Origin: Macrostomum lignano
Taxonomy: Eukaryota
NCBI GenBank assembly: GCA_002269645.1
Contig: NIVC01000576.1
Coordinates: forward strand, 62,001 to 126,000
Length of the DNA: 64,000 nucleotides
Direction: 5' to 3'
Below, in pieces: positions 1 through 64,000 of this stretch; positions within the stretch are counted from its first letter, which is position 1; the number at the start of each line of letters is the position of its first letter. The notes beneath the pieces were generated by a model that had not been told where the DNA came from, made no database searches, and worked only from the letters and a program-made list of their open reading frames with translations. The translations under genes were made by a program, and so were the position numbers.

Positions 1-575
1 ACTCAGCCTGGGGCAGGCCCAATCTCGCTCAGCCAATGAGAGAGCAGTAAGGAGAGAGTTCAAAGTCAGACGGACGAAACTCAGCCTGGGGCAGGCCCAA
101 TCTCGCTCAGCCAATGAGAGAGCAGTAAGGAGAGAGTTCAAAGTCAGACGGACGAAACTCAGCCTGGGGCAGGCCCAATCTCGCTCAGCCAATGAGAGAG
201 CAGTAAGAAGAGAGGTAAATGTCAGACGGACGAAACTCAGCCTGGGCAGGCCCAATCTCGCTCAGCCAATGAGAGAGCAGTAAGGAGAGAGTTCAAAGTC
301 AGACGGACGAAACTCAGCCTGGGGCAGGCCCAATCTCGCTCAGCCAATGAGAGAGCAGTAAGGAGAGAGTTCAAAGTCAGACGGACGAAACTCAGCCTGG
401 GGCAGGCCCAATCTCGCTCAGCCAATGAGAGAGCAGTAAGGAGAGAGTTCAAAGTCAGACGGACGAAACTCAGCCTGGGGCAGGCCCAATCTCGCTCAGC
501 CAATGAGAGAGCAGTAAGGAGAGAGTTCAAAGTCAGACGGACGAAACTCAGCCTGGGGCAGTCCCAATCTACGAG
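1..575. repeat. 78-bp tandem repeat, about 7 copies, runs off the window edge; possibly coding on the minus strand (see findings)
   Basis: Unit actcagcctggggcaggcccaatctcgctcagccaatgagagagcagtaaggagagagttcaaagtcagacggacgaa recurs every 78 nt. One variant unit lies at about 200-245. Confidence 0.97.
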
Positions 576-849
576 CTATATAAATAAATAAAGGCATACA
601 GAAGGCTAATTTTTCTACTGAAAGAGTACATAAGCGCACAACTTTAATAAATAATCTCGATTTAGTCACCGCTCATTTCATGAAAACTATCAAGTGTATT
701 TATTGCTCAATTGACTGACAGGACAGCTGATGCTCAAATATAAATTCTGTTCTTGTTTGTTTTTAAAAAAAGTTTTAGCTTTGATGCTAATCATGAAAAA
801 TAAAATATTTTGTATTTTACTTGATATACAAAAAAATAAAAAGCAGGTG

Positions 850-3050
850 CCTACGCCTAATAGACAAGGCTACAGACGAGGTTACCCAGTTAAGGCTACC
901 CAATAAAATTTACCCAGCAAACACTGGACAAGGTACCCAATGGACAAATACCCAATGGCCAAGATTACCCAGTTAAGGCTACCCAATAAAATTTACCCAG
1001 CAAACACTCGACAAGGTACCCAATGGACAAATACCCAATGGACAAGATTACCCAATTAACAATGTCACCCAATGCCAATAGACAATATTATCCAATGGAC
1101 AAGGTACCCAATAGACAAGGATGGTCAAGATTACCGACAAGGTTACCCAATGGACAAGGATACCCAATGGACAACGTCACCCAATGGAAAAGATTACCCA
1201 ATGGACAATGTTACTCAATGGACAATGTCACCCAATAGACCAGGTACCCAATAGACAAGGTTACCCAATGGACAAGATTACCCAATGGACAAGATTACCC
1301 AATGGACAAGATTACCCAATGGACAAGATTACCCAATGGACAAGGATACCCAATGGACAAGATTACCCAATGGACAAGGATACCCAATGGACAATGTTAC
1401 CCAATGCACAATGATACCCAATGGACAAGATTACCCAATGGACAAGATTACCCAATTAACAATGTCACCCCATGCCAATAGACAATATTATCCAATGGAC
1501 AAGGTACCCAATGGACAAGGATACCCAATGGACAATGTCACCCAATGGAAAAGATTACCCATTGGACAATGTTACTCAATGGACAATGTTATCAATGGAC
1601 AATGTCACCCAATAGACCAGGTACCCAATAGACAAGGTTACCCAATTGACAAGATTACCCAATGGACAAGATTACCCAATGGACAAGGATACCCAATGGA
1701 CAAGGATACTCAATAGACAAGGATACCCAATGGACAAGGATACCCAATGGACAAGGATACCCAATGGACAAGGTTACCCAGTGGACAAGGTTACCCAATG
1801 GACAAGATTACCCAATGGACAAGATTACCCAATGGACAAGATTACCCAATGGACAATGATACCCAATGGACAAGGTTACCCAATGGACAATGATACCCAA
1901 TGGACAGGGTTACCCAATGGACAAGGTTACCCAATGGACAATGATACCCAATGGACAAGGATACCCAATGGACAATGTCACCCAATGGAAAAGATTACCC
2001 ATTGGACAATGTTACTCAATGGACAATGTTATCAATGGACAATGTCACCCAATAGACCAGGTACCCAATAGACAAGGTTACCCAATGGACAAGATTACCC
2101 AATGGACAAGATTACCCAATGGACAAGGATACCCAATGGACAAGATTACCCAATGGACAAGGATACCCAATGGACAATGTTACCCAATGCACAATGATAC
2201 CCAATGGACAAGATTACCCAATGGACAAGATTACCCAATTAACAATGTCACCCCATGCCAATAGACAATATTATCCAATGGACAAGGTACCCAATGGACA
2301 AGGATACCCAATGGACAATGTCACCCAATGGAAAAGATTACCCATTGGACAATGTTACTCAATGGACAATGTCACCCAATAGACCAGGTACCCAATAGAC
2401 AAGGTTACCCAATGGACAAGATTACCCAATGGACAAGATTACCCAATGGACAAGGATACCCAATGGACAATGATACCCAATGGACAGGGTTACCCAATGG
2501 ACAAGGTTACCCAATGGACAAGGTTACCCAATGGACAATGATACCCAATGGACAAGGATACCCAATGGACAAGATTACCCAATGGACAAGATTACCCAAT
2601 GGACAAGATTACCCAATGGACAATGTCACCCAATGGAAAAGATTACCCATTGGACAATGTTACTCAATGGACAATGTTATCAATGGACAATGTCACCCAA
2701 TAGACCAGGTACCCAATAGACAAGGTTACCCAATTGACAAGATTACCCAATGGACAAGATTACCCAATGGACAAGGATACCCAGTGGACAAGGTTACCCA
2801 ATGGACAAGATTACCCAATGGACAAGGTTACCCAATGGACAAGGATACCCAATGGACAAGGATACCCAATGGACAAGGTACCCAGTGGACAAGGTTACCC
2901 AATGGACAAGGTTACCCAATGGACAAGGATACCCAATGGACAAGGATACCCAATGGACAGGGATTCCCAATGGACAAGGATACCCAATGGACAAGGATAC
3001 CCAATGGACAGGGATGCCCAATGGACAAGGATACTCAATGGACAATGTTA
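850..3050. repeat. 17-bp minisatellite (cccaatggacaagatta / cccaatggacaaggata), about 2.2 kb
   Basis: Unit read directly. The 17-aa periodic ORFs in all three + frames (MDKITQWTRLPNGQDYP) are what a 17-nt period produces. Confidence 0.97.
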
Positions 3051-3140
3051 CGCGGCAGACAAGTGTCTGCTGATTGCTCGCAGGGCTCAATAAATCTACT
3101 TATTTAGCTGCCCACTCACAACTTGCTGCCAAAAGCCGGA

Positions 3141-5533
3141 ATGAGTCGCGCAACCCTGAATCCCGAACTGCTCTGGATCGGTGCAGAATATTGCTACAGG
3201 TTAAACCCGTTAGCCGACTCTTCCCCTAGCAACAATTTGTCCAGTGTAAATCAGCCTCGTCAGCATCAAAATCTCCGACCAGTTGGTCAGCTAGAATCCG
3301 AATCTATGCCAGATAGTTGCTATGGCGACGACGCGGCTGAAGCGGCCACCTGTAGAGTCGCCGCTGCCGCTGTAAAATGCGACGAAATTGAGGAGCAACT
3401 ATCCGGCTGTCAGATTGACAGCGACAATCGGACTGGCCGCTACCGGCTGCGACTGCCGATTCCGTCGGCGTTTCACAAATTTCTAATCGGTCGTCATGGC
3501 GACGCGAAACGACGCTTAGAAGCGGAAACTGGCGTAGAGTTGATAATTCCCGAATGGGAGATACCGAGTCTCCCGTGCTGGCTCTGGGCAGGACTAAAGC
3601 TCAGCTGGCTTCGGCTAAAACTCGAATCGAATTGTTGCTAGCCGACGCGAGAGACCGGCTGCCAATTACGCATTTCTTATCCATCAGTTTGGCCGCGGAG
3701 TCGGTGAGGCATCGGTACGAGCAGTTCCGCGACAGCGCCTTGAAATGGTGCGGCGGAGATCGCGGCATTAACGATGGAGTGTTCCAGGGTGCCGCTAGGC
3801 TGCACGTGACCTGCGCTCCGCTGCTCCTGCTTACCAGCCAGGAGGTGGCCAGGGCCAAGCGGCTGCTGGACGAGTTTGGTCGGGACAGACTGCCCGAGCT
3901 GATGCGAGTGGATAGGTGCGAGATCTTGTCATTTTTAGATAGATAAGCAATATGCCATTTTTAGATAGATTAGCAATATGCCTTTTTTAGATAGATTAGC
4001 AATATGCCATTTTTAGATAGATTAGCAGTATGCCATTTTTAGATAAATTAGCGATGCCATTTTCAGATAGATTAGCAATATGTCATTTTTAGATAGATTA
4101 GCAATATGCCATTTTTCGATAGATTAGCAATATGCCATTTTAAAAGAGTGAATTTAAGCTACATCATTGACACACCTCGCATTGAAACATCCAGCGGCCC
4201 TCTAACCGTGAGCCTGAGCGGCTTAGAAATCATGAACGACGACCCGAGCGACACTAAAGTGCTCTACGCTCAGCTGTGTGAGCCCACAGGCAGACTGCAA
4301 GCTATTGCTAATGCTCTGGCTGACCAATTCCAGTCATTGGCCAGGGCCCAGCCAGGCAGGGAGGGGGTGAAACTGCACGTCACTCTGATGAATGCCAGGT
4401 GATCATTCATGCTTTATCAAAGCCCTCTGTAGCCGGCGTCGCTTCTATATAGCTGGTGTGCCCTCTGTAGCTGGCGCCCCCTCTGTAGCTGGCGTCTCCT
4501 GTGTAGCTGGCGCCCCTCTGTAGCTGGCGTCTTCTGTGTAGCTGGCGCCTCCTCTGTAGCTGGCGCCCCTCTGTAGCTGGCGTCTTCTGTGTAGCTGGCG
4601 CCCCCTCTGTAGCTGGCGTCCCCTCTGTAGCTGGCGCCCCCTCTGTAGCTGGCGCCCCTCTGTAGCTGGCGCCCCTCTGTAGCTGGCGTCCCTCTGTAGC
4701 TGGCGCCCCCTCTGTAGCTGGCGCCCCTCTGTAGCTGGCGCCCCCTCTGTAGCTGGCGCCCCCTCTGTAGCTGGCGCCAATCTGTAGCTGGCGCCAATCT
4801 GTAGCTGGCGTCTCCTGTGTAGCTGGCGCCCCCTCTGTAGCTGGCGTCTTCTGTGTAGCTGGCGCCCCCTCTGTAGCTGGCGCCCCCTCTGTAGCTGGCA
4901 CCCCCTCTGTAGCTGGCGTCTTCTGTGTAGCTGGCGCCCCCTCTGTAGCTGGCGCCCCCTCTGTAGCTGGCGTCTCCTGTGTAGCTGGCGCCCCCTCTGT
5001 AGCTGGCGTCTTCTGTGTAGCTGGCGCCCCCTCTGTAGCTGGCGCCCCCTCTGTAGCTGGCGCCCCCTCTGTAGCTGGCACCCCCTCTGTAGCTGGCACC
5101 CCCTCTGTAGCTGGCGTCCCCTCTGTAGCTGGCGCCCCCTCTGTAGCTGGCGCCCCCTCTGTAGCTGGCGCCCCCTCTGTAGCTGGCGCCCCCTCTGTAG
5201 CTGGCGTCTTCTCTGTAGCTGGCGCCCCCTCTGCAAAGAATTATGGTACAAATAGTAGGACTTAAGTGCCTTGAAGAATCCAGTTAGGATGAGTAATCAC
5301 TGTCCGTTAGCAACTAAATCCCACCATCCCCGGACAGGTACGCCGCAGACTCATCGGACAATCGTCAGAATCGATCGCTAAGTTTCGATGCCGCTCATCT
5401 GCTTAGCAAATTTTCTAATTTTGATTTCGGCAGCTGTCAGCCAGACAGTATCCAATTGTCAAAGTCCTCCTCTGGCACTTCTAAGGACTCTTACTATGCT
5501 TGCGAGCACCGGATTCCTATTTTGCCTAGCTGA
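3141..5533 (+). CDS. ASCC1: Activating signal cointegrator 1 complex subunit 1 (KH domain + 2H phosphoesterase). Exons 3141-3915, 4195-4398, 5338-5533; about 391 aa if one C is restored at about 3551
   Basis: LNPELLWIG..YRLNPL N-terminus; KH loop FLIGRHGDAKRRLEAETG; PITHFLS; two HxT motifs (RLHVTC, KLHVTLMN); LEIMNDDP..VLYA; SFDAAHLLSKFSNFDFGS. All match ASCC1 as recalled. GT-AG junctions give consistent phases. There is a 1-bp frameshift in exon 1. Confidence 0.92.
3930..4142. repeat. 26-bp minisatellite (tagatagattagcaatatgccatttt), about 8 copies, in ASCC1 intron 1
   Basis: Unit read directly. Confidence 0.93.
4423..5234. repeat. 17-20-bp minisatellite (ctgtagctggcgccccct) filling ASCC1 intron 2
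   Basis: Unit read directly. It lies between the donor at 4399 and the acceptor at 5337. Confidence 0.95.
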
Positions 5534-5649
5534 CATTCTGACCGAGTAGCCCATGATTTGGCTGGCATTTGTGCTCCAGTCTTTTGTTTTGATCGATTTT
5601 TGCATACAGCTTGCGCACAATTCTCTATCCGTATTTATTTTTTAGAGTT

Positions 5650-6140
5650 ATCCTCAGTTGCTTAGGTCAGCCTCCCAGATCGTCAGCTGCTGAGCTAGTC
5701 TCTCAGATCGTCAGTTGCTGGGCCAGTCTCTCAGGTCCTCAGTTGCTGGGCCAGCCTCCCAGATCGTCAGTTGCTGGGCCAGTCTCTCAGATCCTCAGTT
5801 GCTGGGCCAGCCTCCCAGATCGTCAGTTGCTGGGCCAGTCTCTCAGATCCTCAGTTGCTGGGCCAGCCTCCCAAATCCTCAGTTGCTGGGCCAGCCTCCC
5901 AGATCCTCAGTTGCTGTGCCAGCCTCCCAAATCCTCAGTTGCTGGTCCAGCCTCCCAAATCTTCAGTTGCTGGTCCAGTCTCCCAAATCTTCAGTTGCGT
6001 GGTCCAGCCTCTCAAATCCTCAGTTGCTGGTCCAGCCTCCCAGATCCTCAGTTGCTGGGCCAGCCTCCCAGATCCTCAGTTGCTGGGCCAGCCTCCCAGA
6101 TCCTCAGTTGCTGGGCCAGCCTCCCAGATCCTCAGTTTTC
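5650..6140. repeat. 28-bp minisatellite (cctcagttgctgggccagcctcccagat)
   Basis: Unit read directly. The same family occurs inverted at 45812-46230. Confidence 0.95.
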
Positions 6141-6789
6141 AGTTCTAAATAAAGGCCAATCGAAGATTCTGTGCAAGCTTTGTGATTTCAATTTCTTTTT
6201 GCATCTAAAAATGGTGTTTGTGATGCTGAATCTATATTTACCAGACTAAAATATATCAAGAATTTTCTCCCTACTCATTGTTTTATCCATTGCTTTACTT
6301 AGTTAAGTGGAATTTATTTAGCCGTTTAAGCTGAAGCCAAGCTGTCGCAGGCTCTGCTCTCCAATCAATTAAAAACCAATCAAGTGGAGAATTCTGGCCA
6401 CAGAAATTCATATTTGACACTTAGTGCCCGTTTTTAATGGAATTTTCCACTTGACAGGCTTTTTGGCTCTGGTCGAGTGCAGCTCTGTGGCAGTGGCTGC
6501 TGCGAACGGGGATGCTCCACTTGATCCACCTGATGCTCCACTCAGCTCCACTGACAACAGCAATACTCATAATTGAAAAACTCAGCCCTCCTATTTATCA
6601 AACTACCAGTTGATGCGATTATACTAAAAGTGCAAAAATAACTAGTAGCTTTTTCGAGTTTTCCTTTATTTCGAGAATTGCTGAGATGTCAAAGCTCACG
6701 GGGTCGCTGAAATGCTGTGGCACATAGCGGGGGGAGGTGCTCAGATACCAAGGGTCAGTTGGGAGTTGTTGGTAGGCCAAGCATCAAAG

Positions 6790-7385
6790 GAAGAGTTGGG
6801 GTTAAGGCGTGGCTGATAGCTCGTATCTTGGGCCGCTCTGGTGTGCCAGCGGTCCCAGGCTCGATTCCCAGTGCAGTCACATTAATTTTGAGGCTAAATT
6901 GGAATCTCGGCTTGGCTCTGCTCGTGCAATTAACGGCCTTGAGTGCCAACCCCCAAGGCACAGTGAAGTGTACATGCCTAACGATAAATAAAGTTAGGGC
7001 CGCTGTACACTCCTGTGTGAGTGTGTGCCTGCGTACGTATCCGCGCGCTTGTGTGCCTGCTCAGGGGAGTCGGCGGAATGGGCAGTAACGCCTCTCGCCG
7101 GTTGTGTGACAATTTCACTAAAAGTGCGCCAGGGTGCACACAGCCCCTGCCTCTAAAAATGAAAATAGATATGGCAAATGACTCACAACTAGTTAAAACA
7201 AAAATGAGATCATACAATCACTAATGACTCATTTCTGTAGCTAAAGTATAATGAGCTCACAAAATCACTAATGACTCATTTCTGTAGTTAAAAGTGTAAT
7301 GAGCTCACAAAATCACTAATGACTCATTTATGTATCTAAAAGTGTAATGAGCTCATAAAATCACTAATGACTCGTTTCTGTAGCT
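6790..7385 (+). mobile_element. tRNA-derived SINE-like element, copy 1 (most complete), with a 48-bp tandem tail
   Basis: The head has a D-loop-like GGTTAAGGCG and a B-box-like GGCTCGATTCCC. The body (gcctaacgataaataaag...gggtgcac) recurs at 33819-34437 (+) and 44266-44541 (-). Confidence 0.75.
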
Positions 7386-7869
7386 TGTTTGCCTGCTCAA
7401 AGGAGTCTGAGGAATGTGCAGTAATGCCATTGGCAAAGCGATTTACTCGCACTAAATGACAAGGAAGGATCTTCAAAACTCTTTAGAGATTACGTGTTCC
7501 CTATCCAAACCTAGGTTAGGCTTCATTGTTTGATCGAAATTCAGATTTTTATTCACTCGTCAGCCTATAAGCTATAGGCTATAAGATTTCTGATAAGCGC
7601 TCCGACATTTTATACATTGCTGTTTTCTGACTAAGTCGACGTCTTCATTAGTTACATAGATTCGTTGCCTGAACGGCACTGGGACCCTGTGAGATGCTGT
7701 GGTTCATGGGGGGGGGGGGTTGCCGAGATGTCGAGACTCATGGGGGTTGCTGAAATGCTGTGGCTCATAGAGGGGGGGGGGTCGCTGAGGCTGGGTGGGG
7801 TCACGGAGTGCGAACTGCCTCAGTGCATGCGCATGCTACACCTACATGTAGTTTCTTCGAAAAATGTTG

Positions 7870-7901
7870 GCCTCCCCAACGGGGGGATGCAGATTGCTAG
7901 T
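7870..7901 (+). mobile_element. Helitron-like 3' terminus (GC hairpin followed by CTAG|T)
   Basis: cctccccaacggggggatgcagattgctag|t, similar to 22559-22589. The 5' end was not located. Confidence 0.45.
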
Positions 7902-8399
7902 CCACTATACTAAAATGGGTTGTTTCTATATACTCTTATCTACTCTATAAACTGCATTCATCTTTAGCAGGGATGCCTTTACGAGTAGTTCATATTTAAT
8001 CACTTTCTTGTCGTAAAAATAATGTCCCCTTGATATATTTCTAATTTCTGAGAAATAATTGCACCAACAGCTGTTACAATCTATTTATCTATTTTTTAGC
8101 CATTGTTAATAGCTCGTATACTGGCTCTACAGCCAACTGAATAGCTACGAAGAGCTAATTAACATTTTGACGCGTATATTTGCCAAGTTGTCAAGGTGAA
8201 TGGAGAATATTGTCACTCGTGTAGGCGTGCACTCGGTTTGCTTAGTCGGGTTAGGCGCCACTCAGAAATACGTAATTGGATAAAAAACGTTTAACCCTTG
8301 TGCAGCCATGCAGCATCTACAAGGAAATCAATATCTTTTTTATCCAAACGGTTGACAGACTTTTGTTGTATTTGTAGAGGGATATCATTCCAGAGTGGA

Positions 8400-9460
8400 G
8401 GGAATCTTTTAGGTATTATCTTCTGGGAATCTTTCTAAAAGGAGAGCTAGCATTCGTGGGGCATATTTTTGAGAGGTTATAGAATCCGTAGGGGAATCTT
8501 TCCAAAAAGATTACATTTAGAACCTGTGGGGAAATTTTTCCAAAAGGATCTAGAACCCGTGGGGAATCTTTCCGAAAGGATCTAGAACCCGTGGGGAATC
8601 TTTCCGAAATTATCTATAACCCGTGGGGAATCTTTCCGAAATTATCTATAACCCGTGGGGAATCTTTCCGAAAGTATCTATAACCCGTGGGGAATCTTTC
8701 CGAAATTATCTATAACCCGTGGGGAATCTTTCCGAAATTATCTATAACCCGTGGGGAATCTTTCCGAAAGTATCTATAACCCGTGGGGCAATCTTTCCGA
8801 AAGTATCTAGAACCCGTGGGGAATCTTTCCGAAATTATCTATAACCCGTGGGGAATCTTTCCGAAAGTATCTAGAACCCGTGGGGCAATCTTTCCGAAAG
8901 TATCTAGAACCCGTGGGCAATCTTTCCGAAAGTATCTATAACCCGTGGGGAATCTTTCCAAAAGGATCTAGAACCCGTGGGGCAATCTTTCCGAAATTAT
9001 CTATAACCCGTGGGGAATCTTTCCGAAAGTATCTATAACCCGTGGGGCAATCTTTCCGAAAGTATCTAGAACCCGTGGGGAATCTTTCCGAAATTATCTA
9101 TAACCCGTGGGGAATCTTTCCGAAAGTATCTATAACCCGTGGGGCAATCTTTCCGAAAGTATCTAGAACCCGTGGGCAATCTTTCCGAAAGTATCTATAA
9201 CCCGTGGGGAATCTTTCCGAAAGTATCTAGAACCCGTGGGGCAATCTTTCCGAAAGTATCTAGAACCCGTGGGCAATCTTTCCGAAAGTATCTATAACCC
9301 GTGGGGAATCTTTCCAAAAGGATCTAGAACCCGTGGGGAATCTTTCCGAAATTATCTATAACCCGTGGGGAATCTTTCCGAAATTATCTATAACCCGTGG
9401 GGAATCTTTCCGAAAGTATCTGGAACCAGTTGGACATCTTACCTGTAGGGGAATCTTTCC
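8400..9460. repeat. 32-bp minisatellite (cccgtggggaatctttccgaaagtatctataa), about 30 copies
   Basis: Unit read directly, with degenerate units at both edges. Confidence 0.96.
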
Positions 9461-9528
9461 AACTGGTAAAAGAAGTCTGGCGAATATTTCTTGATTCTCC
9501 TCGACACCGATGTTACTTGCAGCCTTGT

Positions 9529-10996
9529 TTAATTTCTGAGGAAAATAGAACTTTTACCAACTTCGAGACTTAAGTGGCTCGGCAGCAGAGCAAAGCTGAG
9601 CGAGTAGCACTGGCCAGTTTCTGTGAAGAAGATCGCAGCCCGACAACTCCTGGGGTTGCACTTCATCAGACAGCCAAACAGATCAGCTGAGGTCGAATTC
9701 CAATAGGCGATTCCTTTGTAAGAATTGGTCACAAGGACCACTAGAAGTTACCGTTGTATCAGGACGCAACACTTGTAAATATTGCAAAATTATTTGAAGG
9801 CCCGCTTGTTTGCATTGCAGCTAAACTTTAAATGCTCATAACTCCGGACTGGTTGCACCTAGAATGATAATTTTTTCGCCAGGTTGCTCAAAATTTTGTT
9901 CTCTTTCACATGATGCAAAGTTTGGCGCTATATCTACATGTAGGAGCGGCGGGCGTACAGTAAAGTAACGGCAATACGCAATATTTCATTGCAGTCAAAA
10001 TGAATATAAAGTTTGTTTTTTCAACCATAGCCTCCTAGTCTCGATAAAGTAGCAGACCATGCTTTATATCCTGCAGTTTTGAAGCTTTATAAAGCAGATA
10101 ATCTGTACAGAGTTGAGCAGGCTGCAAAGGCGTTATACACTTCACTATCAAAAACCAGTATTATCAAAATCAAGAAAGGCGTAGTATTTTTGAATTCTTG
10201 GCACACCAGCCCAACAAGGACTCCAACATTCATAATCTTTCTTTTGCTGTTCAAATGAACAGTAGGAGTCAAATAAAACTTGTACAGTATCACCAACTTT
10301 ATTTGTATTAAAGTTCACTTTCGATATAAAAACTTCTAATTTCATAAAAATGCATGCGAAATAAGAAAACTAAGCAAAAAACTAAAAGTAAGCCTATGTA
10401 TGTATTTTAAACTTGAACTTCCATATCAATCGAGTCATTCTGTCCAAAAAATCTCTTTTAAACCCCAAAAGACTAACGCAGAGTAAAAGCAAGTGGCACA
10501 AAAGACCGGCAGACGCGGCCCAGAAAGGGAAAACGAACCCCTTAAGCGACGAAATATATTGATTTTGTAATTTAAAAGAGAAAAAAAATATTTTGCCAAA
10601 ATTACGCCGACTCAGCGGCCGCGACGCGTGACTAAATAGCACAGAGCGGGGGGAGGCTGCCCTAAGCCCTGCACGCACGCAGAGCACCAGCACCCCACCA
10701 ACCCACCAAAGCGAGGCCGGGCCGGCGCGGGGGGGTTTAAAACCAGTTAGAGTCAGATACCTGCCTCAAACTGACGTAGAAATCACAAAGCATAATGAAT
10801 CATAAGTACCGTACTTCACCATGGTAGCTCATCAGACATTGATGGATGAACATCTAGATTGGATGAATTGGCACACCTGGAATGAAACCAATGTGAGATC
10901 AATAAATATCTGCTTTGCAATGAACGACAAAATATTTGTTTCTAGTTAATTCTCTCTCTATTGCACTGATAAAAAACTAGATTAGGTTAGGTAGAG

Positions 10997-11085
<89 letters not shown>

Positions 11086-14000
11086 ATTTCCTCTTCTCCC
11101 TCTCCTGTCTCTGTTCTCATTTTTCATCTCTCCTATCATCTTTCTACTCCTCCCTCTTCTCGATCCTCTCTCCTCTCTTCTCGATTCTCTCTCCTATCTA
11201 CTCTTTCCTGTCTCATTTCTTCTCTCATATCTATCTCTCCTCTGTACTCTTTTCTTTCCCCTCTTTTGACTCCTCTCTTTCCTTTCTCTTCTCTTCTCTA
11301 CCTTCTTCTCTACTCTCCCTCTCTTTTCTCTCCACTCTCCTTTATCTCATCTCTTCTTTCATCTCTCTCATTTCTACAATCTTATCTCTTTTCTCTTCCC
11401 TTTACTTTCTCCATCTCTCCTTTCTCCTCTTTTCTCTTCCCTTTAATTTCTCCATCTCTCCTTTCTCCTTTTTTCTCTTCTCTTTTCTCTCTTCTCTACT
11501 TTTTCCTTTCTCTCTTATCTCATCTCTCTTCTTTCTCCTTCTCATCTCTTCCCTCTCCCCTTGCTTCTCTTTCCCCTATTTTTCTCTTTCCCTCCTCTCT
11601 CCTCCTCCCTCCCTCCCGCCAAAGCTAGGCCTATAGTTAGGGCAATACCTTGAGGTAAGTCTAACAATAGTATATATCCTACTATACAAAACTGTCTTAA
11701 TAAGTAAGGAAATAAATATCTTAGGCTTCAAAATATTATTGTATTAACAACAAAAGCTATAAAAACTACAAGCCATATTGCTAAATAAACAAAAAACATA
11801 TTGTCTATAATACTTACTGAGTACAGCTATATTTGTCTTCAAGTTTAGCCTAGGCTAAAATGTTTTTTTTTCTATTTGTCATGTTAATATATAGTGAAAA
11901 CATTATTCTTTTACCCTAGACTTCAGTTTTAAACATAAAACTTCAGCTTAGTAAAATAATATAGGCCTAATTAATCCAGTATAATTAATAATATAAAAAA
12001 AATTAATGGCCATTTAAGGACTACTGATTGATTAATTACTAATTAATTACTCAATTAATTAATATTATATTAATTAATTAATTAATTAATATTACTTTTA
12101 TTAATTAATTACTAATTGAAATTGTATAATATGGAATTTATAAACTTCTATATAAAACTTTCTTGCAAAAAACTAACAAGGATTCTATCCACTATATTAC
12201 ATTATGCTATACCAATCTAAACTATATAAGTATTAGAATGTTGTCCTGTAACCACTGTAAGTAATCAACTATATAGATTTAATTGTGAACTAGGCCTATT
12301 TCAAAACAGTAACAGAATCTAGAATTTTATCATGTTAGGCCTAGGCTAGTAGCAGTTAAAGTTTTAGTATGATAGGGCTATAACTTAGTCATACAGCTAA
12401 AGGCTAAGCTTATAAGCTAAAAATATTACTTTTTGTTGATAGTAAACTAGTTAGAAGCCCATCTGATCCTTTTCTCACGCTTTCGCCAATTTATATAGTA
12501 TGTCTGCTGTGGGCATAAAAACTTCAGAAATTTTAAAACGATCGAGTTGCAAAGTTGCATATAATGACATAATTACTTAAAATATCTAGATTTAACAGAT
12601 TAAAGCCTAAATAAAGTATAAATACACCTATTTATGGAGCTTCTGAGGCTCAAATATAGTGCATGCTTCTTTAAAACAGTCAAGTAGAATACTTTTTTGA
12701 AGGCAAGTACCGATAAATACACGTAAACAAGCGGGCCTTCAAACAATCCCGCAATATTTACGAGTGTTGCGTCCTGATACAACGGTAACTTCTAGTGGTC
12801 CTTGATTGGTCACCGTGAGCTGGGGCAGGCCGGTATGCGTCTGGCGAAAAGATGCAGACGATGATGGACAGCTCGCACCTTGTGGACGAGTTAGAGGCAC
12901 AGCAACTTGCATTCATAAGCATTGAGGCTTTAGAAACAAATTAATCAATCTTGACATGTAGGTAGAACCTATTAAATATCACTTAAAGATAGATTCATTG
13001 AACAACTCGATACACCATCAAAAATATTCCTAAATCCCACCAATCAATCATAAACTAATCAGTTAATCAACGATCAAAGCTGATTTATAGATCCCATCAA
13101 CCATCAATCAATCAAACATCAAAGCTGATTAATAGATCATTAAGTCAGTAAGCTTATCATCTATACGGGGCTACCAGAATTACCTTCGATGTCATCGCCA
13201 GCAGCTTCAGTCTGACTGTTTAATCTGTACACAGAGTTTCGCCAAGCTCCGCCACAGATCTGGCTGGCATTGCCTGGGCAAGCCGCACTGCACTGCGCCT
13301 CGGTATCCGCAGCTCCATGCAATCCGTAGCCCGATCCGCAGAAGCATTCTTCTGTCGATTGCATAGAGAAATATTTGAATCCCAATCCTGCCACAGCTCC
13401 AATTGAGCAGATTCTGTAGCACAGCTCAGTGGTCATTGCTGCGGGCCCTAGTTGACAATCTTACAAACTGACTTGTCAGATCTGATTTCTCTTGAATAGT
13501 CTTATTAAATCTTCTCAGATCTGTTCAAAAAATGTAAGTGACAGATAAAAATCTATGATTAGTATGTTTTGTATGCAAACAATATTTTCCTGCTTTAAAG
13601 GTCGAAAAAGCTTTTATAATGTGATAATTTAATTCACTAATTCACAGTTTAGTTGATCTAACAGATTTCGCAAGGTGATGCAAGTTGCGATTGCATATGT
13701 ATCGAAGGGAAAATTTACAATAGGTAAAAGGAGTACTGCACAGCAGAATTGTATTACATATAAAATTTCAGCATGATGTGTTTCATTTTTACAGTTTAGT
13801 AATCTTAAACTGATATTCCTATGTACATATACATATGTAGTCATTTTTACACTGTCGTAAAATATTTGCTAAATGTATAAGAAACTATAAAAACGTATTT
13901 GTACACTTAAGTAATATATAATAGTTGTATTTACTCATCTAAATGGGCAAATGGGCAAGTTTATAAATAAAAAATGTGCCCTGTTTGTTTTAACTATGTT

Positions 14001-16439
14001 TTCTTTTAAATAAGCTTCTGCTGTAATTTACTCGTAGATCGATTTATCGGATATTCATCTAGGGTTACAAATTTACCAACGCGTCTGCTAATTTGTAGGC
14101 CTAAGCCTATGAAAAGTTTTTTGCTACTTTCTATTTTAATTTTTCAGTAAATACTTTATTTGCAATGCAAGTGACAAGAGCAGCCATTAATGGCCCGAGT
14201 CCAGGAAATGAAGCTAAAGTCTTTGTGTCTTTGTACTGCATTCTGTGCTGTGGTAGCAGTACTAAGAATTTTTTACAAATCTTCAAGCTAACAGACACTC
14301 GATTTTCATCATGTTCTTTAGAAGCACGCCTGCGTTGAGATTTTGTAAGTATGGAGCTTTACATTGTTAATTAGAGAAAAAATGATGATAAGCATTGGCC
14401 TAGCCCTAGCCTAGGCCTACCTAGCCTAAGCCAAGCCCTAGGCACATGACGAAGATGGCCACAGCTCTAAATATCTAAATAGATCATAGGCCTAGGTCTA
14501 TATATTTCCTCATTTCCTATTATTAGTATAATGGAGATAAGTAAGGGAGATAAATACTAGGGCATATACATATAAAATGGAATTAGATTAGGCCTAACCA
14601 AACAAAAACTTGAAAAAACAATTTTGTATTGTGAATAAAGTCTAAAAATCTATTATTGCATGATATTTATATATTCAATTATAATTGAACTTAATAATTT
14701 ATATAACGATAGCACTAGGGGGGGGGGCTAAGTTATGAATTAATATTAAAAAGTTGATAATATAGAGATTAAAAAATTCTATGCTGTAGCCATCTTGGAC
14801 TTGGTTTTACACCTTACATGTATCACTAAGCCATGTTGCCCTTCCATTGTCATTCTATCCTAGTTTTGTTTTGACATTGTTTTTCTAATTTTGACCTAGA
14901 CCTTATTTTTTAAAAAGTATTTGGGCTAAAAATATAGCAGTGAAGTATAATTTGCATATTTAAGAACATTAAGGCAAAACCTTTATGCTTTTTAATCATT
15001 GGGACAGATATTTTAAACCAAATGTGTAGTGTATGAAGGCATTGTCCAGTGTCCAAGCCATTAATTCTTTTATACCCGCAGCCACAGAGCCAACAAATCT
15101 GCTGTCAAGTTTGATTGATATGGTAAATCATCAGATTTTAGAAAGAAGCAAACAAATGCCTTAAAGAAATCATGCAAAATATTGATTTCAACCTACCTGC
15201 AACTTGAGTAAGTATTGTGCATATTTCTTTGAAAAGTACTAGTGTATTTCATTATCATTATTTCAATTATTGTATATGTATATTCCACTTTATTTTTATT
15301 TCAAGATGCTTTTCGGGCTGGCTACGCTATGGACAGACACTGGAGAGCTACTTGGCTGTTGCTCAACCAAGCATCTAGATATTGTGCCAAGACAAGTGTC
15401 AGCAGGCTAATCTGCCAATGGCCGCAGTAGATGTCACTATGAATGGTGCTTGACTTGGTGTGTCAGTTTTTATAAAATTCTTCTTTAACTTTAAAGTTTC
15501 GGATTTGTTTGTTTTTTATGTAATGCACTTAAAACACAAAATTAAAAAAGTAAGGTAAAAAATTACAGTTGCTTTTAACTTTTTGATTGATTAATTAACT
15601 AATTGCAGGTAAAACTTGAAGGAATTTTAAAAGTTTCCTTCATAAAGACGTCAATTAAAACAATTTTTGCTGTTGGTTTTAGTGCTAAATAGTTAAATAG
15701 AAGTACTGGTATAATAGTGAGTTAAACATCTTTTAATTGTTATTAAATTGTTATGCAGTGCTTAAAAGACCTTGCTTTTTGGTTTAGTTGTGACTGCATT
15801 TGCAGATGAATTTTGTTTGCATGTTTCTTTGTGCCAATAAATCCTAAATAAATTGCCAAAGTTGATTTTTTGTTTTCTAATGCCTACAGTCTGTCTTGAA
15901 TATAATAAAATGACAAAAATAAATGTTTTTTCTAATAAATCTAACCTTATATTAAATTATTAATTGCTGTACATAAACACAAATATAAAGCTTTTTAAGC
16001 AATTAATTGTTTATATTCTTTTTCCTTTTATTAATATTCGAGAATCAGAGAACCAAAAATGGTGACCATTGAATTCTGCATGGATAAACATATGCAAAAT
16101 TTCCTGCAATTTCTTGCCAGATCTTACCCAACTCTTGTCAAATCTTACAGGATACCTTAAGTAAGATCTTATAATTTCTTTGGAATTATTGAAGGAATTG
16201 GTAAGTCAGATCTTGTAAGATTTGGCAAGTCATTGTCAACTAGGGGGGTCTTTGACTGCGCCAAAACTTTTCACAGCATACGGACCCAGCCGGGAAATTC
16301 CAACAAGGCCGTCTAGATCTCGCTTGGACGTGTCGACATAGCAACCAACGTAGGTGTAGGTAAGATTGTCATCTACGCATTGAACAGTGTTTACGGCAAG
16401 AATTTCTGCTATTAGAAGCAGCTTCATCAGAGCTAGCAT
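9529..16439 (-). CDS. Secreted WSC-domain protein with a C-terminal PAN/apple-like module. Exons 16439-16241, 13447-13184, and 12878-12805 + 9723-9529 (exon 3 is interrupted by a transposon); 243 aa without the insertion
   Basis: Hydrophobic N-terminus MLALMKLLLIAEILAVNTVQC. WSC motifs YVGCYVD..RDL, MTTELC..IC, ECFCG, CPGNASQICGGAWRNSVY. Exon 2 ends in donor AG|GTAATT, phase-matched to an acceptor with a CTAAC branch site at 12879. Cys spacing C..F...GCLMKC..SCRAAIF...GQCY is PAN-like. Exon lengths sum to 732 nt. An alternative is a stop at 13161 (161 aa, WSC only). Confidence 0.72.
9732..12804. mobile_element. Non-autonomous TIR DNA transposon (P- or hAT-type), 3073 bp, 80-bp TIRs, 8-bp TSD ATTGGTCA
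   Basis: TIRs at 9732-9811 and 12725-12804 (caaggaccactagaagttacc...) match at 75/80. The identical TSD is at 9724-9731 and 12805-12812. No transposase ORF was seen. Confidence 0.92.
10996..11620. repeat. (CT)n microsatellite and pyrimidine-rich low-complexity tract inside the TIR element
   Basis: Pure CT run to about 11083, then CT-rich degenerate sequence. Confidence 0.95.
13446..16245. mobile_element. Putative non-autonomous TIR element coinciding with intron 1 (13448-16240) of the WSC gene
   Basis: Perfect 14-bp terminal inverted repeat ccctagttgacaat / attgtcaactaggg, extended imperfectly to about 43 bp (agatctga at the same offset). Subterminal TCTTAC/GTAAGA repeats. The TSD is ambiguous within G runs. 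Confidence 0.7.
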
Positions 16440-16952
16440 GATTTTTCTGACGTTGTTTTGCAGCTAAAATTTGACGAAGTGAATTATCTTCCAGTAGCTT
16501 GATATGATGAAGATATAAATAATGGAAAATTGCTTGAAAATTGGTTCTCGAACGATTATGGTTGGTTGCAAGCAGATGTAGCCATGCCATTGGCCGGCGT
16601 GGGTGTGCGATAAAAATTTCATCACAAAATTCAGAGCAACCTGACAAAATAAACAATGTACCTTGTCTACAATTTTACATACGCATATGGAAGCTGATTA
16701 AGCTATCTAGATTCCTCAGCTACTTACTATTAGTAGAATGAATCAAATGAGAATGTATTATCAAATTATATTTAATGCTTCAAACGGGCTGGCAGTGTAC
16801 ACTGGCGCTTTATCTACCCCACCCCTCCCCCCATTCCAACCAAGCCCAGTGTACATTCATGCACTCCAAGTCTTCCAGTCTTCCACTGTCCCTCTCGGCC
16901 CCGCTCAGACCACTCTCATACCCTCTCTCTCCCCAGTGCAAGCAAAATAAGG

Positions 16953-16967
16953 GTTACCATTAGCAAC
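16953..16967. promoter_or_regulatory. RFX X-box upstream of TCTE1/DRC5
   Basis: GTTACC-ATT-AGCAAC fits GTNRCC(N0-3)RGYAAC and lies about 145 bp before the ATG of a motile-cilium gene. Confidence 0.75.
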
Positions 16968-17112
16968 GCGGCGCGCGCCAAATTCAAACTGCAAACAAGC
17001 TTGACTATTTTTTAGCAATTTTAAGCAGGCTTTTCTATTTCATCTTGTCATCCGACTAGATTTCAAGCATTTTTTAAGAGCTAGAATTTTCCCCACCAAA
17101 GAACAAAACAGC

Positions 17113-20100
17113 ATGTCGTCGAAACCGCAGACTCCGGCTCCCGATGGCGAGGAGGCGGACCAGACGGCGGCGGCCGCTGAAGCAGCAGCAGAAGGCGATG
17201 AGGCGCCGCCGTCCCGCGCCTCCGGCCGTTCCAAGAAGAGCCAGAGCCAGGCCGCAGGTTCCACGCGACAGCAGACAGAGGCCAACGAAGACGCTGACGA
17301 GGCCGACGCGGTGGCTGGCGATGCTGAGGACGCCGCAGGAGGCGATCCAGATGCCGCCGCCGAAGACGAGGACCTGCCGGAGCAGGAGGTTCAAGAGGAC
17401 CCGGCACTGGACCGGCGCAACATCCGCAAAATCATCGCGGAGGATCCGGAGTGGAACCTGGCCACGGTGCCGGGACTGGCCGAGCTCAGTCTCAAAGGTC
17501 TCGTAGCCAATTTTGAGTACAACTCAGACGTGCTCAACCGAGTCGACCCTGCTCAACAGGCTAAGCTGCTGAAGCGGCTGCCAGTTGACGTGTCAAAGAA
17601 GGTCACCGGGCCGCTGATTCGTGACGAAGGCTATTGGCGTCGCGTGTGCAAAGCGCGGTGGCCCGTGTGCGACGTCAGCCAGTACGACGGAAGCTGGAAG
17701 CGGATGCACTTTGAGCGCGATTTGCAGGTAGTTTTCTAATACCCTTTTAACTTTCTCAATTTTTAATGACTAGAGAAAAACTAGAGCCTGTTGAGTAGTT
17801 GACATTAAAGAGTATTCATTTTAAATCGTTTTTTAAAAAATAGTTTTAATTTCGTTTTACGCATATCATACTTAAAGTTGCTATATAATTATAATTTACT
17901 ACAGTTTATTTTTAATTTAATCTAGGGGAAATGTTAACAAATTTTCTACCTAAAAACTGTAGTAGAGTCTGGGGGATGCTTGCTATCTGGGGGATGCTTG
18001 CTATCTGGGGGATGCTTGCTATCTGGGGGATGCTTGCTATCTGGGGGATGCTTGCTATCTGGGGGATGCTTGCTATCTGGGGATGCTTGCTATCTGGGGG
18101 ATGCTTGCTATCTGGGGGATGCTTGCTATCTGGGGGATGCTTGCTATCTGGGGGATGCTTGCTATCTGGGGGATGCTTGCTATCTGGGGGATGCTTGCTA
18201 TCTGCATGGGGGATGCTTGCTATCTGGGGGATGCTTGCTATCTGGGGGATGCTTGCTATCTGGGGGATGCTTGCTATCTGGGGGATGCTTGCTATCTGGG
18301 GGATGCTTGCTATCTGGGGGATGCTTGCTATCTGCATGGGGGATGCTTGCTATCTGGGGGATGCTTGCTATCGGGGGATGCTTGCCATCTGGGGGTTGCT
18401 TGCTATCTGGGGGATCTGGGGGATGCTTGCTATCTGCAGGGTGCTTGCTATCGGGGGATGCTTGCTATCTGGGGGTTGCTTGCTATCGGGGGGATGCTTG
18501 TTATCTGGGGGATCTGGGGGATGCTTGCTATCTGGGGGTTGCTTGCTATCGGGGGATGCTTGTTATCTGGGGGATCTGGGGATGCTTGCTATCTGGGGGA
18601 TGCTTGCTATCTGGGGGTTGCTTGCTATCGGGGGGATGCTTGCTATCTGGGGGATCTGGGGGATGCTTGCTATCTGCAGGGTGCTTGCTATCGTGGGGAT
18701 GCTTGCTATCTGGGGGATGCTTGCTATCTGCAGGGTGCTTGCTATCTGGGGGATGCTTGCTATCTGGGGGATGCTTGTTATCTGGGGGATGCTTGCTATC
18801 TGCAGGGTGCTTGCTATCGGGGGATGCTTGCTATCTGGGGGATGCTTGCTATCTGGGGGATGCTTGTTATCTGGGGGATGCTTGCTATCTGCAGGGTGCT
18901 TGCTATCGGGGGGATGCTTGCCATCTGGGGGTTGCTTGCTATCTGGGGGATCTGGGGGATGCTTGCTATCTGCAGGGTGCTTGCTATCGGGGGATGCTTG
19001 CTATCTGCATGGGGATGCTTGCTATCTGCATGGGGGATGCTTGCTATCTGGGGGATGCTTGCTATCTGGGGGATGCTTGCTATCTGGGGGATGCTTGCTA
19101 TCTGCATGGGGGATGCTTGCTATCTGGGGGATGCTTGCTATCTGGGGGATGCTTGCTATCTGGGGGATGCTTGCTATCTGGGGGATGCTTGTTATCTGGG
19201 GGATGCTTGCTATCTGCATGGGGGATGCTTGCTATCTGCATGGGGGATGCTTGCTATCTGCATGGGGGATGCTTGCTATCTGCAGGGTGCTTGCTATCGG
19301 GGGATGCTTGCCATCTGGGGGTTGCTTGCTATCTGGGGGATCTGGGGGATGCTTGCTATCTGCAGGGTGCTTGCTATCGGGGGATGCTTGCTATCTGCAT
19401 GGGGGATGCTTGCTATCTGGGGGATGCTTGCTATCTGGGGGATGCTTGCTATCTGGGGGATGCTTGCTATCTGGGGGATGCTTGCTATCTGCATGGGGGA
19501 TGCTTGCTATCTGGGGGATGCTTGCTATCTGGGGATGCTTGCTATCTGGGGGATGCTTGCTATCTGGGGGATGCTTGCTATCTGGGGGATGCTTGCTATC
19601 TGGGGGATGCTTGCTATCTGGGGGATGCTTGCTATCTGGGGGATGCTTGCTATCTGGGGATGCTTGCTATCTGGGGGATGCTTGCTATCTGGGGGATGCT
19701 TGCTATCTGGGGGATGCTTGCTATCTGCAGGGTGCTTGCTATCGGGGGATGCTTGCTATCTGGGGGATGCTTGCTATCTGGGGATGCTTGCTATCTGGGG
19801 GATGCTTGCTATCTGCAGGGTGCTTGCTATCGGGGGATGCTTGCTATCTGGGGGATGCTTGCTATCTGGGGGATGCTTGCTATCTGGGGGATGCTTGCTA
19901 TCTGGGGGATGCTTGCTATCTGGGGGATGCTTGCTATCTGGGGGATGCTTGCTATCTGGGGGATGCTTGCTATCTGGGGGATGCTTGCTATCTGGGGGAT
20001 TCTTGTTATCTGGGGGATGCTTGTTATCTGCAGGGTGCTTGCTATCGGGGGGATGCTTGCTATCTGCAGGGTGCTTGCTATCTGGGGGATGCTTGCTATC

Positions 20101-23100
20101 TGGGGGATGCTTGCTATCTGGGGGATGCTTGCTATCTGGGGATGCTTGTTATCTGGGGATGCTTGCTATCTGCAGGGTGCTTGCTATCGGGGGATGCTTG
20201 CTATCTGGGGGATGCTTGCTATCTGGGGGATCTGGGGATGCTTGCTATCTGCAGGGTGCTTGCTATCGGGGGATGCTTGCTATCTGCATGGGGGATGCTT
20301 GCTATCTGGGGGATGCTTGCTATCTGGGGGATGCTTGCTATCTGGGGGATGCTTGCTATCTGCATGGGGGATGCTTGCTATCTGGGGATGCTTGCTATCT
20401 GGGGATGCTTGCTATCTGGGGATGCTTGCTATCTGGGGGATGCTTGTTATCTGGGGATGCTTGCTATCTGCATGGGGGATGCTTGCTATCTGCATGGGGG
20501 ATGCTTGCTATCTGCATGGGGGATGCTTGCTATCTGCAGGGTGCTTGCTATCGGGGGATGCTTGCCATCTGGGGGTTGCTTGCTATCTGGGGGATCTGGG
20601 GGATGCTTGCTATCTGCAGGGTGCTTGCTATCGGGGGGATGCTTGCCATCTGGGGGTTGCTTGCTATCTGGGGATCTGGGGGATGCTTGCTATCTGCAGG
20701 GTGCTTGCTATCGGGGGATGCTTGCTATCTGGGGGTTGCTTGCTATCGGGGGATGCTTGCTATCTGGGGGATGCTTGCCATCTGGGGGTTGCTTGCTATC
20801 GGGGGATGCTTGCTATCTGGGGGTTGCTTGCTATCTGGGGGATGCTTGCTATCTGGGGGATGCTTGCTATCTGGGGGATGCTTGCTATCTGGGGGATGCT
20901 TGCTATCTGGGGATGCTTGCTATCTGGGGGATGCTTGCTATCTGCAGGGTGCTTGCTATCGGGGGATGCTTGCTATCTGGGGGATGCTTGCTATCTGGGG
21001 GATGCTTGCTATCTGGGGGATGCTTGCTATCTGCAGGGTGCTTGCTATCGGGGGGATGCTTGCTATCTGGGGGATGCTTGCTATCTGGGGGATGCTTGCT
21101 ATCTGGGGGATGCTTGCTATCTGGGGGATGCTTGCTATCTGGGGGATGCTTGCTATCTGGGGATGCTTGCTATCTGGGGATGCTTGCTATCTGGGGGATG
21201 CTTGCTATCTGGGGGATTCTTGTTATCTGGGGGATGCTTGTTATCTGCAGGGTGCTTGCTATCGGGGGGATGCTTGCTATCTGCAGGGTGCTTGCTATCT
21301 GGGGGATGCTTGCTATCTGGGGGATGCTTGCTATCTGGGGGATGCTTGCTATCTGGGGGATGCTTGTTATCTGGGGGATGCTTGCTATCTGCAGGGTGCT
21401 TGCTATCGGGGGGATGCTTGCTATCTGGGGGATGCTTGCTATCTGGGGGATGCTTGCTATCTGCAGGGTGCTTGCTATCTGGGGGATGCTTGCTATCTGG
21501 GGGATGCTTGCTATCTGGGGGATGCTTGTTATCTGGGGGATGCTTGCTATCTGCAGGGTGCTTGCTATCGGGGGATGCTTGCCATCTGGGGTTGCTTGCT
21601 ATCTGGGGGATCTGGGGGATGCTTGCTATCTGCAGGGTGCTTGCTATCGGGGGATGCTTGCTATCTGGGGGTTGCTTGCTATCGGGGGATGCTTGCTATC
21701 TGGGGGATGCTTGCTATCGGGGGTTGCTTGCTATCTGGGGGATGCTTGCTATCTGGGGGTTGCTTGCTATCTGGGGAATGCTTGCTATCTGGGGTTGCTT
21801 GCTATCGGGGGATGCTTGCTATCTGGGGGATGCTTGCTATCTGGGGATGCTTGCTATCTGGGGGATGCTTGCTATCTGGGGATGCTTGCTATCTGGGGGT
21901 TGCTTGCTATCTGGGGGATGCTTGCTATCTGGGGGATGCTTGCTATCTGGGGGATGCTTGCTATCTGGGGGATGCTTGTTATCTGGGGGATGCTTGCTAT
22001 CTGCAGGGTGCTTGCTATCGGGGGATGCTTGCCATCTGGGGGTTGCTTGCTATCTGGGGGATCTGGGGATGCTTGCTATCTGCAGGGTGCTTGCTATCGG
22101 GGGATGCTTGCTATCTGGGGGTTGCTTGCTATCGGGGGATGCTTGCTATCTGGGGGATGCTTGCTATCGGGGGGTTGCTTGCTATCTGGGGGATGCTTGC
22201 TATCTGGGGGTTGCTTGCTATCTGGGGAATGCTTGCTATCTGGGGGTTGCTTGCTATCGGGGGGATGCTTGCTATCTGGGGGATGCTTGCTATCTGGGGG
22301 ATGCTTGCTATCTGGGGGATGCTTGCTATCTGGGGGATGCTTGCTATCTGGGGGATGCTTGCTATCTGGGGGATGCTTGCTATCTGGGGGATGCTTGCTA
22401 TCTGGGGGATGCTTGCTATCTGGGGGTTGCTTGCTATCTGGGGGATGCTTGCTATCTGGGGGATGTTCTGTTTTTAGAGGGAATGTCTGTTGTTTTTTAA
22501 TGAAGGCTTTATTTCGCTGTCTATTTGTTATTTCTAAATAACAAGGATTCTATCCAGAAGTCCCTCATCGGGGGGCGAAGATTGCTAGTTTTCTACCTAA
22601 AAACTAAAAACACCGATTAATCCTAATAATCTTAATAGAAATGATTTTTTAAATAAAATTTGTTTATAAATAAAACGCAATAAAAATCTACGAACTCGTA
22701 TTGCGCAATATTGTTATAAACAATAATAAAAAGAATATCTATAAAAATTAATACCAACAAAAAAGTGAATTAAAAATACAATATAGTCATACCTACGAGT
22801 ATATCAGGAATTAATTTTTTTTCAATTTCATGTAATACAGTAATTGCTATGATTTTATTTCCACTTTTTCATTTCATTTTTATTTGATGCCTAAGCATAG
22901 AATTGAAACCACTGGAATTTAAATTGATTTATATTAACTTTTTTCTGCTCCAAGTTGACAGCAGAATCCAAATTGAAAAGAAGCATTTAAACAAATCACA
23001 ATATTGCCAATTCCACAGGAAGTGATCGAATTCTTCGTGCCGGGCAGCACGGACCCAACTCAGCTCAGCGAGTCGCTCATCCTGGCCGGCCCGTTCGTCC

Positions 23101-23990
23101 GCCGGCTCGTCATCAACCAGCTGCTGCCGCCGGTCGCCGACGACACCGCCGGTCAGGGCGACGACGCCGGCAGCGACCACGGCTCTGACGCGGAGAACGA
23201 GCTGGACAACAGCCACCTGGACTTCGGACCGCTGCTTCCACATCTGCCGAACCTCACGGAGCTGCGACTCTGCTACACCGTCCGCGACTGCGGCATGAAC
23301 TTCGAATGGAGCCTCTTCAACTTCACCGCCAAAGACTGCCTGAAACTCGCCGAAGCTGTGGCCGCTTGTCGTCAGCTGCGAGTGTTGCAGCTCAGCCGCA
23401 GCAAAGTGGACTGCGACCGGTGCCGCATCCTCATCAGCCGGCTGCTGGACCATCCGGGACTGGAGGAGCTGGACCTGTCGCACAACAGCATCGGAGATCG
23501 GGGGGCCCGTGCGCTCGGCAAATTCTTGAATGGCCACAGCAAGCTGGTCCGCTTGGATGTCACGGACAATCTGGTGCGAGCTCAGGGCGCCCAGGCTCTC
23601 GCCCACGCGCTGCTCAAGAACCGCACTCTGCGACAGCTCAGCCTCCGCCTCAACCGGATGGGCGACGATGGCGGCCAGGCCATCGGCAAGGCGCTGATCC
23701 GCAACGACATCCTGGAAGACGTCGACATCTCCAGCAACGAGTTGACAGAGCCGACGGCAACCGTGCTGGCTCAGGTGATCGTCCAGAACAAGACGCTGCA
23801 ACGGCTGAACCTGTGCAACAACCGCCTGGGTGCTGACGGCGGCAAGCAGCTGCAGGAGGGCATGGAGCGGAACCACACCTTGCTGGAGATGGACCTGCGC
23901 TTCACCGAGTGCGGCCAGGAGTCTGAGTACCGCATCTCCCAGGTGCTGGAGAAGAACCAGGAGAGGAGGGAGAAACGACAGAACAAGTAG
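17113..23990 (+). CDS. TCTE1: Dynein regulatory complex subunit 5 (T-complex-associated testis-expressed protein 1), LRR protein. Exons 17113-17727 and 23019-23990; 528 aa
   Basis: Diagnostic segments IIAEDPEWNLATVP, WPVCDVSQYDGSWKRMHFER, VRDCGMNFEWSLF, LDLSHNSIGDRGARA, NELTEPTA, DGGKQLQEGM, QESEY match TCTE1/DRC5 as recalled. Phase-0 GT-AG intron. Confidence 0.96.
17968..22465. repeat. 17/18-bp G-rich minisatellite (gggggatgcttgctatct), about 4.5 kb, in the TCTE1 intron
   Basis: Unit read directly, with variants ctgcagggtg and ctgcatgggg. Confidence 0.98.
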
Positions 23991-24347
23991 CCATCGATAG
24001 ATCAATTGAGGCTGCCTTTGAGTAGGGGGGATTTTAATGGTTGTTTTTTCAGTGTGTGACAAATAATTCATATGATGAGTAGCATCTCTGACTAACAAGA
24101 AACATTCTTTGTTTTATAAAGGAAAACGGCGGTTTCTCTATACAATTGTACTGAAAAAATGTTTTCTAACTTGGCATTGTAAATTTTTTATCTATAGATT
24201 CGGACCAGTTTATTATAATACAATGGCAAAAATACCGTTGTTCCTTTTACCTTTACTTTACCCTTAATACTTTTCGGTTGATTTATATTCACAGGCTGTT
24301 AATATAAAAATGTACCCTTTTACTCGGAGCCCCGAGAATTAATCAGC

Positions 24348-26750
24348 TGTCTACTCAGACAGTCAAGAGTCACTCAGGAGTGTCCATACTCAGACAGTCA
24401 AGAGTCACTCAGGAGTGTCCATACTCAGACAGTCAAGAGTCACTCAGGAGTGTCCATACTCAGACAGTCAAGAGTCACTCAGGTGTCCATACTCAGACAG
24501 TCAAGAGTCACTCAGGAGTGTCCATACTCAGACAGTCAAGAGTCACTCAGGTGTCCATACTCAGACAGTCAAGAGTCACTCAGTGTCCATACTCAGACAG
24601 TCAAGAGTCACTCAGTGTCCATACTCAGACAGTCAAGAGTCACTCAAATGTCTACTCAGGCAATCAAGAGTCACTCAGTTGTCTACTCAGGCAATCAAGA
24701 GTCACTCAGTTGTCTACTCAGGCAATCAAGAGTCACTCAGTTGTCTACTCAGGCAATCAAGAGTCACTCAGGTGTCTACTCAGGCAATCAAGAGTCACTC
24801 AGGTGTCTACTCAGGCAATCAAGAGTCACTCAGGTGTCTACTCAGGCAATCAAGAGTCACTCAGTTGTCTACTCAGGCAATCAAGAGTCACTCAGTTGTC
24901 TACTCAGGCAATCAAGAGTCACTCAGGTGTCTACTCAGGCAATCAAGAGTCACTCAGGTGTCTACTCAGGCAATCAAGAGTCACTCAGGTGTCTACTCAG
25001 GCAATCAAGAGTCACTCAGGTGTCTACTCAGACAATCAAGAACCCCTCAAATGTCTACTCAGGCAATCAAGAGTCACTCAGTTGTCTACTCAGGCAATCA
25101 AGAGTCACTCAGTTGTCTACTCAGGCAATCAAGAGTCACTCAGGTGTCTACTCAGGCAATCAAGAGTCACTCAGGTGTCTACTCAGACAATCAAGAACCC
25201 CTCAAATGTCTACTCAGGCAATCAAGAGTCACTCAGTTGTCTACTCAGGCAATCAAGAGTCACTCAGTTGTCTACTCAGGCAATCAAGAGTCACTCAGTT
25301 GTCTACTCAGGCAATCAAGAGTCACTCAGGTGTCTACTCAGGCAATCAAGAGTCACTCAGGTGTCTACTCAGGCAATCAAGAGTCACTCAGTTGTCTACT
25401 CAGGCAATCAAGAGTCACTCAGTTGTCTACTCAGGCAATCAAGAGTCACTCAGTTGTCTACTCAGGCAATCAAGAGTCACTCAGTTGTCTACTCAGGCAA
25501 TCAAGAGTCACTCAGTTGTCTACTCAGGCAATCAAGAGTCACTCAGTTGTCTACTCAGGCAATCAAGAGTCACTCAGGTGTCTACTCAGACAATCAAGAA
25601 CCCCTCAAATGTCTACTCAGGCAATCAAGAGTCACTCAGTTGTCTACTCAGGCAATCAAGAGTCACTCAGTTGTCTACTCAGGCAATCAAGAGTCACTCA
25701 GGTGTCTACTCAGGCAATCAAGAGTCACTCAGGTGTCTACTCAGACAATCAAGAACCCCTCAAATGTCTACTCAGGCAATCAAGAGTCACTCAGTTGTCT
25801 ACTCAGGCAATCAAGAGTCACTCAGTTGTCTACTCAGGCAATCAAGAGTCACTCAGTTGTCTACTCAGGCAATCAAGAGTCACTCAGGTGTCTACTCAGG
25901 CAATCAAGAGTCACTCAGGTGTCTACTCAGGCAATCAAGAGTCACTCAGTTGTCTACTCAGGCAATCAAGAGTCACTCAGGTGTCTACTCAGGCAATCAA
26001 GAGTCACTCAGTTGTCTACTCAGGCAATCAAGAGTCACTCAGGTGTCTACTCAGGCAATCAAGAGTCACTCAGGTGTCTACTCAGACAATCAAGAACCCC
26101 TCAAATGTCTACTCAGGCAATCAAGAGTCACTCAGGTGTCTACTCAGACAATCGAATCACTCAGGTGTCTACTCAGACAAGTAAGAGTCACTCAGATGTC
26201 TACTCAGGCAATCAAGAGTCACTCAGGAGTCTACTCAGACAATCAAGAGTCACTCAGGAGTCTACTCAGACAATCAAGAGTCACTCAGGAGTCTACTCAG
26301 ACAATCAAGAGTCACTCAGGTGTCTACTCAGACAAGTAAGAGTCACTCAGATGTCTACTCAGGCAATCAAGAGTCACTCAGGAGTCTACTCAGACAACAA
26401 GAGTCACTCAGGTGTCTAATCAGACAATCAAGAGTCACTCAACTGTCCATACTCAGACAGTCAAGAGTCACTCAGGTGTCTACTCAGGCAATCAAGAGTC
26501 ACTCAACTGTCCATACTCAGACAGTCAAGAGTCACTCAGGTGTCTACTCAGGCAATCAAGAGTCACTCAGGTGTCTACTCAGACAATCAAGAGTCACTCA
26601 GGAGTCTACTCAGACAATCGAATCACTCAGGTGTCTACTCAGTCAATAAAGAGTCACTCAGGAGTCTACTCAGACAGTCAAGAGTCACTCAGGTGTCCAT
26701 ACTCAGAAAATCAAGAGTCACTCAATGTCTACTGAGACAATCAATAGAGG
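24348..26750. repeat. 31-bp minisatellite (gtctactcaggcaatcaagagtcactcaggt) with 33-35-bp variants at the edges
   Basis: Unit read directly. Confidence 0.97.
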
Positions 26751-27329
26751 CAGGTGTCTAATTTTAAATGAGCCATTTGTCTACTGCTACTACGAGTAGG
26801 TAGTCCCGCCTCATAATAAATATTTTTAAACTCACCTCTAGCATCACCCAATATAGAGAACACACGTGCACAATGGCTTCAGTAAATACAATACATTGTG
26901 TCCGTCTAACACTCTACTAGCGTCACAGAGGCGTCACAGAGCCAACACGCGAAAGACCAACACGCACACAAATTCTCAATGGCTCTGTATGTACATTCAA
27001 CTTCGCGGTAAATTTGTACAAGTTTGCATAGGTGTACATCAAGAGGCTGAGAAATATCAGCTAGATGCCATACGAGACCCCAGCACACGAGGGCTCTGGA
27101 GTTTGGACTGTGTCCCTAACAAACAATGGCTCACTTTGTCATCTATTAAAGATTGAGTTTAGCTTCGCTCGCATAGAGAGCAGACACGTGCCGGCCAAGG
27201 AGGGGCCTCTCATCATATTCTGCTGTGTTTGTTTCACAGCTTGCCTGCAGGTACTGAGCCACTGCAACAGTGAGTATTTTACAAGCTATACTTAATAATA
27301 TTCTGTTGCCTAATTTGGGTTGGGTTCTA

Positions 27330-27810
27330 TCGCGTGTGAGATTCTAATGGGTGAGATTCCAAAGATTAAGACTTTAGCGGATGAGATTCCAAAGACTGAG
27401 ATCCTATCGCGTGAGATTCCAAAGATTGAGATCCTCTCGGGTGAGATTCCAAGGATTGAGATTCTACTGGGTGAGATTCCAAGATTAAGATTCTATTGGA
27501 TAAGATTCCAAAGATAGAGATTCTACTGGGTGAGATTCCAAGATTAAAATTCTATCGAATAAGATTCCAAAGATTGAGATTCTAGCAGGTGAGATTCCAA
27601 GATTAAGATTCTATCGGATGAGATTCCAAAGATTGAGATTCTAGCAGGTGGGATTCCAAAGATTGAGATTCTACTGGGTTAGATTCCAAAGATTGAGATT
27701 TTAACGGGTGAGATTCCAAAGATTGAGATTCTAGCAGGTGGGATTCCAAAGATTGAGATTCTAGTGGGTTAGATTCCAAGATTGAGATTCTATCGGATGA
27801 GATTCCTAGC
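27330..27810. repeat. About 30-bp degenerate minisatellite (gtgagattccaaagattgagattctactgg)
   Basis: Unit read directly. Confidence 0.9.
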
Positions 27811-28324
27811 AGGCGAGTTCCAACGGGTAGAGGCTTGAACAGATGAAGATCGCAACGCGTACTTATTCGCCACTAGGAGTAGGAAAATTCAATAGAGCAA
27901 AACTCGCATGAAGTTGGCCCAGCAATATTTGGACGCCGCCCACCCCCTACAGCAAACCCGAAGTCAACTTTGACCACCTGCTTTATTTCAATTTCCTACC
28001 CAACATGACAGGCGACAGCAGAGTTTCGTACTCGCGTTCTCCCTCTGTCCTCTATATATCTATTCTGGTATGTAACACATTCTACCAGACAGTTTTTTTG
28101 CAAACAGTCAGCCAGTGTTTCTATAGCTGAGACTGTTTGCTTAATAGAGCTTTGGAATTCGAGGGCAGAATAAATGTATTTGCCAAAAAATTGCCTGCAA
28201 TCTTGAAAGAACGCGTCAAGTTTGGCTTATTAATGTAGTTGAAGACTATTCTTGCAATTGTTCCATAATAAAGGTATAGAGTTCGTTTTAAGAAAGGTAC
28301 GTAAATGTATCTATTGTTTGGTAT

Positions 28325-30070
28325 GTCTAATAGATTAGTGCCTAAATCTAATAGATTAGCGCCTGAGTCAACTAGATTAGCGCCTAAATCTAATAGATTA
28401 GCGCCTAAATCAACTAGATTAGCGCCTAAATCAACTAGATTAGCGCCTAAATCAACTAGATTAGTGCCTGAATCTAATAGATTTGCGCCTAAATCAAATG
28501 GATTAGCGCCTGAGTCAACTAGATTAGCGCCTGAGTCAACTAGATTAGCGCCTGAGTCAACTAGATTAGCGCATAAATCTAATAGATTAGCGCCTAAATC
28601 TAATAGATTAGCGCCTAAATCTAATAGATTAGCGCCTAAATCAACTAGATTAGCGCCTAAATCAACTAGATTAGCGCCTGAATCTAATAGATTTGCGCCT
28701 AAATCAAATGGATTAGCGCCTGAGTCAACTAGATTAGCGCCTGAGTCAACTAGATTAGCGCCTAAATCTAATAGATTAGCGCCTAAATCTAATAGATTAG
28801 CGCCTAAATCTAATAGATTAGCGCCTAAATCAACTAGATTAGCGCCTAAATCTAATAGATTAGCGCCTAAATCTAATAGATTAGCGCCTGAATCTAATAG
28901 ATTTGCGCCTAAATCAAATGGATTAGCGCCTGAGTCAACTAGATTAGCGCCTGAGTCAACTAGATTAGCGCCTGAGTCAACTAGATTAGCGCATAAATCT
29001 AATAGATTAGCGCCTAAATCTAATAGATTAGCGCCTAAATCTAATAGATTAGCGCCTAAATCAACTAGATTAGCGCCTAAATCAACTAGATTAGCGCCTG
29101 AATCTAATAGATTTGCGCCTAAATCAAATGGATTAGCGCCTGAGTCAACTAGATTAGCGCCTGAGTCAACTAGATTAGCGCCTGAGTCAACTAGATTAGC
29201 GCATAAATCTAATAGATTAGCGCCTAAATCTAATAGATTAGCGCCTAAATCTAATAGATTAGCGCCTAAATCAACTAGATTAGCGCCTAAATCAACTGGA
29301 TTAGCGCCTGAATCTAATAGATTTGCGCCTAAATCAAATGGATTAGCGCCTGAGTCAACTAGATTAGCGCCTGAGTCAACTAGATTAGCGCCTAAATCTA
29401 ATAGATTAGCGCCTAAATCTAATAGATTAGCGCCTAAATCTAATAGATTAGCGCCTAAATCTAATAGATTAGCGCCTAAATCTAATAGATTAGCGCCTAA
29501 ATCTAATAGATTAGCGCCTAAATCTAATAGATTAGCGCCTAAATCAACTAGATTAGCGCCTAAATCTAATAGATTAGCGCCTAAATCTAATAGATTAGCG
29601 CCTAAATCTAATAGATTAGCGCCTAAATCTAATAGATTAGCGCCTGAATCTAATAGATTAGCGCCTGAGTCAACTAGATTAGCGCTTAAATCGAATTGAT
29701 TAGCGCCTAAATCAACTAGATTAGCGCCTAAATCTAATAGATTAGCGCCTAAATCAACTAGATTAGCGCCTAAATCTAATAGATTAGCGCCTAAATCTAA
29801 TAGATTAGCGCCTAAATCTAATAGATTAGCGCCTAAATCTAATAGATTAGCGCCTAAATCTAATAGATTAGCGCCTGAGTCAACTAGATTAGCGCCTAAA
29901 TCTAATAGATTAGCGCCTAAATCTAATAGATTAGCGCCTAAATCTAATAGATTAGCGCCTAAATCTAATAGATTAGCGCCTAAATCTAATAGATTAGCGC
30001 CTAAATCAACTAGATTAGCGCCTGAATCTAATAGATTAGCGCCTAAATCAACTAGATTAGTGTCCAAATC
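28325..30070. repeat. 21-bp minisatellite (tagattagcgcctaaatctaa) with a 210-bp higher-order repeat
   Basis: Unit read directly. The marker variant atttgcgcct occurs at 28481, 28691, 28901, 29111 and 29321. Confidence 0.97.
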
Positions 30071-30138
30071 TAAAAGTAAGGTGCTAGATATGTCTATATA
30101 AACTAGTTCACCCTTACCTACATGTACTTCATTTCTAG

Positions 30139-32827
<2,689 letters not shown>

Positions 32828-32989
32828 GTGTGGATCATGGGGAGTTGTTCGGGGTGTCCGAAGCTCTAAGGAAGCTTGTAGAGCAGGTGTGTGAGGTGTA
32901 TCTAAGAAACTATCTAAAGGGTTGTCCGAGGATTTAAAGGCAATTCGTCCGAGAATCTTACAGTTATAACAGTGTGTTTGAGGTTCTGA

Positions 32990-33375
32990 AGGTGTCCGAG
33001 ATACTGAAACTGCTCAAGAATCCTAAGGATGTTCGACAGTTTGAGAACGGTGTCCGGAGATTTGAGGAGGGATGTGTCAGAGAATCTGAGGAGATGTGTC
33101 CGAGAATCTGGGGGGATGCGTCCAAGAATCTGAGGGAAGTGTGTCCGAGAATCTGAAGGGGGATGTGTCCGAGAATCTCAGGGGGTGTCTCCGAGAATCT
33201 GAGGGTTGTGTCCGAGAATCTGAAGGGGGTTTTGTCCGAGAATCTTAGGAGAATGTGTCCGGGAATCTGAGAGAATGTGTCCGAGGATCTGAGAAAATGT
33301 GTCCAAGAATCTGAGGAAATGTGTCCGAGAATCTTAGAGAATGTGTCCGAGGATTTGAGGGAATGTGTCCGAGGA
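32990..33375. repeat. Degenerate 20-25-bp minisatellite (gtgtccgagaatctgagg core)
   Basis: Core read directly, downstream of the ZIP stop codon. Confidence 0.85.
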
Positions 33376-33818
33376 GCTTAGCCTGCACCTAGGAATGGAA
33401 AGAGAACTGTTCTTGAGCCAAAGTAAGTGTTCTACTAGTAGGTGGTGGTTAGTAAAATGTATGTCTTTTTTTCAAAACAATGTACACTTACGCTATATTC
33501 TGGAGACTGATATATTTTATTTTTCTCATACTAAGCAATGCGTTTTAATTATTTATGGCGCTGGCCTGTTTTAGAAACTCATTCGTCACAAAATAAAACC
33601 GTAACCTTTGTGTGTTAGGTACTCCCGACCTTGTTGGTGACATATTCTTTAACCTTGTTGAAGAAGTTTGTTATAGTTATATGTACGCATCATTTGAATT
33701 GTTTTATTCCACTTATCAGGTTATTGTATATTTTTTAATTTAAACACTTACGTCTCTACTTACATGTATCAGTAGTCGGTAGTGAATGTCATGTCATTCT
33801 AGGGTGAGTGCTGCCGCT

Positions 33819-34437
33819 AAGTGTAAATGCCTAACGATAAATAAAGTCAGGGCCGCTGTGCACTCCTGTGTGAGTGTGTGCCTGTGCGTGTGACTGCGTA
33901 CGTATCCGTGAGCTTGTGTGCCTGCTCAGGGGAGTCGGCGGAATGGGCAGTAATGCCTCTCGCCGGTTGTGTGACAATGTCGCTTAAAGTGCGCCGCCAG
34001 GTGCACACAGCTACTGCATCTGATAATGAAAATAAACATAGATATGGCAAATGACTCACAAATAGTTAAAACTATAATGAGATCATACTATCACTAATGA
34101 CACTTTTGTAGCTAATTGTAATAAGATAAAATGACTTATTTTCTGTGGCTAACAGTTTAATGAGATCAGAAAATCACTAATGACTCATTTCTGTAGCTAA
34201 AAGTGTAATGAGCTCACAAAATCACTAATGACTCATTTATGTAGCTAAAAGTGTGTAATGAGCTCATAAAATCACTAATGACTCATTTCTGAAGCTAAAA
34301 GTGTTTAATGAGCTCATAAAATCACTAATGACTCATTTCTGTAGCTAAAAGTGTGTAATGAGCTCATAAAATCACTAATGCATCATTTCTGTAGCTAAAA
34401 GTGTAATGAGCTCATATAGAATCACTAATGACTCATG
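33819..34437 (+). mobile_element. SINE-like element copy 2, 5'-truncated, with an expanded 48-50-bp tandem tail
   Basis: Colinear with copy 1 from about 6965 onwards; about 7 tail units. Confidence 0.8.
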
Positions 34438-34967
34438 ACTGTTCAATTTTCCTTGAAGCTGATGATTGAACCGGCTTACACGTGATAAACGAACATATCA
34501 TAAATAACAAACTGTTGCCAATGAGTCATTGCCTAATTGCTGGTCAAAGCAGCTAGCAAGAGCTGTCGGTTTCTTATCTGTTTGAGAAACCCAGCAGATA
34601 AAAATGGAATAAAGAAATTGCACTTAGGCTTTAATGCTTAATAAAGAAAAAAAGATAAAAAGCTGTTTCGCAAAAGTTAGGAATAGTGTGCCTTTGAAAG
34701 GTCAAACTGACCAATGCTTTATTGAACATAATTCACGCTTTGATTTATAACAAATAGCTCCAGGTTAATAGTACATAAAGTGTCAACATTCCTTTGCGGA
34801 AAAGTTTCAATTGTTTGAAATATTTATTGAAAAAATGCTTCAATAAGCTACTCACAATTTATACATCATTGAAATACGAGTCTATTAGCACAGCAATGTC
34901 AAACTATTATTGAAAATATTATACAATAATTCTGCTCCACTGCCGCTGTGGGTCACGTGATTTAGCG

Positions 34968-36303
34968 TCAGCTGCGAGCTCGGAGATCAAAGGAGCCGCC
35001 AAAAGGAATCTGTTGCACATCTGTGGGCGATTTTATAAAATAAATCATATTTATGTACGAGTATATGCGGTAGTGCGATCTATCCACTTCCCCACTAATA
35101 TATCCACTTTCTCACTCATCCATACACTTTCCCACTAATCTATCCACTTCTCCACTCATCTATTCACTTCCACACTCATCTATCCACTTTCTCACTCATC
35201 TATCCACTTTCCCACTCATCTATCCACTTTCCCACTCATCTATCCACTTCCACAACTCGTGTATCCACTTCCCCACTCATCTTTCCACTTCCCAACTCAT
35301 CTATCCACTTTCACAATCTACCTACTTCAACACACATCTATCCATTTCCCCAACTCATCTATCTACTTCCCTGCTTATCTATCCACTTCCCCCTCATCTA
35401 TCCACTTCTCCACTCATCTATCCACTTCCCCCTCATCTATCCACTTCCCCATTCATCTATCCACTTCCACAACTCGTGTATCCACTTCCCCACTCATCTT
35501 TCCACTTCCCCAACTCATCTATCCACTTTCACAATCTACCTACTTCAACACACATCTATCCATTTCCCCAACTAATCTATCTACTTCCCCCTCATCTATC
35601 CACTTCCCCATTCATCTATCCACTTCCCCCACTCATCTATCCACTTCCCCACTCATCTATCCACTTCCCCACTCATCTATCCACTTCCCCACTCATCTAT
35701 CCACTTCCCCACTCATCTATCCACTTTCCCACTCATCAATACACTTCCCAACTCATCTATCCACTTCCCCAACTCATCTATACCACTTTCTAACTCCTGC
35801 ATCTAACTGATTGAACGGGATTATATGCGCAGTCAGCACTCACCTCTGGCCCTCTCGTACATCAGATCGCCCAATTGAATCTGCAGCTGTCTCCAATCTT
35901 TGAATTGCCAGTGCACCAGGTCCTCGGTTTCACTACTCAGCTCGCAGCCATTCTCCTCGGCAGCCAGCAGATGATAGCGCCAGTTCTCCCTGAGCAGAAC
36001 TTGCCGCAATTGCTCAGGCAAAGGCCAGTCCGGCTTATCCTGCACAACAAACACCGCATCGTAGTGCCTTGCAGTCTTGCCCAGCCCTTTCGCCACTTCG
36101 TCAATAGTTGCACAGACTAGCCGGCAACCAGGTAGACTGAGCCTGAGCTCGCTAACTAATTCGTTCAATATCTTGGCTGAGTCTGAGTGACAGGCTATTA
36201 GAAAGCACAGGCGTTTTGGTCGGCGCCGTTTTACCGAAGCAGCAATAGCGGCGGACAGAGCTCGTTGGAGCAGCGACGTTGAGCGCTTGTTGTTGCTTAG
36301 CAT
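34968..36303 (-). CDS. Small TIR-fold-like alpha/beta protein. Exons 36303-35844 and 35020-34968; 170 aa
   Basis: ACCACCATG start with an upstream in-frame stop, perfect donor AG|GTGAGT, and a phase-matched acceptor. The alternating strand/helix pattern is CFLIAC / ILNELVSEL / CRLVC / YDAVFVVQ / W-PLP-E / YHLLAA / LVHW. The family call is by eye. Confidence 0.55.
35078..35790. repeat. 20-bp minisatellite (cactcatctatccacttccc) in the intron of the TIR-like gene
   Basis: Unit read directly. Confidence 0.93.
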
Positions 36304-37257
36304 GGTGGTTTATAACTGTGAGCACGGAATTCTACTGTTGCTGCAAGTTCTCAAGTCAGTTTTTCTTTTACTGTTGCGTTTCTGCCTTCTCTACTGAGAT
36401 TATATACTATATTACATTGCGGATGGCAATTGGGCTGCGGGCGGGGTTGGCCGCAGGCAGAAAATAGCAAGGGTATAAGATTAGATGCCAACCTCTAGCG
36501 AGTGGCTGTGTATGTACATTCGCAAGTTTCTGGTTTGCATAAGGCGGAGCGAGCGCTAAGGAGAGAGACTCTAGCCTAATAAGTAGGAAGGTATTATAAT
36601 ACTAAAGGCTTCGTTTTTGCTGCAAGAAGCACACACACAGGCGGCTGAGATAGGAGGGAGAGAGAGAGAGAGAGAGAGAATTTCATGTCCGCGTCAAAAC
36701 CAAGCTCGGTGTGGAAGGATAGGGAGAGAGAGAATTTTGGTTAACGAGTTTTAACTAAGTATACACACACACGGGGTGGAGCCGGAGAGTGTAGTCTGGG
36801 GCGGGTGCAGAGCGAGTGAGGCATTTATTTTTCTTAAAATAATATCCGCATGTCACCCGCCGCCGCGAGTGCACAAAATCTCGGAGTTCGACTTGCATTC
36901 GCAGAAAAGAACCGTAGTGTAGTGGCTTGTCTGTCTGCATAGGGCCTTTCTATCTGGCCTTGGCTGCTTGTCCTGTTTTTAATTTAAAGTGAAAGAAATA
37001 ACCGTACATGTACATACATACTAGAGTTTCTAAATACAGTATCAGTATATCCGCAGACAGCTGTAGCTTACAGGACATGATAAAAAATTATCGATTTTCA
37101 TTTCACTGCTATTCTCTTTGGCTTGGTTTTTAAAGACTTTGTGTAATAATTATTACTTGCTAGCCAAAACATTGGTGCACTTGCATCCGTTCTTTACTGT
37201 TTCATTGTATACACAGGTGGGACATGAAAGCTTTACTAGGTGAGATCCCTAGCTAAG

Positions 37258-37665
37258 GGAGGAGGCCAAGGGGAGAGAGGAGGCTGAGGGGAGGCTGAGG
37301 GGAGGAAAGAGGCGGAGGGGAGGAAGGAGGCTGAGGGGAGGAAGGAGGCTGAGGGGAGGAAGGAGGCTGAGGGGAGGAAGGAGGCTGAGGGGAGGAAGGA
37401 GGCTGAGGGGAGGCTGAGGGAAGGAGGAGACTGAGGGGAGGCTGAGGGGAGGCTGAGGGGAGAGAGGAGGCTGAGGGGAGGAAGGAGGCTGAGGGGAGGA
37501 AGGAGGCTGAGGGGAGGAAGGAGGCTGAGGGGAGGAAGGAGGCTGAGGGGAGGCTGAGGGGAGGCTGAGGGAAGGAGGAGACTGAGGGGAGGCTGAGGGG
37601 AGGCTGAGGGAGAGAGGAGGCTGAGGGGAGGCTGAGGGGAGGGAGGAGGCTGAGGGGAGGCTACG
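37258..37665. repeat. Purine-rich repeat (ggaggctgagggga with variable aggaa inserts)
   Basis: Unit read directly; strongly G/A strand-biased. Confidence 0.92.
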
Positions 37666-38451
37666 GGAGAGACGGAGAGGGAGACAGAGAATACAGGGGA
37701 CAGTACCTAAGACCCTGAATGAAATAAACAGGAAACAGACGCGGAGATAAGAGTAAGCAATAAAGGTTTACACGGGCAGGTTAAGAAGGTTAACATAGTA
37801 TCTAGGAGGGCGGGCAGAGACTAGAGCCCTGGAGAAAAGGAAAAAAGAAATAGGCAATAACAGTGGCACCTAGATTTCGTAACCTATTTGTACCGGATCT
37901 TTGCAAGATTTTATAATTTACTGCTATTTTGCCTCAGCAAAAACAAGCTATTTCCCTATAATATTCATTCTCATAATGCAAAAGTAAGCCCAAAAGAAGA
38001 AAATAGAAAAGGCAAACGCGCCACGGCTTGTTGCCAATTGTCGACAGCAGTTGAAAAGGTAGCGCCGGGGACCCTTAAGAAAACATGGATTGGAAACTAC
38101 ATTAGGCTCCACTCGTATTTTAAGAGGTCTTTAAAGCCATTGCAACAAGACTAATATAAAGAGCAATTGAAACTTAAAAAGATTCTCCAGTTCCAGCCCT
38201 TAGCCTCCACGTACACCATAAAACCTTAACAATACACAAACATCTGTACACCACTAGCCCTGTACTTATTAGCTAAAAAGAAAAAAATTACCACAAGGAA
38301 TCAAGGATAGCGACTTGGAAAATATGAAAAAAACGTTCACTGTCCGCGAAACAACAAGGACATTTACTTTAGCTGCAGAAGAATAACTGTGACATTTGAC
38401 ACAATTTTATCAGTTAATTTTAAATAAATTAATCAGACACGCTTTACGATA

Positions 38452-39170
38452 AAAGCTTCACAATCCCCAAGGTTTCACAACACCCAAGGCTTCACAATTC
38501 CCAAGGCTTCACAACCCCCAAGGTTTCACAACACCCAAGGCTTCACAATTCCCAAGGCTTCACAACCCCCAAGGTTTCACAACACACAAGGCTTCACAAT
38601 TCCCAAGGCTTCACAACCCCCAAGGTTTCACAACACACAAGGCTTCACAATTCCCAAGGCTTCACAACCCCCAAGGTTTCACAACACCCAAGGCTTCACA
38701 ATTCCCAAGGCTTCACAATCCCCAAAGCTTCACAATCCTCAAAGCTTCACAATCCTCAAGGCTTCACAATTCCCAAACATTCACAATCTTAAAAGCTTCA
38801 CAATCCTCAAAGCTTCACAACCCTCCAAAGCTTCACAATCCTCAAAGCTTCACAACCCTCCAAAGCTTCACAATCCTCAAAGCTTCACAATCCTCAAAGC
38901 TTCACAATCCCCAAGGTTTCACAACACCCAAGGCTTCACAATTTCCAAACATTCACAATCTTAAAAGCTTCACAATCCCCAAAGCTTCACACTCCCCAAA
39001 GCTTCACAATCCCCAAGGTTTCACAACACCCAAGGCTTCACAATTTCCAAACATTCACAATCTTAAAAGCTTCACAATCCCCAAAGCTTCACACTCCCCC
39101 AAAGCGTCACAATCCCGAAAGCTTCACAATCCCCAAAGCGTCACAATCCCCAAAGCGTCACAATCCTTAA
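38452..39170. repeat. 17-bp minisatellite (gcttcacaatccccaaa)
   Basis: Unit read directly. Confidence 0.94.
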
Positions 39171-39900
39171 CCGAGCTTCACAACTCCAAGCAAGCATAAA
39201 CTTTAGAAACAAAATTAATTAGGATGGTAGATATAAAAATAGTAGAGATCCTGCAGTAGCATCCTGTATGTGGAGCTGAAAAAAGCAGCCACTTCTTATC
39301 TTCACTTTATCGCGGATATTTTGCATGGGGATGCGGTGGGGGGGGGCGCACATCACGGATGTAGGGCTGGGTAGAGATACGTCAACATATAATTATAGGC
39401 CTGGGCTATAAGAAGCCACTGCATACATCTATGCTAATAGTTAATAAGTACAAACGCACTAATAGTCACAATTTTATTGCTATTTAATAAAGACTAAATT
39501 AAGCAACTGACAAAGCAGTTCAATTAATTTTTTAATTATCCGCTTGTATTTGCCGAACTGGCACAATAGCAGATAAGCTTAACAGCTTCGATTTCAGAGG
39601 AATAAAAAATGCATTAATTATCGTATAGTTGAGAAAAAGTCCTTTATAATTGCAATCGTTATAAAATTGATTTTGTTTTACACAGTTACAAAGCCCAACC
39701 AATTTTTATACTGTATGCAGAGAAAAAAGCAAAAAATGCAATTAAAACAAAATGTGCGGACTGCACTACTGAGCAAAATGCTTATGAGTAGAAAGTAACG
39801 AATATGAATGATTTTTGTTGTACAGCAAAATAAACCAACCTAACTAAATTAGAAAAAATAGGTTAAAGTAAAGATAATTAAATAAATTAGTCCTGTTAAA

Positions 39901-42900
39901 CTACTTGCCAACAGACGACGGCTCGCAGGATTCGCGTTTTCGCCGTTTCACAGGTGTCGGCTGGATTACCGGAGCAGCGGGCGAGGCGGCGGCTGCTGCA
40001 GACTCCGGGCCGGCAGTTCTACCAGCGATTAGCGCCTCGCCCATAGCAGTCAGTCGGTCAACCAGCTTCACTCGCTTGGCCTTGACAGCGTATTGAATAG
40101 CCAGACGGAGCACCCGCTCCGACATCCAAGCGGCCGCGTCAACAGCTCTGGACTCTTCCCCAGATTTCAGCGCCTGCGCGAACAGTCGCAGCTGCTGCTC
40201 GCCAAGGCCGGACAGCTGGCCGAAACTGGCCGACATGAACAGAGGAGATTCCAGCTCGGACAGTGGAGTCGGACACAGCAACGGCGCCAGAGGATAGTAG
40301 CGGATAGGCGGCCGAGCAGCCAGCGCGGACGGCTCGGCCGAATTCTTGCAGTGAACGCCGGCTAGACGGAAATCCGCAGGCGGACACAGGCTGACGCCGA
40401 CCGGCCACAGCCAGTCAGTTCGTTCCGGAAGTACCGAGCGACCGTTTAACACCGGACACCAAGCGCCCAGTCCCGTACCGGGCAGGATTGCTCGGACAAC
40501 GCCGTGACTGTCTTGGACGCAGAGCGAACCGGACTGCTGGCAGTGGCCAAGCCAGGCTACACGGCTGCGAGCCGTGAGCGGGATTCGAACCTCGGACCGC
40601 ATTAGTCTGAAGTTGGTATTTTTCGGAATAATGATGTTGCACAGACAGCAGTAATAATCATTATAGTTGTAGCAAATGTAGTAAGCCACTACAGCCAGAC
40701 ACCTTTACTGTACATTTGGTCCGTGCCTTCTCTAAAGCAGGAACTGACGTCAGTTGCTAAAAATAGATACCACGTCAACGCGATATCTTGCGTGCTCCGA
40801 CGCAATGGGATTCCTCCAGGCTATAAGTGCGGACCCCCTCAGCCGTGTTTCCGTCACAGCTCTCTCTCTCTCCCTCTGTCCTGAGATTCTCTGTTCCCAA
40901 CGAGTGTCTGAAACTACAAATCTACCTACCATTGTCTTGAATCAGTTCTCATTCTAAACCCAGACGACTGAGTCTGCTCTGAGGCTAACACCGTCCTCCC
41001 AGTCGCCCCACTGAGCCTGGCAGGATCTGCTGACTATTCGTCTTGTTTACGAGCTATTTCATTCCGACGTGATCCTCACCTCACCAAAGACTGAGACCCA
41101 AAGGGACTGGTGGCAAAAACTACCAACGTAAGCCTAAACCGCCCATGAAAACTCTCAACACTTCACAGGCACAAAGTACCCTTTGCCTATCCAATTCCGA
41201 TTGGTTGCCCGATCCTCAAGTGTTGTGAGCCGCTTAGACCCAGCCTTCCACAAGTCGGTCGACCTTGCCTGCCCTTCTCCAGAGAACTGAGAGCTGAGAA
41301 TTGAGAATATTTTTATCTTAGGGGCGAAAAGAAGATGGGTGTGAGTAGGGATAACAAATGATAAAAAGTAAAGACGCATAACAAAAATAAGGATAAATTA
41401 ATGAAACTCTGGCAGCTCTGACTGTACAAGCGAGTACATCTGACATCTGGCCGGCTGTGAATCGCACGAAACCCTCTCTCGAAGCATTTACCTCGGCACC
41501 GGCCAGTCCCCAGGTGTCGGATATTCGGCCATCTCGAACAGGTCAGCAGCCACTGGACAATCTTCATCTTCGTCTCCGTCAGCCCCAACGAAGCCTCCGC
41601 CGATATTGTAGATGACGGCGAAGCCACGCGGCCAAGCTGACAGCGAGATCAGGGGACCGGGGGCTGACAGCACCGCTAGTTGAAGCCCGCGATGGGACCA
41701 AATTCGAACCGTGCGCCTGGATGGTGTACATGAGTACAGGTAGCAAATAGGAAGCAAAAAAAAAAGTATTATAAGCATACATACATGACTTATGCAATAG
41801 TACACTCGACATTTTCGACAAAGATGGTACAAATCAGTTTTTAAATAGTACATACGCCACAGAATCCGAAGCCCGCGCATGCGCACACCGAAAAGTACAA
41901 TTAAAACTCGATAAAAGTACGCTAGCACCTTTAAAAAGCACCAGGGCACTTCAAAAATGTGAAAATGTACATTTAGAGGAAATAACGCACATTAAAAAGT
42001 ACAAACTCACTTTTAAATAAACGCACTTTAAAAAGTACAAATGCCCTCTAAAGGATTTAATACAATTTAAAGACCTAATGCACTTCTAAAAAGTACAAAT
42101 GCACTTTGAAGCTTTCAATGCACTTTTAAAAAGTACGAACGCACTTTGAAGCATTCAATGCACTTTTAAAAAGTACGAATGCACTTTGAAGCATTAAATG
42201 CACTTTTAAAAAGTACGAATGCACTTTGAAGCATTCAATGCACTTTTAAAAAGTACGAATGCACTTTGAAGCATTCAATGCACTTTTAAAAAGTACGAAT
42301 GCACTTTGAAGTATTCAATGCACTTTTAAAAAGTACAAATGCACTTTAAATCAACAATACAAAAGTACACACAAACCTGTCGGAGCCGGCAAACAATCTG
42401 TTATCGCTAGCAGCCAAGCAAACAGCATCTTCGCCGCGCGGCAAAGCCTGAGTCCACTCGGCGCCGCCTCCGTACTCGCCGCCGTCGTTGCCGCTTAACG
42501 GTCGGACGCGGACGAAGCTGAGCGCCTCGGCCGTCGACGGAGCAGCCAAAGCCAGCAGTCGCAGACTGAGCGCGGCCAAAGTGAAGCCGTGAGCATTGGG
42601 AATGAGCAAGCCGTGATGCAGAGCGGAGTCGTGAAATTCAACGGACAGAATCCGCGGCTGGTCCGGCATAGCGGAGGCGGCCTCGAGGACGCAGCCGAGG
42701 CGATTCCACACTAGATAGCGAGGACAGCCGCTGGTGCTGCCGGGCTGCAGAGGTCGTTGGCGCTGCTGGCTGGCGCGGGCTCGATGAGGCGAACCGGCTG
42801 CTGCTTTGCGGCGATTTTTCTCCTCTTCGGATTCGCTTCCGCTACTGCTGCTGCTGCTTTCACTGCCGCTGCTATCGCTGCCTATAGTGGCCGTCTTCTT

Positions 42901-45781
42901 CTTTTTCTTCTGCTTCTTCGATTTCTTCTTTTTCTTGCCGTCGCTTTTACGATTCTCTTTCTCTTCGTCTTGGTTGAGAGAAGAGTTATCGTCCGCATAA
43001 TTGTCTGCGTTGCTGTCGCTATTGTCTTCTTCTTTTGTAGTAGCAGCAACAGAAGCAACACCCTTCTGCTGCTTTTTATCTGCAATTGTTGGAGACGCTG
43101 AAGACGACATCATTTCGCTTTCGAATTCGTCCACCAAGTCGCGCGGATCAATGTCGGCTAGCTCAGCTTCAGCCAGCAGTTCCGCATCTGTCAGCTGCTT
43201 CTGGTGTTGTTGCTGCTGCTGTTGCTGCTGTTGCAGAGGCCTACTGGAGCAGTTCTTCCTCACTTCCGTAGTTCGAATGTCTCCCTTAGCGTCCAGATAG
43301 ACCAAAGCCGGTTGCACCGCCGCGCCAGCCTGCGGACTGCGCCACCACCAGCACAGCTGATTGACCGGACACAGGCCGGGACTGCGCAAAGCAAAGTAGG
43401 GAGCCGCCTGGCGTAGGGAGGCCTCGCGTAGCGGCGCATCGGACCAGGCGATTGACCAGGCACTGATGGCGCCTGGGATTGAGTTTGATAGCTTCAATTA
43501 ATATGGAAATCATCTTCATGGAACTAAATTGGATAGGGTAGAATCTACTGCAAATTAAAGGGAAATAATCCGCGCGAAAAAAATTGTTTGGGTGGATTCT
43601 GAGGAATCCCAGTGGATTCTGGGAATTCCAATGGATTCTGGGGAATCCAAATAGATTCTGGGGAATCCCAATGGATTCTGGGGAATCCCAATGGATTCTG
43701 AAAAATTCCAGTGGATTCGGAGGTATCCCAGTGGATTCTGGGGAATCCCAATAGATTCTGGGGAATCCCCAATGGATTCTGGGGAATCCAATGGATTCTG
43801 GGGAATCCAATGGATTCTGGGGGAATCCCAATGGATTCTGGGAATCCCAATAGATTCTGGGGAATCCCAATAGATTCTGGGAATCCCAATAGATTCTGGG
43901 GAATCCCAATAGATTCTGGGGAATCCCTATGGATTTCGGGGGAAACCCAGTGAATTCTGGGGAATTCCAGAAACAGATAAATATATTATTAATTTGGAAT
44001 CACCATCTCGACTTCCAGCGGCAATAAAGTCGGCCTGCTGGCTCCACACGCAGCAGAGGATGGGGCCGCGAAGCTGGTCGCTAGAGCAGGTTGCTGAAAC
44101 TGGCCAGGAATTTCCTCTGAAAGATATGGTTGAAAAAAGGAAAAAACTTCAGAAGGGTTCTAGGCAAACAACTAGGCATGTCTTAAAATTAATGTTAATT
44201 TTGGATAATTTAAAAAGGAATTAATTACAAGATAAACTTTGAACAGAATCTGAGGTGGAAGTAGGTGCACCCTGGCGCACCTTAAGCCACATTGTCACAC
44301 AACCGGCGACAGGCATTGCCGCCCATTCCGCCGACTCCCCTAAGCAGGCACACAAGCGCGCGGATACGTTCGCAGTCACACGCACAGGCACACACACAGG
44401 AGTGTACAGCGGCCCTAACTTTATTTATCGTTAGGCATGTACACTTCACTATGCCTTGGGGTTGGATCTCAAGGCCGTTAATTGCACGAGCAGAGCCAAG
44501 CCGAGATTCCAGATTAGTGTGACTGCACTTGGAACCGAGCCTATTGAAAGAAAGCAATAAACAAACAAAAGAAGTCAAACCTGGCTAGCAGTCGCAGCTC
44601 GCAATCAAATGGCATAGCCAACAGCCTGCCAGCCATGGGCTCCCACACCAGCGGACAAGGACTAGCGGCCAATGCGGGATCTGAACAGGCCTTGGCAACT
44701 GGCCAAGATTTGATCTGTTTGCCACTGGCAGCTTGCCAAATTCTGGCCGTACCGTCGCAAGCTGAGGTGGCAAAAAACTCGCCTTCGGGATCCAAAGCCA
44801 CTGACAGCAGCGGCCCCGAATGACCCTTGAGGGCCACCTCGCCAACGTAGCAGTCGCCATCGTCTAGTTCTATAACTTTGGCGGTGAAATCGGCCGAACC
44901 GATGCCAACTAGACGGCCAGACTGCGCTGCCGAGATGCACGTAACATTGGCCGTGAAGCTGAAGACGGGAGTTGGAGCAAGCTGAAGCTGGCCTGAAGGG
45001 ACAATCTGAAGCTGGCCTGAAGGGCAATCTGAAGCTGGCCTGAAGGGATGATCTGAAGCTGGCCTGAAGGGATAATCTGAAGCTGGCCTGAAGGGACAAT
45101 CTGAAGCTGGCTTGAAGGGACAATCTGAAGCTGGCCTGAAGGGATAATCTGAAGCTGGCCTGAAGGGACAATCTGAAGCTGGCTTGAAGGGACAATCTGA
45201 AGCTGGCCTGAAGGGATAATCTGAAGCTGGCCTGAAGGGATAATCTGAAGCTGGCCTGAAGGGATAATCTGAAGCTGGCCTGAAGGGATAATCTGAAGCT
45301 GGCCTGAAGGGATAATCTGAAGCTGGTCTGAAGGGAAATCTCAAGCTGGCCTGAAGGGACAATCTGAAGCTGGCCCAGAGGGGCAATCTGAAGCTGGCTT
45401 GGAGGTTTACTCGTCTACTTTGGCACTGTTACCTGAGATCGAATAAACTTAAATCGAAAAATTCTACTTAGTTAATCGATATTTAATGTACAAACTTGTG
45501 TGTGGAAACTGCATATACCGATATTATATAAACACATTCGAAGATATCAGAAGATTCCAGCCAGTGGGTCAGTCACTAACCGAGTCAGCGGCCCATCTGG
45601 CAGGTCGTCTTGCAGTGTACGCAGCTCCACTTTGGCCTCAATGCCAATCAGCAGATGCGGAGGTCGCACAGCCACAGCCGTGGCTGGTTCAGGCGAGCCG
45701 GTGTCGCAGGTGTGCAGTCGCTCACAGGAGGCGGCATCGAATACGTGCACTTGGCCGTGACGATCAAGGGCCGACACAAAT
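39901..45781 (-). CDS. WDHD1: WD repeat and HMG-box DNA-binding protein 1 (And-1/Ctf4). Exons 45781-45581, 44958-44581, 44116-44004, 43472-42377, 41716-41492, 40606-39901; first coding exon not found
   Basis: WD40 segments PDGPLTRFTANV, GSADFTAKV, GHSGPLLSVALDPEGEFFATSACDGTARIW. SepB-region motifs QPGST..RYLVWNRLG and SVEFHDSALHH. Helical RAVDAAAWMSERVLRLAIQYA. All junctions are GT-AG with consistent phase. Confidence 0.93.
42085..42346. repeat. 40-bp minisatellite (aatgcacttttaaaaagtacg + aatgcactttgaagcattc) in a WDHD1 intron
   Basis: Unit read directly; made of two related subunits. Confidence 0.92.
43590..43968. repeat. 20-21-bp minisatellite (gggaatcccaatggattctg) in a WDHD1 intron
   Basis: Unit read directly. 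Confidence 0.94.
44266..44541 (-). mobile_element. SINE-like element copy 3 (from the B-box to gggtgcac), in a WDHD1 intron
   Basis: The reverse complement starts ggctcggttccaagtgcagtcac and follows copy 1 with a short internal deletion. Confidence 0.82.
44978..45400. repeat. 24-bp minisatellite (gctggcctgaagggataatctgaa) in a WDHD1 intron
   Basis: Unit read directly. Confidence 0.95.
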
Positions 45782-45811
45782 CTGGGTTTGGAAGGCGTCG
45801 AAATAAAGGTG

Positions 45812-46230
45812 GGAGGCTGGCCCAGCAAATGAGGATCTGGGAGGCTGGCCCAGCAACTGAGGATCTGGGAGGCTGGCCCAGCAACTGAGGATCTGGGAGG
45901 CTGGCCCAGCAACTGAGGACCTGGGAGCCTGACCTAGCAACTGAAGATATGAGAAGCTGGCCCAACAACTGAGGATCTGGGAGGCTGGCCTAGCAACTGA
46001 CACTCTGGGAGGCTGGCCTAGCAACTGAGAATCTGGGAGGCTGGCCTAGCAACTGAGGACCTGGGAGCCTGACCTAGCAACTGAAGATATGAGAAGCTGG
46101 CCCAACAACTGAGGATCTAGAAGGCTGGCCTAGCAACTAAGGATCTGGGAGACTGTCTTAGCAATTAACACTGGGAGATTAGCCCAACAACTAAGGATCT
46201 AGGAGACTAGCTTAGCAACTAAGAATCTTT
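45812..46230. repeat. 28-bp minisatellite, reverse complement of the 5650-6140 family
   Basis: ggaggctggcccagcaactgaggatctg units, degenerating towards 46230. Confidence 0.93.
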
Positions 46231-47959
46231 GAAGCTTGCTTATAAAACTGATTTTTATTTTTTACTTTTGTAGATAATTAGAAATTAATACAAATATCAC
46301 TATGAGGTCTTCATTATCTTAGGATTGTATAGATTCAATGAATATTTGCTATTAATAAAGTAGCATAATTAAAACCAATATTAAAGTTAAACATATAGTT
46401 TTCTATTATAAGATAAGAAGACAAAATATCTTAAAATATATTTAAATATTTTTAAAGAATATTTGCTACTACAAGAAACTTTGAATATTTAACCACTACT
46501 AGAAATAAGCATAGAAAAAAATGGAAGCCTTACATGTATTTATAGGAATAGGAATTATATTGTATATAAAAAATGACTCACTTTTTAGTATTGTCAACAT
46601 GCATTTAATGTAGAAAAGAAGATGTATCCAATTGGACATCATTTTTTGTTTGCAACCTTTTAATAATAATAATAAGTTATTCCAAATGCAAAAGTTCTTC
46701 TAATATTTTAGAACAAGGTAAAACTATAATTTTTTAGCCTCAACTGAATTAGGCCATGGCCACTATTGAATTTGTCATTGACTTGAACTAGACATAATCT
46801 AGACCAGCATAGGCTGCATGTAGCTAAATTGGATGACTTCAAGATTTAGATTTGGATTTCTAATAATTGAAAATAGAGCCTATCTATAGGTCTATAGACC
46901 TATTATTAAATGACAGCTAGATTGTAGTGCAAGCAATTACAAGCAAACAGCATCCAAAATTACATAACTGCACCAAAAGTTATCTTATTCTGAGTACGAA
47001 ATTGCATTTTTGATTTTTTATGTAGAATACCACTTTATTGATTTGATTGAAAATTTCTAAATTGCACCCCAGGAAGTTGAATTTAAGTTTAACCATAAGG
47101 GCATTATAGCAGCAAAACTGCGCCCAATATCCAGAGAAAAACAGAATGAGAAAAATTTCACACAATTCTCAAAAATTAAACATAATATTTTAATAGTCTT
47201 ATATACCTGTCGTTAATGTCTAAGAATGATGGTTTGACTTCTGACACAGCAGTAATTAATTTTTGAGACCACATTGGTTGCAATCTCCAAGCAAACCTAT
47301 TAATTAAAGCTTGAACGAAATTAAATGTAAAAATCAACGTCTTCTTTTCAGAACTGATACGTCAGTTTTATTATCTATGAAGTCCAAATTTGTTTGATAA
47401 CTGGGAACACGTCGTGTCACACCCGCAAACAAAAATGTGCGCACGTGCGCACGCCTGGCTGACCGAACCGGGGCTGCCCTCATTTAAAAGCGCATAAAAG
47501 TTAACAAAACGTTACTTATTTATAGTACTAGAAGCCAATTAAATACTGAACTGCATTTCATACTTTGATTTATAAAAAGTTTAGAGAATGCTATATAAGT
47601 TCACTTAAAAAACTAATAGCTTTACATGTAGGAACAGCACTACCGCTAAGAGTTTCGTTGTAATTGATCACAGTACACGTATAATCTGGTTTGTCAGTTA
47701 AATTCAGTCAATTGATACTTTCGACTCATTATTTTCCACTCATGAAAACTCGAAAATCTGATTTTTTTATTTTTTCACCATTTGCTACATCAAGAAGGAA
47801 GAGCTTAAGAATATAACTAATTTTCAAAAAATGGATGCATTTAGAGCAGCTGAGCTGCTCGATTTGGCTTTTTAAGTCGTTTTTCTGTGCATTTTTGGCT
47901 TTTCAAGCTGTATAGAAATGCGACACGGGTGTCAAAACTGTAATTGATGTAATTGACTG

Positions 47960-48306
47960 CAGTGGCGTAGCCAGGGGGGCCGGGGGGGCCCCTGGAGGGT
48001 GGGGTTGGGCGCGGCGGGTATTTAAATAGAATAGCAATTCTGGAAAGGAAATGATACAAAACTGGAGAGAACAAGGAACCATGATGCAATTCAATGTAAT
48101 ACCATTACAATACGATTACGCTCATTGAACATAACATTGGGATTGGGCCATTGGCCATCATGCACTATGGTGTGGCATCACTATGCATGGTAAGGCATGC
48201 CGAGTGGCGTGTGGTGTATGCGCAAAGTGGCAATGGCAATGGCATGAGGCATGGCCAGCCAGGCCAACCCACCCCCCCCCCATTGAAATTCCTGGCTACG
48301 CCACTG
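47960..48306. mobile_element. hAT-type MITE, 347 bp, 16-bp TIRs, 8-bp TSD ATTGACTG
   Basis: cagtggcgtagccagg at 47960 and cctggctacgccactg ending at 48306; attgactg at 47952-47959 and 48307-48314. Confidence 0.93.
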
Positions 48307-48713
48307 ATTGACTGCATGGATGATGTACTATATACTTTGCACATACGATTCATAAATTCACTGCCGCGATTTATTCTAGGTCGATCTTGCCTTCTCGAAT
48401 CATATGGACAACTTTAGTAGTTCAGCTCTTGAGTTCTAAGTACATGTAACTTGTTCACATACAGTACTGGTCTTAATAGACTTTACTGTTAACAGGGCTA
48501 AAATGTTGGTGGATTTCTGCATCTCGTCAAGAATTGGAAGTCGTTCTGCAGTAGTATAGTCAGCTCTACAGTTCAGTGAATGCTTGACAATTTCAAATAA
48601 ATATATTTATACAATTAATCGACTCGCGATGTCAAACTGTTGAAGAAAAATTGCATTATCATTTATCGCTGCGCAGGGTGGTTAGCTGCTGGTATTCAGC
48701 ATCAGCGGCATCA

Positions 48714-51700
48714 TCATCCTTGACTTCCAGCAGCCTCGATGTGAAAGCTGGGTGACACAGCCGAACCGCTGCTACTACGACAGCACGAGGACCTGTAAAA
48801 ATCACGGAGAAATCGTCCATCAGTTCGTTTTTTACCTATAATACATGTTAGAAATTGTGCATCTACCCAGCACCTTATACGTCTCGATATTTGCACTAAT
48901 AACCTAAATTGCATGAACAAAAACGAGTATCTCTCGATCGTAGTTATACATGTATTTTGGCTCTTACATGTATTTCATAAAATCAGACAAAGCTATCTAG
49001 GAACCGATTTCTTGATTTCTCTAATTATCCTGCTCACTCACTCACCCTTGCAGCTTCATCAACTCGTCGCCCTCGCGCAGCGTCTCCGGCAGAGTTCTGC
49101 CCGCGGTCTCTGGCATCTGGGAGGCCGCTAGACCGGCGGCCAACGAGCACACTCCGTATAGGACAAGCGGCAGCGCGTTGCCTAGCGAGGTTTCGACAAA
49201 GTCGCTCTGCGGGGTAGGGTTTAGGAGAAGAGTGAAGGGTAGGCAATCAAGAGAAGGTATGTAATGCCCCTTGCTCACCAGGTTGACAATCAGCGGTCCC
49301 AGGGCGGACCCAACCCTGGACGCCAGAGCGGCCACTCCCAGCACGATTTGCCTCATACTGGTGGGCACCTGTTCCGCTGTCCACAGGTAGATAATACCAA
49401 ACGAAGCCGAGACGCCCACCTTGCCAAGCAGTGCCAGAGTCAGCAGCAGGCCGCCGAGGCCATCGGAGCCGAGAACAGTCGGGAAGATGCATGCGATGAG
49501 TACCAGGCCGCAGAGGCACATGCTGAATATGTGAGGCGCCTTGCGTCCGCGCCACCTCAACAACAGGTGCGCCATGAAGTAGCCGCAGCCTTCGGAGACG
49601 GCGTTCAACGATGACGTAAGAAAGATGCTCCCGGGCAGAGACCCGGCGCCCAGGCTGAGGCCTTGGTACACCAGGGCCACCACGAGCCTTTGTTTGGAGA
49701 CAGAATTGATTTCGTGGTAGCAAAAGTATGCGATACAGCGGGGGATCGGCAAACTTTTTACCTCAAGGGCCAGATAGAAAATCCTGCTCATGGCTGCTGG
49801 ATAGGAAATGAGAGTGGAAAGTAGACAGGATAAAAGATGAGAGATGAGATCAGTTCCAAATGAGTTCCAAAGGACCCGAGGCCGGATAGAGAGAGCCGGA
49901 GTTTTTCGAGCCCTGCATTACAGTGCAAACATCAGACAGAACCCACATTGCTAGAACCTCAAACGGTAAGGAGGATTCAGCAACCCTCACCATTGAAAGA
50001 TGACGTTGGCAAACAGGCAGACAAGCCGTCTATATCGAAATACAGACAGACAATTTTCTTTGCTGCTGCCTGGACTGTCGCTTGATTGATCAGAATCGGA
50101 TAGTTTTAACTTGAGCTCGTCTGGCAGTTGGACTCCGTTAACTTTGGCGGCTTTTCTGATCACCAGCTCCGCTTCTGAATGACGGCCCAGAGCAAGCAGC
50201 CAACGGGGCGACTCGGGTAGAAAACTGAAAACGAGTCATCGGAGGATTATAGTTTAACACGGTGAGTAAGTCAGTTCGCTTCAGATTGGATTTCTTAGAA
50301 AGCTACAGCTCAGAGTTCTAAGAAAGTTACAGCTCTGGGTTCCTTGGTTTTTAAACAGCTTTAGTTGCAGCTAAAACTGCGTGTATGCATGATTGACGAA
50401 TACCTTGCATTGGTAGACCACTAGAATATTCGGTAATGCGAGATAAGATAGGGGAGCTTCTTACAAGGCCGCTGGCAGAGAAGCAAACGAGATGCATGCA
50501 GACGCTATGGAAATCCATCGCCAGTTTTGAAGCAGAAAGGCCAGCAGTGCGGTGACCAGCAGCCCTAAGGTGAAGGTGTACTCAATGATGAATCCCGAGT
50601 GAAGGCGCATTGAAGGACCAACGAACTCAATGCCTGAAATTTCGTAGAAAACAGTTAACGAGAATGAATAAAAATGAACAAACGAATGCTAATGTTAAAC
50701 AAATATGGTGCAAATTTAAGCGCAAGGATCTCACTAACCAATGACAAACGCGGTAGGGAAAACGCCGGTGGAAGCCATTCCGCTAACGAAGCGGCTGATC
50801 CAGAACTCGACAACGCCGCTAACTAGGCCGGAGATAAGATTGCTTAATCCTTGGATTGCCAGGTAGATGAATAGCGTTGTCCTGCGGCCAAATCTGGATT
50901 TTTTTGGACAAAAAAGAGAAAAAACACAAAATTGAACAGTTTCTTATTGGTACGTCAAAAACATCCTCTAATGATGTCGGGCGCGGTCAAACATAAAAAA
51001 ACGTACAGAACCTTAAGCTTCACTGATGGGTGATGATGTCTCAAGACGATATCTCAATGAACACTCTACATGTAGCTGTTACAGCACTTTCTTTTGTTAC
51101 TTATGGAACTACTTCAAAAATTTATGAAGGTGTTGTTTTGATAAACAGTCGATGAGGGAAGGGTGAAGAAAGGAACAAATCAAAAAACATCTTTGAAAAT
51201 GTCTGTAAGACACTTAGACATGTGCACTCGCAGATCACTGGCTCACTTGTCCGATATGAAGCCGGTGACAAGTGAGCCAACCAATAGTCCATAGAAGTAG
51301 CTCTGCGATACTGTTGTCAGTAGGAATTGACGCTCACGACTGCAGACGAAGTTGTTCTGAAAAAAGTGATTTTTTTAGGCCCAAGCTTTCTATTGCTGGA
51401 TTCAGTTCTATTGCGGAGAAACTCACTTCTGTAGCGAACGTGCTCATCATATCGGAAGTGTCGTAGACCCAGCCATCGCTGCACGTCACAGTCTCGTTGG
51501 TAGAATTGGCTGCAAACAAGCGGCACCGATCAAAGCAGTCGCCTTCTTCGGCACCGGCGCAGGGTCTGGTTGGCACAAACTGGCGCACTATGCTTGCATC
51601 GATGCCCCAGGAGTCGTTGGCACCAAGTTCAGGTATCCGACAACGGTGGTCGGGTACGTACAGAGTGTATATCAGCTGGATTCCGTTGAAAGCTGCGCAA

Positions 51701-54700
51701 AATTTAATGGTTGATCAAAAGACTGCAGCATTTGAAGAGGGCATGAGCTTACGTAACGCATTGCTAAAGATCGATTTTTATTTCCATTTACATTTGAATT
51801 TATATGCACAGATACCTTTGTAAAGCGTTAACTATAAACATTTTATTGCGAATGAGATATTGAAGTTGTACGCTCGAATAATGATTTATTCGGACTACAT
51901 TCGATTCAGATTCGATTCAGACACAAGTGGTCCTATATCTTCGGCAATTCAGATGGTCCTACACCTTCAGTTCAGATAGTTTGCACCTTCAGTTCAGATG
52001 GTTTGCACCTTCAGTTCAGATGGTTTGCACCTTCAGTTCAGATGGCCCTACACATTCGGTTCAGATGGTCCTACACCTTCAGTTCAGATGGTTTGCACCT
52101 TCAGTTCAGATGGTTTGCACCTTCAGTTCAGATGGTTTGCACCTTCAGTTCAGATGGTCCTACACCTTCAGTTCAGATGGTCCTACACCTTCAGTTCAGA
52201 TGGTCCTACACCTTCAGTTCAGATGGTCCTACACCTTCAGTTCAGATGGTCCTACACCTTCAGTTCAGATGGTCCTACACCTTCAGTTCAGATGGTCCTA
52301 CACCTTCAGTTCAGATGGTCCTACACCTTCAGTTCAGATGGTCCTACACCTTCAGTTCAGATGGTTTGCACCTTCAGTTCAGATGGTCCTACACTTTCAA
52401 TTCAGATGGTCCTACGCCTTCAGTTCAGATGGTTTGCACCTTCAGTTCAGATTTTCTGCACCTTCAGTTCAGATGGTCCTACACCTTCAGTTCAGATGGT
52501 CCTACACCTTCAGTTCAGATGGTCCTACACCTTCAGTTCAGATGGTCCTACACCTTCAGTTCAGATGGTCCTACACCTTCAGTTCAGATGGTCCTACACC
52601 TTCAGTTCAGATGGTTTGCACCTTCAGTTCAAATGGTTCTACACTTTCAATTCAGATGGTCCTACGCCTTCAGTTCAGATGGTTTGCACCTTCAGTTCAG
52701 ATTTTCTGCACCTTCAGTTCAGATGGTCCTACTGCACCTTCAGTTCAGATGGTCCTACACCTTCAGTTCAGATGGTCCTACTACACTTCAGTTCAGATGG
52801 TCCTACACCTTCAGTTCAGATAGTCCTACTACACTTCAGTTCAGATGGTCCTACACCTTCAGTTCAGATGGTCCTACTACACTTCAGTTCAGATGGTCCT
52901 ACACCTTCAGTTCAGATGGTCCTACACCTTCAGTTCAGATGGTTTGCACCTTCAGTTCAGATTTTTCTACACCTTCAATTCAGATGGTCCTACACCTTTA
53001 GTTCAGATGGTCCTACACCTTCAGTTCAGATGGTCCTACACCTTCAGTTCAGATTTTTCTACACCTTCAATTCAGATGGTCCTACACCTTTAGTTCAGAT
53101 TTTTCTGCAGCTTCAGTTCAGATGGTCCTACACCTTTAGTTCAGATTTTTCTGCAGCTTCAGTTCAGATGGTCCTACACCTTTAGTTCAGATTTTTCTGC
53201 AGCTTCAGTTCAGATGGTCCTACACCTTCAGTTCAGATGGTCCTACACCTTCAGTTCAGATGGTCCTACACCTTCAGTTCAGATGGTCCTACACCTTCAG
53301 TTCAGATGGTCCTACACCTTCAGTTCAGATGGTTTGCACCTTCAGTTCAAATGGTCCTACACTTTCAATTCAGATGGTCCTACGCCTTCAGTTCAGATGG
53401 TTTGCACCTTCAGTTCAGATTTTCTGCACCTTCAGTTCAGATGGTCCTACTGCACCTTCAGTTCAGATGGTCCTACTGCACCTTCAGTTCAGATGGTCCT
53501 ACACCTTCAGTTCAGATAGTCCTACTACACTTCAGTTCAGATGGTCCTACACCTTCAGTTCAGATAGTCCTACTACACTTCAGTTCAGATGGTCCTACAC
53601 CTTCAGTTCAGATGGTCCTACTACACTTCAGTTCAGATGGTCCTACACCTTCAGTTCAGATTTTTCTACACCTTCAATTCAGATGGTCCTACACCTTCAG
53701 TTCAGATGGTCCTACACCTTTAGTTCAGATTTTTCTGCAGCTTCAGTTCAGATGGTCCTACACCTTTAGTTCAGATTTTTCTGCACCTTCAGTTCAGATG
53801 GTCCTACACCTTCAGTTCAGATTTTTCTGCAGCTTCAGTTCAGATGGTCCTACACCTTCAGTTCAGATTTTTCTGCAGCTTCAGTTCAGATGGTCCTACA
53901 CCTTCAGTTCAGATTTTTCTGCAGCTTCAGTTCAGATGGTCCTACACCTTTAGTTCAGATTTTTCTGCACCTTCAGTTCAGATGGTCCTACACCTTTAGT
54001 TCAGATTTTTCTGCAGCTTCAGTTCAGATGGTCCTACACCTTTAGTTCAGATTTTTCTGCAGCTTCAGTTCAGATGGTCCTACACCTTTAGTACAGATTT
54101 TTCTACACCTTCAGTTCAGATGGTCCTACACCTTCAGTTCAGATAGTCCTACTACACTTCAGTTCAGATGGTCCTACACCTTCAGTTCAGATGGTCCTAC
54201 TACACTTCAGTTCAGATGGTCCTACACCTTCAGTTCAGATTTTTCTACACCTTCAATTCAGATGGTCCTACACCTTCAGTTCAGATGGTCCTACACCTTT
54301 AGTTCAGATGGTCCTACACCTTCAGTTCAGATGGTCCTACACCTTTAGTTCAGATTTTTCTGCAGCTTCAGTTCAGATGGTCCTACACCTTTAGTTCAGA
54401 TTTTTCTGCAGCTTCAGTTCAGATGGTCCTACACCTTCAGTTCAGATAGTCCTACTACACTTCAGTTCAGATGGTCCTACACCTTCAGTTCAGATGGTCC
54501 TACTACACTTCAGTTCAGATGGTCCTACACCTTCAGTTCAGATGGTTTGCACCTTCAGTTCAGATGGTCCTACACCTTCAGTTCAGATGGTCCTACACCT
54601 TCAGTTCAGATTTTTCTACACCTTCAATTCAGATGGTCCTACACCTTCAGTTCAGATGGTCCTACACCTTTAGTTCAGATGGTCCTACACCTTCAGTTCA

Positions 54701-56484
54701 GATGGTCCTACACCTTTAGTTCAGATTTTTCTGCACCTTCAGTTCAGATGGTCCTACACCTTTAGTTCAGATTTTTCTGCAGCTTCAGTTCAGATGGTCC
54801 TACACCTTTAGTTCAGATTTTTCTGCAGCTTCAGTTCAGATGGTCCTACACCTTCAGTTCAGATTTTTCTGCAGCTTCAGTTCAGATGGTCCTACACCTT
54901 CAGTTCAGATTTTTCTGCAGCTTCAGTTCAGATGGTCCTACACCTTTAGTTCAGATTTTTCTGCAGCTTCAGTTCAGATGGTCCTACACCTTCAGTTCAG
55001 ATTTTTCTGCAGCTTCAGTTCAGATGGTCCTACACCTTCAGTTCAGATTTTTCTGCAGCTTCAGTTCAGATGGTCCTACACCTTTAGTACAGATTTTTCT
55101 ACACCTTCAGTTCAGATGGTCCTACACCTTCAGTTCAGATAGTCCTACTACACTTCAGTTCAGATGGTCCTACACCTTCAGTTCAGATGGTCCTACTACA
55201 CTTCAGTTCAGATGGTCCTACACCTTCAGTTCAGATTTTTCTACACCTTCAATTCAGATGGTCCTACACCTTCAGTTCAGATGGTCCTACACCTTTAGTT
55301 CAGATTTTTCTGCAGCTTCAGTTCAGATGGTCCTACACCTTCAGTTCAGATTTTTCTGCAGCTTCAGTTCAGATGGTCCTACACCTTCAGTTCAGATTTT
55401 TCTGCAGCTTCAGTTCAGATGGTCCTACACCTTTAGTACAGATTTTTCTACACCTTCAGTTCAGATGGTCCTACACCTTCAGTTCAGATAGTCCTACTAC
55501 ACTTCAGTTCAGATGGTCCTACACCTTCAGTTCAGATGGTCCTACTACACTTCAGTTCAGATGGTCCTACACCTTCAGTTCAGATTTTTCTACACCTTCA
55601 ATTCAGATGGTCCTACACCTTCAGTTCAGATGGTCCTACACCTTTAGTTCAGATGGTCCTACACCTTCAGTTCAGATGGTCCTACACCTTTAGTTCAGAT
55701 TTTTCTGCAGCTTCAGTTCAGATGGTCCTACACCTTTAGTTCAGATTTTTCTGCAGCTTCAGTTCAGATGGTCCTACACCTTTAGTACAGATTTTTCTAC
55801 ACCTTCAGTTCAGATGGTCCTACACCTTCAGTTCAGATAGTCCTACTACACTTCAGTTCAGATGGTCCTACACCTTCAGTTCAGATGGTCCTACTACACT
55901 TCAGTTCAGATGGTCCTACACCTTCAGTTCAGATGGTTTGCACCTTCAGTTCAGATGGTCCTACACCTTTAGTTCAGATGGTCCTACACCTTCAGTTCAG
56001 ATGGTCCTACACCTTTAGTTCAGATTTTTCTGCAGCTTCAGTTCAGATGGTCCTACACCTTTATTTCAGATTTTTCTGCAGCTTCAGTTCAGATGGTCCT
56101 ACACCTTTAGTTCAGATTTTTCTGCAGCTTCAGTTCAGATGGTCCTACACCTTCAGTTCAGATGCAAAAGTTTCATACATTTGGGTTACAGTTGTTTGGA
56201 TCTTACTCTACACATGTTCTTCTACTGCGATCCTTGCGCGAGCACTTCTTTATTAGAATTTCTAGGCTAAATTCTGTTCAGAAGAAGAATAGCGACACAG
56301 AATGCGCAATCGCATGGTTTCATTTGGAGTTTCATGCATAAAACTATAGCAATTTAAACAATAGACTGCTCTTTAACAATCAGAACTTACCAGTGCAGAT
56401 AGCGGCATAGCAAGGAATTATGTACATTAATCTCTGGTAAAGTCCAAAATCACCTAACAAGGTAACAATCTCTTCAAACTTCAT
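48714..56484 (-). CDS. SLC22 organic cation transporter-like MFS protein, copy 1. Nine exons (56484-56391, 51692-51427, 51356-51247, 50893-50739, 50633-50465, 50224-49991, 49687-49279, 49206-49046, 48792-48714); 558 aa
   Basis: [17 protein letters not shown]; CSDGWVYD; FVC; ISDKFGRR; EFVGP; PESPRWL; [14 protein letters not shown]; [11 protein letters not shown]. The exon sum of 1677 nt is in frame. Confidence 0.93.
51925..56162. repeat. 23-bp minisatellite (ttcagttcagatggtcctacacc), about 4.2 kb, in SLC22 copy 1 intron 1
   Basis: Unit read directly, with ttttctgcagc variants enriched in the right half. Confidence 0.98.
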
Positions 56485-57071
56485 TGCATCGGGTAAATTT
56501 GAACTCGAAAATTTATTCTTTTTTCTCTCAGTGTCTTTTTCAGGTTAATTAAAGCCTCCCGCACGCTTTCTTTGGATAATACTGTCTTTATGTGACTTCT
56601 CTAAGAGTTTATTGCTATCTTAACAATTTGCGCCTGAGTCTCCCAGTGGTGGTCCAAAGGTCACGAATTTAGCCTGCTCGAGCTCCAAACTCGCATTCCA
56701 AAAATAGTCTAATCTTTTTTTGGAAAAGGCCTCAAAGTGCACTAAGAGACATCAAGTCCTCTGCTCTGTTCTGCTTCAGTTTAAGTTTAAACGTGGACGT
56801 TGATATACCAGGACTGCCCCTAGCCACTGGTGTCACACGTAACATGCACAGTTTAATTTAGAAGTCAAACTTATTTTCAGTAAGATCTCAAATTTTAACA
56901 TACAGCTGGGAGTCCGAATACTGTGCCTGTTAAGTTTTTATGCAAGTATTAGCTTTACGCGCTGTTTCTTGGTATTGATGCATATCAAAAAGGTACCTTA
57001 TCAATTAATAGCCCCAATTTCAAGTCAGTGGCTTGAGCAGCATGTTCTATCGGTGTTTAATTCTCTAATAC

Positions 57072-57470
57072 GGACGACATCGAGGCTGCGATTTTGTGCC
57101 GATGCGCTGATGGACAGGCGACAGAGCTTCCGCCTTGTCAGCAGTTCGTCTACCTCGGCGGTCTGGTTCCCGGCGTCCGCGAGGATCTGCGGCGTCGCCG
57201 CGGGCTTGCATGGGCTGCCTTTCGTTCTGTGAGGGCTGCAGTCCTGAAGTCCGAGGCCTTACCTGACCGCCAGAGGGCGGCGTTGTTCCAGGCGGTGATT
57301 GAGACAGTCCTGCTGTACAACGTCGAGACCTGGACGCTGACGGAGTCGCTCGAGCAACAAGTTGACGCGGCGCACGCTGGCCTGCTGCGCGCCGCCTTCA
57401 AGATCGGCTACGAGGGAGTGACCTACGAGGCTTTGTATCACCGCACTGGCCTGAGGCGTCTCATTTTTTT
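57072..57470 (+). mobile_element. RTE-like non-LTR retrotransposon fragment (region C-terminal to the RT core)
   Basis: FVYLGG..EDLRRRRGLAWAAF..AVIETVLLYNVETWTL is typical of the post-RT region of RTE-clade LINEs. It is homologous to 62903-63240. Confidence 0.8.
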
Positions 57471-58766
57471 CTGCAAAAGACGGACAGACTCTGTTCATCC
57501 AACAATCATCAGCCAGTATGAAAAAAGCAAGAAGTGTCGTCACCAACAAAAGTTCAAGCTGGTATCACGGCGTCAGAGGTTGCTAGGGCCCCCTCTTTTG
57601 GTAAAGTGCATCATACAGCTGTCGCAATGCCGCTGCTGACCAAAAAAGCAATCGTGACAGGCGTCTGCAACGTGCAAAGCCCTCAAGATGAACTTCGATC
57701 AAGGTGATCCTGTTTACAGACGAGCCACGCTGGATGGCTCCTAGAGCCATTTCCTGACTGAGTGCGTCATAACAAAGAGGCGGTAGCATCATGACCTGGA
57801 AGGCATCATTGAAAGCACTGTTGTGGGGCTGTTCCTACATGAAGTTCCTGATGGGTAAATATCAAATCGGCGTGGAGACGATCTTCGTTTATTGCTTGCG
57901 TCAGGTGTAAAAAGGTATGCATTCCAGAGCAAGCGAATCCTCATCCACGATAATCATTAGTGTTTTCATTACGTTCGAACGCGTTTGAGCTCACCACAAG
58001 AGATTCGTTTTTCACTTTTGCCTCAAAGAAATGAACATTAGACGGAGGATCCGTAAGGTAACTTCTTCACAAAATCACAGCATTTTTTAAATCGCAGTTC
58101 CCGTCTGTAACTTACCAATGTCAATATCACTATTGCCTCCACTGCCCCTGTCCCTGATACTGTTACCTCTACTGCTCAATCGCCCGTTTGCTGTCCCTTC
58201 CGGAGCTCAGTATATTGTCACTCTCCGTGTCAGAGCCACTGCCACTGCTACCGATATTGACAAATCTTATTCACACTCACTACGACGTACGTAATTTCTT
58301 CGATTGCCGTCACAGTCAGTCACAGTTTCTACTGCTGTCAACGCCGCCACTTTCACTGTCACTGTTTACTGTCGCCATCGCAGTCACTTAAACAAAAGTT
58401 ACTGTCAGAACCTCTGTCTCTGTAACATGTCTTGCAATCGTCCAAATCACGCCGCTGAAAGCCTTCTACGCATGGAAAAAAGTAGAAATCAATTCAAAAT
58501 AAAATACTTTGACTTACTCAAACTCTAAAAGCGCTAGCGATACGGTTTCAATCAGAACAAAACACAACGCATAATTTACAAAGCAGTTGTTTTGGCTTCA
58601 ATTTACTGACACAAGATGTGTTTCCTTGATTGGCCTCCTCGATTACCCGGAGCACAATCATTGGCTCCTTAGTCAATAATAAATATTTACAATACAGTAT
58701 TGGCTTTAATTTAACGCATTTAGAAAATATTTCTGAGTTGGTTCTGATTTATTAGCAGATATTACA

Positions 58767-61540
58767 CTAAAACGCAGAATCTCCATTTGCATTTTCGTCG
58801 ACCGCCTGCTGCTCTTTGATCTCCTTGCCGACGTCTTGTGGCTCAACGGTGGCCCTACTGTGAGAACAAGGGATTTTCGAGGATGCGAGTGAGTAAGCGA
58901 GTAAGTAGTGAGTGAGTAAGCGAGCGCTGCAGCCTCACCTCCTCCAAGCCGCCAGCCTCCGGCAGTCCTCCAGCGTCTCAGGCAGCTCAATGCCCAGCGT
59001 CTCCGGCAGCAGCAGCGATGTCAGGCCGGCCAGCAAGGCGAGGCAGCCGGAGATCAGCAGCGGCAGGGCGGTGCCAAAGGAGCTGGCGATGAACTTGCGC
59101 TGCGGGGTTGTGGGTGTGTTCGAAGGTTTCAGATTCTTGGGCATTCGAAACTCAGAACTATGCGTTTCAAAGCATGACTGCAGCCTTTAAACCTTGGATC
59201 GGAGACCTAGCAGGTCTTACTCAGGCCTTACCATATCTGCCAGGAAGGGACTCAGCAAGTCTCACTCAGGCCTCACCATATCTGCCAGGAAAGGAGCCAG
59301 AAGTGTCCCAACTCGGCCCGCAGTGCTGGAACACCCCACAGCCATCTGTCGCACTCCGGTGTGGAACATCTCTGCAGTCCAAAGAAACACAACGCCGAAC
59401 GCGGATGTGATTCCGATTTTCCCCAGCATCGCGAGCGTCACCAGCAGCCAGTCCAAGCCGCCGTCGGCTGGTCCGAACAGCTCACGAAGATGGTGCTGCA
59501 CAGGGCTGCGGCAGCGAGGAACATGCTGCCCGCGTGAGTGACTCGTCGACCAAGGCGACCCGCCAGAGCGTGCGGCACTACGTAGCCGATCAGCTCAGCC
59601 AAGGCGTTGAGAAACGAAGTCAGGTAGATGTCGCCAGGTAGGTTTCCGGAGCTCAGACTGAGGCCATAGTACACTAGAGCGATCACCCACCTATGACAGG
59701 CGGTTACAATACGCTTGTACAGGGAAGGACATAAAATTATTGTTCTTAGAACTGAGGCCAAGGAATCTCATGATCAAGCTGCTCACCACTGCAGGAACAT
59801 GTTCATAGTCATCAGCGCTGTCTGCCTATTGGTGAAAACTCGAAGGAAGCTCGTCTGCTCGGAGCTGTCCGCAGCGGACGAAGTTGGTGACGAGCGGTCG
59901 CTGTCGTCAGCGGACTCGCTGTCTGGCGTCTTGGAGACATTCTCGCTTGGCGGCCTCAGCTCCAGATCCGTGGGCAGCTCGACGCCGTTGACTTTGGCCG
60001 CCTTTCTGATCAAAGCCTCGGCCTCAGCCAACCGGCCTCTTGAGATCAGCCAGCGCGGCGACTCGACGAGTAGCCTGCGGAAGGATTGACGGACTGGATT
60101 AATAAGACTCATTCAACGGTTCCACGTCACTTCCTGTCTTTTGCTCTGCCCTGTCGGTCTAGACCTCTTACCAAATAAGAAGAATGGAGAAGAGCGATAA
60201 AGCGCTGACTGCAATGTTTAGCCAACGCCAGTAGCGCAGCAGGTAAGCAATGCCGACCAGGAGTATCAAGCCGAAAGCGTACGCGTATTCAATAACAATA
60301 CCAGCGTGGATTCGAGCCTGGGGACCGATGAACTCAACACCTTTAAGCGGATAGAGCAGGCTAAGACTTAATGCCCATTCAATTTTCTTCATCTAATGCA
60401 AAACATTCGGTATTTACTTACCCACGACGAAACTGGTGGTGAAAGTGCTGGAACAGCCAACTCCAACTAGAAACCGAAGCACCCAAAACGAATACGGATC
60501 CGAGGAAACGCTGGACGCCAGACCCGACAGGCCCATGATCAGCATGGATCCAATTAGCACAGGTTTTCTACCAAACCTGTTCAGATTGCAATGTATCTTT
60601 TAAACAAGGTGAAACTAACACAGACAGGTAGATAGTTCACTTTACTGACCGATCCGACAGAATCCCGGACATCCAGGCTCCAATCAGGACGCCAATAAGC
60701 TGACTCTGAACCAGAGTGGTGACCAGAACCTCCTTGCCCGAGTCGCATACGTAGTTCAGCTAGTAATAAAGGTAAAATATTTTGACTAATTTTCCTGAAG
60801 AATGAATGCCCGGTCACCCATCTCTCTCCGTTCTATCTTCAGTAACATTCCGTGCTCACCTCAGACGGAAACGTGTCAATAAACTCGGACTTGTCGAACA
60901 CGAATCCTGCTGAGCAGCCGGTCGTTGAGTTGGTGCCGTTGCCACTGTTCAGACTGCACGCCTCGAAGCAGTCCGCTGCGCCAGGAACTGCACATCCGGG
61001 TCTCTTGAGCGGGACGTCCGCTTCAATCAGACTCGAGTTGATGCCCCAGTGATCGGCTGGGCCGAGACGAGGCACCCGACAGCGATGCTTGGGGACGTTG
61101 AGGATGTAGACCAGGATTATTGTGGAAAAACCTTGTGAATATTAACAAAAAATATCTCAAAATTCAATCTACGAACCACCTCACAAGACCCTAAACACGG
61201 TTTCCTAACAAGTTCACTGAAAACTGCAACACTCTAAATCGCAGACGCTGAAACGCCTTGAACCCCGAGCTACTTTGCACCTAAACCTACATGTAAAATT
61301 GAAATAAAAAACCCTGAAACATGCTATACACCCTACACACTACGTCTTCAGTTAAACACCTCAAACCAAGACTATTAAACCTCTCACTAACTTCAATGCC
61401 TTAAAATATCGGTCACTCTAAATATTTAAATAAAATCGAGTCTCACTGCAACAGACGGCGGCATAGCAGGCCAGCAGATATTGGATCTTCTGAAATCGAC
61501 CAAAGGAGCCAATCTTTTCGATAATATCGTCCAGAGACAT
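58767..61540 (-). CDS. SLC22 organic cation transporter-like protein, copy 2. Nine exons (61540-61447, 61131-60860, 60759-60650, 60576-60422, 60340-60172, 60074-59787, 59690-59277, 59099-58939, 58857-58767); 584 aa if one G is restored at about 59483
   Basis: Same motifs and same intron positions as copy 1 (shared exon sizes 94, 110, 155, 169, 161 nt). There is one frameshift in exon 7. Confidence 0.9.
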
Positions 61541-62265
61541 TTTTCAAGACAGTTGAATGCAAGAATGTACTATTCAGCTTAGGTGTCAAGGAGTTCTGCC
61601 CGACAGAATAGCGAGTGCGTTCATATTTGCAATGCTAACAGCTTTATTTATTACATTGACAATAATATCTTTAACGGAATTCTCCAAGGAATTCTGCTAA
61701 GTAAAATGTACGCGGCTCTAGTTTTTACTTCACTGCTCAGAGCTCCTCATTGAGAGGTCGAGCATTTTTTGGAAATTTCCATAAAGGAAAGTATATCGAA
61801 ATTCGACAGCTCAAGCGGTCTCTTATCAATGCAGCTATTGATCGTTTAAAAAAATTCATTGACACATGAAATTGAAATGGTGGGGCACAGTTACCGATCT
61901 TTTCCCTTATCTTTCTATCTGACAGCTAAACTAATTCATTCCGAATTCGTGGTAGCAACCAATTTCATTCTGCCTTTTTTACTAGTATACATGCTCATAA
62001 TAGCTTATTTAAGCCTTTTTTCTCAAGTGCTCGTGAATTATGCATACTGATCGTTAGGGAATTTTTTTGTTTTAATCGCTAAACAGAAAATTTAATCACA
62101 TTTTGAACTTCTGAAGCCGTGTTTTTAAAGACTCCAAACTTTTCTCCGAAGTTTGATCCTTGTATGGTGGCTGGGTGGGTCTTACAATTTTAATGTGGAT
62201 CTTAATTCGGTTTCGAAGAAGCCGGGCACCACAAGGCTAAAGAGCATCAAGGCATCTATCTGTCT

Positions 62266-63250
62266 TCAGTCCTTCGCTGGAAAACCGTTCAACCGGATGC
62301 TGTCTCGCGGTTGAAGCCCGTGCTGGATCCGTACCTGCGTCCTGAGCAAAAGGGGTTCCGGACCCATCGCCGCACATTGGCGCAGAACCTGGCTGTTTGC
62401 CGAGCCATCGACAAGGAGCGGATAGTCGATCCTGATTGCTATCTTTGTTGATTTCAATATGGCATTCGACTCAGTTGTCAATGCCGTGCTGAAAATCGTG
62501 CTCCGCGCGTAAAACGCACTAGAGCAGCTGATTTCCGCCATAATGGCGAAATACTTCGACACAAAAGCTGCTGTGTCAATAACAAACAGCCTATCGGACT
62601 TCTTCAAGACATCCCCGAGACGCTTCAGGGAGATACGCCAGAGTCGTCCCTGTTCGTTCTGGTGCTTGACTGGGGAGGGGGGCGGCGGACTGCTCACCCT
62701 TCTAATGACGACTGCTTTCTGCTGCAGCGACGCGTGGGTCGACGTTAACCGGAGAGGCAGCTCAGCGTACTTGGCTACGCCGAAGATCTCAACTTGCTGT
62801 CCTCGAACATCCAGTGCGACCAGCGACAGCTGCACAGGCTGGTGCTGTTGCGGCGAGTGTCGGTCTGGTTTTTAACAGTCAAAAGACTGTCGTGCTCTTC
62901 CCGCCGCGACTTCGAGGCTGCAATTTTGTGCCAAGGCGCTGACAAAACTTCCACGATATACATCGGCGGTCTGGTTCCTGAAGCACGGGAAGATTTGCGG
63001 CGTCGCCGAGGGCTTGCCAGGGCTGCCTTTCCTTCTGTGATTGCGATCCTGCAGTCAAAGCCCTACATGTACCTGACCTCCAGTGGGCGGCGTTGTTCCA
63101 GGTAGTTGTCGAAACCGTCCTGCTCTATAAGGGTGTGACTTGGATGCTGATGGATTTGCTCGAGCAGCAAGTTGACACGGCGAACGCTGTCCTGCTGTGC
63201 GCCGCCTTTAAGATGGGAACGAGTGAACCACTAACATCGACGCGCCAGCA
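62266..63250 (+). mobile_element. Decayed RTE-like LINE reverse transcriptase fragment
   Basis: Piecewise translation gives PYLRPEQKGFR, AIFVDFNMAFDSV, QGDT..SLFVLVLD, LGYAEDL (YADD box, altered) and IGGLVPEAREDLRRRRGL, broken by frameshifts. Confidence 0.88.
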
Positions 63251-63952
63251 ACAGTCCGTCCAAGCAGACGGCAGCTCCAGCTGGCAGGCAACACCATTTG
63301 TGCCTGTTTTCGCGCTCAAGCCCTCAGGCAAGCCCTGTGATGTTGTTTTCACTGTTAATTTCAGGTCACTGACACTATCATCTGTCAAATGTCACGGCAT
63401 ACCCCGATAAAGTGACACTCTAAAAAGGTCTCGAACACCTACTGAATTATCACGACTATTCAAAAATTCATTCTCTAGCGTTTTAAACAGTGTTTGACAA
63501 CAGTCTGTAAACAAGAGCTTATCTGTTAATCAGCGTTAAGCATAGTAAAGATTTCAAGAGGCACCGTGCCGGGGCGTTTTCCCGTTTTTCTGAAAAAAGT
63601 TCAGACTTCTTCATTTTAACGTCGACGCCTTTGCCATCAACAGAATTGTGGATTTTCATTAACGATGCCCGTATTGGTAGCTCGTATTGGTAAGGCAATT
63701 TCAATTATGCCAGCAGATTGTATTTTTTAAACTGACCACTCATCGCGCCACTGTTTCAATCGACATAAAAAATCGAACAGCTATATATTTACACAGCAGT
63801 TGCTTCAGTTTAAAATATTGTTTAACCGCATCGCACATTATCCTTAACAGCGCAAGATAAGAATATATTCGTTTGGAATATGGCTCAATGCGGAAACATT
63901 CCAACAAATCTTCTCTCGAATTCTCCGTATCGTGTTATTGTAAGCCGATGAA

Positions 63953-64000
63953 CTAGACCGCCGAATCTCTATTTGCATTTTCGTCGACCGCCTGCTGTTC
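63953..64000 (-). CDS. Terminal coding exon of a probable third SLC22 paralogue (continues beyond the window)
   Basis: [15 protein letters not shown] is nearly identical to the copy 2 end [15 protein letters not shown] (58767-58815). Confidence 0.8.
   Translation of the reverse strand, partial: EQQAVDENANRDSAV

What the first reader, a model, noticed from the sequence alone, without database searches (positions are those of the whole stretch)
9724..12878. Second TIR element in the same gene interrupts exon 3 yet carries in-frame cryptic splice sites
Seen in sequence: an 80-bp-TIR element with TSD ATTGGTCA splits an otherwise continuous frame (..LPQLTVTN|SYKGIAYW..). Read-through stops about 21 codons into the element. 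The distal TIR has a phase-1 acceptor (gtaacttcTAG|tg gtc ctt gtg acc aat) 9 nt from the end. The proximal TIR has a phase-1 donor (act c|GTAAAT at 12761). Using both adds 60 nt (20 aa) in frame, and the phase-1 donor of exon 2 could also splice straight to this acceptor in frame. Inference: one gene may show two stages of transposon-to-intron conversion. The CAAGG terminus with an 8-bp TSD fits both P (CANRG) and hAT (YARNG) conventions, and 80-bp TIRs are long for hAT.
Basis: partly seen in the sequence, partly recalled or inferred. Interest (0 to 1): 0.72.

Follow-up and report, generated by a model that had tools for sequence, protein, structure and literature searches.

The report
Transposon insertion disrupting a duplicated flatworm gene
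A 3-kb non-coding cut-and-paste DNA transposon sits in a coding exon of one of three near-identical copies of a small secreted-protein gene in the flatworm Macrostomum lignano; a sister copy keeps the untouched insertion site, and nothing beyond chance suggests the element is turning into an intron.

Summary
The sequence observation is correct. Window 9732-12804 is a 3,073-bp element with 80-nt terminal inverted repeats (75/80 identical) and a perfect 8-bp target-site duplication, ATTGGTCA. It splits the reading frame LPQLTVTN|SYKGIAYW.

The window is Macrostomum lignano assembly Mlig_3_7, contig NIVC01000576.1. The assembly holds two more copies of this locus. One (L003) carries the gene intact, with the exact empty site and a single ATTGGTCA. 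The gene's "intron 1" is also absent from both sister copies, so it is a second transposon insertion into a coding exon, not an older converted intron. The third copy has lost the C-terminal exon by deletion.

The element has no transposase and no other copy in about 124 kb of available M. lignano DNA. Its superfamily (hAT or P) stays undecided.

The proposed splice sites exist as strings and do add 60 nt in frame. They are weak: both lack the exonic AG found at all five local donors. They lie inside an 80-bp RNA duplex formed by the repeats. In 61% of composition-matched shuffles at least one such in-frame pair appears.

Best reading: a recent disabling insertion in a redundant gene copy. Splicing rescue is untested and unlikely.

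The parts
9724..9731 (.). Target-site duplication, copy 1 (ATTGGTCA)
   Evidence: Identical 8-mer on both sides of the element. The sister locus L003 has a single copy at the empty site.
9732..9811 (.). Terminal inverted repeat, distal arm relative to the minus-strand host gene. Terminus 5'-CAAGGACCACTAG...
   Evidence: 80 nt, 75/80 identical to the other arm.
9812..12724 (.). Non-coding body of the element. It contains a (CT)n tract and about 600 bp of CT-rich low-complexity sequence (about 10990-11620), AT-rich TTAATTAA palindromes (about 12020-12120) and a short GC-rich island (about 10600-10740).
   Evidence: Sequence read. There are no long open frames except low-complexity ones. Pfam finds no domain. 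No Rfam family or tRNA.
12725..12804 (.). Terminal inverted repeat, proximal arm relative to the host gene
12805..12812 (.). Target-site duplication, copy 2 (ATTGGTCA)
12805..12905 (-). Host gene, 5' part of the interrupted C-terminal exon (...GASCPSSSASFRQTHTGLPQLTVTN). The acceptor is at 12905 or 12878.
   Evidence: The same exon is uninterrupted in L003.
9529..9723 (-). Host gene, 3' part of the interrupted exon (SYKGIAYW...IFLRN, stop)
13184..13442 (-). Host gene, second half of the WSC-domain exon. It ends at the phase-1 donor GAAG|GTAATT.
   Evidence: WSC domain, E=5.8e-13.
16248..16439 (-). Host gene, start codon, signal-peptide-like N-terminus and first half of the WSC-domain exon
13446..16244 (.). 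About 2.8 kb, 13-14-nt inverted termini CC(C)TAGTTGACAAT, probable 3-bp duplication CCC (13443-13445 and 16245-16247). Boundaries are uncertain by 1 nt in a homopolymer.
   Evidence: Absent from L003 and L004, which read GTCAAAGACTCCGCAGCAATG without interruption. Termini read.

Best explanation
Window 9732-12804 is a non-autonomous class II (cut-and-paste) DNA transposon. A transposase supplied in trans made an 8-bp staggered cut at ATTGGTCA in a coding exon and inserted the element. The host is a small gene for a putative secreted protein with a signal peptide, a WSC domain and a Cys-rich domain that is weakly PAN/Apple-like. The organism is Macrostomum lignano (Mlig_3_7 contig NIVC01000576.1, record positions 71,732-74,804).

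The locus exists in three copies that are 97-98.6% identical in this partly duplicated genome, and the insertion is specific to this copy. It breaks the reading frame, with a stop 21 codons into the element. Together with a second, unrelated transposon insertion in the first exon, it most likely makes this copy a null allele or young pseudogene. This is tolerated because an intact copy (L003) exists. The GT and AG dinucleotides in the terminal repeats are incidental.

Shown: the insertion, the empty site, the target-site duplication, the lack of coding capacity and the loss of frame. Inferred: mobilisation in trans, loss of function, and absence of productive splicing.
For: **Structure of the element**
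- Terminal repeats and target-site duplication.
- No transposase: no non-repetitive open frame longer than 123 aa, and no Pfam hit among the six longest of them submitted.

**Organism and contig**
- The neighbouring DRC5 gene is 100% identical to M. lignano PAA80519.
- The fetched contig is 100% identical to the window over 26,878 bp.

**Sister copies**
- The exact empty site, with one ATTGGTCA, is present in L003 (NIVC01002775.1). The adjacent flank is 98.8% identical.
- The L003 gene is an uninterrupted 249-codon reading frame.
- The third copy (L004) has lost window 7905-13008, including the C-terminal exon. Two of the three copies are therefore damaged in different ways.
- The copies differ by 1.5-3%.
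- CDS comparison of the window copy with L003: dS 0.04, dN/dS 0.54, and no lesions other than the two insertions.

**Paralogue comparison**
- The spacing F..(24-25 aa)..SxADxxxC is the same in the distant paralogue P0001 as in the empty-site protein. The 20 extra residues would be a departure from it.

**Splice sites**
- The proposed sites are weak and consistent with chance.
- All five real local donors have AG at positions -2 and -1, whereas the proposed donor has TC.
- Both proposed sites are paired inside an 80-bp RNA duplex with a free energy of -140 kcal/mol.

**Genome redundancy**
- Wudarski et al. 2017 (PMC5730564) report 180 Mb of the assembly in duplicated blocks at least 95% identical.
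Against: - No RNA data could be consulted, so splicing of the element is not excluded.
- Apart from the two insertions the window copy has no stop or frameshift, and dN/dS is 0.54 rather than 1. However, only 19 substitutions separate the copies, and the insertions may be very young.
- Each insertion could in principle be removed by a GT..AG pair near its ends so that the frame is kept (+9 nt and +60 nt).
- No second copy of the element was found, so membership of a mobile family rests on its structure alone.
Confidence: 0.8

Rival explanations
1. Nascent transposon-derived intron. Most of the element is spliced out using the donor in the proximal repeat (12761) and the acceptor in the distal repeat (9740). 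This would give an in-frame mRNA with 20 extra residues. The other insertion would be removed likewise (+3 residues), so the copy would still make protein.
For: - The arithmetic holds: +60 nt with no stop, and +9 nt for the other element.
- Precedents exist. From my own knowledge, maize Ds and dSpm elements are spliced from exons via sites in their ends (Wessler and colleagues). Aureococcus Introners with an 8-bp duplication add 12 nt in frame (PMC9860276).
- The exons show no other lesion.
Against: - The donor CTC|GTAAAT scores -1.7 bits and lacks the exonic AG present at all five local donors. It ranks 32nd of 155 GTs, and the acceptor ranks 73rd of 335 AGs.
- For the other element the only usable donor, CTA|GTTGAC, scores -8.8 bits. 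Both weak events would be needed for a full-length protein.
- An in-frame pair is expected in 61% of shuffles.
- Both sites are buried in an 80-bp duplex.
- The element carries two AATAAA and two ATTAAA on the sense strand.
- The 20 residues would fall inside the Cys-rich domain, whose spacing is conserved in a paralogue.
- The element is 3 kb, whereas median Introner family lengths are 30-654 nt.
Confidence: 0.07
2. Exon-truncating splice or gene trap. The conserved phase-1 donor at 13184 splices directly to the acceptor at 9740, or to a stronger acceptor inside the element. The 5' half of the C-terminal exon is skipped, giving a shortened or chimeric protein.
For: Several AG sites deeper in the element score better than 9740.
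Against: - The product would lack the first cysteine and about 33 residues of the C-terminal domain.
- The upstream insertion already introduces a stop in exon 1.
- There is no transcript evidence.
Confidence: 0.04
3. The element is ancestral and the sister copies lost it by precise excision; or the insertion is an assembly artefact of the PacBio-based contig.
For: - The assembly does show homopolymer indels nearby: a frame break in ASCC1 at about window 3550 and one in the paralogue on L002.
- Cut-and-paste elements can excise.
Against: - L003 has a footprint-free site with exactly one copy of the 8-mer. Excision by hAT or P elements usually leaves footprints (my own knowledge).
- The distant paralogue has the uninterrupted spacing.
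- A chimeric join would not create an 80-nt inverted repeat flanked by a perfect 8-bp duplication of the target.
Confidence: 0.03

Closest known systems
Non-autonomous hAT elements (for example maize Ds, animal hAT-N families)
   Same: 8-bp target-site duplication. The terminal pentanucleotide CAAGG fits the (C/T)A(A/G)NG consensus described for hAT ends (my own knowledge). The interior is non-coding and unrelated to any transposase. Insertion into an exon, with splice-like sites near the ends, recalls Ds alleles of maize waxy and adh1.
   Different: The 80-nt terminal repeats are several times longer than typical hAT repeats (about 10-25 nt). The single target matches the nTnnnnAn preference at only one of the two positions, whichever strand is read. 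No hAT transposase partner was found.
P-element superfamily (non-autonomous derivatives)
   Same: 8-bp target-site duplication, repeats of tens of nucleotides, and internally deleted or non-coding derivatives that depend on a transposase supplied in trans.
   Different: No THAP or P-type transposase partner was identified. There is no sequence similarity to any known P end that I could test.
Introners / transposon-derived introns (Micromonas, Aureococcus, dinoflagellates and others; PMC9860276, PMC11282704)
   Same: A DNA element with terminal repeats and a target-site duplication, located inside coding sequence. One Aureococcus family has an 8-bp duplication, carries both splice sites and adds codons in frame.
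   Different: Introners are multi-copy families of short, efficiently spliced introns in many genes (median lengths 30-654 nt, 5 to over 2,000 copies). This is a single 3-kb copy with weak sites and no evidence of splicing, in one of three gene copies.

Membership tests
Class II cut-and-paste transposon with terminal inverted repeats (non-autonomous) | Terminal inverted repeats | tested here: met
   80 nt, 75/80 identical.
Class II cut-and-paste transposon with terminal inverted repeats (non-autonomous) | Target-site duplication, with a matching empty site elsewhere | tested here: met
   Perfect 8-bp duplication. The empty site, with a single copy, is present in sister locus L003.
Class II cut-and-paste transposon with terminal inverted repeats (non-autonomous) | No transposase gene of its own | tested here: met
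   Six-frame translation, ORF list and Pfam scan.
Class II cut-and-paste transposon with terminal inverted repeats (non-autonomous) | Further copies in the genome, including an autonomous partner that shares the ends | not testable with these tools
   No copy in the window, L002, L003 or L004, about 124 kb in total. None in JGI metagenomes. Peptide search found nothing. The whole M. lignano genome cannot be searched here.
hAT superfamily | 8-bp target-site duplication | tested here: met
hAT superfamily | Terminus (C/T)A(A/G)NG | tested here: met
   CAAGG at both ends. The consensus itself is taken from my own knowledge.
hAT superfamily | Short terminal repeats (about 10-25 nt) | tested here: not met
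   80 nt.
hAT superfamily | Transposase with BED finger, DDE core and hAT dimerisation domain | not testable with these tools
   No partner element is available.
P superfamily | 7-9-bp target-site duplication and terminal repeats of tens of nucleotides | tested here: met
P superfamily | THAP-domain P-type transposase partner | not testable with these tools
   No partner element is available.
Introner / transposon-derived intron | Removed from mRNA by the spliceosome | not testable with these tools
   No transcript data. No protein from this gene, intact or disrupted, is present in the 15-billion-protein collection.
Introner / transposon-derived intron | Functional splice sites carried by the element or co-opted from the duplication | tested here: inconclusive
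   The GT and AG strings are present and in frame. They are weak, chance-level and inside a duplex.
Introner / transposon-derived intron | Many near-identical copies serving as introns of unrelated genes; short length | tested here: not met
   A single copy in the DNA available. Its 3,073 bp compares with family medians of 30-654 nt (PMC9860276).
MITE | Miniature size (well under 1 kb) | tested here: not met
   3,073 bp.

The most novel reading that the evidence does not exclude
Two unrelated DNA transposons landed in coding exons of the same flatworm gene copy: one with an 8-bp duplication (hAT- or P-like) and one with a probable 3-bp duplication and CC(C)TAG termini. Under this reading both are removed from the pre-mRNA through GT..AG pairs in their terminal repeats, perhaps helped by pairing of the repeats bringing the ends together. 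That would leave +3 and +20 residues. It would be intron birth from ordinary, non-specialised transposons caught in progress in an animal, with the intron-less state preserved in sister copies of the same genome.
Probability: 0.05. Interest if true: 0.7.

Novelty: new member of a known kind. Interest (0 to 1): 0.2.

Why it matters
Taken at face value, this is an ordinary event: a transposon knocks out a redundant gene copy in a repeat-rich, partly duplicated genome.

Its modest value is as a clean example. The filled site, the exact empty site and a third copy damaged by deletion all sit in one assembly. Together they show how duplicated genes decay after the chromosome duplication in M. lignano. 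The example also defines the ends and target of an uncatalogued DNA transposon family that was recently mobile in a transgenesis model organism.

If transcripts showed in-frame removal of the element, it would become a rare animal case of intron gain from a transposon, with the ancestral state at hand.

Tried and rejected
**Searches for further copies or a partner element (all negative)**
- BLASTN of both elements against the window, L002, L003 and L004 found only self hits.
- An exact scan of JGI metagenome contigs for the terminal 25-mer found nothing.
- An exact look-up of 10 ORFs from the element and the host exons found none in the protein collection.
- A homology search with the 63-aa ORF that reads inward from the repeat found no candidates.

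**Searches for a function inside the element (all negative)**
- Pfam on its non-repetitive ORFs, Rfam and tRNA scan gave nothing significant.

**Evidence of expression**
- A protein search with the conceptual host protein found only a 49%-identical paralogue and one metagenome protein. Neither the intact nor the disrupted copy is in any gene set. Wudarski et al. 2017 removed transcripts overlapping repeats from the GenBank annotation, so this absence says little.

**Attempts that failed**
- I tried to derive a larger species-specific intron set by solving exon chains for the annotated neighbour genes. It failed because the gene ranges include UTRs. I used five introns read by eye instead.

**Ideas rejected**
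- 'Intron 1' as an old, converted transposon intron: the sister copies and the paralogue have no intron there.
- Assembly chimera: ruled out by the repeat-plus-duplication structure.
- Classification as MITE, Introner or foldback element: ruled out by size and structure.
Full report
**1. The observation**

- The repeat finder reports inverted arms at 9732-9811 and 12725-12804, 80 nt and 94% complementary, separated by 2,913 nt.
- Base by base, 75 of 80 positions match and the first 42 are perfect. The octamer ATTGGTCA flanks the element at 9724-9731 and 12805-12812.
- The terminal 25-mer occurs nowhere else in the window, against 0 expected.
- The host gene lies on the minus strand. Removing the element and one octamer restores ...LPQLTVTN|SYKGIAYW... 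in one open frame that runs to a stop at 9529.
- Read-through into the element ends after 21 codons (ORF 12739-12912).

**2. Where the window comes from**

- The neighbouring plus-strand gene (17113-23990) is DRC5/TCTE1. It is 100% identical to Macrostomum lignano PAA80519 (BOX15_Mlig013721g2).
- The contig encoding that protein, NIVC01000576.1 of assembly GCA_002269645.1 (Mlig_3_7), is 100% identical to window 7113-33990. Window position 1 therefore equals record position 62,001.
- GenBank annotates no gene between 7113 and 17112.
- Wudarski et al. 2017 state that transcripts overlapping repeat annotations were dropped from the submitted annotation. They also report 180 Mb of the assembly in duplicated blocks at least 95% identical, as expected from the extra large chromosomes of line DV1 (PMC5730564).

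**3. Sister copies and the empty site**

The cluster of the DRC5 protein contains two further M. lignano genes, g1 and g3. Their contigs could be fetched with 10-kb flanks as L003 (NIVC01002775.1) and L004 (NIVC01000064.1).
- **L003.** It aligns with the window on both sides of the element and skips it. Window 9078-9732 matches L003 7482-8152, and window 12805-13138 matches L003 8144-8477 at 98.8% identity. The 9-nt overlap is the single octamer plus one chance-matching base. On the gene strand L003 reads ACGGTGACCAAT|TCTTACAAAGG, exactly the predicted empty site.
L003 also lacks window 13445-16244. Both L003 and L004 read GTCAAAGACTCCGCAGCAATGACC (VKDSAAMT) without interruption.
- **The intact gene.** The L003 gene has two exons and 249 codons: a signal-peptide-like N-terminus, a WSC domain (Pfam E=5.8e-13) and a Cys-rich C-terminal part with only weak PAN_1 similarity (E=0.08, below threshold).
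- **L004.** It has lost the equivalent of window 7905-13008, which includes the whole C-terminal exon.
- **Divergence.** Over shared unique DNA the copies are 97.0% (window-L003), 97.5% (window-L004) and 98.6% (L003-L004) identical.
- **Distant paralogue.** A paralogue on L002 (P0001, 49% identical) has the WSC domain in a single exon. Its only intron is the phase-1 intron between the two domains.

The ancestral gene therefore had one intron, and the window copy acquired two insertions into coding sequence.

**4. State of the window copy**

With both insertions removed in silico, the window CDS differs from L003 by 7 synonymous and 12 non-synonymous changes (dS 0.040, dN/dS 0.54). It has no stop or frameshift. 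The insertions are thus the only disabling lesions. They are younger than the roughly 3-4% divergence of the copies. With 19 substitutions, the dN/dS value cannot separate weak constraint from recent relaxation.

**5. Anatomy and class of the element**

- **Interior.** The interior (9812-12724) is non-coding. It holds a (CT)n tract followed by about 600 bp of CT-rich low-complexity sequence, AT-rich TTAATTAA palindromes and a short GC-rich island.
- **Coding capacity.** No non-repetitive open frame exceeds 123 aa. The six longest of them, which I submitted to Pfam, gave no hit. There is no Rfam family or tRNA.
- **Class.** It is therefore a non-autonomous cut-and-paste element.
- **Superfamily.** The 8-bp duplication restricts the choice mainly to hAT and P (my own knowledge of superfamily hallmarks). 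CAAGG fits the hAT terminal consensus, but 80-nt repeats are atypically long for hAT. The one available target matches the hAT nTnnnnAn preference at only one of its two positions.
- **Other copies.** No other copy and no partner could be found in the roughly 124 kb of M. lignano DNA available here, in metagenomes, or by peptide search. The superfamily stays open.

**6. Are the 'in-frame cryptic splice sites' meaningful?**

The strings are there and the arithmetic is right. Splicing 12762^9740 adds 43 + 9 + 8 = 60 nt and yields ...TVTNQGPLEVTVVSGRNTLVLVTNSYKG... without a stop. Four results argue against significance.
- **(a) Weak sites.** I scored donors with a generic metazoan donor matrix, using frequencies from my own knowledge, so the scores are approximate. 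The proposed donor CTC|GTAAAT scores -1.7 bits and ranks 32nd of 155 GTs (counted in the element plus 100 nt of upstream exon). By a crude pyrimidine-tract score the acceptor ranks 73rd of 335 AGs.
- **(b) Local donors.** Five real M. lignano donors read in these loci all have AG at positions -2 and -1: CAG|GTAGTT, AAG|GTAATT, TAG|GTGCGA, CAG|GTGATC and CAG|GCAAGT. The four GT donors score +1.9 to +4.4 bits (one computed, the other three worked out by hand with the same matrix). The proposed donor has TC at -2 and -1.
- **(c) Chance expectation.** In 5,000 shuffles of the terminal 100 nt that keep composition and repeat symmetry, 61% give at least one in-frame, stop-free GT..AG pair. The mean is 2.8 pairs and the real element has one.
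- **(d) RNA duplex.** In the sense transcript the two repeats form an 80-bp duplex with a free energy of -140 kcal/mol, with one unpaired position. Both proposed sites lie inside it. That this would hinder recognition is my inference.

The sense strand of the element also carries two AATAAA and two ATTAAA motifs.

For the other insertion the frame hits TGA two codons in. The only frame-saving donor, CTA|GTTGAC, scores -8.8 bits. A full-length protein from this copy would need both weak events.

**7. Expression**

No transcript data are reachable with these tools. The conceptual protein finds only the 49% paralogue and one metagenome protein among 5.8 billion clusters. None of ten exact ORFs is on record. 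Even the intact L003 copy is unannotated. Because of the annotation filter mentioned above, this is only absence of evidence.

**8. Most likely mechanism**

A transposase supplied in trans inserted this non-autonomous element at ATTGGTCA in one of three paralogous copies. The insertion, together with a second and unrelated one, truncates the protein. The copy is a null allele or young pseudogene, sheltered by the intact L003 copy. The independent deletion in L004 shows the same relaxed fate. I put about 0.8 on this reading.

Rivals:
- Productive in-frame splicing: 0.07.
- Exon-truncating or gene-trap splicing: 0.04.
- Ancestral element with precise loss, or an assembly artefact: 0.03. The footprint-free single octamer in L003, the paralogue spacing and the repeat-plus-duplication structure all speak against this.

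**9. Comparison with known systems**

- In mechanism it resembles Ds-like or P-like non-autonomous elements.
- The idea that such elements can behave as introns is old for maize Ds and dSpm (my own knowledge).
- It is well documented for Introners. One Aureococcus family has an 8-bp duplication and adds 12 nt in frame (PMC9860276; review PMC11282704).
- This element fails the Introner criteria that could be tested, namely copy number in the DNA at hand and length. The decisive criterion, splicing, is untestable here.

**10. Verdict**

The transposon call is right. The 'transposon-to-intron conversion in two stages' reading is not supported. The element is a new, unclassified member of a known kind, and interest is low (0.2).

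Noticed in passing
It has 13-14-nt inverted termini CC(C)TAGTTGACAAT, subterminal repeats of the type GTAAGATYTGRCAAG and a probable 3-bp target duplication, which would be CACTA/CMC-like. It is absent from L003, L004 and the paralogue. A 1-nt ambiguity in a C/G homopolymer prevents exact boundaries.
   Followed up: partly
L004 8619/8620 (equivalent to window 7905-13008): The third copy of the locus has a deletion of about 5.1 kb that removes the 32-bp minisatellite, the C-terminal exon and part of the intron. Only the WSC exon remains.
   Followed up: partly
window 3540-3560: The ASCC1-like gene (KH plus AKAP7 2'5'-ligase-like domains) changes frame at a CCC run (..LIIP / RMGDTESPV..). This is either a homopolymer indel error of the PacBio-based assembly or a real frameshift in this copy.
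   Followed up: no
L002 1820-1835 and 2131-2209: The WSC paralogue P0001 has a 1-nt frame break near its start (GGCTGCTTGCAGAC), which explains why its annotation is 'partial'. Its single intron is a GC-AG intron (CAG|GCAAGT...TTTCAG).
   Followed up: no
window 33819-33995 and 44274-44446: A long inverted repeat, about 180 nt in two adjacent blocks at 92-93% identity, brackets 10.3 kb that contains several gene-like ORFs. It could be a large element or an inverted segmental duplication.
   Followed up: no
window 8700-9470; 13058-13138; 17931-22541; L003 8450-8790: Minisatellites surround the gene: a 32-bp array just downstream of its stop codon, a 4.6-kb array filling the single DRC5 intron, and a 45-bp unit in the host intron present twice in the window but about eight times in L003.
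   Followed up: no
window 9774-9792 versus 12744-12762 (repeat positions 43, 55-57, 61): All five mismatches between the terminal repeats are transitions. Four of them become G-U pairs in the sense-strand RNA, so the transcript duplex has only one unpaired position. There are too few events to interpret.
   Followed up: no
window 4150-4160, 12878-12905, 22990-23016: Local acceptors often end in AAG or CAG with little pyrimidine tract (TTTAAG|C, GCAAG|T, CACAAG|G). M. lignano acceptor requirements may be loose, which limits what a generic acceptor score can say.
   Followed up: no
window 57094-57639: An ORF that looks like the C-terminal part of a non-LTR reverse transcriptase, probably a LINE fragment.
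   Followed up: no

What the first reader, a model, noticed from the sequence alone, without database searches (positions are those of the whole stretch)
13446..16245. An intron that appears to be a transposon: TIR element supplies both splice sites in frame (Introner-like)
Seen in sequence: on the minus strand the WSC-gene intron reads cccta|GTTGACAAT ... ATTGTCAACTAG|gg. The GT and the AG both lie inside a 14-bp perfect inverted repeat (imperfect to about 43 bp) that has subterminal TCTTAC/GTAAGA repeats. Splicing gives K-D-P-P-R-P-A-A-M and an intact WSC domain. Inference: if the element is CCCTAG...CTAGGG with a 2-bp GG target duplication, the empty site reads K-D-P-A-A-M, also in frame. 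Insertion would then have added an intron plus exactly 3 codons. Known Introners create introns this way, but this one is 2.8 kb long. The TSD length is ambiguous because of the G runs, and GTTGAC is a weak donor.
Basis: partly seen in the sequence, partly recalled or inferred. Interest (0 to 1): 0.82.

Follow-up and report, generated by a model that had tools for sequence, protein, structure and literature searches.

The report
Transposon inserted in a flatworm exon
A 2.8-kb non-coding DNA transposon sits in a coding exon of one of three near-identical WSC-domain gene copies in the flatworm Macrostomum lignano, and its ends carry an in-frame GT...AG pair, so it could act as a brand-new intron, but splicing is untested and its donor site is very weak.

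Summary
The window is Macrostomum lignano contig NIVC01000576.1. A 2,800-bp AT-rich element (13446-16245) has perfect 14-bp terminal inverted repeats. It interrupts the WSC-domain exon of an unannotated minus-strand gene.

Two paralogous loci in the same assembly carry the same gene 2-4% diverged and uninterrupted. The insertion is 2,802 nt: the element plus a 2-bp duplication (CC). That rules out TA (Tc1/mariner), TTAA (piggyBac) and 8-bp (hAT) targets.

The GT and AG inside the repeats are in frame and would add 3 codons in a variable loop of the domain.

The 'Introner' reading is unproven:
- No second copy exists in about 123 kb of M. lignano DNA available here.
- The element has no coding capacity.
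- It is over four times longer than any known Introner family.
- A published survey found no Introners in this species.
- The donor CTA|GTTGAC matches 3 of 9 consensus positions.
- 31 other in-frame GT/GC-AG pairs lie nearby.
- No transcript of the gene is on record.

Verdict: a well-documented young exonic transposon insertion and a candidate proto-intron. It is not a demonstrated Introner.

The parts
13446..16245 (-). Non-autonomous TIR DNA transposon. 2,800 bp, 31% GC against 51% in the flanking exons. No ORF longer than 79 aa, no Pfam domain and no protein homologue.
   Evidence: Absent from the paralogous loci L003 and L004.
16232..16245 (-). Terminal inverted repeat at the gene-5' end (minus strand CCCTAGTTGACAAT). 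It contains the candidate donor CTA|GTTGAC, with 16241 as the last exon base.
13446..13459 (-). Terminal inverted repeat at the gene-3' end (minus strand ATTGTCAACTAGGG). It contains the candidate acceptor CTAG|GG, with 13447 as the first exon base.
16246..16247 (-). Target-site duplication, copy 1 (CC on the gene strand, GG on the + strand).
   Evidence: Empty site GAC-TCC-GCA in L003/L004 against GAC-CC[element]CC-C-GCA here. A 3-bp CCC duplication with a 2,799-bp element is the only other fit.
13444..13445 (-). Target-site duplication, copy 2 (CC on the gene strand).
16113..16229 (.). Subterminal repeat cluster. GTAAGATYTGRCAAG motifs occur in both orientations around a BglII-like AGATCT core. 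These are presumed transposase-binding sites.
   Evidence: (families D1, I6).
13472..13523 (.). Subterminal repeats at the other end (CTTGTCAGATCTG and CTTCTCAGATCTG).
16248..16439 (-). WSC gene, first half of the ancestral exon. It runs from the ATG at 16439 through the signal peptide and the start of the WSC domain to ...GAVKD.
   Evidence: 98% identical to L003/L004.
13184..13443 (-). WSC gene, second half of the ancestral exon ((P)AAMTTELC...DDIE). It ends at the conserved donor GAAG|GTAATT.
16278..16295 (-). Alternative cryptic donor TGG|GTCCGT, with 16286 as the last exon base. It matches 5 of 9 consensus positions and is in frame with all three nearby acceptors.
   Evidence: The resulting protein matches the full WSC model (59 bits).
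16360..16375 (-). 16-mer inside exon 1 (TAGATGACAATCTTAC) that matches the element terminus TAGTTGACAATCTTAC at 15 of 16 positions. Unexplained.
   Evidence: (pair I9). The paralogues have TAGATAACAATCTTAC.

Best explanation
A cut-and-paste type, non-autonomous DNA transposon inserted into the coding exon of one of at least three near-identical copies of a small secreted WSC-domain gene in Macrostomum lignano. It is 2,800 bp long, with 14-bp perfect terminal inverted repeats, subterminal repeat clusters and a 2-bp CC target duplication. The insertion came after the gene copies diverged by about 2-4%.

Shown:
- The insertion, its exact boundaries and the intact empty site in the other copies.
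- The lack of coding capacity in the element.
- The position of the insertion in a lineage-specific loop of the WSC domain.

Shown at sequence level only: the palindromic CTAG in each repeat yields a GT 5 nt inside one end and an AG 2 nt inside the other. Removing 16240-13448 would leave 7 nt of element plus the 2-bp duplication. That is 9 nt, or three codons (S/P becomes P-P-R-P). Because the repeats are identical, the same 9 nt would be left in either orientation.

Inferred: this copy is most likely a tolerated, largely disrupted or inefficiently and heterogeneously spliced allele, buffered by two intact paralogues. It is a candidate proto-intron rather than an established intron or a member of an intron-generating family.
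For: - Identity of the window: the DRC5 neighbour is 100% identical to M. lignano PAA80519.1, and L002 equals window 7113-18000 at 100%.
- Empty sites: L003 (NIVC01002775.1) and L004 (NIVC01000064.1) read GGCGCAGTCAAAGACTCCGCAGCAATGACC with no trace of the element. Their flanks differ from the window by 1.9-3.9%.
- A 49%-identical paralogue (Mlig003278g1) also has no intron at this position.
- Repeats and motifs.
- No coding capacity: no Pfam domain in six frames, and no homologue of any open stretch among 5.8 billion proteins.
- Weak donor and many alternatives: CTA|GTTGAC matches 3 of 9 positions. 32 in-frame GT/GC-AG pairs lie nearby, including TGG|GTCCGT at 5 of 9.
- The two ends can pair in RNA at -39 kcal/mol, against -16.8 +/- 3.4 for shuffles. 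That would bury both candidate splice sites in a stem.
- The gene is unannotated in all three loci of a transcript-based annotation. No transcript-derived protein matches it.
- dN/dS between the window copy and L003 is 0.61, from 10 nonsynonymous and 5 synonymous differences, so constraint is weak.
Against: - The exon halves flanking the element have no stop codon or frameshift, so nothing shows that this copy is decaying.
- The GT and AG lie symmetrically in the repeats. The residue is a whole number of codons in a permissive loop. That is what an element adapted to be spliced would look like.
- M. lignano does have multi-kb introns. The DRC5 intron next door is 5.3 kb.
- Flatworm splice-site tolerance was not measured here.
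Confidence: 0.6

Rival explanations
1. This is a working new intron of the Introner type. The element family is adapted so that the CTAG in each repeat supplies the donor (CTA|GT) and the acceptor (CTAG|). It is efficiently spliced and leaves +3 codons, the gene copy stays functional, and other copies in the genome do the same.
For: - GT and AG lie inside the perfect repeats, in frame, and independent of orientation.
- The empty site in the paralogues proves that a continuous exon was split.
- The open reading frame is intact on both sides.
- The insertion is in a variable loop.
- A plausible branch site, CTGAC, lies about 28 nt upstream of the AG (read from the sequence).
- Introner families that add or remove whole codons are known (PMC9860276).
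Against: - The donor matches only 3 of 9 consensus positions. Better in-frame cryptic donors lie nearby.
- Both sites would sit inside a -39 kcal/mol stem.
- No other copy was found in about 123 kb.
- At 2.8 kb it is far outside the 30-654 nt median lengths of known families.
- M. lignano was scored Introner-negative in a 3,325-genome survey.
- I estimate roughly a 10% chance that any 14-bp repeat pair offers an in-frame GT/AG.
- There is no transcript evidence.
Confidence: 0.22
2. The intron is old and the element merely colonised it. Alternatively, the element was ancestral and the paralogues lost it by precise excision or intron loss.
For: Cut-and-paste elements can excise, and intron loss by gene conversion between paralogues is possible in a duplicated genome.
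Against: - The presence/absence boundary coincides exactly with the repeat ends plus a 2-bp duplication. No residual intron sequence and no excision footprint remains in L003 or L004.
- The distant paralogue also lacks an intron here.
- The empty site is an in-frame codon (TCC).
Confidence: 0.04
3. This is an assembly artefact: a chimeric long read or mis-join placed a repeat inside the gene.
For: The assembly is built from long reads and is highly repetitive. The homopolymer runs at the junctions (C5/G3C3) are error-prone.
Against: - An artefact would not produce perfect inverted termini flanked by a target-site duplication at an otherwise collinear site.
- The same sequence is present in the window and in the independently fetched record L002. 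Both come from the same assembly, so this check is weak.
Confidence: 0.03

Closest known systems
Introners / Introner elements (Micromonas, Aureococcus, dinoflagellates and others; Gozashti et al. 2022, PMC9860276; review PMC11282704)
   Same: - It is a non-autonomous DNA transposon with terminal inverted repeats and a short target-site duplication.
- It is inserted in a coding exon, with canonical GT...AG available at its ends.
- The mRNA would change by a whole number of codons, which is reported for some families.
- Homologous empty sites exist.
   Different: - Only one copy is seen here. Families have 5 to more than 2,000 copies.
- It is 2,800 bp against median lengths of 30-654 nt.
- Both splice sites lie inside the element. 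In the classic cases one is recruited from the target-site duplication.
- The donor is very weak and splicing has not been shown.
- The host species was scored negative in the published survey.
Splicing of exonic transposon insertions through cryptic sites near their ends (maize Ds/dSpm alleles, C. elegans Tc1 alleles). Recalled from the literature, not checked here.
   Same: A single cut-and-paste element sits in an exon, and GT/AG dinucleotides in or near its termini could remove most of it from the mRNA. The removal would be imprecise and would leave a few extra codons.
   Different: Those cases have RNA evidence and known autonomous partners. Here there is neither.
MITE-derived non-canonical introns of Fritillaria borealis and euglenid nonconventional introns (PMC11282704)
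   Same: The inverted repeats can pair in the pre-mRNA and bring the two intron ends together. Here the pairing is -39 kcal/mol.
   Different: Those introns use non-canonical borders and a modified splicing system. Here the candidate borders are GT-AG, and no such tolerance is known for M. lignano.
ISL2EU (2-bp duplication) and PIF/Harbinger or Micromonas-type elements (3-bp duplication) (PMC4122938)
   Same: A 2-bp (or possibly 3-bp) target duplication with short inverted repeats.
   Different: ISL2EU duplications are typically AT and PIF/Harbinger ones TWA. Here the duplication is CC(C). There is no transposase to classify, so the superfamily is unassigned.

Membership tests
Introner / Introner-like element | Multi-copy family of similar sequences that form introns in unrelated genes (5 to more than 2,000 copies per genome) | not testable with these tools
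   The M. lignano genome cannot be searched by DNA here. No second copy was found in the 64-kb window or in L001, L003 and L004, about 60 kb. The published survey lists M. lignano without Introners.
Introner / Introner-like element | The element is removed from the mRNA by the spliceosome at defined sites | not testable with these tools
   There is no RNA-seq access. The gene is unannotated, and no transcript-derived protein is in the 5.8-billion-protein collection.
Introner / Introner-like element | Transposon hallmarks (TIR and/or TSD) with a homologous empty site showing recent gain inside coding sequence | tested here: met
   14-bp perfect repeats, a 2-bp duplication, and intact in-frame empty sites in two paralogues.
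Introner / Introner-like element | Splice sites supplied by the element or the TSD so that the reading frame is preserved | tested here: inconclusive
   GT and AG lie inside the repeats and leave +9 nt in frame. However, the donor matches 3 of 9 consensus positions, and 31 other in-frame pairs exist nearby.
Introner / Introner-like element | Short length (family medians 30-654 nt) | tested here: not met
   The element is 2,800 bp against the published range.
Non-autonomous cut-and-paste (class II, TIR) DNA transposon | Terminal inverted repeats, flanking target-site duplication, precise presence/absence at a homologous site, no transposase gene | tested here: met
Tc1/mariner | TA target-site duplication | tested here: not met
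   A TA model (element GTTGAC...GTCAAC) predicts the empty site GAC-CCCCC-TA-GGGCCC-GCA. The real empty site is GAC-TCC-GCA.
hAT | 8-bp target-site duplication | tested here: not met
   The flanking 8-mers GACCCCCC and GGGCCCGC would need 5 substitutions in 16 nt relative to the empty-site 8-mer GACTCCGC. Background divergence is 2-4%.
piggyBac | TTAA target duplication (termini starting CCC... are recalled from memory) | tested here: not met
   The termini start CCCTAG, but the flanks are CC/CC and the empty site has no TTAA.
ISL2EU | 2-bp TSD (typically AT); THAP-DDE transposase | tested here: inconclusive
   The duplication length fits but its sequence (CC) is atypical. There is no transposase to test.
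WSC-domain protein (host gene) | Match to Pfam PF01822 above the gathering score | tested here: met
   52.6-59.1 bits against a cut-off of 27.8 for the spliced, empty-site and alternative-donor versions.

The most novel reading that the evidence does not exclude
The element belongs to a so far undescribed M. lignano family whose repeats are pre-adapted for splicing. The palindromic CTAG gives CTA|GT at one end and CTAG| at the other, in either orientation. That always leaves 7 nt plus the 2-bp duplication, so two of the three reading phases survive an exonic hit. This would make a flatworm the third animal lineage with Introner-type intron creation. Its elements would be several-fold longer than any known Introner and would carry both splice sites themselves.
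Probability: 0.12. Interest if true: 0.8.

Novelty: new member of a known kind. Interest (0 to 1): 0.35.

Why it matters
Clear cases in animals where a continuous exon has been split by a transposon, with the uninterrupted version still present in the same genome, are rare. They are the raw material for studying how new introns arise.

Here the filled site and two empty sites sit in one assembly, only 2-4% apart, and the junctions are known to the base. One RNA-seq mapping and one genome-wide BLAST would therefore decide whether this is a dead gene copy, a leaky cryptically spliced allele, or the first sign of an intron-generating transposon family in flatworms.

As it stands it is a well-documented young transposon insertion, which is ordinary in a genome this rich in repeats.

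Tried and rejected
1. Looked for a transposase or any coding remnant. Six-frame Pfam scans and a search with all open stretches joined into one query found nothing.
2. Looked for other copies.
   - Self-BLAST of the element against the window found only itself.
   - The terminus with up to 2 mismatches hit only the two ends, plus one chance-level site at 12282-12295 with no partner.
   - L001, L003 and L004 had none.
   - An exact look-up of the 71-aa element ORF found nothing.
3. Ran two metagenome scans. The first found nothing. The second found two 21-22-nt matches in bacterial-looking intergenic DNA (L005, L006) with no further similarity, which I judged to be chance.
4. Considered the alternative donor G|GTCCGT as the true exon end. 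I did not adopt it as the ancestral boundary, because GPYAV... is conserved in the 49% paralogue and is continuous in L003/L004. It remains a likely cryptic donor after the insertion.
5. Rejected the TA, 8-bp and TTAA duplication models against the empty site.
6. Tried to polarise the 15 coding differences with the distant paralogue. It is too divergent: derived-looking states occur in both lineages, so there is no signal of decay specific to the window copy.
7. L003 and L004 never became readable by scripts. I compared them through the alignment and pattern tools instead.
Full report
**What is there.** On the minus strand the window reads ...GGCGCAGTCAAAGACCC|CCCTAGTTGACAAT......ATTGTCAACTAGGG|CCCGCAGCAATGACC.... 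The two 14-nt arms (16232-16245 and 13446-13459) are perfectly complementary (pair I14). Similarity between the ends continues imperfectly to about 40 nt, with a 9-10 nt indel.

Both ends carry clusters of a roughly 15-nt motif, GTAAGATYTGRCAAG, built around AGATCT. All three exact matches in the 64-kb window, and six of the seven matches with up to three mismatches, lie within about 135 nt of the element ends.

The 2,800 bp between the outer edges are 31% GC, against 51% in the flanking exon. There is no open stretch longer than 79 codons, no Pfam domain in any frame, and no relative of any open stretch among 5.8 billion proteins. By anatomy this is a non-autonomous DNA transposon with terminal inverted repeats.

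**The host gene.** Upstream of the element is an ORF that starts at the ATG at 16439: a signal-peptide-like MLALMKLLLIAEILAVNTVQC, then ...YTYVGCYVD.... Downstream is ...AAMTTELCYRIC...CGGAWRNSVYRL.... Joined, they give a significant WSC domain (PF01822, E about 5e-14).

**Where the window comes from.** The neighbouring gene (17113-23990, + strand) is 100% identical to Macrostomum lignano PAA80519.1, a DRC5/TCTE1 protein named Mlig013721g2. The record fetched for that protein is identical to window 7113-18000. The window is therefore NIVC01000576.1 of assembly GCA_002269645.1, and window position + 62,000 gives the record position.

**The decisive evidence: empty sites.** The same 90% protein cluster holds Mlig013721g1 and g3, on two other contigs. 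Their loci, L003 and L004, carry the same WSC gene in the same head-to-head position, but about 2.7 kb closer to DRC5.

Both read ...GGCGCAGTCAAAGACTCCGCAGCAATGACC..., which translates as G-A-V-K-D-S-A-A-M-T in one continuous exon. Alignments show collinear flanks with 1.9-3.9% substitutions against the window. L003 and L004 differ from each other by 0.3-1.4%. Neither locus contains the terminal 14-mer, even with two mismatches allowed. A distant paralogue, Mlig003278g1 (49% identity), is also continuous across this point.

**Size of the target duplication.** Between GAC and GCAGCA the empty site has 3 nt (TCC). The filled site has CC + CCCTAG...CTAGGG + CCC, so 2,802 nt were added.
- The symmetric solution is a 2,800-bp element with perfect 14-bp repeats and a 2-bp duplication, CC.
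- The only other consistent split is a 3-bp CCC duplication with a 2,799-bp element and unequal ends.
- A TA duplication (Tc1/mariner) predicts a different empty site.
- An 8-bp hAT-type duplication would need five substitutions in 16 nt.
- There is no TTAA.
- ISL2EU elements make 2-bp duplications, but typically AT (PMC4122938).

Without a transposase the superfamily stays open.

The CTAG in each repeat yields CTA|GT at one end and CTAG|GG at the other. Removing 16240-13448 (2,793 nt) leaves 7 nt of element plus the duplication, which is 9 nt, giving ...K-D-P-P-R-P-A-A-M.... Because the repeats are identical, the same would hold in the opposite orientation. In one of the three reading phases the residue would read TAG.

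The site lies in a lineage-specific loop. Pfam aligns only model positions 22-82 (window) or 15-82 (L003) when the loop is present. It aligns the whole model (1-82, 59 bits) when 15 loop residues are skipped. Three extra residues there are plausibly tolerated.

**Several results weaken the step from 'could be spliced' to 'is an intron that a transposon designed'.**
1. CTA|GTTGAC matches the metazoan donor consensus CAG|GTAAGT at 3 of 9 positions, two of them the obligatory GT. The real donors seen nearby are CAG|GTAGTT (DRC5), GAAG|GTAATT (WSC exon end) and CAG|GCAAGT (paralogue).
2. Within 120 nt upstream and 40 nt downstream there are 32 GT/GC-AG pairs that keep the frame open. One uses the donor TGG|GTCCGT (5 of 9 positions) 45 nt upstream. 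In-frame pairs are therefore cheap. By my rough estimate about one in ten arbitrary 14-bp repeat pairs would offer one inside the repeats.
3. The two ends can pair in RNA at -39 kcal/mol, against -16.8 +/- 3.4 for shuffled controls. That would bury both candidate sites, although in some organisms such stems help to bring intron ends together (PMC11282704).
4. The gene is not annotated in any of the three loci of a transcript-based annotation. The protein search found no transcript-derived relative, although transcript assemblies of the neighbouring gene are present. Expression is therefore low or absent in the sampled material.
5. dN/dS between the window copy and L003 is 0.61, from 10 nonsynonymous and 5 synonymous differences. 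There are no stops or frameshifts. That is too few changes to tell a living copy from a dead one.

**Is it an Introner?** Introners are defined by multi-copy families of similar introns, with 5 to more than 2,000 copies and median lengths of 30-654 nt. Many have inverted repeats and target duplications, and some add or delete codons (PMC9860276).
- I could not search the M. lignano genome by DNA. In the roughly 123 kb of it that I could read there is no second copy.
- Two metagenome scans gave nothing homologous.
- The supplementary table of the 2022 survey lists Macrostomum_lignano as aquatic with no Introners (I inferred the column meaning from species known to be positive). That pipeline works on annotated introns, so it would miss this unannotated gene.
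- The same paper found Introners in only two animal groups.

**Conclusion.** The transposon insertion into a formerly continuous exon is established. Whether it is spliced, and whether a family behind it makes introns, is open. I put about 0.2 on efficient splicing at the repeat-embedded sites and about 0.12 on a true Introner-like family. The most likely state is a young insertion in a redundant gene copy, tolerated because two intact paralogues exist, with at best cryptic and inefficient splicing.

Noticed in passing
window 16360-16375 (minus strand, inside WSC exon 1): TAGATGACAATCTTAC matches the element terminus TAGTTGACAATCTTAC (13449-13464) at 15 of 16 positions, 115 nt upstream of the insertion. 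The paralogues have 14 of 16. For a given 16-mer within +/-500 nt I estimate a chance of about 2e-5 to 5e-4. It might be a transposase-binding mimic that attracted the insertion, or a coincidence.
   Followed up: partly
window 17968-22465: A 4.5-kb array of an 18-nt unit (about 255 copies) fills the single intron of the DRC5/TCTE1 gene. The paralogous genes span 4.4 and 3.1 kb instead of 6.9 kb, so the array size differs strongly between copies.
   Followed up: partly
window 1010-3051, 4423-5233, 8521-9421, 24343-26744, 28326-30073, 30474-31576, 51948-56164 and others: About a third of the window is minisatellite or tandem arrays, with periods of 4-97 nt and up to 275 copies. Many create long spurious ORFs.
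   Followed up: no
window about 16705 and about 16840 (upstream of the WSC ATG): Relative to L003/L004 the window copy lacks 104 bp about 270 nt upstream of the ATG. It has an extra 23-nt G-rich insert (GGTTGGAATGGGGGGAGGGGTGG) further upstream. Either could affect the promoter of this copy.
   Followed up: no
L004 about 8240 downward (minus strand), alignment A2 column 757 onward: L004 diverges abruptly from the window and L003 inside the WSC gene's next intron, and L003 has extra copies of a 45-nt repeat there. Structural turnover between the three copies is high.
   Followed up: no
L001 1736-1850: The annotated partial protein Mlig003278g1 starts downstream of an in-phase ATG and signal peptide that is one frameshift away. 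This looks like an indel error or a pseudogene. Its intron uses a GC donor (CAG|GCAAGT).
   Followed up: no
window 57094-57639: An ORF with a reverse-transcriptase C-terminal look (...LLYNVETWTLTESLEQQVDAAHAGLLRAAF...). It is probably a LINE fragment.
   Followed up: no
window 12282-12295: GCCTAGTTCACAAT resembles the element terminus with 2 mismatches. It has no partner end and no subterminal motifs, and it is at chance level (0.5 expected).
   Followed up: yes
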